From assembly GCF_003231495.1 (NCBI RefSeq), contig NZ_PQWO01000003.1, forward strand, positions 120,001-152,000: a stretch of 32,000 nucleotides of DNA. The letters run 5' to 3'. The stretch comes from Acaryochloris thomasi RCC1774. Its GTDB lineage: Bacteria > Cyanobacteriota > Cyanobacteriia > Thermosynechococcales > Thermosynechococcaceae. The notes beneath the pieces were generated by a model, which was not told the origin of the DNA, did no database searches, and saw only the letters and a list, made by a program, of their open reading frames with translations. Both the position numbers and the translations under genes were made by a program. Below are positions 1 through 32,000 of this stretch, piece by piece; the first letter of the stretch is position 1, and the number at the start of each line of letters is the position of its first letter.

Positions 1-111
1 TAAATCTAGCTCACGCTGCGCTAACTGGACCTCTAACTCAAGTAATTCTGCCTGCTTTCTTTGGAGTTCTATCTCTTTAGGGGAAAGGTTTCGAACCAGT
101 TGACCGCTCAT
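1..111 (-). CDS. hypothetical protein, 5' end only (first 37 codons; continues past window start)
   Basis: Reverse-strand ATG at 111-109 opens a frame that stays open to position 1: MSGQLVRNLSPKEIELQRKQAELLELEVQLAQRELDL, with coiled-coil-like composition. Absent from the ORF track because no stop lies in the window. No family recognised. Confidence 0.3.
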   Translation of the reverse strand, partial: MSGQLVRNLSPKEIELQRKQAELLELEVQLAQRELDL

Positions 112-138
112 GCACACATGCTCTCACTTCAAAGGCAA

Positions 139-155
139 ATCCTCCATCGGAGGAT
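139..155 (-). terminator. short stem-loop downstream of lnt (weak terminator candidate)
   Basis: ATCCTCC-atc-GGAGGAT 7-bp inverted repeat about 55 nt past the lnt stop. On the reverse strand it is followed by TTGCCTTTG, which is only weakly U-rich, and the 3-nt loop is tight. Confidence 0.25.
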
Positions 156-209
156 AAGTCCTGAGTCACTTCGCCGCTGTTAATGACTGTTTCTTCATTT
201 AAAGCCACC

Positions 210-1724
210 TCATATTTTATTCTGATTGGTAGAGGTCAACAAGGCCAAACTGCTAAGCCCCCCTAACAATAGAAGCAATCCATTGCCCCAGCGCACGTAG
301 GGAGTTTGAGTCTGACGACGATAGATCTGATGCAAATGTGTCGCAGAAGTTAGGCGTTCAGAGATCCAGAGAGTATGGCCGTGGGGATCCACAACCCCAG
401 AATATCCCGTGTTGGTCGCTCGGACGGCCCAGCGATCGCTCTCAATGGCTCGCATAATGTCGTGGGCATGGTGCTGCAGCATCATCCGGTGGCTGTAGGG
501 ATCGTTATTGGAAGCCGTCAAGATAAATTCTCCACCGTGGGCAACCTGAAGACGAAACAGTTCGGGAAAAACTGAGTCAAAACAGATGCCCACCACTGCC
601 CGGCCCAGGGGGGTATCAAAAGCTTGTCCGGCCTCACCCGGCAGCATGGCTGACTGTAGGGGCGAGAGACGCCCCATCAGCTGACTCAGCGCGGGTGGAA
701 TATATTCCCCCAAGGGCACCAGCTTTACTTTGTTGTACTGGCTTTGAACGTTGCCAGTGGGTGTAAGGGCAAGAAGACTTTGGGTAATAACGGTTTTGGC
801 TGAATTTTGAGGCATAAAGGTGCCAATCCAGGCGGGAATCTGTTGCGATCGCACCTCTTCCAACAGCACCCGATGCCTGTAATCTCCCCACTGAAACGGA
901 AACGCACCCTCCGGCATCAGCACCGCATCAGCACCTTGGCGAGCGAGTGCTTTATACCCTGAAACGTAGGCAGCAATTCCTCTGGCAATCCCAGCGTCAG
1001 AGAGCTTCACGCGAGTCGGGATATTCCCTTGAACCAAGCCCACCTTAATTGCCGCAGCCGGATTCTCTGCGAGCGGTTGACGGTAGAGACTGTAGCCGAC
1101 TAAATGAAGGCCCAACGTCAAGGCACAGGCAATTCCTAAATAGCGCCAGCGATACGTTACGGAGCTAAAACCAGCAGCGATCAAACCGTTCACGGCTATC
1201 AAAGCTGCTGTAATCGCGGTGGTTCCTCCCAACTGACCTAAGTGGAGAATCAGGAGATTAGTCGGGCTCTGGGTGTAAGCGAGGGTTGTCCACCAGAGAG
1301 GAGACTGGGTCCACAACCACTCAAGGGCACACCAGAGGGTTGAGCCGACCAGCAGCCGCGCGGCTAAGCTATAGCGAGGGAACATCCAGGCCATGACCCC
1401 GGACCAGACCATGAGGATAGGTAATCCCCACAGGGTTATGAGCAGCCAGCATAGGGTTGCGATGAGAATACTCGCTAGCCAGGGAACTCCCATCCAGGTC
1501 AGAGGATGTAATCCGGTAATCCACGACAGTGCTGCGCCATGATAGCCCAACCCCCAGAATGCACCAAGAAGCACCGCAGATCTAACGCTTTTGGTTTGCT
1601 GGATCAGCCACCAGAGGGGTGCTAGGGCAAACCAGGCCACCCACCAGGCATTGACGGGGGCAGGGATAATCCCCATCACTAGACCACTGCCAAGAACCAG
1701 GGCATAGGCCCGAATTCCTTTCAT
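210..1724 (-). CDS. lnt: apolipoprotein N-acyltransferase
   Basis: 504-aa ORF. The N-terminal half is polytopic membrane. The C-terminal half is a carbon-nitrogen hydrolase domain with the Glu/Lys/Cys triad in the contexts LMPEGAF, YNKVKLVPLGEY and VGICFDSVFPE. The start lies 2 nt after the lysS stop (operon). Confidence 0.9.
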   Translation of the reverse strand: MKGIRAYALVLGSGLVMGIIPAPVNAWWVAWFALAPLWWLIQQTKSVRSAVLLGAFWGLGYHGAALSWITGLHPLTWMGVPWLASILIATLCWLLITLWGLPILMVWSGVMAWMFPRYSLAARLLVGSTLWCALEWLWTQSPLWWTTLAYTQSPTNLLILHLGQLGGTTAITAALIAVNGLIAAGFSSVTYRWRYLGIACALTLGLHLVGYSLYRQPLAENPAAAIKVGLVQGNIPTRVKLSDAGIARGIAAYVSGYKALARQGADAVLMPEGAFPFQWGDYRHRVLLEEVRSQQIPAWIGTFMPQNSAKTVITQSLLALTPTGNVQSQYNKVKLVPLGEYIPPALSQLMGRLSPLQSAMLPGEAGQAFDTPLGRAVVGICFDSVFPELFRLQVAHGGEFILTASNNDPYSHRMMLQHHAHDIMRAIESDRWAVRATNTGYSGVVDPHGHTLWISERLTSATHLHQIYRRQTQTPYVRWGNGLLLLLGGLSSLALLTSTNQNKI

Positions 1725-1726
1725 CC

Positions 1727-3238
1727 TTATGATTTAGCGTCCAATTTATCAGGCTTGAGCAGCGGGAAGGCGATTACATCGCGAATGCTGGCGGAATCAG
1801 TCAGCAGCATCACTAGGCGATCGATGCCGATGCCTAAGCCCCCCGTGGGCGGCATCCCATATTCTAGGGCCGTCAAGAAGTCTTCATCGACGCCTTGGGC
1901 CTCTAGATCACCGGCCTCTTTCTTTGCCGCCTGAGCCTCTAGCCGCTCACGCTGGTCGATAGGGTCCGTTAGCTCTGAGAAGCTGTTGGCCGTCTCTCGA
2001 CCAACAATAAACAGTTCAAAGCGTTCCACAAGACCCGGTTGCAAGCGGTGAGGCTTGGCTAGGGGTGAAATTTCAACCGGATAATCAGTAACAAACGTAG
2101 GCTGAATAAGTGTTTCTTCTACCTTCTGCTCAAAGGCTTCATTAAGAATATGGCCCACGCTCTCACAGTCTTCAAGTCCTGTGATGCCTGCTTTTTGGGC
2201 TGCTGCTTGGGCTTCCTTTAAGTCTCCTATCTGGGCAAAATCTACACCCGTCGCTTCTTTGACGACCTCGTGCATGGTCACCCGCCGCCACGGTGCCGTT
2301 AGGTCAATCGCTTCTCCCTGATAGCTAATTTTGAGACTGCCGATTGCAGACTGCGCCGCTGTCGTAATCAGGGTTTCCGTCAGCGTCATCATATCGCTGT
2401 AGTCAGCGTAGGCTTGATAGATTTCAATGGTGGTAAATTCAGGATTATGCTTGGTCGAAATCCCTTCGTTACGGAAGATGCGACCCATTTCAAACACCTT
2501 CTCAAATCCCCCCACAATCAGCCGCTTTAAATGCAGCTCCGTCGCGATCCGCAGATACAGGTCCATATCCAGCGTGTTGTGATAAGTGACGAAGGGACGA
2601 GCCTCCGCTCCACCCGCCTCTGAATTAAGAACCGGCGTTTCTATTTCAATAAAGCCCTGCTCATCTAAATAGCGACGAAAGGAAGCTGTGATCTGGGCAC
2701 GGCGGCGAAAGGTCTCGCGCACCGTAGGATTGACAATTAAATCAATATATCGCTGTCGGTAGCGCTTCGCAATATCGGTTAATCCATGCCATTTATCCGG
2801 CAGTGGTAAAAGCGATTTGGTGAGGATTTCATACTCGCTGACGTAGACGGAAAGTTCGCCTTTGTCAGTGCGCTTGAGCGTCCCCTTCGCACCGAGGATA
2901 TCCCCCGCATCAGTTAACTGCTTGAGCTGATTAAAGGCTTCTGGATTAACCTCTCCCATTACCGACTGGATCCGCTTCTTCTCTAGGTAAAGCTGAATGG
3001 TGGTGGTTTCGTCCTGGAGGGTGAAGAAAGCCAGCTTGCCAAAGACTCTGCGGGTAAGAATGCGACCTGCGATCGCAACTTCAACCTCTTTCTCTTCACC
3101 ATTGGGCAGATCGCGGAACTGATCCTGCAGCACCTGGGCAGTGTGAGTCGATTCCCAGCGGTAGGCATAGGGATTATGGCCTGCAGCTCTCATTTGAGCC
3201 ACTTTTTCTAGGCGAGCAGCGCGAAGATCGTCGGACAT
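1727..3238 (-). CDS. lysS: lysine--tRNA ligase (class II)
   Basis: 503-aa ORF. It has an N-terminal OB anticodon-binding region ([31 protein letters not shown]), a motif 2 region [15 protein letters not shown] and a motif 3 region [16 protein letters not shown]. Confidence 0.97.
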
Positions 3239-3402
3239 GTGTAGTTTTTGGTCGATGGGTAAATTGAAACTAAGTCATTTAGCTCACTAGCTATACTGAC
3301 AGGTATCGACTTCGACAAGCAACAACAGTGATTTTGCTCAAGTCAATAACAGCTTTTGACTCTTTTGGCCCCCATTCGCAATGACTCTGGGGGACCCTTT
3401 CG

Positions 3403-3927
3403 ATGCGAGCCTTGAAATACTATGTTGCCTGCAGTCTGGACGGCTTTATTGCTCAGACAGACGGTTCCTTTGACCGTTTTCCTTGGAACGATGAGGTGAT
3501 TGCCGATTTTATCGAATCTTTTCAGTGGTTTGATACGGTCCTTATGGGGCGCAAAACCTATGAAGTGGGTCTCAAGGAGGGGAAGACCGACCCTTACCCC
3601 ATGCTCAAAAGCTACGTTTTTTCGCGCACGATGGAGAGCAGCCCAGATCCCAAGGTTAAACTGGTCTCAGAACAAGCTGTTGAATTTGTCCGTGCGCTCA
3701 AGCGAGAACAAGGGAAGAATATCTGGCTCTGTGGTGGTGCTCTATTAGCGGCCCAGATGTTTCAGAATCAGTTGATTGACGAATTGATTGTGAAATTAAA
3801 CCCGGTGCTACTGGGATCTGGAATTCCTCTGTTGATGGCGAATGTGCCGCCAGCAATGTTGGATTTGCAGGAGAGTAAGCAGTATGACAACGGAACGTTC
3901 CGTCTGCAGTATTCCATCCAATATTGA
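3403..3927 (+). CDS. dihydrofolate reductase family protein (RibD C-terminal domain type)
   Basis: 174-aa ORF. MRALKYYVACSLDGFIA, LMGRKTYE and WLCGG blocks match the bacterial DHFR-like/RibD_C reductase family. Substrate unknown. Confidence 0.8.
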   Translation: MRALKYYVACSLDGFIAQTDGSFDRFPWNDEVIADFIESFQWFDTVLMGRKTYEVGLKEGKTDPYPMLKSYVFSRTMESSPDPKVKLVSEQAVEFVRALKREQGKNIWLCGGALLAAQMFQNQLIDELIVKLNPVLLGSGIPLLMANVPPAMLDLQESKQYDNGTFRLQYSIQY

Positions 3928-3997
3928 TTAGAGATCTGACCCGATCCCGCTAGCCTGTCACGGGGGGGAATCTGTGTGCTGTTTTGGTTACCATCCG

Positions 3998-4477
3998 TTA
4001 AATGGATAAGCCCAAGTTCAGACCGAGGACGGTGTGTACAATCAACAAAATCAGCGCTGCGCTACCTAAGTAGGCGTGGGATTTACGCAGGGCAGACTTG
4101 TCCCCCCAAAAGTTTGTGAGGGAGAGAGTGGCATTTGTTCCCAGGAGCAAAATGGCACAGGCACCCGTTAAAAAGTGAGGACTGGCCCAGATAGACTCCC
4201 CCTGCATCACCATCGACAAAGTGCCGCCAGTGGAACCTAACACGATGAAGACAAACATCAGGGCGGCCACTTTGGCATGAGCTGCGCGGTTTTCACTGGC
4301 GATCGCAGGGTCGGTCTGCAGTCGGCCCTGCCAACCTTTAACGCCTGCATAGGATCCCATTACAAAAACAACGATACCCATCATCAGCGGGTGCCCCCAA
4401 TGAATAATGGGTGCGGGTAAACCAAAGCCATCGACAAAAGCGGCAATGGGCTGTAGAAACTGCGTCAGTTGATCCAT
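3998..4477 (-). CDS. DUF4079-like integral membrane protein
   Basis: 159-aa ORF with four hydrophobic helices and conserved His contexts (HWGHPLMMG, AAHAKV, SPHF, VHTVLG). The family name is from memory. It starts 15 nt downstream of the DUF389 gene on the same strand. Confidence 0.65.
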   Translation of the reverse strand: MDQLTQFLQPIAAFVDGFGLPAPIIHWGHPLMMGIVVFVMGSYAGVKGWQGRLQTDPAIASENRAAHAKVAALMFVFIVLGSTGGTLSMVMQGESIWASPHFLTGACAILLLGTNATLSLTNFWGDKSALRKSHAYLGSAALILLIVHTVLGLNLGLSI

Positions 4478-4492
4478 GATGCGATGTGTTCT

Positions 4493-6316
4493 CTAGTTTT
4501 TAGGATTGACCTTGGGGGTCTCTGCTTCAGCCACGGAAGGCGTCAGAGTGAATCTGAATCCCACTTGTGGCGACTGACTCGTATTTTGACCCTTGACCAA
4601 GGTAAGACGATCTACAGAAATTTGCCACTGAGCCGTCAGTTCAGCCTTAATGGCTTCAAATCGCTGCTGATGGAGATCTAAAGCATCTTCTAGATCTACA
4701 AATAGCTCTTTCTCGTTTACCTTAGAAACAATGCGCAGACTCAAATTAGGGTAGCGCTCTAAAGTCTGTCCCACTGGCCCCAGCGTTCTTTTTTGCTCAG
4801 CCGTCAAGCTCACTTGATTCGAACCTAGCGTCAGCGGCGCGGGCGCAGAGACTAACCGCTCTAGCTCGACAGTGGCCGTCGGGAAACTGAGCCGCTCACG
4901 AATGGTACCTCTAAGCAGATTCTTGCCATCGGCTTCAATCTCTCGTTCACTGAGATAAATCAGCCTGATCTTCAGAGGTTCAGCAACATTGGTCAAGACT
5001 TCATAGCGCACCAGTGTGGCAGGCGGGGGCAGCGTGAGGGACTGGAGAGCTGCGTCAGTAGTTTGTAAAAACTTTGCCCGCGCTTCAGCAACGGTGAGGG
5101 GGCGAGATTCTGCAGCCGTCTGCTCTGAAACACTATCTTCGAGTAACATTGCGAGCGCCTCGCTAGAGGCCGTTGGAATTTGCACAAGCTGAAGAATTAC
5201 ATTATCAGCGGGGCGATTGAGCCGATCGCTGAGTCGCTGCGTAAAAGTCTGCTGCTCTGCCTCTGAATAAAATTGACGGGTGAAGACCGTCAGCCGCAGC
5301 GTTAGCCTCCCTTGCTGCTCTTGGCTGGAAAGTTGATCGATGTAGGATCGCAGTTCTCCATCAGGTTGCTCGCTGAAATCTTGCCGCCACAAATTGGTGG
5401 CCACCTGACGAATCTGATTTTCACGCTGTTGCACAACGATGCCCTGCTCTAAGCGCCCTAAAGCGCGACTGAGAGGAATCAAAAGCACCAGTAAAGGAAC
5501 CAAAATCACGAAAAGTCGGCTCCGCAGACTGCCGATCACTTCCCAGCGATTTGAAATAGGGAATCGCTCAATCAGAATCTGAACACGTCTGCTTTCGGCA
5601 TCTTGATGGTGCCATTGCCTGACCTGCTCTTTGACTTCAGGCGTATCGATATTAAGAAGCAGAAAGATCAGCATGGCAATGAAGGTAATGGCGCTGAGGT
5701 TCGTCAGCAGTAGTAAACCACCCCCGCCCGCCACGCGCATCCCTTCTGAAAAATCAAGACTCTGAGAGACGCCAATGCCGTAACCAACAACGCAAAGCGG
5801 TGGCATCAAGGCAACTGCGATCGCAACTCCCGGCACCGAAGTCACAACCCCCTTAGGTTCCTTGCAGGTAGCAATCGCTCCTAAGGCTCCAGAGAAGAGG
5901 GCAATCACTAAATCCAAAGCATTCGGATTCGTCCGAGCAGCAATCTCTGGGGTTAACTCTTTAAAGGGCAAGATGCTGATCAGCAAAGTGGCAAATAGAA
6001 TCGCGACCCAGCAGCTCAGATTTAGACTCACAACAGCTCTAATAGCTAGAACCAAGTCTCCAGCAGCAAAAGCTAACCCCGTCGCCAGAATAGTGCCCAT
6101 CAAAGGCGAGATCAGCATTGCTCCAATGATCACCGCGGGGCTGTTAAGAACCAAGCCCAGCGTGGCAATGCCGGCGGAAAAGATCACCTGCAGCCAATAG
6201 CTTGCATCCCGTAAGCTCACCGATCTCAATAAATCAAAGTAAACGGCCAGCTTACGATCTTGATTGATGCCCAGATGAACAGCAAACCAGTTGCGCCAAT
6301 GGGAAAGCGGCTTCAT
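4493..6316 (-). CDS. DUF389/TIGR00341-family membrane protein with long C-terminal hydrophilic extension
   Basis: 607-aa ORF. The first ~285 aa form a Gly-rich polytopic domain (SPLMGTILATGLAFAAGD, GALGAIATCKEP, VPGVAIAVALMPPLCVVGYG) typical of DUF389. About 320 hydrophilic residues follow. Confidence 0.8.
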   Translation of the reverse strand: MKPLSHWRNWFAVHLGINQDRKLAVYFDLLRSVSLRDASYWLQVIFSAGIATLGLVLNSPAVIIGAMLISPLMGTILATGLAFAAGDLVLAIRAVVSLNLSCWVAILFATLLISILPFKELTPEIAARTNPNALDLVIALFSGALGAIATCKEPKGVVTSVPGVAIAVALMPPLCVVGYGIGVSQSLDFSEGMRVAGGGGLLLLTNLSAITFIAMLIFLLLNIDTPEVKEQVRQWHHQDAESRRVQILIERFPISNRWEVIGSLRSRLFVILVPLLVLLIPLSRALGRLEQGIVVQQRENQIRQVATNLWRQDFSEQPDGELRSYIDQLSSQEQQGRLTLRLTVFTRQFYSEAEQQTFTQRLSDRLNRPADNVILQLVQIPTASSEALAMLLEDSVSEQTAAESRPLTVAEARAKFLQTTDAALQSLTLPPPATLVRYEVLTNVAEPLKIRLIYLSEREIEADGKNLLRGTIRERLSFPTATVELERLVSAPAPLTLGSNQVSLTAEQKRTLGPVGQTLERYPNLSLRIVSKVNEKELFVDLEDALDLHQQRFEAIKAELTAQWQISVDRLTLVKGQNTSQSPQVGFRFTLTPSVAEAETPKVNPKN

Positions 6317-6564
6317 AGATCAATCACGTCAACAGTGCACGATCAATCATAGAGAGCTATCTGGACAATCACGAATCAAAAATTACGATCTTAATCTTCA
6401 CCTATCATTTAGGAGCCGCAATTCTTTATAAAGAATGTTTTTACGGCTTTCCTTGAATATATTTCCCAATTTGCAGAAAGAAAAGCCACAATGGTAAACG
6501 TGCATCCTAAGATTTATTCACTTAGCTCAACTTATTTGTAAGCCTACATACTCCCAGATTTGCT

Positions 6565-7632
6565 ATGCATAAGACCTATGATCTGCATGTCGTGGAGACT
6601 CGCCCACTTGTGAGTCCTGCTCTGCTACACCACGAATTGCCAATTTCAGACACGGCAACTCAGCTCGTGGCCAAAACGCGAGACCACATTCGCAACATCC
6701 TTTGCAATGAGGACCAGCGGCTGTTGGTGATTGTGGGTCCCTGCTCTGTACACGACGTAGAGGCAGCAAAAGAATATGGCAAGAAACTGGTCAAGCTCCG
6801 CAGCAAACTAGCGGACAGACTAGAAATTGTGATGCGGGTTTACTTTGAAAAGCCCCGTACCCGCGTCGGCTGGAAAGGCTTAATTAACGATCCACATCTC
6901 GACAACAGTTATGACATCAACAAAGGCCTGCACCTCGCCCGTCAGTTGCTGTTAGATCTAGCCGATATCGGCTTACCCGCTGCAACAGAGCTATTGGACC
7001 CAATCACCCCTCAATATATCGCCGACATTATCTCTTGGACAGCCATTGGCGCTCGCACAACCGAGAGCCAAACGCATCGAGAGATGGCCTCTGGGTTGTC
7101 AATGCCCATTGGCTTTAAGAACAACACCAACGGCAGTTTGCAGGCCGCCACTGACGCTATGATAGCGGCCAGCCAGCCCCATCATTTTCTAGGTATCAAC
7201 GCTGATGGTTTGGGCAGCATTGTCTCGACAACAGGCAACCCCGATGGGCATCTCGTCCTCAGAGGCGGCGTTAGCGGCCCCAACTATTCTGCCGGTCAGG
7301 TCATCGCGGCAGCAAAGAACCTATTCGAGCTAGGGATCAATCCTCGCTTGATGATTGACTGCAGCCACGCCAATGCGAAGAAGCAGCACGAGCGGCAAGT
7401 CGAGGTATTGAATGAGGTTGCACGACAACTGCAGGGCGGCTCTCGTCATATTCTCGGCGTCATGATTGAAAGTCATCTCGTGGCCGGAAATCAGAAAATC
7501 ACAGAAGACTTGAGCCAGCTTGTTTACGGCCAAAGCATCACAGACGCCTGCGTAGATTTTGAGACCACAGAAAAAATGCTGCACATGCTAGCGGATGCCG
7601 TAGAGCCTGCAGATGTAACCGTCTCAGTCTAG
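6565..7632 (+). CDS. aroG: 3-deoxy-7-phosphoheptulonate (DAHP) synthase, class I-alpha
   Basis: 355-aa ORF colinear with E. coli AroG/F/H: LLVIVGPCSVHD, EIVMRVYFEKPRTRVGWKGLINDP, AIGARTTESQTHRE, MIDCSHANA, GVMIESHLVAGNQ. The isozyme and feedback specificity cannot be read from sequence, so the symbol is generic. Confidence 0.93.
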   Translation: MHKTYDLHVVETRPLVSPALLHHELPISDTATQLVAKTRDHIRNILCNEDQRLLVIVGPCSVHDVEAAKEYGKKLVKLRSKLADRLEIVMRVYFEKPRTRVGWKGLINDPHLDNSYDINKGLHLARQLLLDLADIGLPAATELLDPITPQYIADIISWTAIGARTTESQTHREMASGLSMPIGFKNNTNGSLQAATDAMIAASQPHHFLGINADGLGSIVSTTGNPDGHLVLRGGVSGPNYSAGQVIAAAKNLFELGINPRLMIDCSHANAKKQHERQVEVLNEVARQLQGGSRHILGVMIESHLVAGNQKITEDLSQLVYGQSITDACVDFETTEKMLHMLADAVEPADVTVSV

Positions 7633-7664
7633 GCTGCTACGACGCCTCCCGCAGATTAGTAGGA

Positions 7665-8555
7665 GTGAAAGCATTGATTCAAGCTCGGAAGCCCCAACGC
7701 TCGACTCGAAGAGCACTGAGAGTCGTCTACACGCCAGAGAGTCAACTGAGACATCCTATTCAACTGCTGCAGGCAATGTGGCGAGACTTGTTGGCATCGC
7801 GAGAGCTTGCCTGGCAGCTGATGGTGCGGAACATTCGCGCTCAGTACCGTCAGTCGGTTTTGGGGATCGTTTGGGCGATCATCCCCGCCATTGTGACCGC
7901 AGCAATATTTACGTTTGCGAAAAGTCGTGGAATTGTTAACATTGGCACAACAGATCTGCCCTATCCAGCCTATGTTGTTTTCAGCACAACGCTATGGCTA
8001 ACATTTACAGAGTCACTGAATGGTCCTATGCAGGTAGTGACGCAGGCAAAGCAAATGTTGACTAGAATCCACTTCCCGCGTGAAGCCCTGATCCTGAGCA
8101 AGCTAGGAGAAGTTTTCTTCAATTTTGGCATCAAGATATTTCTGATCGTGGGCTTGTTTATCTGGTTCCAGATGCCGGTGACCTGGAACGTGCTTATAGC
8201 CCCAGTGGCGCTGATTCATTTAATTTTACTGGGGACCGCAATTGGCATGTTCCTAGCCCCACTGGGTGCGCTGTATCAAGATTTCTCCAAGGGTATCACC
8301 GTTCTCACGAGCCTATGGCTGTTGCTGACACCGGTTGTATACCCTGTCCCTCAAGGAGACATTCTTGAAACCGTTGTGAAGCTCAATCCCGTGACACCGC
8401 TTCTGGTCACCACGAGAGAATTGGCGACTACCGGCGTTGTCTCCGAGCCACAGAGATTTTGGATCGTTAGCGCGGCAACGTTAATCGGCTTGCTGCTGTC
8501 CTGGCTGTTTTATCGGTTGGCGATGCCGTTTGCTGTAGAAAGAATGAGTTCCTGA
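7665..8555 (+). CDS. wzm: polysaccharide ABC exporter permease (ABC-2 / Wzm type)
   Basis: 296-aa ORF with six hydrophobic segments and the ABC-2 N-terminal block RNIRAQYRQSVLGIVWAIIPA. Its stop overlaps the ATG of the ATPase gene (TGATG at 8553-8557). The GTG start is tentative. Confidence 0.85.
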   Translation: MKALIQARKPQRSTRRALRVVYTPESQLRHPIQLLQAMWRDLLASRELAWQLMVRNIRAQYRQSVLGIVWAIIPAIVTAAIFTFAKSRGIVNIGTTDLPYPAYVVFSTTLWLTFTESLNGPMQVVTQAKQMLTRIHFPREALILSKLGEVFFNFGIKIFLIVGLFIWFQMPVTWNVLIAPVALIHLILLGTAIGMFLAPLGALYQDFSKGITVLTSLWLLLTPVVYPVPQGDILETVVKLNPVTPLLVTTRELATTGVVSEPQRFWIVSAATLIGLLLSWLFYRLAMPFAVERMSS

Positions 8556-9847
8556 TGACAACAGATCTTCGAGCAGGAAGCGTCGTCGAGTCTCGAAAAG
8601 AGGAAGTTATTATCCGGGCACAGAATATCTCCAAGAAATTTTGTCGTGACCTGAAGCGATCGCTATTTTATGGCATGCAGGACATTGCCAGTGAGATAAC
8701 TGGGCTAAGGGGAGAGCGAGATGAGTTACGGTCTAAAGAATTCTGGGCTTTAAAGGACGTCAGCTTTGAACTTAAGAGGGGAGAAGCCCTAGGCCTAGTC
8801 GGCAAAAACGGCAGCGGTAAGTCCACGCTGCTGCGAATTATTGCTGGCCTGATCAAGCCAGATACAGGCACGATTGAAGTCAACGGCTGTGTTGCACCTC
8901 TGATCGCCTTGGGTGCTGGGTTTAATCCGATCCTGACAGGACGAGAAAACATTTATGCCAATATGTCAGTTCTAGGGCTGTCTCGAACAGAAATTGACGA
9001 CCGCTTTGATGAGGTCGTCGAATTTGCCGAAATTGGAGACGCTATCGATGCGCCTGTACAAAGCTACAGTTCTGGAATGGCGGCAAGATTAGGATTTGCG
9101 AGTGCTATTCACACAGAACCAGACATTATTCTAATTGACGAGGTACTGGCGGTCGGAGACGTCAAGTTCAAGACCAAATGCTACGGAAAGCTACAGCAGC
9201 TGCGAGAGAACCAGACTTCTTTCATTATGGTTAGCCACAGCTCTCACTCGATTGCGACCGTGTGTGAATCAGCACTTTACCTTAGAGCAGGGAAAAAGGT
9301 GACTGGAGGCGATACGCTTTCGGTCCTCAACACGTACGAGGACGACCTCTTCCTAGGCAAGGTGGAAAATACTTTAGGCTTCATGCAGCTCATAGAGAAA
9401 GATGCGGCAGAGAGTATGGGACTAGATATCACCTCACTTTTTTTCAGAGATCAGGACGGCAATGTCATCAACTCTCCTATTAGTGGAGAGTTGTGCTATC
9501 TGGCGATCGAATGCCTAGTGAGAAAACCGTTAGAGCAGGTGAGCGTCAATTTGGGCATTAGAGAATTGTCTGGAGAAAGCCGGTTACTGGTCTATATCAA
9601 TAGCTGGGATGACGATTTTTATCTCGATATGGCCGCAGGGAAGCACGAGATTCGAGTCAAGATTCCGTGCTTTGGCTTGGGTCTCGGGCTATACGATCTG
9701 CGGATTGCTATTCGCCAAGACAAGCTTTCTTTGCTTGACAAAGTTGAATCATTCAAATTCGCGGCCAAAAAAGCTCTCAGCCAAAGTTCTGTTAGTCTTT
9801 TTTACCAGCCTCACTCCTGGCAAGTGATTAGTCAGCAAAGTCAGTAA
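8555..9847 (+). CDS. wzt: polysaccharide ABC exporter ATP-binding protein (Wzt type) with C-terminal extension
   Basis: 430-aa ORF. Walker A GKNGSGKST, signature YSSGMAARLGFA, Walker B IILIDEVLAVGD, H-loop SHS. A ~170-aa extension follows the NBD, as in Wzt/RfbB proteins whose C-terminal beta-sandwich binds the glycan terminus. Confidence 0.9.
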   Translation: MTTDLRAGSVVESRKEEVIIRAQNISKKFCRDLKRSLFYGMQDIASEITGLRGERDELRSKEFWALKDVSFELKRGEALGLVGKNGSGKSTLLRIIAGLIKPDTGTIEVNGCVAPLIALGAGFNPILTGRENIYANMSVLGLSRTEIDDRFDEVVEFAEIGDAIDAPVQSYSSGMAARLGFASAIHTEPDIILIDEVLAVGDVKFKTKCYGKLQQLRENQTSFIMVSHSSHSIATVCESALYLRAGKKVTGGDTLSVLNTYEDDLFLGKVENTLGFMQLIEKDAAESMGLDITSLFFRDQDGNVINSPISGELCYLAIECLVRKPLEQVSVNLGIRELSGESRLLVYINSWDDDFYLDMAAGKHEIRVKIPCFGLGLGLYDLRIAIRQDKLSLLDKVESFKFAAKKALSQSSVSLFYQPHSWQVISQQSQ

Positions 9848-9864
9848 TATCATCAAGAGATGGC

Positions 9865-11679
9865 ATGAACTTAAATTTACTGCTTAGCCGATCCTCACTG
9901 GGGGTTATAGCTATTTTGCTAGTGCTCCTAGCAATACGGAATCGGGAGCGAGTTGATCGTATCGTCAACAACTTTTTCACAGAGTCAACCCATCCTCTCA
10001 ATTTAGCTATCTTTCGCATCACAGTTTTCCTAACGCTCATCAAGTTTGTTGATATTTCTTCGACCGTTTGGTTTAGTCAAATGCCAGAGCAACTGCAGTT
10101 TTTGCCTGGCAATTTAGGATGGCTATTCAATTACCTGCCTATCGATGCTTCCACAGCAAGATTAACAAGCAGCTTGATGCTGGTATTTTGCTTTACTGGA
10201 GCAATTGGGCTGTTCTCACGAACCTCCGCATTTGTGACAACAATCCTTGGCTTCTACGTTCTGGGTATTCCCCAACTATGGGGAAAGGTTAACCACTACA
10301 ACCACTTACTATGGTTCGTCGCCATCCTCGCGGTGAGTCGCTGTGGAGATTTTCTATCAGTCGATGCTATTTTTGCAGCCTGGAAACGCGCAGACGCAGG
10401 CACAACCCAGCCTCCCCAACCAGCGCGGCTTTATACTCTGCCTCTCCGCTTTGTTTGGTTGCTGATGGGGGTTATTTATTTTTTCCCAGGTTTTTGGAAG
10501 GTATGGAACTCTGGCTATCGGTGGGCCTGGAGCGATAATCTCAACTTCCAAATGTACAGAAAGTGGTTAGAGCTAGACGGCTGGGTTCCTATTTTCAGAA
10601 TTGATCAGTATCCACTGCTGAACAGAACATCAGGACTATGGACGATTGCTTGGGAACTCTCTTTTATCTTGCTTATATTCCTACCTAGGTGGCGACTTCC
10701 TGCGGCACTGATGGGTTTGTTTTTCCACAACATGACAAATCTGTTCATGCGTATCTCCTTTTGGACGCTGCAGGTCTGCTACGTTTCTTTTTTCAACTGG
10801 CACAAGATCTTCAATAGCATCGGCCGCTTCTTTTTCTCTCAGCCCATGTATGTCGTCTATGACGGTAACTGTAAGCTTTGTCGTCGCACAATTGCTTCGC
10901 TGAGAAGGTTCGATATCTTAGGGCAGATCACTTACGTCAATGCACTGAACGGTGAAGAACTTCAGGCGTGTGATCTACTTTGGATCGATCCAGAAGCTCT
11001 TTTAGAAGATATGCATACCGTTGTAGGTAAACAGTATTGGCGAGGGTTCTCTGCATATCGGGTTTTGTCTCGTCGTATTCCTGTTTTTTGGTTGATACTG
11101 CCGCTGCTGTACGTATGGCCTATTCCTAGACTTGGCAATTTTATTTACCATAAGGTCGCTGATTCGCGCACCTGTGACATCGCTAAAGTGCCTACACCGG
11201 ATAAAGGTACACTCCGTGAGACAGGCAGAAGCAACACAAAAGGAATAATAGCAGTGGGCATTCTTTTTCTGTTCTTGAACACTTTCTACAGTATTAAGTA
11301 TGAAACAGCAGCTTGGCCTTTTTCCTGCTATCCTACATTTTCTTGGATACAGAAGCCTCAAGAGAAGCTCCTTGAAGTTATTCCTTTAGATGCTTCAGGA
11401 GAGCCTATTTCACTTGCTACTAGTGAAAGATCCATCAAGCAATACTTATCTCCCCCGCGAGTCGATAGCTTAGTTAAGAAGCTTCTGAAAACCAATGAAT
11501 TGGCTGAGAAGGAAAGACGCCTTCAGGCTTTCTGGCAGCTTTTAGCTCAAAATGATGCTCGTCTAAATCAGGCAGTATCAGTAGATTTTTACGAAGTGAG
11601 ACTTCAGCTAGATCCAGAACGACAAGACGAAAACCCGATTAGTCAAGAACTAGCCTACCGTCTAAAACTGCAGAGATAG
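9865..11679 (+). CDS. HTTM (vitamin K-dependent gamma-carboxylase-like) membrane domain fused to DCC-family thiol-disulfide oxidoreductase domain plus unknown C-terminal domain
   Basis: 604-aa ORF.
- aa ~40-315: polytopic domain with HTTM-like blocks (LNLAIFRITVFLTLI; NHYNHLLWFVAILAVSRCGDFLSVDA).
- aa ~328-435: DUF393/DCC pattern with DxxCxxC (VVYDGNCKLCRRTIASLRRFD; Cys codons at 10870 and 10879) and IYHKVADSR.
- aa ~460-604: one TM helix plus a hydrophilic tail.
Domain names were recognised by eye, not by HMM. Confidence 0.75.
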   Translation: MNLNLLLSRSSLGVIAILLVLLAIRNRERVDRIVNNFFTESTHPLNLAIFRITVFLTLIKFVDISSTVWFSQMPEQLQFLPGNLGWLFNYLPIDASTARLTSSLMLVFCFTGAIGLFSRTSAFVTTILGFYVLGIPQLWGKVNHYNHLLWFVAILAVSRCGDFLSVDAIFAAWKRADAGTTQPPQPARLYTLPLRFVWLLMGVIYFFPGFWKVWNSGYRWAWSDNLNFQMYRKWLELDGWVPIFRIDQYPLLNRTSGLWTIAWELSFILLIFLPRWRLPAALMGLFFHNMTNLFMRISFWTLQVCYVSFFNWHKIFNSIGRFFFSQPMYVVYDGNCKLCRRTIASLRRFDILGQITYVNALNGEELQACDLLWIDPEALLEDMHTVVGKQYWRGFSAYRVLSRRIPVFWLILPLLYVWPIPRLGNFIYHKVADSRTCDIAKVPTPDKGTLRETGRSNTKGIIAVGILFLFLNTFYSIKYETAAWPFSCYPTFSWIQKPQEKLLEVIPLDASGEPISLATSERSIKQYLSPPRVDSLVKKLLKTNELAEKERRLQAFWQLLAQNDARLNQAVSVDFYEVRLQLDPERQDENPISQELAYRLKLQR

Positions 11680-11694
11680 ATCAAAAAAAGGACT

Positions 11695-12627
11695 ATGAGC
11701 AAGCCAGTTAATTCAATTGATGATCCTTTTTTTATAGTGTATGACTCTAGATCAGGCTCAACCTTCCTGGCTAATCTCCTTGTTAAATTTGCTGGGGCAG
11801 CAATACCGCCAGAGTCCAACTTCATTACGGGCCTGCTCTCTAAATACCCTAAGCACACAATAGATCACAGCTTTGATTTGGAAAAAGCGATAGAAGTTGT
11901 CTACGAAGACAGCAAGTTCAGAGACTGGAATTTAAGTCAATCAGAAATAGAACACTACATCCAAAAAAATTTTCCTATAGAGGTTAGAGATTTCGTACTT
12001 CAGATCTGTACCCTATATCGGAACAAGTACTATCCCAACTCTCAAGCTTTCGGCTTAAAAAAAGGTGTCTACCTCGATAGGCATAAAGAGATGAAAATGA
12101 TGTTCCCGAGTTCGAGGTTCATCGGCATACTCAGGGATGGAAGAGCTGTCTTCAATTCCAAAAAGCATAGTATTTACTCGGTAACAGGCCAAGCATTTGA
12201 GACAAACGCACGTAGCGCTGCTGAAGAGTGGTGCAGGATATATGGTCTTCTTCGAAAAGTAGACCAAAAGTATCCGAACGAAGTAGTAACGATACGATAT
12301 GAGGACATGATTCGAGAGCCAGGCGGCATTGTAAGTACGCTGTGTAATTTTCTCCACATACCTCAACTCAGCGAGTGTTCAGAAAAACAGCAAAGCTATG
12401 CTATTCCGGCTAGGTATGGCGACCTTCATTTGAATGTCAACAAAGAGCCGTTGGTAGAGAGAGCTACGGCCTGGCGCAAATCTCTGTCTGACGAAGAAGT
12501 CTATGTCTTTGAATCATGTGCATACCGCCAGCTACTTGCAGCAGGTTATCCGGTAGTCAACACCAGAATGCGGCTTAGGAGTAACCAAATCATAGAAAAA
12601 TGCAGGTCTTTCTTAAGTCTTGGATGA
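11695..12627 (+). CDS. PAPS-dependent sulfotransferase family protein
   Basis: 310-aa ORF. It has a 5'-phosphosulfate-binding loop YDSRSGSTFLANLL near the N-terminus and a 3'-phosphate-binding motif IGILRDGRAVFNS. Confidence 0.8.
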   Translation: MSKPVNSIDDPFFIVYDSRSGSTFLANLLVKFAGAAIPPESNFITGLLSKYPKHTIDHSFDLEKAIEVVYEDSKFRDWNLSQSEIEHYIQKNFPIEVRDFVLQICTLYRNKYYPNSQAFGLKKGVYLDRHKEMKMMFPSSRFIGILRDGRAVFNSKKHSIYSVTGQAFETNARSAAEEWCRIYGLLRKVDQKYPNEVVTIRYEDMIREPGGIVSTLCNFLHIPQLSECSEKQQSYAIPARYGDLHLNVNKEPLVERATAWRKSLSDEEVYVFESCAYRQLLAAGYPVVNTRMRLRSNQIIEKCRSFLSLG

Positions 12628-12658
12628 TTTTCCTTAACAACAGAGGATTGTAAATAAG

Positions 12659-13897
12659 GTGGCAAAAAAAATAAAATCTATCCTGTATGTATCTCTAGGA
12701 AATCTACCTTCAAAACTGGCTTCAAGTATTCAAGTTGCAAAGATGTCGCAGGCCATAGGGCAAAAGGTAAAGGATTTCGCACTGGTAACGAGCGGAGACA
12801 TTCTCTCAGCGATCAGGGGAATGGAAGCTGGCTTTCAGAGTTGGTACGCAATACGCCATAGATTCAAGTTGATACGCATACCTGTACATTTTCAGGCAAA
12901 GTATCCCTTTCCTAAAAATTACGCGAAGGAGAGATATTTTAAGTGGGCTGTTTTGTATGCCTGTCTTAGATCTCCAACCCTTGTGTATACTCGCTCCTAT
13001 CCCATCGTTTCTCTCTTATTGGAGACAGATATTCCGATTCTCTGGGAGCAACATGAGCTCCTTCCAGAGAAACTACCGGAAGATTCTCTCTACCATCGGC
13101 TTTTCGCCAGCGATAGTCTAGTGGGGCTAGTTACCCTTTCGCCCCTAATAGCGAAGAACTATATTAAAAACGGGCTGAGCACAGAAAAGGTCTTAATTGC
13201 ACACAGTGGTGTTGATATCAGCATTTTTCAACCCTATCGTTCCAAAAGCGAGGCTCGTAAACACTTATCTTTAACGGGTGATCGAAAAATCATTCTCTAC
13301 GGAGGTCATCTTTACGAACACAAAGGAATGGGGACTCTCGTAGAAACTGCTCTACGAATGCCAGAATGCAGGTTCATTTTGGTAGGAGGGTGGCAAGCGG
13401 ATATAGAAAGAGTAAAAGCCGCTTGTCGTCAAAAAAACGTGCGTAATGTAATTGTTGTCGGACACGTTTCTCAGTCCGTGTTGGCAATGTACCTCTACGC
13501 GGCAGATGTTCTGCTGCTACCAACTAGCAAGCAGTGGCAGCTTGCACAAACGACTAGTCCAATGAAGCTGTTTGAGTATATGGCAGTGCAAAGGCCCATT
13601 GTTGCTTCCGCATTGCCGAATATCATGACGGTGCTGCGCGACCGCGAAAATGCACTCTTGGCTGAGCCTGATCAGCCACAGTCTTTTCAACAAGCAATCA
13701 CGGAACTGCTTGAGAAGCCTGCGTTAGCAGATGAGATAGCAAAACAAGCGTTTCGAGAGGTCGATCAATACACCTGGGATAGTCGGGCTGAAATTATCTT
13801 GCGATTTGCAGAGGAAAGGCTAGAGAAGATGAATTTTCAGCCGAAGGCCAGAAGAAATATCTTATTCAAGTATCTCAAGACAATCACTTTTACATAG
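12659..13897 (+). CDS. glycosyltransferase, GT-B fold (family 4/group 1-like)
   Basis: 412-aa ORF with a GTG start. The C-terminal half carries ILYGGHLYEHKGM, FILVGGW and the KLFEYMAVQRPIVASALPN block typical of group-1 glycosyltransferases. Confidence 0.8.
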   Translation: MAKKIKSILYVSLGNLPSKLASSIQVAKMSQAIGQKVKDFALVTSGDILSAIRGMEAGFQSWYAIRHRFKLIRIPVHFQAKYPFPKNYAKERYFKWAVLYACLRSPTLVYTRSYPIVSLLLETDIPILWEQHELLPEKLPEDSLYHRLFASDSLVGLVTLSPLIAKNYIKNGLSTEKVLIAHSGVDISIFQPYRSKSEARKHLSLTGDRKIILYGGHLYEHKGMGTLVETALRMPECRFILVGGWQADIERVKAACRQKNVRNVIVVGHVSQSVLAMYLYAADVLLLPTSKQWQLAQTTSPMKLFEYMAVQRPIVASALPNIMTVLRDRENALLAEPDQPQSFQQAITELLEKPALADEIAKQAFREVDQYTWDSRAEIILRFAEERLEKMNFQPKARRNILFKYLKTITFT

Positions 13898-14261
13898 GAG
13901 GATGTCTAAGATTGTCATTCTCCTGACACTAATTTGAGGGTCAAACTGATACCTCAACAGATGATGTTGGTTGTTCCAAATTTAGCCGCAGGACTGATTT
14001 TGGATCTTTTTGATCAATGAATGAGCCATATCATGATTATGGTTCTATAATAATCTAACAGCCAGAAGTAAAGCTAGGCGTGACTTTGTCTCCGAGCCGC
14101 TGTGCTGAATTGCTCCTTCCGTTTTGAATGTGGCGGGTGCACTAGATCCAAACTATCTCATGCAGGAAATCTTGAGTCAAAGCATCCCTGAAGGCATGTA
14201 AGGCGAACATTTCCTATAGGATTGTCCCATTTCCTAATCTATTTAACTGGCTAAAGCGAGG

Positions 14262-15197
14262 ATGTCTGTCCGTATCTCTGCCATCATCTGTACGTTCAAT
14301 CGCTCTAAATATCTTCAGAAAGCAATTCAAAGTCTGATCGATCAGACGCTTGAAAAATATGAGTATGAGATTTTGGTCGTTGATAATTGTTCAGTAGATG
14401 ATACTCGAAAGGTTGTCGATGATAAATCTAGAATCGCTGGAAACTTACACTATATCTATGAATCCGAAATTGGACTCTCCAAAGCTCGCAATACGGGATG
14501 GGAGGCTGCGAAGGGTGAATATATTGCTTATTTGGATGATGATGCGATCGCAACTCCTCACTGGCTCGCAACCCTACTGCACAACTTTGAAAACATAACG
14601 CCTAAACCGGCTTGCATCGGTGGAAAAATCGATCCAATTTGGGAAGCTGAGCGACCCGAGTGGCTTCCAGACAAGTTACTGCCTTACCTAACGATATTAG
14701 ACTGGTCTAGCGAATTGATAATAATTGATGAGAACCAGTATATCGCTGGAGCCAATATGGCCTTTACTCAACAAGCATTAACTCTCGCAAATGGTTTTCA
14801 AACTAAATTTGGGCGCAGGGGTAAGAAGTTGCTTTCCAATGAAGAGCTTGTACTCCAAAATCAGATTCGAAAGCACGGTTTAGACATTTATTACAATCCT
14901 GAAGCTGTTGTCGAGCACCATGTTGTTGCTGATCGTTTACAGCAAAACTGGTTCGTAAAAAGAACGTACTGGCAAGGCGTATCTCGCGCCTTCTTAATTG
15001 TTAGTGAACAATCCCCCTCAGTTTTACAACAGTGGAAGATGGGAGTCTATTCACTGCTAAATTTGCTCAAATCACCTAAGCGGATTGTCAAGTCACTGCT
15101 TCCTAGTCGCAATCCTCGCTACCTACAGGCTAGATGTAGTACTGCAAGCAATATTGGATACATTGTGGGACTATTGACCGCAAAGGGTGGTGAATGA
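14262..15197 (+). CDS. glycosyltransferase family 2
   Basis: 311-aa ORF. GT-A N-terminus ISAIICTFNRSKYLQKAIQSLIDQT, DNCSVDDT, and the DxD region YLDDDAI. GAGG lies directly upstream of the ATG. Confidence 0.88.
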   Translation: MSVRISAIICTFNRSKYLQKAIQSLIDQTLEKYEYEILVVDNCSVDDTRKVVDDKSRIAGNLHYIYESEIGLSKARNTGWEAAKGEYIAYLDDDAIATPHWLATLLHNFENITPKPACIGGKIDPIWEAERPEWLPDKLLPYLTILDWSSELIIIDENQYIAGANMAFTQQALTLANGFQTKFGRRGKKLLSNEELVLQNQIRKHGLDIYYNPEAVVEHHVVADRLQQNWFVKRTYWQGVSRAFLIVSEQSPSVLQQWKMGVYSLLNLLKSPKRIVKSLLPSRNPRYLQARCSTASNIGYIVGLLTAKGGE

Positions 15198-16477
15198 CTG
15201 TTTCTGCAGCAGAGAGCCTCTGCCTAAAACTTGAGGAAGAAACCCGCACTCTCTTTTTAACTCGCTATGCCCCCTATCCGCCTTCTAGTGGAGCACCCTT
15301 ACGCAACTGGCAAAACATCAACGCTCTAATGTTGCTAGGGCCTGTCGCCGTTTTCTCCATTTCGGGTTTCAAGGGGGAAGCAGTCGATGATTCTGAGCTA
15401 CCACCCGGCTTAACGCTTTGGAAACACCACAAGTTAGATACATTTACTCAGCCAAGATCTATGGCTGAAAAATTCTCTCAGTGGCTTATTTCTGATCAGT
15501 TACCAGGTTCTAGGCTGCTGACTGATGTAGTGGTCAGTGAAAAACTAAAGAGCCTTATCCAGGAATTCAAGCCTAATCTCGTTATTTTTGAAGAACTCTG
15601 GCTGTATGCTTATCTGCCTGTTGTTAAGGAGTTCGGATGCCGAGTTATTTTAGACAACCACAATATAGAGGGTCCACTCTACTTAGATAAGCAAAGCCAA
15701 AATCAAGATCTTCTCAATCGAATTAAGATTTCATTTATCTTCCAAAAAATCAAAACGATAGAGCATCGGTTCGCAAATCAAGCCAATCAGGTTTGGCTTT
15801 GCAGCCAAGCTGACGCCGAACAATTTCTAGATCGTTACGAAACCTCTACACAATTGTGTGTTGTTCCAAATGGCGTTGATGTTAATTTCTACAGTAGTGT
15901 CCGCTTGGGTAACTGCCACCTGCCCAGAGATATAGCAGAAGACCAACAGGTTCTTTTGTTCATTGGGCGCTATTCATACACCCCCAATGCTGTTGCAGCC
16001 AGGCTCCTTTTAGAACAAATTTTTCCAAAACTCCAAAGACTTTATCCCGACTGTTTACTGGTGCTGGTTGGAGCATCACCGACCCAACAGATGCTAGCGA
16101 CATCTCAATCGGCTAAAAATATATGGATAACAGATTTTGTAAGTGATGTTCGCCCATATCTAGCTCTATCAACGGCTGTGATTGTTCCTCTCATAGATGG
16201 TGGGGGTACTCGCCTAAAAATTTTAGAGGCATTTGCTTCTGGCCGTCCTGTCGTTAGCACGACAAAAGGAGCTGAAGGTCTAAACGTTGAAGATGGGAAG
16301 CAGATTTTGATTAGAGATAGTGTTGATGAGTTAGTAAAAGGCATCGGTGATTTGTGGTCAGACTCTGATCATAAAGGCAAACTTATCGAAAGGGCTTATG
16401 AGCTCGTCAAGAACAACTACTCTTGGGAAGCGAATGCCAGAGCAATTATCAAAAACCTGAAATTTCTTCAACAATGA
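15194..16477 (+). CDS. glycosyltransferase, GT-B fold (family 4/group 1-like)
   Basis: 427-aa ORF with an ATGA start/stop overlap with the upstream GT2. LLFIGRYSYTPNAVAA and GGGTRLKILEAFASGRPVVSTTKGAEGL blocks. Confidence 0.85.
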   Translation: MTVSAAESLCLKLEEETRTLFLTRYAPYPPSSGAPLRNWQNINALMLLGPVAVFSISGFKGEAVDDSELPPGLTLWKHHKLDTFTQPRSMAEKFSQWLISDQLPGSRLLTDVVVSEKLKSLIQEFKPNLVIFEELWLYAYLPVVKEFGCRVILDNHNIEGPLYLDKQSQNQDLLNRIKISFIFQKIKTIEHRFANQANQVWLCSQADAEQFLDRYETSTQLCVVPNGVDVNFYSSVRLGNCHLPRDIAEDQQVLLFIGRYSYTPNAVAARLLLEQIFPKLQRLYPDCLLVLVGASPTQQMLATSQSAKNIWITDFVSDVRPYLALSTAVIVPLIDGGGTRLKILEAFASGRPVVSTTKGAEGLNVEDGKQILIRDSVDELVKGIGDLWSDSDHKGKLIERAYELVKNNYSWEANARAIIKNLKFLQQ

Positions 16478-16700
16478 AAACCCTAAAACTAGATCCAAAA
16501 ATAGATTTTTGCATATGTTTTTAAACAGAATATTCTGCAAAATAGGCATCAGGAAATTCATCCTCGACCAAAGATTGAAATGAGCACAAAAAGAGATGTT
16601 TTGATCATGGAATGACTAACCTTCTTTGTGCAAATGGAGGCTTTACTAAGCAGTAGATCATGGTTCTCTAAAAGTTTTTTCGGTTAAAAATAATGAAAAG

Positions 16701-17843
16701 GTGAAAGATTTGACAAGCCATCCAAAAATCAGTGTAGTCATGTCAGTGTATAACGGTGAGCTTTTCCTAGAGCAGTCTATGGAAAGTATTCTCTCTCAAA
16801 CCTACGCTAACTTTGAGTTGATATTGATCGACGACTGTTCTACGGATAACACCATCCAAATTCTAGAACATTACGCGCAGCGTGATTGGAGGATTAGGCT
16901 ATTCAGAAATAAGGAAAACATTGGATTAACTAAGTCGCTTAACAAGGGGTTAGAATTAGCGAAAGGAGAATACGTCGCCAGACAAGATGCTGACGATATT
17001 TCTTTGCCTGAAAGATTTGAAACGCAAGTAACATTTCTAGATAATCATCCAGAGATTGGATTAGTGTCTTGCAATATGGAAATTATTAACTTTGAAGGTC
17101 ATAAAACTGGAGAGCACAAAAGGGCCTGTTCGTCAGAATTTGTTAGCTGGTATCTCTTGTTCTACAATCGCTTGGCAGGGCACAGCCAGGTTACTTTCAG
17201 ACGGCAGCTCATAACAAAATTAGGGGGATACGATGAGCAGCGTCGCTTTAGTCAAGACTACGAACTTTGGTCACGGGTAGCGAAGGTCAGCAAGATCGCT
17301 ATTCTCTCAGAGACTTTGCTTAAGCAGAGAATACACAATTCCAGTGTCTCTACAACGAGGTCTTCAGAGCAAAGGAGCTACAGCCTCAGTCAGTCAAAGC
17401 ACAATATTGAGGAATTGATCAGCAAGGAAATCAACTTAGAGGAGGTCGTCCTTCTAAGAAATTTTTGGCTGAGCTGCTGGCCTCTCATTTCTAGTCTAGA
17501 AATTCGTGAGTCAATTTATAACTTAAACTCAAGGCTAATAGATATTTACCAGAGTTTTACCCAACAGAGTAGTCAGCGAGGTGACGATGTCAAAGCAGAG
17601 TTATCTCAATGCTTACGCATCTTAATTGGGAAGCAGTTCCTTGCGTGGGTGCAGTTTCCTATGAAAGCAGATCATACTCTATTCCCAAAGCTTTGGATCT
17701 CCTACTATGCCTTTTTCTGGTGTCCACAGGGGGTGCCAATTAGCTGGCTTATATTACTCTGGAGAACCTTACCAAAATGGCTGAAGCTGCCGGTTCGAAA
17801 GGGTTATAGGATTTCCAGGAATCTATTTAAAGTTAAGACATAG
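16701..17843 (+). CDS. glycosyltransferase family 2 (paralog A)
   Basis: 380-aa ORF with a GTG start. KISVVMSVYNGELFLEQSMESILSQTY, LIDDCSTDNT, ARQDADDIS. Clearly paralogous to the ORF at 18863-19939. Confidence 0.88.
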   Translation: MKDLTSHPKISVVMSVYNGELFLEQSMESILSQTYANFELILIDDCSTDNTIQILEHYAQRDWRIRLFRNKENIGLTKSLNKGLELAKGEYVARQDADDISLPERFETQVTFLDNHPEIGLVSCNMEIINFEGHKTGEHKRACSSEFVSWYLLFYNRLAGHSQVTFRRQLITKLGGYDEQRRFSQDYELWSRVAKVSKIAILSETLLKQRIHNSSVSTTRSSEQRSYSLSQSKHNIEELISKEINLEEVVLLRNFWLSCWPLISSLEIRESIYNLNSRLIDIYQSFTQQSSQRGDDVKAELSQCLRILIGKQFLAWVQFPMKADHTLFPKLWISYYAFFWCPQGVPISWLILLWRTLPKWLKLPVRKGYRISRNLFKVKT

Positions 17844-17853
17844 ATGCTACGAT

Positions 17854-18858
17854 ATGAGAAAGATATTAGTAACCGGCGCTGCTGGATTTATTGGTTTTCA
17901 TATATGCCAAGAATTACTAGCCAGAGATGAAGCTGTAATAGGTCTCGACAATTTAAATGATTACTATGACGTTGGCCTAAAGCAGGCACGTTTAGATAGG
18001 CTTACTATCCAGAAAAATTTTCAGTTCTTTCGAGTCGATTTAGCCGAGCGCACTGAAATTGCAAATTTATTCAGTTCCTGTAAACCTGATCTTGTCATTC
18101 ACCTAGCTGCTCAAGCTGGTGTACGTCATTCACTAACACATCCTCATGCATACATTGATAGTAATTTAGTTGGCTTTGCCAACATTCTAGAAGGATGCCG
18201 AAGTATAGAGGTTAAGCACCTCATTTTCGCTTCTTCTAGTTCAGTTTACGGGGCTAATACCAAAATCCCCTTTGCTGTTGGTGACTTTGTTGATCATCCT
18301 GTTAGTCTTTATGCAGCTACGAAAAAGGCGAACGAACTTATGGCCTTCACTTATAGCCACTTATACGCTTTGCCGGCGACTGGTTTGCGATTTTTCACGG
18401 TTTACGGGCCCTGGGGTAGACCTGACATGGCTTATTTTTCATTTACGCGCTCAATTCTTCGCGGCGAACCCATTAAGGTCTTTAACTATGGCAAGATGCG
18501 CCGAGACTTCACCTACATCCGTGATATTGTAGCGGGCATAGTAAAAATCTTGGAAAAGCCTCCTTCATATGCTGGAACTGATATGAAGCTTGGGTCAGAG
18601 TCAACTATTGCTCCCTACAAAATTTACAATATCGGTAACAATCAGCCTATCGAGCTGCTGGCTTTTATAGAAGTCTTAGAAAACTGCTTGGGTATCGAAG
18701 CTAATAAAAAGTTATTGCCGATACAGCCTGGGGACATGCTCGAAACCTATGCTGATATCAGCGAATTGTCACATGATATAGGTTTTAGGCCAAGCACCTC
18801 CATTGAATCTGGCCTAAGGTATTTTGTCGACTGGTACCGTTCATACTATGGAGTGTAG
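17854..18858 (+). CDS. NAD-dependent nucleotide-sugar epimerase, UDP-glucuronate 4-epimerase-like (SDR)
   Basis: 334-aa ORF. Rossmann motif GAAGFIGFH, catalytic YAATKKANE (YxxxK), and FFTVYGPWGRPDMAYF, colinear with CapI/LpsL/GAE-type UDP-GlcA 4-epimerases. The exact substrate is inferred. Confidence 0.85.
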   Translation: MRKILVTGAAGFIGFHICQELLARDEAVIGLDNLNDYYDVGLKQARLDRLTIQKNFQFFRVDLAERTEIANLFSSCKPDLVIHLAAQAGVRHSLTHPHAYIDSNLVGFANILEGCRSIEVKHLIFASSSSVYGANTKIPFAVGDFVDHPVSLYAATKKANELMAFTYSHLYALPATGLRFFTVYGPWGRPDMAYFSFTRSILRGEPIKVFNYGKMRRDFTYIRDIVAGIVKILEKPPSYAGTDMKLGSESTIAPYKIYNIGNNQPIELLAFIEVLENCLGIEANKKLLPIQPGDMLETYADISELSHDIGFRPSTSIESGLRYFVDWYRSYYGV

Positions 18859-18862
18859 GCTT

Positions 18863-19939
18863 ATGTCTATATTAGCTCCTAAAATCAGCGTGTTAATGGG
18901 AGTCTACAACGGATCTTGCTATCTGCGAGAATCTGTTAGCAGTATCCTCAATCAGACTTTTTCTAATTTTGAGTTTGTTATTATTGATGATGCTTCTAAT
19001 GATAATACATGGGATATATTGACAAGTCTCTCAAAGCAAGACGAACGTATTAAGCTGATCAGAAACAAGCAAAATATTGGCTTGACTCGCTCATTAAACA
19101 AAGGTCTTGTCATTGCTCAAGGCGAGCTGATCGCACGACAAGATGCAGACGATATCTCTTTACCAATTCGCTTCGAGAAACAAGTCCAATTTTTAGATCA
19201 GCGGCCCAGCGCTGTTCTCGTCTCTGGATGTTATGAGTACATCGATGCTGAAGGCATTTCCTTCAAAACAGTTCGGGTCGCAGGTGGTCCAGACATAACG
19301 GCGTGGTATTTGCTGTTCTACAACCGTATTGGGGCTCACGGGCTGGCGATGTTCCGGCGGCAGGTGGTCGCAGAAATCGGTGGCTATTCGGAAGACTATC
19401 GCTACAGTCAAGATTACGAGCTGTGGTCAAGATTAGTTGATACGGGTGATCTAGTAGTTTTGCCAGACGTTCTTCAACTCTATCGGCGCGATCACGACAG
19501 CAGTATCTCAGTCAAATTTAGCTCAGTTCAGCAAGATCTTGCTTTACAAGTAACAGCTCAAAATATTACGAACGTCATTGGAGAAGGAATGAGCAAAGAA
19601 GCTCTCATTGACCTAAGAAATTTCTGGGTAGGACAATATCTCGAGATTCAAGATATCGGTGCTCTCTACGCAAACCTTAAAAAGATACATCGGGCATTTA
19701 TACAGCAGCGTTCGAAGATAGCTTCTTACTCAGGCACAGGTGTGAGTCGCAGGTTAGGAGATGTTGTACTTTTACGCTTTTTGTGTTGGACGAATTTATT
19801 TAGCTCTTCTCATGACTGGCATCGAAAAGCTAAAGTTATACGTTGTGCATTTCTATGGAACCCAGTAAAAGCCATTAATTTATTCTCGAGACGAGCATTC
19901 CGTAACTTACCTCGCTCAATCAAAACTTTTCCGATATAA
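18863..19939 (+). CDS. glycosyltransferase family 2 (paralog B)
   Basis: 358 aa from ATG 18863 (MSILAPKISVLMGVYNG...). IIDDASNDNT, ARQDADDIS. The ORF-track start at 18824 would overlap the epimerase by 35 nt and adds non-conserved residues. Confidence 0.86.
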   Translation: MSILAPKISVLMGVYNGSCYLRESVSSILNQTFSNFEFVIIDDASNDNTWDILTSLSKQDERIKLIRNKQNIGLTRSLNKGLVIAQGELIARQDADDISLPIRFEKQVQFLDQRPSAVLVSGCYEYIDAEGISFKTVRVAGGPDITAWYLLFYNRIGAHGLAMFRRQVVAEIGGYSEDYRYSQDYELWSRLVDTGDLVVLPDVLQLYRRDHDSSISVKFSSVQQDLALQVTAQNITNVIGEGMSKEALIDLRNFWVGQYLEIQDIGALYANLKKIHRAFIQQRSKIASYSGTGVSRRLGDVVLLRFLCWTNLFSSSHDWHRKAKVIRCAFLWNPVKAINLFSRRAFRNLPRSIKTFPI

Positions 19940-20233
19940 GAAGGGTCTGCATTCGTAGCTTTTTAGTCAATCTGTTATCGATTTCACTGTATATGATTTG
20001 GCATTAGTTTTAGCTAATGAGTATGCTATATTGCGTAGAATCTCGGCTACTAAGCTTATTGCTCAAGCAATCCAGCGAACATTTCCATGACATGGATTTG
20101 TAGAGTAAGGGTCTTATCATCGTGTGAACGCAGCCTATCTGAGGATGCTGACTCAGCTCGTGGCTCTCACTACAGTATTTTTTAAGCCTTTAACAGTCAC
20201 CCAGCATCTCAACTATTCCCCGTCGTTAATTTC

Positions 20234-21328
20234 ATGATTCAGACGACTAAGAAATATCTAAACGTTTTTTTCTGGCCTTCTTGGCCGAACAATCCTTACC
20301 AAGTGCTGCTCGCTCATGCCCTAGAGCCGCTCGGGGTGAAGGTTGAGATTGTTCCATCTAGCAATCGGCTACTGCGTGCAGGCGTTCAAGAACAACAACC
20401 CGCCTATCTCCACTTTCATTCTCTGTACTATCTGTTCACAGCTCCTAAACCGTTCATTGCTTGGCTCCGTTCTATCAAAGCCCTTTTTTGGCTGTTAACG
20501 CTGAGACTGAGCGGCAAAACTTTGATTTGGACGGTTCACGATCTCCAAAATCACGATGATCGAAATCCTTGGGTAGATTGGTTCTTCAGCTTCTGTTTTT
20601 CTAGGCTAGCGCAAGGTATTATCCTTCACTCAGAGCGCATTCAGCAGCAGTTTGTGCAAAGATTCAGAATTGCCGAAACGCGGAAGCTCTACGTTATTCC
20701 TCACGGCCACTATCTTGAGTGTTATCCCAACCACATTCAGCCTAGTGAGGCTCGTCACAGCCTAAATCTCAGAAAAGACCAGCTTACTTTTTTGTTCTTG
20801 GGTCTAATTCGTCCCTACAAGGGAGTGCCTGAACTAATTTCAGCATTCCAAAGTTTGTCCACAGAGTCGGCTCAACTTGCGATCGCAGGCAAACCGGCCT
20901 CAGAAGAAATCGGCAACCAAATTAGAGACGCCATTCAGGACGACTGCAATATTCATCTCTGGCCGACATACATTGAAGAAGACCAGATTCAGGTCTACAT
21001 GAACGCCGCGGACGTCGTAGTTTTTCCCTATCGCAGAGTTCTGACATCTGGCTCTATTGTCTTAGCAATGTCTTTTGGTCGCGCTTGTATCGCACCTCAA
21101 GAGGGTGGGATACAAGATGTCCTTGATTCCTCCGGTGCATTTCTATACGACTCTAGGCAGCCGATAGGGCTTGCTCAAGCCATGCAAGCGTCCATTGAGA
21201 ATCGAGAACTCCTGGCAACAATGGGCACATACAATCGTCAAAAGGTACAGCAATGGAGCTGGCAAGATATTGCACAGCAGACCCATGCTGTTTACCAAGC
21301 GAGCGTTAGCGCGGGAAAAATATTGTGA
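20234..21328 (+). CDS. glycosyltransferase, GT-B fold (family 4/group 1-like)
   Basis: 364-aa ORF. C-terminal blocks FLFLGLIRPYKGV and VVVFPYRRVLTSGSIVLAMSFGRACIAPQEGG. Confidence 0.78.
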   Translation: MIQTTKKYLNVFFWPSWPNNPYQVLLAHALEPLGVKVEIVPSSNRLLRAGVQEQQPAYLHFHSLYYLFTAPKPFIAWLRSIKALFWLLTLRLSGKTLIWTVHDLQNHDDRNPWVDWFFSFCFSRLAQGIILHSERIQQQFVQRFRIAETRKLYVIPHGHYLECYPNHIQPSEARHSLNLRKDQLTFLFLGLIRPYKGVPELISAFQSLSTESAQLAIAGKPASEEIGNQIRDAIQDDCNIHLWPTYIEEDQIQVYMNAADVVVFPYRRVLTSGSIVLAMSFGRACIAPQEGGIQDVLDSSGAFLYDSRQPIGLAQAMQASIENRELLATMGTYNRQKVQQWSWQDIAQQTHAVYQASVSAGKIL

Positions 21329-22290
21329 CGCACCCTTCGAATATTTCCACTTCGTCAACGTCAACAAAGCCCCTCGTTACCATCATTATCAACAACTACA
21401 ATTATGAGCAATTTATTAGCGATGCAATCAATAGCGCCTTGGCCCAAACCTATCACCCAGTTGAGATAATTGTTGTTGATGACGGTTCCACGGATCGCTC
21501 TCGAGACGTCATCAACAGCTATGGTTCTAAATTGAATCCAATCTTCAAAGAGAATGGGGGACAAGCTTCTACTTTCAATACGGGGTTTAAAGCAAGTCAA
21601 GGAGACGTTATTTGTCTCCTTGACTCCGATGATTTATTCCACCCAGAGAAGGTATTGGAGGTAGTTTCAGCATTTCAAGCGGACGAAAATATTCGCTGGT
21701 TCTTTCATCAACTCAAAGTGGAGCACTTGTCTACAAAAGAGGTTATTAGACTCTCTCCCAACAGGGATTCAGGCCCCTACGATTTTAGAGAACCCATGCG
21801 AGCCGGTTCAAGTGTAGAATTTTCACCGCCTTCAACATCAGGGTTGTGCTTTTCTCGTGTATTACTCCAGGAGATCCTTCCCATGCCTGAGGCCGAAGAT
21901 ATCGTTATGAGCGACCTCTATCTGAAGCTTTCTTCAATGGCTTTATACAAAGGATTTTATCTCAATCGTCCTCTTGGAGTGGTCAGAGTCCACAGCAATA
22001 ATCGATACACAGAGAAGCGTGGTAGACACCTCCTAAAGGGAAATATCGAGATCACTACAGCTTATTACTTGCGACAAAAGTGGAGATTTTTGAGTCGGCT
22101 ATCCAATAATTTATTTTGCTTAGGTATGTCTGACCTATCTAAAGCAAAAAAGGTTGATTTGAGATATCAAAATACTGGATACATATTATCAAAGTACTTG
22201 CGGTCTATATCACCGTTGGGCCAACCGAAGATCAAGCTAAAGATAAGTTTTTTCTGCCTTAAAATACTTTTGAAGCGGCTAAAAAACTAG
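21325..22290 (+). CDS. glycosyltransferase family 2
   Basis: 321-aa ORF with a GTG start in a GTGA overlap with the upstream stop. VTIIINNYNYEQFISDAINSALAQTY, VVDDGSTDRS, LLDSDD. Confidence 0.85.
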   Translation: MTHPSNISTSSTSTKPLVTIIINNYNYEQFISDAINSALAQTYHPVEIIVVDDGSTDRSRDVINSYGSKLNPIFKENGGQASTFNTGFKASQGDVICLLDSDDLFHPEKVLEVVSAFQADENIRWFFHQLKVEHLSTKEVIRLSPNRDSGPYDFREPMRAGSSVEFSPPSTSGLCFSRVLLQEILPMPEAEDIVMSDLYLKLSSMALYKGFYLNRPLGVVRVHSNNRYTEKRGRHLLKGNIEITTAYYLRQKWRFLSRLSNNLFCLGMSDLSKAKKVDLRYQNTGYILSKYLRSISPLGQPKIKLKISFFCLKILLKRLKN

Positions 22291-22329
22291 AGAGTCAAAT
22301 CTTGAAAGCTCTTGGGTAGAAGAAACCTC

Positions 22330-22373
22330 GAAGAATCCAAGAAGAAAGGCGCATCCCCAGAGGAATACGCCTT
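22330..22373 (-). terminator. intrinsic terminator of chlB
   Basis: On the reverse strand the sequence is AAGGCGTATTCC-TCTG-GGGATGCGCCTT. This is a 12-bp stem with 2 G-U pairs and a tetraloop, followed by TCTTCTTGGATTCTTC. It starts ~29 nt after the chlB stop. On the + strand the same positions give C-A mismatches, so the structure is strand-specific. Confidence 0.55.
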
Positions 22374-22401
22374 GTCGGAGTCGCAAGATCTAGAAACTTT
22401 C

Positions 22402-23928
22402 CTATGCGCCTACAGACTCTTTGGCTGCGTAGAGGATCTCTGCAGTAATCTCAACGAACCCACGCTCCCGAGCAAATTTCTCAGTGTTGCGCTTGACTTT
22501 ACCCCGCACAAATCCAGGGATTTTGTTGAGTTCAGAGAGGCCGTCGTTAGCCCAGGCAAGATCAGAGTCAGCGGTCATACTCTTCGTAATCACTTCCTTG
22601 GTATCGTGACCGCCGAAGATCTCTAAGAGGTGATCCTCCATACCCAGAGTAAAAGAGTTATACACTAGGTCAGCAAGCTGATTTGTCCCCTCGTAACCCA
22701 GGAATGGCTTGTAGCCGATGGGAAAGTCCTGAATATGAATCGGAGCAGCAATGACGCCGCAGGGAATGTTAAGACGCTTACCAACGTGGCGCTCCATTTG
22801 AGTGCCAAAAATAGCGGATGGCTCGACCTTTGCGATCGCATCTCCAATGGCACCGTGATCTTCGTTGATGATCACCTCATCACAATACTCACTGACCTCT
22901 TGGCGGAACCAGTCCTGATCATACTTGCAGTAAGTCCCGGCCCAAACCACATGAATGCCCATTTCTCGAGCGAGAATCTTAGTCATTGCAGCCGCGTGGG
23001 TGTTGTCGCCATAAACCACCGCTTTCTTACCCGTCAAATTCTGACAGTCAATAGAGCGCGAGAACCAAGCCGCCTGAGACACATGCAGCGTCTGCTCTTC
23101 AATAAAGGCTTCATAGTTAACGTCTGCACCCTGCTCGTTCAAGATCTGCTGAATGCGGCGAATGCAGCGAGCTGTCTCAACTACGCCCATTGGAGTGATG
23201 TCTACGTAAGGCGTCCCGAACTCCTGTTCGAGATACTTGGCCGACATGTGGCCGAGTTCACGGTAAGGCACCAGGTTAAACCAAGCCTGAGGCAAACGCT
23301 TCAGGTTATGAACCGACGCCCCCTCAGGAATCACTTCGTTGACTTGAATACCCAAGTCGGTCATCAACCGCTTTAGCTCGGTGCAGTCATGCTGGTTATG
23401 GAACCCAAGCGTTGACATACCAATGATGTTGACCGAGGGCTTCTCAGTCCTTTTCTCTAGCAGGTCACCATGCTTGCGACCTTTCTCAATGTAAAACTGC
23501 ACAATTTGGTCGAGGGTCCGGTCAGCCGCCTGCAGCTCATTGACACGATAGTGGTTTACATCTGCCAGTAAGACATCGCCCTCTGTGCTCTCTGAAGCCC
23601 GCTCTACAAAATTTTCAAGATCTTCTTGCAGAATACTGGAGGTGCAGGTCGGCGTCAGCACAATCAGGTCAGGATGCTCTTCTGCATCTTTACGTGTGAT
23701 ATTATCAACCACTTTTTCCTGGGAGCCACGCGCCAGAACATGGCGGTCTACCACGCTAGCAGTCACGGGCGTAAAGTCTCGTTCACGCTCTAGCATCGAG
23801 CGCATAACGTTGAAGTAATCATCCCCAAGGGGTGCGTGCATAATGCCGTGCACGTTTTTGAAGGAGCTGGCAACGCGCAATGTACCGATGTGGGCAGGCC
23901 CTGCATACATCCAGTAGGCTAATTTCAT
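22402..23928 (-). CDS. chlB: light-independent protochlorophyllide reductase (DPOR) subunit B
   Basis: [58 protein letters not shown] is the conserved ChlB N-terminus. The protein is 508 aa from ATG 23928. The ORF-track TTG at 23955 adds 9 non-conserved residues. Confidence 0.97.
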
Positions 23929-24635
23929 CCTGAAAATCTCCGTTGGGTCTTCCAAATCGCCGATCGCACATAGTGAACTAAGCGGTATCTCTAAAATGGC
24001 TTAGCTCCTACTTGCAGCATCAGCTACGTGCATTATTGTCCACTTTCAAAGACCACTAGAGGCGGGATTGCTGCCGAAATGATATATAAAAGAATAAAAG
24101 TAAACACAGATGATTAAATAAATCTAAATTACAGTTTTTTTAGATTTTGAAAGGAACTTATAAGTTTTTACTCTTTTCTATTTATAAAATTAAGATCAAA
24201 AAGCAAAATTGAAATCAAAAGTAAAAAGTGCTCAACGGGAAACAGGGCACATCACCACTAAGCCTTGTTGTCCCTGAACTTGAGGCGCTTGGCTCAACCT
24301 CAAAGATATGATCAATCCTGAGGGAATATACCCCCTCAGCAAATTGAATAGCTTGCATCTAGAGATAAAGAGACTGCCTTGGCAACTGTATTAAAAATAG
24401 TGAATTAAGTCTAAAGAGAGGCGCTAGGTAAAGAAGCGTGACTTCTATAAGCGCTGGGGTCATGCATTCAGTGCAGCGGTGAATGCTCTTACGTCCCCTT
24501 ATATCGAGCGTTCGAATATGATTCACGAACAGCGGCGGCTCAACTAAAATCTGAAGTCAGCGGCTTCTAAATAGATGGTTGGTAGAGAATCCATTTGCCT
24601 AACTTTGAAATCCTAATCAACTTTTGGCTTGGAGG

Positions 24636-24797
24636 CTAGTCAAGCTCTTCATCCTCTGGCTCACTATCTAGCTCATCCTTGAATCCTCGAAGCGACTTCC
24701 CTAAAGACGCCCCTAGCTCTGGTAGACGCTTGGGACCAAACAGAACCAGAGCTGCCAACCCAATGAGACCTACCTCTAACCATCCCAAGCCGAACAT
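24636..24797 (-). CDS. tatA: twin-arginine translocase subunit TatA/E
   Basis: 53-aa ORF below the ORF-track cutoff: MFGLGWLEVGLIGLAALVLFGPKRLPELGASLGKSLRGFKDELDSEPEDEELD. It has one TM helix, the hinge FGPKRLPELG, an amphipathic helix and an acidic tail. GGAGAA lies 8 nt upstream of the ATG. Confidence 0.88.
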   Translation of the reverse strand: MFGLGWLEVGLIGLAALVLFGPKRLPELGASLGKSLRGFKDELDSEPEDEELD

Positions 24798-24910
24798 GCA
24801 GCTTTTCTCCTAGTCATAGAACTGAGCGATGCTATGACCCTAGCACAGCGTCCCAAGGATCTTAAGGCTCCCCGCTGACGAAAAAAGTTCGCCATTATAT
24901 AGTGCTATCA

Positions 24911-24946
24911 ATAGCTGAGGGTAGGACAGGTTCTACCCTCAGCTAT
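24911..24946 (-). terminator. perfect 14-bp stem-loop just downstream of psb27
   Basis: ATAGCTGAGGGTAG-gacaggtt-CTACCCTCAGCTAT, 10 nt after the psb27 stop. No adjacent U-tract; a U6 run lies ~24 nt further on. It is a terminator or RNA-stability element. A reverse-strand TATAAT at 24899-24894 follows and may be the -10 box for tatA. Confidence 0.5.
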
Positions 24947-24955
24947 CATTCTTAA

Positions 24956-25384
24956 CTAAGAGGCTTCGCGCTTGAGAGCAATCTCTACCTGCTTAAACTC
25001 TTGATCAAGTCGAGTCTTGAGCTTCTCAGGTACGGGACGGCTAGGATAGGCAGTGTAGTGACCAGCCAGAGCATTGAGAGCGGTCGTCATCGTCATAAAT
25101 GAGGCCAGACCTGCCGTTTTGTTGTCACGACGATATCGAGAAATAAATTCGTTGATTTGCTCTTTAGCTTGAGCCTGGGCTTCGGCTTTGCCTGAATCAT
25201 CGTCAGGTAAATCGACCGCTGTTCGCAGACTATCAACAACCGTCAGCGTATCTTGGTTGTAGTTACCCGATAGCGTTTGCGGAGGGCCTTGGATACCAAA
25301 GGCACCCGCAGCGGGAGCGTAGCCCACGCAAAAAATGCCGGCAACGAGAACAAAGCTCAATAGAGTAGAAAACAGGCGCTTCAT
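24956..25384 (-). CDS. psb27: photosystem II assembly factor Psb27
   Basis: 142-aa ORF colinear with Synechocystis Psb27: GNYNQDTLTVVDSLRTAVDLP, INEFISRYRR, SFMTMTTALNALAGHYTAY, RPVPEKLKTRLDQEFKQVE. An N-terminal signal peptide is present. Confidence 0.93.
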   Translation of the reverse strand: MKRLFSTLLSFVLVAGIFCVGYAPAAGAFGIQGPPQTLSGNYNQDTLTVVDSLRTAVDLPDDDSGKAEAQAQAKEQINEFISRYRRDNKTAGLASFMTMTTALNALAGHYTAYPSRPVPEKLKTRLDQEFKQVEIALKREAS

Positions 25385-25532
25385 ATGTTTGGAGGTCTCA
25401 CTTAAACTAGCGTCAATAAATGTTGGTTACCAGTGCGTCTTGGCATTGGAGGGCCACTTGACCCCAACTTAATCAGGATAAAACATTCCTGCCCCTTGCC
25501 TCAGCCGCCGCTCTCATGCGAAGTCATTCACC

Positions 25533-26657
25533 ATGCCTGATCCCCGCTCTGGATATACGTTGCCAGTTTTTGCCTGTGCAGCTGCGATCGCATCTCTACG
25601 CTACCTCTACAAACCGCAATCTTATACAACGATCCCCGTTGATTTGATCAACCCGCCCGAGCAGGCTGACATCCCCATTGACCAGACATCAGCAATCCGG
25701 CCTGGGATGGCGCTGGCTATCACCCGCAGCGATCCCGGCGATAATCTTGACCTGACCCGGCATACCCCTATCTGGGCGGTGGTGGAATGGGCAGACGCCT
25801 CACAAACAGAGTGCGTTGTTCTCAAAGGGGGAGAGGGAATCGGAATTGATAAAAACCGAGGGGACCAGGCGGCTTTCTATGACTATGCCCAGAGGCTCTT
25901 GCTCACAAACTTAGAACAAGAGCTGCTGAAGGGCGATCGCATCCAGGTCACCATCATTCTGCCGGAAGGGCGAGCACTCGCTCAACGGACCTCTAATGCT
26001 TCCTTTGGCGTTGTGGAAGGTCTTTCGTTGCTGGGTACCTCCGGTATTTCTCAGCCGTTATCGGCACCGGGTCAGCTTGAAGCATTTAAAGCTGAGCTTC
26101 AGCAAAAAGCCGAACAGACCGATAGCCTAGTCTTTTGCCTGGGTGAAAACGGTCTTGATATTGCCCGTAAGAGGGGCGTTCCAGAGCATTGCTTAATCAA
26201 GACGGCTAACTGGCTGGGGCCGATGCTAGTGGTGGCGGGAGAACAGGGCTTGAAATCTATTCTGCTGTTGGGGTATCACGGCAAGTTGATTAAGCTAGCG
26301 GGAGGAATCTTCCATACCCATCATCACTTAGCCGACGGTCGCCAAGAAATTTTGACAGCGATTGCCGCCAATGCCGGACTCCCGACGCCGGATCTTCAGG
26401 TGATTTTTAATGCGCCCACGGCAGAAGCAGGGCTGCAGCACTTGCGTTCTCTTGATCCAGCTGGGAGCAACTGGGTCGATGATATCTATACAACGATGGC
26501 AGAACGGATCGATCACAGAGCGGAGGAGTATGTGAAGGTGCATTGCGATCTCAGCATCCAGATTGGCTCGGTCCTATTCGACCGCAGTCGCCAGATATTT
26601 GCCACCAGCCAGGTCGGCCACTCGTTGCTCCAGAATTTTTCCCAAAGGGAACAGTAA
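25533..26657 (+). CDS. cbiD: cobalt-precorrin-5B (C1)-methyltransferase
   Basis: 374-aa ORF. SGYTLPVFACAAAIAS N-terminus, GTSGISQPLS and YHGKLIKLAGGIFHTHHH blocks typical of CbiD. Confidence 0.9.
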   Translation: MPDPRSGYTLPVFACAAAIASLRYLYKPQSYTTIPVDLINPPEQADIPIDQTSAIRPGMALAITRSDPGDNLDLTRHTPIWAVVEWADASQTECVVLKGGEGIGIDKNRGDQAAFYDYAQRLLLTNLEQELLKGDRIQVTIILPEGRALAQRTSNASFGVVEGLSLLGTSGISQPLSAPGQLEAFKAELQQKAEQTDSLVFCLGENGLDIARKRGVPEHCLIKTANWLGPMLVVAGEQGLKSILLLGYHGKLIKLAGGIFHTHHHLADGRQEILTAIAANAGLPTPDLQVIFNAPTAEAGLQHLRSLDPAGSNWVDDIYTTMAERIDHRAEEYVKVHCDLSIQIGSVLFDRSRQIFATSQVGHSLLQNFSQREQ

Positions 26658-26665
26658 TATGGCCT

Positions 26666-27571
26666 CTAAGACACTGCGATAGGGACAGCATGCTTTTGAA
26701 TCCAATTCTGAAGCAGAGGATTCACCACTTCAGGCGCTTCATCTTGAGGGCAATGACCAATCCCGTCTAGGGCGATAAAGTCCTCAACCGCTGGAAACTT
26801 TGCCAGTTCTCGCCCCTGATCAATGGGTTCCCAAGGATCTTCTTTACCCCAGAGCATTAATACGGGGCAAGTGACTTGAGGCAACAGATCTTCGGGAAGT
26901 GGGCCTTGCGAATACTGGATAAAAGCTAAAAATACTGCCGGTGCGCCTGCTTCAAAGGCCGGTCCCAGCAAAAGATCAACGAGTTCATCGGTGACGGCCT
27001 CTTTGCGGCCATAGGCCTGAAGCAAAATCTTACGGACGGCCTTGGGTTTCGCCACGCCCTTGAAAAAAGCTTCGCCCAGCAGCCGATAGGCCAACACCTT
27101 CTGCAGAACTGGAGCCGACATTCGCCGATACCAGGGAATTTCTTGGCGCTTGCGTTCGTGCAGCAGCCGCAGTGAACAGTCCAGCATACTGACGCCCAGA
27201 ATCTGGCTTGGGTTCATGACCGCTGCCTGGAGCGCCACAATACAGCCAATCGAGTTTCCCACCAGAAAAGCCGGACCGCCCACAATCTCTTGGCAAAAAT
27301 CGAGTACCTGCTGCCCCCAGGTTTCGAAGATATATTCCACGTTCTGACCGGGCTGCAGGGGGCCAGGGGCAGGCTTATCAGAACCACCAAACCCAACCAG
27401 ATCAATAGCGTAGACACGACTCGTTTCCGCTAGCTCAGCAATATTTTTACGCCAGTGCGCGCTAGAGGCTCCAAAGCCGTGGATCAAAACAACCGCAGGT
27501 CCCTGCTCACCTGCGAACTGATAACGAATCCGAAAGCCTTGCCATTGCCAAGTTTCAGTTTGAGGCTGCAT
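26666..27571 (-). CDS. alpha/beta hydrolase fold protein
   Basis: 301-aa ORF. HGFGAS oxyanion region, nucleophile elbow GNSIGC, and a C-terminal GHCPQDE histidine. Substrate unknown. Confidence 0.85.
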   Translation of the reverse strand: MQPQTETWQWQGFRIRYQFAGEQGPAVVLIHGFGASSAHWRKNIAELAETSRVYAIDLVGFGGSDKPAPGPLQPGQNVEYIFETWGQQVLDFCQEIVGGPAFLVGNSIGCIVALQAAVMNPSQILGVSMLDCSLRLLHERKRQEIPWYRRMSAPVLQKVLAYRLLGEAFFKGVAKPKAVRKILLQAYGRKEAVTDELVDLLLGPAFEAGAPAVFLAFIQYSQGPLPEDLLPQVTCPVLMLWGKEDPWEPIDQGRELAKFPAVEDFIALDGIGHCPQDEAPEVVNPLLQNWIQKHAVPIAVS

Positions 27572-27679
27572 GATGGGTCCCTAGAAGTCTTCATATATTG
27601 TAATATTCCTGCGAGTCTGTGTCGTTGCGACTCGGTCAATCTCGCTATAGTCGAAGAGAAGCAACTGCTGCGAAGAACT

Positions 27680-29065
27680 ATGACCTCTACACTCAATCGC
27701 AATACTAAGGAACCCCAAAAAGAGCCTTTGACGTTTGCTGATATTCCTGCGTCGAATGCACCGAGTTGGGTGCAGCTTCTGCAAACGGTCTTTAATCCGA
27801 TACCTGAACTAGAGCGATCTCGCCAACGCTTCGGTGACGTTGTTCGCGCTGGGGCGGCGGGCTTTCCGCCGATGGTTTTTGCGGGCAGCCCTGAAGGGGT
27901 TGAGGCAATTTTGGCGGCTGATACAGAGCTGTTTGAAGTGGGCAGTGGCAACAAGGCACTCCGACCTTTACTGGGAGAGCACTCCCTAATACAGCTTGAT
28001 GGTGCTCCCCATCGGCGGCAGCGCAAATTAATGATGCCTTCTTTTCACGGTGCGAGCGTGCAGCGCTATGGCGAGGTGATGGCGGAGGTGACGGAGAATG
28101 TCATGTCTCAGTGGCAGCCGGGGCAGGTCTTTCCGATTCATTCGTCGATGCAGAAGATTACCCTGAGGGTGATTTTAAAAGCCGTGTTTGGGTTAACAGA
28201 GGGAGAGCGCTTTGAGCAGCTACAGAACCTACTGTGTGAGTTTACCGATGCGTTTAATGCGCCCTGGCAGTCTTTGTTTTTATTTCTGGAGCCATTGCAG
28301 AAGGATCTAGGAAGCTGGAGCCCCTGGGGGCAGTTTTTGCGACGTAAAGCAAAGATCAATCAGCTTTTATTAGATGAGATTCATGATCGCCGTCAGCAGC
28401 CCCCCCAAGACGATGTACTCAGCCTGCTTTTAGCTGCTCGAGATGAAGAGGATGGCTCGGCGCTATCTGACCTTGAGCTACGTGATGAGCTAATGACGCT
28501 GTTGTTTGCAGGCCATGAGACGACGGCATCGGTTCTCGCTTGGGCGATCTATTGGATTCACTCCCAGCCAGAAGTAAAGCAAAAGGTAATGGCTGAGCTA
28601 TCGGATCTAGGGGCAGATCCAGACCCAATGGAGGTGGCAAAGCTTCCTTATCTCACAGCAGTCTGCAATGAGGCGCTACGAATTTATCCGGTGGTGCTAT
28701 TTACCTTTGGGCGTATTCTCAAGCAGCCTTATAACTTTATGGGCTACAACCTGGAGCCGGGGATTATGTTGGCTCCCTGTATTTATTTGCTGCACCACAA
28801 TCCGAAGCTTTACCCTGAGCCTAAAACCTTCCGGCCTGAACGATTTTTGGAGCGACAATTTTCGCCCTATGAATTCATTCCCTTCGGCGGCAGCAATCGG
28901 CGGTGTTTGGGATATACCTTTGCACTGTTTGAACTTAAGGTTGTGCTGGCAAAAATGTTGGGTTCAGCAAAGCTTGAGTTAGCGAGCGATCGCCCTTCAG
29001 TTCCGGTTCGTCGTGGTGTCACCTTTATGCCTTCAGAGGGCGTTCCGGTAAGGCCTCAGGGGTGA
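27680..29065 (+). CDS. cytochrome P450 (possibly CYP120-like)
   Basis: 461 aa from ATG 27680. I-helix AGHETTAS, ExxR (EALR), heme loop FGGSNRRCLG. The ORF-track start at 27455 would overlap the divergent hydrolase gene by 117 nt and is rejected. Confidence 0.9.
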   Translation: MTSTLNRNTKEPQKEPLTFADIPASNAPSWVQLLQTVFNPIPELERSRQRFGDVVRAGAAGFPPMVFAGSPEGVEAILAADTELFEVGSGNKALRPLLGEHSLIQLDGAPHRRQRKLMMPSFHGASVQRYGEVMAEVTENVMSQWQPGQVFPIHSSMQKITLRVILKAVFGLTEGERFEQLQNLLCEFTDAFNAPWQSLFLFLEPLQKDLGSWSPWGQFLRRKAKINQLLLDEIHDRRQQPPQDDVLSLLLAARDEEDGSALSDLELRDELMTLLFAGHETTASVLAWAIYWIHSQPEVKQKVMAELSDLGADPDPMEVAKLPYLTAVCNEALRIYPVVLFTFGRILKQPYNFMGYNLEPGIMLAPCIYLLHHNPKLYPEPKTFRPERFLERQFSPYEFIPFGGSNRRCLGYTFALFELKVVLAKMLGSAKLELASDRPSVPVRRGVTFMPSEGVPVRPQG

Positions 29066-29113
29066 TGATATTTATACAAGGTATACATCGATAGATTTGA
29101 GTTGCGATCGCAC

Positions 29114-29380
29114 ATGGTATTTAAAGTCACATCCCCCAAGTTTGAGCAGGAGTTTGAGCGCTGGACCGATGCCCTAGAGCAGGCTAAAGAACTAGTCCCG
29201 GACTGCAAGGGCATCTTTCAAGAGGTCAGAATCCTTGAAGACGGCGAGCTGGTTTGGGTGAAAGATCGGTTTCATCGCTACCCACAGTTTATGGGTCCGG
29301 GAACCTACAACCGACTGGCAAGGCTATTCCTGCAAGAAGACATGGAAGCGGAGCAGGTTAAACAGGATGACGCCAGCTAA
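29114..29380 (+). CDS. small hypothetical protein
   Basis: 88 aa from ATG 29114 (the ORF-track TTG at 29102 is in frame). MVFKVTSPKFEQEFERWTDALEQAKELV..., balanced composition, no family recognised. Confidence 0.5.
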   Translation: MVFKVTSPKFEQEFERWTDALEQAKELVPDCKGIFQEVRILEDGELVWVKDRFHRYPQFMGPGTYNRLARLFLQEDMEAEQVKQDDAS

Positions 29381-29498
29381 AAAGATCGAGTCCAGCAGCA
29401 ATTGCACCTATCACTTTCGCTAGGTCTAACGGTCTAGCCTCCCGTTTGCAAGAGCTTGAGAAACCTCTTCCTATTCATACAGACAGACTTGTCGATTG

Positions 29499-29541
29499 TG
29501 TAACTACCGATACGAGACAGCCTAGGCATCACCTTTAAGGT
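29499..29541 (+). promoter_or_regulatory. NtcA-type (class II) promoter upstream of the Nit1C cluster
   Basis: TGTA-ACTACCGA-TACG (GTA-N8-TAC at 29500-29513), then exactly 22 nt, then TAAGGT (TAN3T, 29536-29541). The predicted TSS is near 29548, about 119 nt upstream of ATG 29667. Confidence 0.6.
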
Positions 29542-29666
29542 GCCTTTAAGTGATGACCGCTCTTGAAAATTTTTCGACCCGAGCCAATGGATTGCAGAGA
29601 TAAATTTCTTTGCATGTCTCGACTCGAGGGTCATCACGCATCCACGACCTCGTGAAGGATTTTTAT

Positions 29667-30149
29667 ATGCCAGAAGTAACAGCTCCCGCTCATAAGGCGG
29701 GCGATTTCTTTGTTGACTATGAAGAGAAAGTCTTTCCTGATGTGCAGGCAGACCCCGGTGAAAAAGCACTTGTAACCTTCCACACAATTGCCTTTGAAGG
29801 CTCGATTGGCTTGGTGAACTTGCTCCAGGCCACGCGCCTGATTCGGAAGGGCTTTGACACCTCAGTCTTGCTCTACGGTCCTGGGGTAACACTGGGCATC
29901 CAGCGCGGTTTCCCAAAGCTGGGCGATGAAGCCTTCCCCGGACATATGGCGATGAATAATCAGCTCGTTAAATTGATGGAAGAAGGCGGTAAGGTTTACG
30001 CCTGTCGGTTCGCACTCCAGGCGCTTTGCGGGCATGGTGAACCCTCCTTAATCCCCGGTATTCGCCCGATTAATCCCCTAGATGTCTTAGACATTGTGCT
30101 GATGCATCGCAAAGAAGGGGCATTTATCCTCGATACCTGGACAACCTAA
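29667..30149 (+). CDS. Nit1C-cluster conserved hypothetical protein (NitB / Sll0783-like nitrogen-starvation response protein)
   Basis: 160 aa from ATG 29667, with GAAGGA 7 nt upstream. The stop lies 2 nt before the nitrilase start. Position, size and context match the first conserved gene of Nit1C clusters. The family assignment comes from gene context and memory, not alignment. The ORF-track start at 29610 adds 19 residues with no SD. Confidence 0.7.
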
Positions 30150-30151
30150 CC

Positions 30152-31171
30152 GTGGACTATTCCCGAACCATACGAGCGGCAGCGGCTCAGATTAGTCCGG
30201 TTTTGTTTAGTCGAGACGGGACTACTGAAAAGGTTTTAGATGCGATCTCATCCGCAGCCAAGGACGGGGTAGAGCTACTGGTTTTTCCAGAAACCTTTAT
30301 CCCTTACTATCCGTATTTTTCGTTCGTGCAGCCTCCAGTGCTGATGGGTAAAGAACATATGCGCCTCTATGAAGAGGCCGTCACAGTTCCTAGCCCTGTC
30401 ACCGATGCGGTTGGTCAAGCCGCTCGCACCCACAGCATGGTAATTGTTTTGGGCGTCAATGAACGGGACGCCGGATCGCTCTATAACACTCAGCTTATTT
30501 TTGATGCCGACGGTACTCTGCTACTGAAGCGGCGCAAAATCACCCCCACCTATCACGAGCGCATGGTGTGGGGGCAGGGTGACGGGGCAGGCCTCCAGGT
30601 TTTAGACACCGCCGTTGGTCGATTAGGTGCCCTAGCCTGTTGGGAACATTACAACCCCTTGGCGCGGTTTGCGTTGATGGCTCAGCACGAGCAGATCCAC
30701 TGCGGTCAGTTCCCAGGGTCAATGGTCGGTCAAATCTTCGGTGACCAAATGGAGGTGACCATGCGCCACCATGCTTTAGAGTCAGGCTGTTTTGTGGTCA
30801 ACGCCACCGGCTGGCTTTCCGAAGAGCAGAAGCAGCAAATTGTTACCGATGAAAAATTGCAGAAGGTGCTGAGCGGAGGCTGCTACACCGCCATCATTAG
30901 TCCCGAAGGAGTACCGCTGTGTGAGCCAATTACGCAGGGGGAAGGGCTGGCTGTGGCAAATCTAGATTTTGCCTTAATCACCAAGCGCAAGCGCATGATG
31001 GATTCTGTCGGGCACTATGCCCGCCCCGACTTACTGCGGCTACTGCTTGACCAAGAGGCTTGGTCCGTTCTGGAGCAATCTGCTGGTCAATCACCGGTGA
31101 CAGATGCTGAGAATAGCCCTCTGCTAACGACTGCACCTGTTCCCATGTCTCTTACGACAGAGGCACTTTAA
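30152..31171 (+). CDS. nitrilase (Nit1C / Nit6803-type)
   Basis: 339-aa ORF with a GTG start. Carbon-nitrogen hydrolase triad Glu ([12 protein letters not shown]), Lys ([13 protein letters not shown]) and Cys ([16 protein letters not shown]), with the CWEH nitrilase signature. Confidence 0.92.
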
Positions 31172-31273
31172 AGCCTTGCGGACGGGGTGATCACCACAGT
31201 AATCACAATATATTTTACCCTAGAGCTGCAGCATCATGACAAGACCTGTCAGCGCTGGTTCGCTCTGCATTGG

Positions 31274-31348
31274 CCCCCCCGGCCCCCCAATTCTGGGGGG
31301 AGAAAGCTAGAGGCTTGGGTCATTCCCTTTGATTGCGAGGAATTGGGG
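31274..31348 (+). promoter_or_regulatory. C-run/G-run element with alternative pairings between the nitrilase and radical SAM genes
   Basis: C7 (31274-31280) GG C6 (31283-31288) AATTCT G6 (31295-31300) forms a local hairpin. CCCCAATTCT (31285-31294) is also complementary to GGAATTGGGG (31339-31348). Function unknown. Confidence 0.35.
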
Positions 31349-31381
31349 AAACACAAGTGAAATGCTTTTGGTTCCTTCTAA

Positions 31382-32000
31382 ATGAACAAACAACAACTGA
31401 TTACAGAGCTGCAGTCCAGTGGCCTAAAGCTGGTGGACCCTAACGTAGGGGCTGCCGGACGCCGAGGCGGAGCCGGTCCTTCAGACCATAAGGCGGTCAC
31501 CATTGAGGGGACGACGGTGATGGTGCCGATTTACACCGGCACTGCCGATCAGTCTCCCTACACGGCGGAAGCGGATACCCTATTGCTCAAGCGAGAAGGT
31601 AAAGCCGTTGCCCCGCTCCACTTTCCGGAGCAGCCTCAGTTTTATGGTCTGGAGACTACCGACGGCATTCCCTACTGGAAGATTGCGCTGCTCCACAGCC
31701 ATGATGTGCTAGCGACGACGGTGCAGCAGACCTGTAAGCGATACCGCGATCCAGAAACGGTCTGTCAGTTCTGTGCCATTGAAAAGTCGCTGGATGCTGA
31801 CCGCACCATTGCCCGTAAAACGCCGGAACAGCTGGCTGAAGTCGCTGAAGCAGCCGTGCGCCTTGATGGGGTAACCCAAATGGTGATGACCACGGGGACG
31901 CCCAATACGTTAGATCGCGGTGCAGCCTATCTGACCGACTGCGCCCGAGCTGTGAAGGCCCGAGTGGATTTGCCGATTCAGGCCCAGTGCGAACCGCCGG
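31382..32000 (+). CDS. radical SAM protein of the Nit1C cluster (NitD / MSMEG_0568-type), 5' part; continues beyond window
   Basis: Open frame from ATG 31382 (preceded by an in-frame TAA) to the window end, 206 codons: MNKQQLITELQSSGLKLVDPNVGAAGRRGGAGPSDHKAV...TCKRYRDPETVCQFCAIEKS...VMTTGTPN. It has a Cys cluster ending CQFC and lies immediately after the nitrilase, as in Nit1C loci. Absent from the ORF track because no stop lies in the window. Confidence 0.8.
   Translation, partial: MNKQQLITELQSSGLKLVDPNVGAAGRRGGAGPSDHKAVTIEGTTVMVPIYTGTADQSPYTAEADTLLLKREGKAVAPLHFPEQPQFYGLETTDGIPYWKIALLHSHDVLATTVQQTCKRYRDPETVCQFCAIEKSLDADRTIARKTPEQLAEVAEAAVRLDGVTQMVMTTGTPNTLDRGAAYLTDCARAVKARVDLPIQAQCEPP

What the first reader, a model, noticed from the sequence alone, without database searches (positions are those of the whole stretch)
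9865..11679. Single polypeptide fusing a vitamin-K-carboxylase-like HTTM domain to a DCC (DxxCxxC) thiol-disulfide oxidoreductase, embedded in a glycan export operon
What the sequence shows: aa ~40-315 look like an HTTM membrane domain, the fold of the catalytic core of vitamin K-dependent gamma-glutamyl carboxylase and of B. subtilis SdpB. aa ~328-435 carry the DCC/DUF393 signature (YDGNCKLCRR with D333/C336/C339, and IYHKVADSR). One more TM helix and a ~140-aa hydrophilic tail follow.

Why it is unusual: bacterial HTTM and DCC proteins are essentially uncharacterised. Joining a quinone-utilising-type membrane domain to a CxxC redox domain recalls the eukaryotic vitamin K cycle (carboxylase plus VKOR). 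It also recalls the cyanobacterial VKOR homologue, which is naturally fused to a thioredoxin-like domain. Cyanobacteria make phylloquinone or menaquinone, so a quinone cofactor is available.

Placement: the gene lies between wzt (18-nt gap) and the sulfotransferase (15-nt gap), which argues for co-expression with the glycan pathway. It could be a redox-driven modification or maturation step at the membrane, on the glycan, its lipid carrier or a protein partner. This is the strongest candidate in the window for an undescribed activity.
Basis: partly seen in the sequence, partly recalled or inferred. Interest (0 to 1): 0.7.

Follow-up and report, generated by a model that had tools for sequence, protein, structure and literature searches.

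The report
Vitamin-K-carboxylase-like membrane enzyme in glycan operon
This gene encodes a bacterial relative of the human vitamin K-dependent carboxylase with a small redox domain inserted into it; it belongs to a large, untested family that repeatedly sits among sugar-polymer genes, so it may mark an undescribed way of modifying cell-surface glycans.

Summary
ORF 9865-11679 (604 aa) is identical to Acaryochloris thomasi RCC1774 C1752_01217. It has a certain DCC1-like domain (Pfam E 1.4e-15, DGNCKLC) and an N-terminal membrane domain homologous to GGCX. The window protein itself misses the Pfam HTTM model. Relatives hit it, hhalign gives E 2.3e-6, and the top 15 Foldseek PDB hits are all human GGCX.

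- It is an insertion, not an end-to-end fusion. The DCC domain sits in the cytoplasmic loop equivalent to GGCX TM8-TM9. A further TM helix and a conserved periplasmic domain follow. Thirty-one of 190 relatives have the same scaffold without DCC.
- The architecture is common: 1125 clusters (50% identity) at E<=1e-30, in many phyla. A 2026 preprint already describes an HTTM+DCC protein.
- The CxxC is dispensable. Twelve percent of DCC-bearing members lack it, including a 60%-identical orthologue in the same wzm-wzt-X-sulfotransferase synteny.

The catalytic lysine is essentially invariant (K212 = GGCX K218, 189/190), and quinone-pocket residues are conserved. Glycosyltransferases are strongly enriched among neighbours across phyla, and a GT2 fusion exists.

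Best reading: a quinol/O2-dependent, GGCX-type base-generating enzyme acting at the periplasmic face on the exported glycan or an associated substrate. DCC is an accessory thiol module. No activity has been tested.

The parts
9865..11679 (+). Whole ORF, 604 aa: GGCX/HTTM-like membrane enzyme with an inserted DCC domain
   Evidence: identical to A. thomasi C1752_01217; AF2 pLDDT 90
9871..9939 (+). N-terminal hydrophobic helix (aa 3-25), followed by an R-rich cytoplasmic segment (aa 26-43)
   Evidence: AF2 helices; charge counts. The GT2 domain of P0100 is fused directly before the next helix, which places that side in the cytoplasm.
9973..10833 (+). HTTM/GGCX-like transmembrane catalytic core (aa 37-323)
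   Evidence: hhalign vs human GGCX 54-298, E 2.3e-6; Foldseek top 15 hits all GGCX; PF05090 hits in relatives
10294..10305 (+). H144-Y-N-H147. H147 aligns with GGCX H160 and N146 with N159 (substrate-carboxylate / quinone pocket). The register is uncertain by up to 3 residues.
   Evidence: H144 conserved 186/190 and H147 178/190; GGCX residue roles
10498..10500 (+). K212, which aligns with the GGCX catalytic base K218
   Evidence: motif YFFPGFWK vs YFIAGVKK; 189 of 190 family members; role of K218
10726..10761 (+). H288...F299 segment (FFHNMTNLFMRISF), aligned with GGCX YFHCMNSQLFSIGM(F299), which forms the quinone-head / CO2 pocket
   Evidence: H288 188/190, F299 188/190; GGCX F286/F294/F299 pocket
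10846..11169 (+). DCC1-like thioredoxin-fold domain (aa 328-435), inserted in the cytoplasmic loop equivalent to GGCX TM8-TM9. It includes the hydrophobic Pro-rich stretch IPVFWLILPLLYVWPIP.
   Evidence: Pfam PF04134 E 1.4e-15; absent from 31/190 relatives that keep both flanking parts; positive-inside count
10861..10881 (+). DxxCxxC motif: D333, C336, C339
   Evidence: both Cys present in 140/159 DCC-bearing members
11236..11295 (+). TM helix (aa 458-477), equivalent to GGCX TM9
   Evidence: AF2 helix 458-477; K+R 2.72 before vs 0.94 after across 158 members
11314..11340 (+). WPFSCYPTF motif at the periplasmic membrane interface. It is family-wide, including DCC-less members. It may be the counterpart of the GGCX TMD-lumenal linker (inferred).
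   Evidence: GGCX linker T391-H404
11296..11676 (+). Family-specific periplasmic alpha/beta domain (aa 478-604)
   Evidence: AF2 pLDDT 83 when modelled alone; no PDB fold match; no sequence similarity to the GGCX lumenal domain
7665..9847 (+). wzm (7665-8555) and wzt (8555-9847): glycan-export ABC transporter, 17 nt upstream of the ORF
11695..12627 (+). Sulfotransferase, 15 nt downstream of the ORF
12659..22290 (+). Eight glycosyltransferases (GT4 and GT2) plus an NAD-dependent epimerase/dehydratase, all on the same strand

Best explanation
The gene encodes an inner-membrane enzyme of the vitamin K-dependent carboxylase (GGCX/HTTM) superfamily.

Shown:
- A GGCX-like transmembrane core that keeps the catalytic lysine (K212 = K218) and the histidine and aromatic residues lining the GGCX quinone/substrate pocket.
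- A DCC thioredoxin-like domain inserted in the cytoplasmic loop between the last two TM helices.
- A final TM helix followed by a conserved periplasmic domain of unknown fold.
- Recurrent placement among glycan-assembly genes.

Inferred mechanism:
- The core binds a reduced prenyl-naphthoquinone (phylloquinol in a cyanobacterium).
- The lysine deprotonates it, and O2 converts it into a strong base, with quinone epoxide as by-product.
- That base removes a weakly acidic C-H proton from a substrate held at the periplasmic face by the C-terminal domain and the WPFxCYPTF linker. Carboxylation may or may not follow.
- In this operon the substrate is most likely the sulfated glycan exported by Wzm/Wzt, or its lipid or protein acceptor.
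- The DCC CxxC starts 13 residues after a TM helix and lies next to a hydrophobic Pro-rich stretch. It most likely passes electrons from cytoplasmic thiols to the quinone or epoxide in the inner leaflet. This is an accessory recycling or priming step that some lineages have lost.
For: Homology and fold.

Active site:
- K212 189/190, H144 186/190, H147 178/190, H288 188/190, F299 188/190, W220 189/190.
- These are mapped onto GGCX K218/H160/F299/W223.
- A 2026 preprint found the same Lys/Trp/Phe next to co-folded menaquinol in another HTTM+DCC protein.

Topology:
- The GGCX lumenal domain follows TM9.
- DCC-less relatives join the core directly to the TM helix plus C-domain. The DCC insert therefore cannot cross the membrane.
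- Positive-inside count is 2.72 vs 0.94 K+R around the last TM helix.
- A cytoplasmic GT2 domain is fused before TM1 in P0100.

Glycan link:
- The same wzt-X-sulfotransferase synteny occurs at 71% and 60% identity.
- Orthologues at 68% and 55% identity also sit in glycan clusters.
- 26 of 173 (15%) neighbours within +-2 genes are GT2/GT4. 21 of 46 DCC-bearing loci have a GT within +-4 genes. The loci span many phyla.
- Pfam count of 150 neighbours: GT1/GT4 16, GT2 9, Wzy_C 4, Bac_transf 3, sulfotransferase 3.

Quinone link:
- An NDH-2-like flavoprotein lies 20-65 nt upstream in 6 Nostocales/Crinalium loci with a full-length copy.
- A UbiA prenyltransferase is fused to DCC-less relatives.
- The taxa carrying the family are mostly menaquinone or phylloquinone producers (plus general knowledge).
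Against: - No biochemical data exist for any member.
- The window protein fails Pfam HTTM.
- The register around H144/H147 is uncertain, and the GGCX Y395 equivalent cannot be mapped.
- The C-terminal domain resembles neither the GGCX lumenal domain nor any PDB fold. Substrate type is therefore open.
- About half the loci (for example Coleofasciculus and a Chloroflexia MAG) show no glycan genes nearby.
- The GT enrichment is judged against a general 1-2% expectation, not a measured control, and the loci are not phylogenetically independent.
- DCC is absent in 31/190 members. The CxxC is lost in 19/159, including P0008 in the same synteny. Thiol chemistry cannot be essential.
- CxxC and active site lie on opposite faces of the membrane.
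- No carboxylated sugar is known. The NDH-2 linkage is confined to one clade.
Confidence: 0.45

Rival explanations
1. It is a protein or peptide carboxylase, as GGCX (Glu) and MloH (Asp) are. The substrate would be a secreted or periplasmic polypeptide, possibly a component or cargo of the envelope. The glycan-gene neighbourhood would then reflect a shared envelope regulon rather than a glycan substrate.
For: The substrates of characterised relatives are amino-acid residues: Glu in proteins for GGCX, and an aspartyl residue of a polyketide-nonribosomal peptide intermediate for MloH. The residues that hold the Glu carboxylate in GGCX have conserved counterparts here. About half the loci lack nearby glycan genes.
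Against: No conserved small-protein or precursor-peptide gene was seen next to the family gene. The GGCX propeptide-binding domain is replaced by an unrelated domain. GT enrichment, the GT2 fusion and conserved wzt/sulfotransferase synteny point to glycans.
Confidence: 0.2
2. The catalytic core works as proposed, but the DCC domain is not a quinone or epoxide reductase. It would be a redox sensor or switch, a docking module for a cytoplasmic partner such as a glycosyltransferase or Wzt, or a decaying remnant.
For: DCC is absent from 31/190 members, and the CxxC is lost in 19/159, including an orthologue in the same operon context. The domain lies on the face opposite the active site. No free-standing DCC gene compensates within +-8 kb in DCC-less loci.
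Against: Both Cys and Asp are kept in 88% of members over deep divergence. The CxxC begins 13 residues after a TM helix and sits beside a conserved hydrophobic stretch, a good position to meet a membrane quinone. Thiol-quinone chemistry is well established for VKOR and DsbB (general knowledge).
Confidence: 0.25
3. The HTTM-like domain has lost quinone chemistry. The protein would then serve as a non-redox membrane component of the glycan pathway, for example a scaffold or coupling factor for Wzm/Wzt, or a ligase- or transferase-like enzyme using lipid-linked sugars.
For: Its position is immediately after wzt. B. subtilis SdpB, another HTTM protein, is needed for peptide maturation without known carboxylation (own knowledge, not tested here). 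The window protein scores below the Pfam HTTM threshold.
Against: Near-invariance of exactly the residues that perform quinol deprotonation and line the quinone pocket in GGCX. The family also occurs with Wzx/Wzy-type clusters and without any ABC exporter.
Confidence: 0.1

Closest known systems
[quoted passage not shown]
   Same: Transmembrane fold: it is the only significant PDB match. The sequence profile also matches. Catalytic Lys, pocket His and aromatic residues are conserved. The layout is the same: core, cytoplasmic loop, last TM helix, extracytoplasmic domain.
   Different: About 14% identity. The lumenal propeptide-binding and arch domains are replaced by an unrelated 125-aa domain. 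A DCC domain is inserted in the loop that is short and disordered in GGCX. There is an extra N-terminal helix. The genomic context is glycan genes, not Gla proteins.
HTTM+DCC1-like protein with a separate DUF5819 partner in Melghirimyces thermohalophilus (bioRxiv 10.64898/2026.08.19.745780)
   Same: Same domain order, HTTM then DCC1-like. Conserved Lys/Trp/Phe lie next to the predicted menaquinol site. A TM helix plus extracytoplasmic domain completes a GGCX-like assembly.
   Different: There the TM helix plus domain is a separate adjacent protein (DUF5819); here it is the C-terminus of the same chain. Pfam does not detect DUF5819 in the window protein or in 34 relatives, so homology of the two outer domains is unproven. 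That example is also only a prediction.
MloH, bacterial vitamin K-dependent carboxylase of malonomycin biosynthesis (Law et al. 2018, as cited)
   Same: A bacterial GGCX-type enzyme with an experimentally supported activity. Its HTTM core is fused to an outer domain.
   Different: It acts on an aspartyl residue of a polyketide-peptide intermediate within a natural-product cluster. No DCC domain is reported. It was not compared by sequence here.
VKOR, and the cyanobacterial VKOR-thioredoxin fusion (own knowledge)
   Same: The idea of a CxxC redox unit physically coupled to membrane quinone chemistry.
   Different: No VKOR domain is present: Pfam finds only DCC1-like. The VKOR CxxC faces the lumen or periplasm and sits within a 4-TM bundle. 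Here the CxxC is in a soluble thioredoxin-like domain on the cytoplasmic side.
B. subtilis SdpB (HTTM protein) with SdpA (own knowledge)
   Same: A bacterial HTTM membrane protein working with a small partner in maturation of an exported product.
   Different: The NCBIfam SdpA/SdpB models do not match (one search found no family at E<=1). Its substrate is a peptide toxin.

Membership tests
HTTM / GGCX superfamily (Pfam PF05090) | Match to the PF05090 profile at or above its gathering score | tested here: inconclusive
   The window protein gives no hit at E<=1. 5/34 relatives hit, best E 1.8e-7. P0132 scores 37.0 bits and P0144 29.3 bits against a cutoff of 27.7.
HTTM / GGCX superfamily | Profile-level sequence homology to the GGCX transmembrane domain | tested here: met
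   hhalign of the family profile vs human GGCX: probability 89%, E 2.3e-6, aa 37-299 vs 54-298. The GGCX sequence used was verified against the PDB.
HTTM / GGCX superfamily | GGCX-like transmembrane fold | tested here: met
   Foldseek vs PDB: ranks 1-15 are all GGCX, E 1e-6 to 6e-4, probability 1.0, TM about 0.41 over the whole chain. Nothing else is significant. Model pLDDT 90.
HTTM / GGCX superfamily | Catalytic lysine (GGCX K218) and quinone/CO2 pocket residues (H160, W223, F299) | tested here: met
   K212 189/190. H147 178/190. F299 188/190. W214 (aligned by hhalign) or W220 (189/190) is the candidate counterpart of W223.. Residue mapping is by sequence alignment only, with no coordinate superposition.
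HTTM / GGCX superfamily | Lumenal propeptide-binding domain of GGCX | tested here: not met
   hhalign of the C-domain vs GGCX 350-758: probability 0.05%. Foldseek of the C-domain model: best E 0.27.
HTTM / GGCX superfamily | Quinol- and O2-dependent epoxidase/carboxylase activity | not testable with these tools
   Requires biochemistry.
DCC1-like thiol-disulfide oxidoreductase (Pfam PF04134 / DUF393) | Profile match above the gathering score | tested here: met
   58.9 bits vs 27.8, E 1.4e-15, aa 330-435, profile positions 1-107 of 113. 34/34 relatives match.
DCC1-like thiol-disulfide oxidoreductase | DxxCxxC motif | tested here: met
   D333, C336 and C339 are present. Family-wide, both Cys occur in 140/159.
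DCC1-like thiol-disulfide oxidoreductase | Thiol-disulfide exchange activity | not testable with these tools
   No solved DCC structure was found by sequence.
VKOR (vitamin K epoxide reductase) | VKOR domain (4-TM bundle with CxxC) | tested here: not met
   Pfam scan at E<=1 returns only DCC1-like. No VKOR structure appears among the Foldseek hits.
SdpA/SdpB antimicrobial-peptide maturation system | Match to the NCBIfam SdpB or SdpA models | tested here: not met
   NCBIfam returns no family at E<=1.
HTTM-DCC + DUF5819 system (2026 preprint) | HTTM followed by DCC1-like in one chain | tested here: met
   compared
HTTM-DCC + DUF5819 system (2026 preprint) | TM helix plus DUF5819 outer domain | tested here: inconclusive
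   A TM helix plus outer domain is present but fused to the same chain. Pfam does not call DUF5819. No DUF5819 sequence was available for a profile or fold comparison.

The most novel reading that the evidence does not exclude
This family could be the first GGCX-type (quinol plus O2, strong-base) enzyme that acts on carbohydrates. It would remove the proton alpha to a sugar carboxylate, for example C5-H of a uronic acid in the exported sulfated polymer. The outcome would be C-carboxylation, giving a Gla-like gem-dicarboxylate that binds calcium, or polymer-level epimerisation. A built-in cytoplasmic thiol domain would re-reduce the quinone, forming a self-contained bacterial vitamin K cycle dedicated to glycan modification.
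Probability: 0.12. Interest if true: 0.9.

Novelty: new variant of a known kind. Interest (0 to 1): 0.55.

Why it matters
GGCX-type chemistry is known for protein Glu residues in animals and for one bacterial natural product. This work adds three points:
- A large bacterial family (more than 1000 clusters at 50% identity, many phyla) keeps the catalytic lysine and quinone pocket.
- That family is repeatedly embedded in, and once fused to, glycan-assembly genes.
- Its outer domain has no known fold.

If the enzyme modifies polysaccharides or their carriers, it would define a new class of glycan modification and a new physiological use of phylloquinone or menaquinone. The optional cytoplasmic CxxC module offers a natural experiment on how such enzymes are supplied with reduced quinone. 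If the substrate is instead a protein, the result would still extend vitamin K-dependent carboxylation to bacterial envelopes. The case is directly testable with a knockout, K212A and C336S/C339S variants, and an epoxide assay.

Tried and rejected
- Pfam HTTM on the window protein: no hit.
- NCBIfam on the window protein: no hit.
- Sequence-profile search of the PDB with the whole-family profile: nothing at E<=1.
- DCC region against PDB sequences: only chance-level hits.
- C-terminal domain: no similarity to GGCX residues 350-758 and no PDB fold match. The idea that it is a diverged GGCX lumenal domain is unsupported. Equivalence to DUF5819 could not be tested.
- Free-standing DCC genes near DCC-less relatives: none within +-8 kb. 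'DCC supplied in trans from a neighbour' is rejected.
- Promoter and terminator scans of 6200-23000: at chance level, so uninformative.
- Chance fusion or misassembly: rejected because hundreds of full-length homologues share the architecture.
- Literature searches for HTTM, DCC, SdpA/SdpB and gamma-carboxylase with glycosyltransferase: no study of this family or of a glycan link.
- Coordinate superposition on GGCX was not possible, because model coordinates are not exposed to the scripts.
Full report
**1. The observation**

The ORF 9865..11679 (+) is real. It starts with ATG and encodes 604 aa. It is identical to hypothetical protein C1752_01217 of Acaryochloris thomasi RCC1774, which UniRef labels 'HTTM-like domain-containing'.

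Pfam finds one domain, DCC1-like (PF04134), at aa 330-435 with E 1.4e-15. The motif DGNCKLC (D333, C336, C339) and the stretch IYHKVADSR are both present.

The Pfam HTTM model does not hit the window protein even at E<=1, and NCBIfam finds nothing. The wzt stop lies 17 nt upstream of the ATG. The sulfotransferase ATG lies 15 nt downstream of the stop.

The surrounding genes, all on the same strand, are:
- a DAHP synthase;
- wzm and wzt;
- this gene;
- a sulfotransferase;
- eight GT4/GT2 glycosyltransferases and an epimerase/dehydratase.

**2. Is the N-terminal part really HTTM/GGCX-like?**

Yes, at family level. I aligned 34 full-length homologues of 45-72% identity (A1).
- Five of the 34 hit PF05090, best E 1.8e-7.
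- The family profile aligns to human GGCX with 89% probability and E 2.3e-6, pairing aa 37-299 with GGCX 54-298. I checked the GGCX sequence against the PDB first.
- The AlphaFold2 model is confident: pLDDT 90, pTM 0.89.
- Its only significant PDB matches are 15 human GGCX entries, with E 1e-6 to 6e-4 and probability 1.0.

**3. Active-site conservation**

The GGCX structure papers name these key residues:
- K218, the base that deprotonates vitamin K hydroquinone;
- N159, H160 and Y395, which hold the substrate carboxylate;
- F286, F294, F299, V210, W223 and H160, which line the quinone-head/CO2 pocket.

In the alignment K212 pairs with K218 (YFFPGFWK vs YFIAGVKK). H147 pairs with H160, N146 with N159, and the FFHNMTNLFMRISF segment with YFHCMNSQLFSIGM-F299.

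Conservation across 190 non-identical family members:

| Residue | Conserved in |
|---|---|
| K212 | 189 |
| W220 | 189 |
| H288 | 188 |
| F299 | 188 |
| E264 | 188 |
| H144 | 186 |
| D167 | 186 |
| H147 | 178 |

The register around H144/H147 is uncertain by up to three residues. I could not superpose coordinates. Even so, the residues that define quinol activation in GGCX are among the most conserved positions in this family.

**4. Architecture: an insertion, not an end-to-end fusion**

I ran an HMM built from A1 over ORFs called in 80 loci from GTDB species genomes. Two forms appeared:
- Type A: core + DCC + TM helix + C-terminal domain, about 600-680 aa.
- Type B: the core joined directly to the TM helix + C-terminal domain, about 450-560 aa, with no DCC.

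Type B keeps the motif SWPF-x-x-YPTF immediately after the TM helix. It has no free-standing DCC gene within +-8 kb.

In GGCX the lumenal domain follows TM9. Residues 313-360 between TM8 and TM9 must therefore be cytosolic. The DCC domain occupies that same loop.

Several lines place DCC in the cytoplasm and aa 478-604 in the periplasm, on the side of the active site:
- Parity with type B means the DCC insert cannot cross the membrane. This includes its hydrophobic stretch IPVFWLILPLLYVWPIP.
- K+R counts around the last TM helix are 2.72 before and 0.94 after, over 158 members.
- A cytoplasmic GT2 domain is fused directly before TM1 in P0100.

The C-terminal domain folds confidently. It matches neither the GGCX lumenal domain (hhalign probability 0.05%) nor any PDB fold (best E 0.27).

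**5. How common, and how essential, is DCC?**

A full HMMER scan of 1.84 billion representatives gave 1125 clusters at E<=1e-30 and 2938 at E<=1e-10. The family is large. It spans the following groups:
- Cyanobacteria;
- Acidobacteriota;
- Chloroflexota;
- Planctomycetota;
- Omnitrophota;
- Bacteroidota;
- Myxococcota;
- Binatia;
- further phyla.

Of 190 members, 159 carry DCC. Of those, 140 (88%) keep both cysteines and 19 have lost one or both.

One of the 19 is P0008, 60% identical to the window protein. It sits in the same synteny: wzm, wzt, X, two sulfotransferases, GT1, GT2. Thiol chemistry is therefore widely retained but not indispensable for the role in this pathway.

**6. Genomic context**

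The close relative P0002 (71% identity) shares the wzt-X-sulfotransferase-GT1 order. P0004 (68%) and P0011 (55%) also lie in glycan clusters of different composition.

More distant examples:
- P0110 (Thermodesulfobacteriota) follows a GT4 gene by 7 nt.
- P0100 is itself a GT2-family fusion inside a Wzx-type cluster.

Systematic counts:

| Loci | Neighbours within +-2 genes that are GT2/GT4 | Loci with a GT within +-4 genes |
|---|---|---|
| Type A | 26 of 173 (15%) | 21 of 46 |
| Type B | 11 of 103 (10.7%) | 10 of 29 |

A Pfam count of 150 neighbours gave GT1/GT4 16, GT2 9, Pyr_redox_2 8, Wzy_C 4, Phosphodiest 4, Bac_transf 3 and sulfotransferase 3. I compare this with the 1-2% of genes that glycosyltransferases usually make up. 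That figure is general knowledge, not a control measured here.

About half the loci show no glycan genes. Examples are Coleofasciculus and a Chloroflexia MAG.

Other recurring contexts:
- In six Nostocales/Crinalium loci with a full-length copy (eight loci in the cluster), the gene immediately upstream is an NDH-2-like flavoprotein. It has the GGGFAG, FTPFLYE, GGGPSGVE and TAQAAYQQ motifs and a C-terminal amphipathic helix. It could supply quinol.
- In other Nostoc loci the upstream gene is a PMT_2-like GT-C protein.
- In Flavobacteriia, type-B genes sit beside or are fused to UbiA prenyltransferases.

**7. Mechanism**

The best-supported reading is a GGCX-type enzyme.
- A reduced prenyl-naphthoquinone is deprotonated by K212 and oxygenated.
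- This yields a strong base at the periplasmic face.
- The base abstracts a weakly acidic proton from a substrate positioned by the WPFxCYPTF linker and the C-terminal domain.
- Carboxylation may or may not follow.

The substrate in this operon is most plausibly the exported sulfated glycan or its carrier, though this is inferred from context only.

The DCC CxxC begins 13 residues after the end of a TM helix and lies beside a hydrophobic stretch. It is therefore well placed to exchange electrons with a quinone or epoxide in the inner leaflet. Its loss in some orthologues makes it an accessory module.

My confidence by step:
- architecture and homology: about 0.9;
- quinol-dependent catalysis: about 0.6;
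- a role in the glycan pathway: about 0.55;
- DCC as a quinone/epoxide reductase: about 0.3.

**8. Relation to what is known**

It works like GGCX and belongs to the HTTM superfamily by fold, profile and active-site criteria. It is not an orthologue of GGCX, because the substrate-binding domain differs.

It is not VKOR and does not match the SdpA/SdpB models.

A 2026 preprint predicts that a 447-aa HTTM+DCC protein of Melghirimyces pairs with an adjacent TM+DUF5819 protein to rebuild a GGCX-like assembly. That preprint notes conserved Lys/Trp/Phe at the menaquinol site. The window protein looks like the single-chain version of that assembly. Homology of its outer domain to DUF5819 is untested.

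MloH shows that bacterial GGCX-type carboxylases exist. Searches of the paper library found no study of this family or of a glycan connection.

**9. Verdict**

- The vitamin-K-carboxylase analogy and the glycan link are strengthened.
- The claims of a rare fusion and an obligatory carboxylase-plus-reductase cycle are weakened.

This is a new variant of a known kind of enzyme. Its substrate is unknown and its genomic context is suggestive. No activity has been demonstrated.

Noticed in passing
L074:5074-7716(-), L080:5115-7760(-), L075:4385-7564(-) and neighbours (Flavobacteriia MAGs): DCC-less relatives of the family lie beside or are fused to UbiA prenyltransferases: an 880-aa UbiA+family protein and a 1059-aa UbiA+GT4+GDSL protein. 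They are flanked by two PhyH dioxygenases, a WelO5-like 2OG enzyme, an ABC ATPase, UDP-glucose dehydrogenase and an epimerase. This looks like an undescribed glycolipid or prenylated-aromatic gene cluster.
   Followed up: partly
L010, L015, L018, L019, L022, L042 (Nostocales/Crinalium), gene directly upstream of the family gene: An NDH-2-like flavoprotein of about 417-446 aa lies 20-65 nt upstream on the same strand. It has two GxGxxG motifs, a TAQAAYQQ motif and a C-terminal amphipathic helix. It is a possible dedicated quinone reductase, but the linkage is confined to one clade.
   Followed up: partly
window 6565-7632 (+); L088:3596-4945 (+): A genuine AroF/G/H-type DAHP synthase sits 33 nt upstream of wzm in the window. 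A genuine AroA (EPSP synthase) sits about 0.9 kb upstream of wzm in the orthologous cluster of L088. Two shikimate-pathway genes beside these clusters may be coincidence or may relate to naphthoquinone supply.
   Followed up: partly
L004:6976-8592, L009:2474-4084, L043:1293-2660, L045:7453-9069: A protein of about 455-552 aa (about 538 aa in most) of the type I phosphodiesterase / alkaline-phosphatase superfamily (PF01663) lies next to or within two genes of the family gene in MAGs of different phyla. It may be a recurrent partner.
   Followed up: no
P0100 (L005:10001-12721) and P0132: Further fusions of the family exist: an N-terminal GT2 glycosyltransferase (906 aa) inside a Wzx-type glycan cluster, and a C-terminal DUF6298 extension (1046 aa).
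   Followed up: partly
window 10846-11169, aa 405-421: The Pfam DCC match includes a hydrophobic Pro-rich stretch, IPVFWLILPLLYVWPIP, flanked by basic residues on both sides. Parity with DCC-less relatives implies it dips into the membrane but does not cross it. It could be a quinone-contact element of DCC domains in general.
   Followed up: partly
window 26666-27571 (-) and 27455-29065 (+): The longest ORF for a cytochrome P450 (GTG at 27455) overlaps the 5' end of a convergently listed alpha/beta-hydrolase ORF by about 117 nt. The Pfam match begins at aa 105, so the P450 probably starts further downstream. Nearby genes are DPOR subunit B (22402-23955, -), CbiD and a Nit6803-family nitrilase.
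   Followed up: no

Follow-up and report, generated by a model that had tools for sequence, protein, structure and literature searches.

The three plus-strand genes at positions 29667-32000 of the window, i.e., the 32,000-nt stretch of Acaryochloris thomasi RCC1774 DNA analyzed here, are identified from their sequences as the start of a Nit1C cluster with the order nitB-nitC-nitD, in agreement with the original prediction for this region. Nit1C is used here as defined by Podar et al. 2005, i.e., for the genes nitBCDEFGH and the TIGR04042-04050 set of protein families, and the locus is of the sll0783-0785 / MSMEG_0572-0571-0568 type. With a probability of about 85%, the region comprises the promoter and the nitB, nitC and nitD genes of a cyanobacterial Nit1C operon, a nitrogen-starvation unit that salvages nitrile nitrogen as ammonia. 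Nit1C has been described since 2005 and its genes are named automatically by annotation pipelines; thus, the locus is a known cluster and an ordinary find. The following features were assigned:

29500 to 29541, plus strand: predicted NtcA-type activated promoter, consisting of GTAACTACCGATAC (NtcA box GTAN8TAC), 22 nt and TAAGGT (-10 element TAN3T)
29667 (ATG) to 30149 (TAA), plus strand: nitB-like gene (gene A) for an MSMEG_0572/Sll0783-family nitrogen-starvation response protein, 160 aa, TIGR04044
30152 (GTG) to 31171, plus strand: nitC-like gene for a branch-1 nitrilase of the Nit6803 family, 339 aa, TIGR04048
31172 to 31381, plus strand: spacer of 210 nt between the nitrilase and radical SAM genes, with a CCCCCCA/TGGGGGG hairpin at 31283-31300 that lacks a T-run
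31382 (ATG) to 32000, plus strand: 5' part of a nitD-like gene for a variant radical SAM protein of the MSMEG_0568 family, TIGR04043, cut by the window end

All three proteins scored above the curated cut-offs of the NCBIfam/TIGRFAM equivalog models for the Nit1C / MSMEG_0565-0572 / sll0783-0787 set. The protein of gene A reached 284.5 bits against TIGR04044 (cut-off 109.85) and covered profile positions 1-158 of 159, the nitrilase reached 581.7 bits against TIGR04048 (cut-off 502.6), and the radical SAM fragment, despite its truncation, reached 323.5 bits against TIGR04043 (cut-off 303.7). These scores are far enough up to exclude chance. In addition, the order gene A, nitrilase, radical SAM was identical in all 80 related loci that were fetched. 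Thus, the earlier assignment to a Nit1C-type cluster was borne out by the family HMMs as well as by gene order, and the 160-aa gene, the CWEH nitrilase and the radical SAM gene were all found at the positions given for them. The program-made reading frame of gene A begins with TTG at 29610. In the ATG-started protein, residue 2 is the first to be aligned with the family profile, and the homologues are 160 aa long and start with MPEVT. A minus-strand reading frame at 29434-29916, likewise of exactly 160 aa, was rejected as spurious.

The GTG start codon of the nitrilase gene lies 2 nt past the stop codon of gene A, as had been described. The radical SAM gene, on the other hand, does not directly adjoin the nitrilase gene but follows after the 210-nt spacer. 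The fold z-score of this spacer was -0.57; hence, it is no more structured than shuffled sequences. Neither an Rfam match at E<=1 nor a terminator-like site or repeat family was found in it, and the spacing between the two genes differs among related loci. The nitrilase matched Pfam CN_hydrolase (1.5e-57) and, over residues 2-326, the structure of Synechocystis Nit6803 (PDB 3WUY; E 7e-177). The catalytic residues E47, K129, E136 and C163 are present, with the CWEH motif at residues 163-166.

Of the radical SAM gene, 206 of about 360 codons lie in the window, and they match positions 1-203 of the 354 positions of TIGR04043. The fragment also scored 83 bits against the NCBIfam model NF045502 (variant_rSAM), and stayed below the threshold of Pfam Radical_SAM (PF04055; 22.7 versus 29.5 bits). 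The canonical CX3CX2C motif for a [4Fe-4S] cluster is absent from the protein; instead, it carries CX9CX2C (C118, C128, C131), a motif shared by all 75 homologues from related loci. NitD is thus a radical SAM member with a variant motif, comparable to other known non-canonical spacings.

The genes are preceded by a candidate promoter of the NtcA-activated type. The box GTAN8TAC occupies 29500-29513, 167 nt from the ATG of gene A, and the predicted transcription start near 29548 would leave a 5'UTR of about 119 nt, in which neither an Rfam match at E<=1 nor a repeat family was detected. When both strands of the 32-kb window were scanned, the complete architecture GTAN8TAC-N22-TAN3T was found only at this site, compared with 0.06 occurrences expected from shuffles. 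A scan of 28900-32000 for sigma-70 consensus promoters found none, which fits an activator-dependent promoter without a -35 box. Of 66 related loci, 46 showed this architecture in the 350 nt in front of gene A, with 0.007 matches per 350 nt expected. Cyanobacterial nitB is thus as a rule preceded by a canonical NtcA promoter, which generalizes the single observation from Synechocystis, where ChIP-seq located NtcA at the sll0783 promoter (PMC5714215). Judged by its sequence, the promoter at 29500-29541 would likewise be controlled by NtcA. The arrangement differs in detail: a double NtcA ChIP-seq peak marks the bidirectional sll0783/slr0821 promoter of Synechocystis (PMC5714215), whereas a single NtcA box is found here, and the distance of 167 nt to the ATG compares with about 70-110 nt in most relatives.

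The neighborhood of the three genes was compared with that of related loci. The earlier layout, which placed the flavoprotein gene downstream, has to be qualified for cyanobacteria, in which this gene normally adjoins gene A directly upstream (42 of 56 loci). It is absent from that place in the remaining 14 loci, and in seven of these it was not found within 10 kb on either side. The present locus belongs with the exceptions, since a tblastn search with the flavoprotein of a related locus (L007) revealed no flavoprotein gene (NitH, TIGR04046) in window positions 1-32000. Its usual place is taken by a P450 gene (27680-29065) and an orphan reading frame of 92 aa (29102-29380). The P450, whose nearest families are generic CYP3/4/102/120-like, was rejected as a recurrent partner of the cluster: a related P450 occurs near only one of the 80 loci (L021, 51% identity), and the flavoprotein gene is kept there. 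The 92-aa reading frame was considered as NitG/MSMEG_0570 and rejected, since it has no NCBIfam or Pfam match and resembles neither NitG nor anything in the 80 loci. NitG itself (TIGR04042, MSMEG_0570 family, about 90 aa) is not in the window.

The missing flavoprotein gene, the P450 and orphan frame in its place and the position of the downstream part outside the window might suggest a truncated or decaying remnant in which only nitB, nitC and nitD survive, the rest being lost or scattered, and which no longer has a Nit1C function. This is very improbable. None of the three reading frames is disrupted, and their scores are those of full family members; the candidate NtcA promoter is complete as well, and the 14 loci that also lack the adjoining flavoprotein gene have retained nitB through nitF. 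Thus, the flavoprotein gene need not adjoin a Nit1C cluster. Furthermore, among 61 related loci, 56 have a GNAT gene after the radical SAM gene, and 51 have GNAT together with an AIR-synthase-like gene there; the two families (TIGR04045 and TIGR04049) were confirmed in loci L007 and L012. By synteny, both genes very likely lie just past the window end. Look-ups of the exact products of gene A and the nitrilase gene gave no match in the records covered, the best related locus in the genome collection was 84% identical, and metagenome contigs scanned with an exact 41-mer yielded no match. A glycosyltransferase gene is present downstream in 23 and a NitG gene in 25 of 48 related loci, so these two genes and the flavoprotein gene may or may not be found downstream of the window end here.

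The original prediction had also pointed out the YGPG and ACRFAL patterns in the first protein, which correspond to residues 70-73 and 112-117, and had guessed at a resemblance to small DsrE-like proteins. The protein is 82-93% identical to its homologues (among the matches listed, n = 120), with 84% identity to Synechocystis Sll0783 (P0043) and 84-86% to proteobacterial members. The family is tight and isolated: clustering of 1.84 billion proteins at 50% identity gave 311 clusters for it. The AlphaFold2 model of the protein had a mean pLDDT of 63.5 and a pTM of 0.60. Its top four Foldseek matches in the PDB (3pnx_A, 3pnx_B, 3mc3 and 2hy5_B) were all DsrE/DsrF-like, with E values of 6e-4 to 1.5e-2 and low TM-scores of 0.43-0.54, and the identity to solved DsrE-like structures was 11-17% in structural alignments. 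Pfam DsrE (PF02635) scored 14.6 bits (E 0.039), below its gathering threshold of 22.7. It was the best or only Pfam family for six of ten members of the gene A family, and the divergent member P0185 passed the threshold with 24.8 bits.

A conserved cysteine points in the same direction. C113 in KVYACRF is shared by all 38 close homologues and by 13 of 14 diverse ones. The only PDB match of the family profile was 3mc3, with a weak E value of 0.13; here, GGKVYACRF was aligned with NGVKMYVCVQS and C113 was placed opposite the cysteine of 3mc3. Cys113 of NitB is therefore only probably equivalent to the DsrE active-site cysteine, since this alignment is weak. In common with DsrE/DsrF/TusD (YchN-like, PF02635), the protein has a predicted topology of alternating strands and helices and a conserved cysteine where a helix begins after a beta-strand (KVYACRF versus MYVCVQS). 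In contrast to them, it possesses about 30 additional N-terminal residues, and neither sulfur-oxidation nor tRNA-thiolation genes are located near gene A. Taken together, the Foldseek matches, the sub-threshold Pfam score and the cysteine alignment give weak but consistent support to the guess that NitB is remotely DsrE/YchN-like, as was already proposed in print in 2005 and 2018 (PMC1199592, PMC6039565). PDB searches by sequence yielded no significant match for the protein of gene A, ThiH only (E 0.009) for a full-length radical SAM homologue, and weak PurL, ThiL and SelD matches for an AIR-like homologue; these results place no further constraint on the chemistry.

The operon is proposed to work as follows. 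Under nitrogen shortage, NtcA would bind the box at 29500-29513 and activate transcription from about 29548; this regulatory step is suggested by the sequence, its conservation and the Synechocystis ChIP-seq data. The transcript would encode NitB, then NitC, which, given the 2-nt gap, may be translationally coupled to NitB, and, after the spacer, NitD. Next would come the GNAT acetyltransferase and the PurM/AIR-synthase-like ATP-dependent enzyme, expected past the window end by synteny. NitC would use Cys163 together with Glu47, Lys129 and Glu136 to hydrolyze a nitrile to the carboxylate and ammonia. This chemistry is established for the 3WUY orthologue, which prefers planar vinylic nitriles and dinitriles, and is predicted here from the conserved residues. 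NitB, as a putative DsrE/YchN-fold protein with its invariant Cys113 where DsrE/TusD hold a reactive thiol, is probably a thiol-based partner or carrier required by the nitrilase step in vivo; in Pseudomonas, mutation of nitB has the same phenotype as mutation of nitC. The nitrogen-containing substrate may be prepared, or processed further, by NitD and the enzymes encoded downstream. Overall, the operon would salvage the nitrogen of a compound carrying a nitrile group, releasing it as ammonia, when the cells are starved of nitrogen; a shift in the NADPH/redox balance would follow as a side effect.

The locus was compared with three known clusters. In Synechocystis sp. PCC 6803, sll0783-sll0784-sll0785-sll0786-sll0787-ssl1464 show the same order and the same three families as found here, and the nitrilase here matches 3WUY with all catalytic residues kept; both also have an NtcA-type promoter upstream, predicted here and bound by NtcA in Synechocystis. 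There, transcription of the flavoprotein gene starts from the shared intergenic region in the opposite direction (PMC1199592), whereas this gene is absent from the window here. Expression of the sll0783-0787 cluster is raised upon nitrogen starvation (bioRxiv 10.64898/2026.08.10.743958) and repressed by ammonium (PMC10094980). [quoted passage not shown] They differ in being regulated by the divergent sigma-54 activator NitA (PMC11049912) rather than by NtcA, as predicted here, and in that the flavoprotein NitH is encoded by the last gene of the operon. The gpr cluster of Mycobacterium smegmatis (MSMEG_0565-0572), from which the TIGR04042-04050 models take their names, comprises the same families and likewise responds to nitrogen starvation by induction; its MSMEG_0572 protein has been described as DsrE-like. 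It is under the control of GlnR, which induces it more than 500-fold (PMC6039565), its GNAT and AIR-like proteins are fused (MSMEG_0567), and it includes an amidase and a glycosyltransferase.

The phenotypes given with the original prediction agree with the literature: in Synechocystis, induction upon nitrogen starvation and impaired PHB accumulation (PMC3901256, PMC5714215), and in Pseudomonas, growth on cyanide or nitriles. In the latter, nitA, nitB and nitC mutants failed to grow when cyanide or aliphatic nitriles were the source of nitrogen (PMC5939895). This experimental link sets the Pseudomonas cluster apart from the locus described here, which is known from its sequence alone.

Alternatively, the main role of the operon in this cyanobacterium could be detoxification and assimilation of cyanide. 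Cyanohydrins formed from cyanide and 2-oxoacids would be hydrolyzed by NitC, or a NitB persulfide, which the DsrE-like cysteine could bear, would trap cyanide. There is a genetic link between Nit1C and cyanotrophy, in Pseudomonas as well as in other bacteria (PMC5939895, PMC7815647), and the same role was inferred for an Antarctic Synechococcus-like population (PMC9716671). This reading is nevertheless rather improbable. The purified orthologue accepts cyanide, acetone cyanohydrin and mandelonitrile poorly or not at all (PMC7815647), nitrogen starvation alone induces the clusters of Synechocystis and M. smegmatis without cyanide, and no gene in the window (cyanase, rhodanese or cyanide-insensitive oxidase) suggests cyanide metabolism.

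Several observations speak against nitrile salvage. Purified orthologous nitrilases were catalytically inefficient on every nitrile tested, and salvage leaves unexplained the strict co-conservation of radical SAM, GNAT, PurM-like protein, flavoprotein and often glycosyltransferase, an enzyme set that resembles a pathway of biosynthesis or tailoring more than simple nitrile scavenging. Moreover, the phenotypes in Synechocystis and M. smegmatis concern redox (NADPH, PHB, peroxide) rather than the nitrogen source. Instead of serving nitrogen salvage, the cluster might produce a small metabolite, possibly a redox-active one, when nitrogen is lacking. Radical SAM, GNAT, PurM-like enzyme, flavin monooxygenase and, in about half of the cyanobacterial loci, GT4 glycosyltransferase would be the builders, with the nitrilase catalyzing a single step of maturation and NitB serving as thiol carrier or chaperone.

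Such a biosynthetic role is possible, if on balance unlikely. Strict co-conservation extends over eight families whose chemistry is of the tailoring type, and the downstream occurrence of the glycosyltransferase and NitG genes described above is in line with it. The gpr cluster of M. smegmatis raises the NADPH/NADP ratio and confers peroxide resistance (PMC6039565), the NADPH balance is altered in the sll0783 mutant (PMC3901256), and the poor kinetics of the nitrilase on generic nitriles accompany a published 'biosynthetic metabolon' idea (PMC7815647). However, no product has ever been reported, and the nitrogen-status regulators NtcA, GlnR and the sigma-54 activator NitA usually govern acquisition genes. 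The failure of Pseudomonas nitB and nitC mutants to grow on nitriles or cyanide as nitrogen source (PMC5939895) also disagrees with it, as does the fact that, in several loci, the 10 kb on each side contain neither a flavoprotein nor a glycosyltransferase gene.

Two more specific readings, namely that the P450 has displaced NitH and that the nitrile is made within the pathway on Cys113 of NitB, are together given little credence. If the former were true, the P450 at 27680-29065 would have replaced the NitH flavin monooxygenase in a non-orthologous oxygenase swap. If the latter were true, the PurM-like enzyme would use ATP to dehydrate an amide or thiocarboxamide on Cys113, by analogy to HypE, and NitC would then hydrolyze the nitrile, with NitB being a covalent substrate carrier. 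A carrier function of this kind would explain the extreme conservation of NitB between cyanobacteria and proteobacteria.

Nitrile salvage under nitrogen starvation is the preferred reading, and the locus adds one more intact cyanobacterial Nit1C copy. Its physiological substrate, stated earlier to be unidentified, is still described as unknown in the literature (PMC7815647, PMC11049912). The findings on the NtcA promoter and the flavoprotein placement give no special leverage on this question, which is better tackled in Synechocystis, Pseudomonas or M. smegmatis, for which genetic work is available. Nit1C is among the most widely conserved bacterial gene clusters without known chemistry, and in different phyla it has been linked to starvation for nitrogen, the redox balance, accumulation of PHB, resistance to peroxide and the use of cyanide.

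The original prediction had placed the start of a Nit1C nitrilase gene cluster, a cluster first defined in 2005 (PMC1199592), at 29667-32000. The ORF listing and the sequence revealed the following genes in this region:

29667-30149, + strand: gene A (nitB-like), 160 aa, from ATG to TAA
30152-31171, + strand: nitrilase gene (nitC-like), 339 aa, starting with GTG
31382-32000, + strand: radical SAM ORF (nitD-like), starting with ATG and running off the window end

The nitrilase start codon lies 2 nt past the gene A stop codon, and a 210-nt spacer separates the nitrilase gene from the radical SAM ORF. The products were assigned to three NCBIfam families above cut-off, i.e., TIGR04044 for gene A (MSMEG_0572/Sll0783 family; 284.5 bits, cut-off 109.85), TIGR04048 for the nitrilase (Nit6803-family nitrilase; 581.7 bits, cut-off 502.6) and TIGR04043 for the radical SAM fragment (MSMEG_0568 family; 323.5 bits, cut-off 303.7, the fragment covering 203 of the 354 profile positions). 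With Pfam, the nitrilase matched CN_hydrolase, the Radical_SAM match of the fragment was sub-threshold, and no family was obtained for the gene A product at E ≤ 0.01. The motifs quoted in the prediction were located in the gene A product (YGPG, 70-73; ACRFAL, 112-117) and in the nitrilase (CWEH, 163-166). Because of these family matches and motifs, the three-gene observation was confirmed and chance was ruled out. The Nit1C reading is correct, and the locus is an unremarkable example of a cluster already named by curated HMMs. On the minus strand, a TTG-started ORF of exactly 160 aa (29434-29916), rich in arginine and serine, overlaps both gene A, in its 5' half, and the predicted promoter. 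This ORF is distinct from the real plus-strand gene and looks like a shadow ORF.

The nitrilase aligned over residues 2-326 to Nit6803 of Synechocystis (PDB 3WUY; E 7e-177), and Glu47, Lys129, Glu136 and Cys163 were all kept. The next solved relatives were other helical nitrilases and cyanide dihydratases (E 1e-72 or weaker). An unrelated carbon-nitrogen hydrolase domain is encoded at 210-1724 (-); its combination of LNT_N and CN_hydrolase identifies an apolipoprotein N-acyltransferase (Lnt) rather than kin of the Nit1C nitrilase. In the radical SAM fragment, which was also matched by the NCBIfam 'variant_rSAM' domain model, the cluster motif is CX9CX2C (C118, C128, C131) instead of the canonical CX3CX2C, a spacing common to all 75 radical SAM homologues of the related loci. 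A full-length homologue yielded no informative match among solved structures (best ThiH, E 0.009). The spacer between the two genes (31172-31381) varies in length among related loci and contains a G/C hairpin without a T-run (CCCCCCA-AATT-TGGGGGG, 31283-31300); no Rfam match, terminator or repeat family was found in it, and it folded no better than shuffles (z -0.57).

Searching with the nitrilase, one genome per species, yielded 80 related loci, nearly all cyanobacterial (Nodosilinea, Phormidesmidales, Leptolyngbya, Pseudanabaena and others); since identity reached 84% at best, the genome of the window itself is absent from this set. In three loci, the full family set was checked with HMMs, which identified these further members:

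TIGR04045: GNAT
TIGR04049: AIR-synthase-like protein
TIGR04046: flavin oxidoreductase (flavoprotein, NitH)
TIGR04047: GT4 glycosyltransferase
TIGR04042: MSMEG_0570 protein of roughly 90 aa (small protein, NitG)

A tblastn survey gave the typical cyanobacterial order as flavoprotein (optional, either strand), gene A, nitrilase, radical SAM, GNAT and AIR-like protein, optionally followed by glycosyltransferase and small protein. Of the 61 loci with enough sequence, 56 have GNAT no more than 800 nt behind the radical SAM gene, and in 51 the AIR-like gene follows as well. The downstream glycosyltransferase and small protein were present in 23 and 25 of 48 loci, respectively. Directly 5' of gene A, a flavoprotein gene was found in 42 of 56 loci (25 divergent, 17 co-directional).

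None of these five further genes was found anywhere in the window (1-32000). Upstream of gene A are instead:

29102-29380, + strand: orphan ORF, 92 aa
27680-29065, + strand: cytochrome P450, generic CYP3/4/102/120-like
26666-27571, - strand: alpha/beta hydrolase

The P450 gene and the orphan ORF occupy the usual place of the flavoprotein gene. The orphan ORF matched no Pfam or NCBIfam family and nothing in the 80 loci, among which a related P450 near the cluster occurred only in a Waterburya locus (51% identity). Loci without an adjacent upstream flavoprotein gene are a minority: 14 of 56 resemble the window in this, and in 7 of them no such gene was found within 10 kb. A mechanically called GTG start extends the P450 ORF to 536 aa (27455-29065, +) and creates a 117-nt overlap with the 5' end of the divergent hydrolase gene; the ATG at 27680 fits the Pfam P450 domain and removes the overlap. 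The missing flavoprotein gene, the upstream P450, the 2-nt nitB-nitC gap and a 5'UTR longer than in most relatives are the peculiarities of the locus; they are minor, and none recurs so as to suggest new biology. Further upstream, a long co-directional polysaccharide island (7665-22290, +; GC 0.39-0.46, flanks about 0.52) encodes the permease and ATPase of an ABC-2 exporter, at least six glycosyltransferases, a sulfotransferase, an NAD-dependent epimerase and a protein of 604 aa that carries a DCC1-like thiol-disulfide oxidoreductase domain; it may serve sulfated glycan synthesis and may have been acquired horizontally.

The NitB family is compact and stands apart from other proteins. A word-indexed search returned 3209 homologues, the best 120 of which were all 82-93% identical to the gene A product; these include Sll0783 of Synechocystis (84%) and proteins of the proteobacteria Tistrella, Zavarzinia and Robbsia (84-86%). 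When 1.84 billion representatives were scanned exhaustively with HMMER, only 311 NitB-family clusters, mostly fragments, were obtained. NitB shows the highest conservation within the gene cluster (median 88% identity to the window protein across 74 loci), and alpha- and beta-proteobacterial members are 84-86% identical. Such conservation is unusually high for a 160-aa protein without known function and may reflect many surfaces under constraint, as in a carrier or a subunit of a complex; alternatively, it may reflect recent horizontal spread.

No relative of the gene A product was detectable by sequence in the PDB. Its AlphaFold2 model was of mediocre confidence (pLDDT 63.5), and the four best Foldseek matches in the PDB were all DsrE/DsrF-like (E 6e-4 to 1.5e-2, TM 0.43-0.54). 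DsrE was the only or best Pfam family for 6 of 10 family members; the window protein scored 14.6 bits, and a divergent member passed the threshold with 24.8 bits. With the NitB family profile, the only PDB match was the DsrE/DsrF-like protein 3mc3; in this alignment the invariant Cys113 (KVYACRF) falls on the cysteine in MYVCVQS. As these three independent weak signals converge, the DsrE-like resemblance offered as a guess in the prediction is supported as remote homology, and a DsrE/YchN fold is weakly supported. The assignment had been published before: Podar et al. 2005 gave this ORF a YchN-like fold (PMC1199592), and Yang et al. 2018 termed MSMEG_0572 DsrE-like (PMC6039565).

NtcA-activated cyanobacterial promoters have the architecture GTAN8TAC-N22-TAN3T. 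Over both strands of the 32-kb window taken together, it matched exactly once (0.06 expected from shuffles):

29500-29541, + strand: predicted NtcA-type promoter, GTAACTACCGATAC...TAAGGT, 167 nt 5' of the gene A start codon

The same architecture was present on the coding strand in the 350 nt preceding gene A in 46 of 66 related loci (background 0.007 per 350 nt). No sigma-70 consensus promoter was found in 28900-32000, as expected for an activator-dependent promoter. In loci with a divergent flavoprotein gene, another GTAN8TAC box is usually present in the shared intergenic region, roughly 200 nt upstream of the first (e.g., 9070-9130 and 9270-9330 in locus L012; also L001, L006, L008 and L013). 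These paired boxes mirror the double NtcA ChIP-seq peak at the bidirectional sll0783/slr0821 promoter of Synechocystis (PMC5714215), and the single predicted box in the window matches the absent divergent partner gene. The predicted promoter pattern also fits the induction of sll0783-0787 upon nitrogen deprivation (bioRxiv 10.64898/2026.08.10.743958) and their repression by ammonium (PMC10094980).

A mechanism is proposed, its first two steps based on the promoter and cistron spacing, while we infer the other three. Upon nitrogen shortage, NtcA would activate the predicted promoter at about 29548, and the closely spaced cistrons would yield NitB and NitC. NitC may convert a nitrile to acid and ammonia by a Cys163 thioimidate mechanism, with the remotely DsrE-like NitB and its probably reactive Cys113 as required partner or carrier; preparation or processing of the substrate may fall to NitD together with the GNAT and PurM-like enzymes encoded downstream. 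No paper identifying a Nit1C substrate or product was found in the literature up to 2026, and a 2024 survey still counted both NitB and NitG among the proteins of unknown function (PMC11049912).

Pseudomonas mutants in nitA, nitB or nitC are unable to draw nitrogen from cyanide or aliphatic nitriles (PMC5939895). Purified orthologous nitrilases, whose physiological role was stated to be unclear, preferred fumaronitrile and cinnamonitrile with poor efficiency and attacked cyanide poorly (PMC7815647). Loss of sll0783 lowered PHB through a disturbed NADPH balance in Synechocystis (PMC3901256), and the GlnR-induced gpr cluster of M. smegmatis raised NADPH/NADP and peroxide resistance (PMC6039565). 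A biosynthetic pathway making a redox-active small molecule, the main rival, would account better for these NADPH phenotypes and for the accessory enzymes; its probability is put fairly low. Cyanide assimilation as primary role and a decayed remnant of the cluster are less likely. Nitrogen salvage is favoured as the probable net role of the operon, mainly because nitrogen regulators of three unrelated kinds (NtcA, GlnR and sigma-54 NitA) govern the cluster across three phyla; the mutant phenotypes in Pseudomonas agree with this role.
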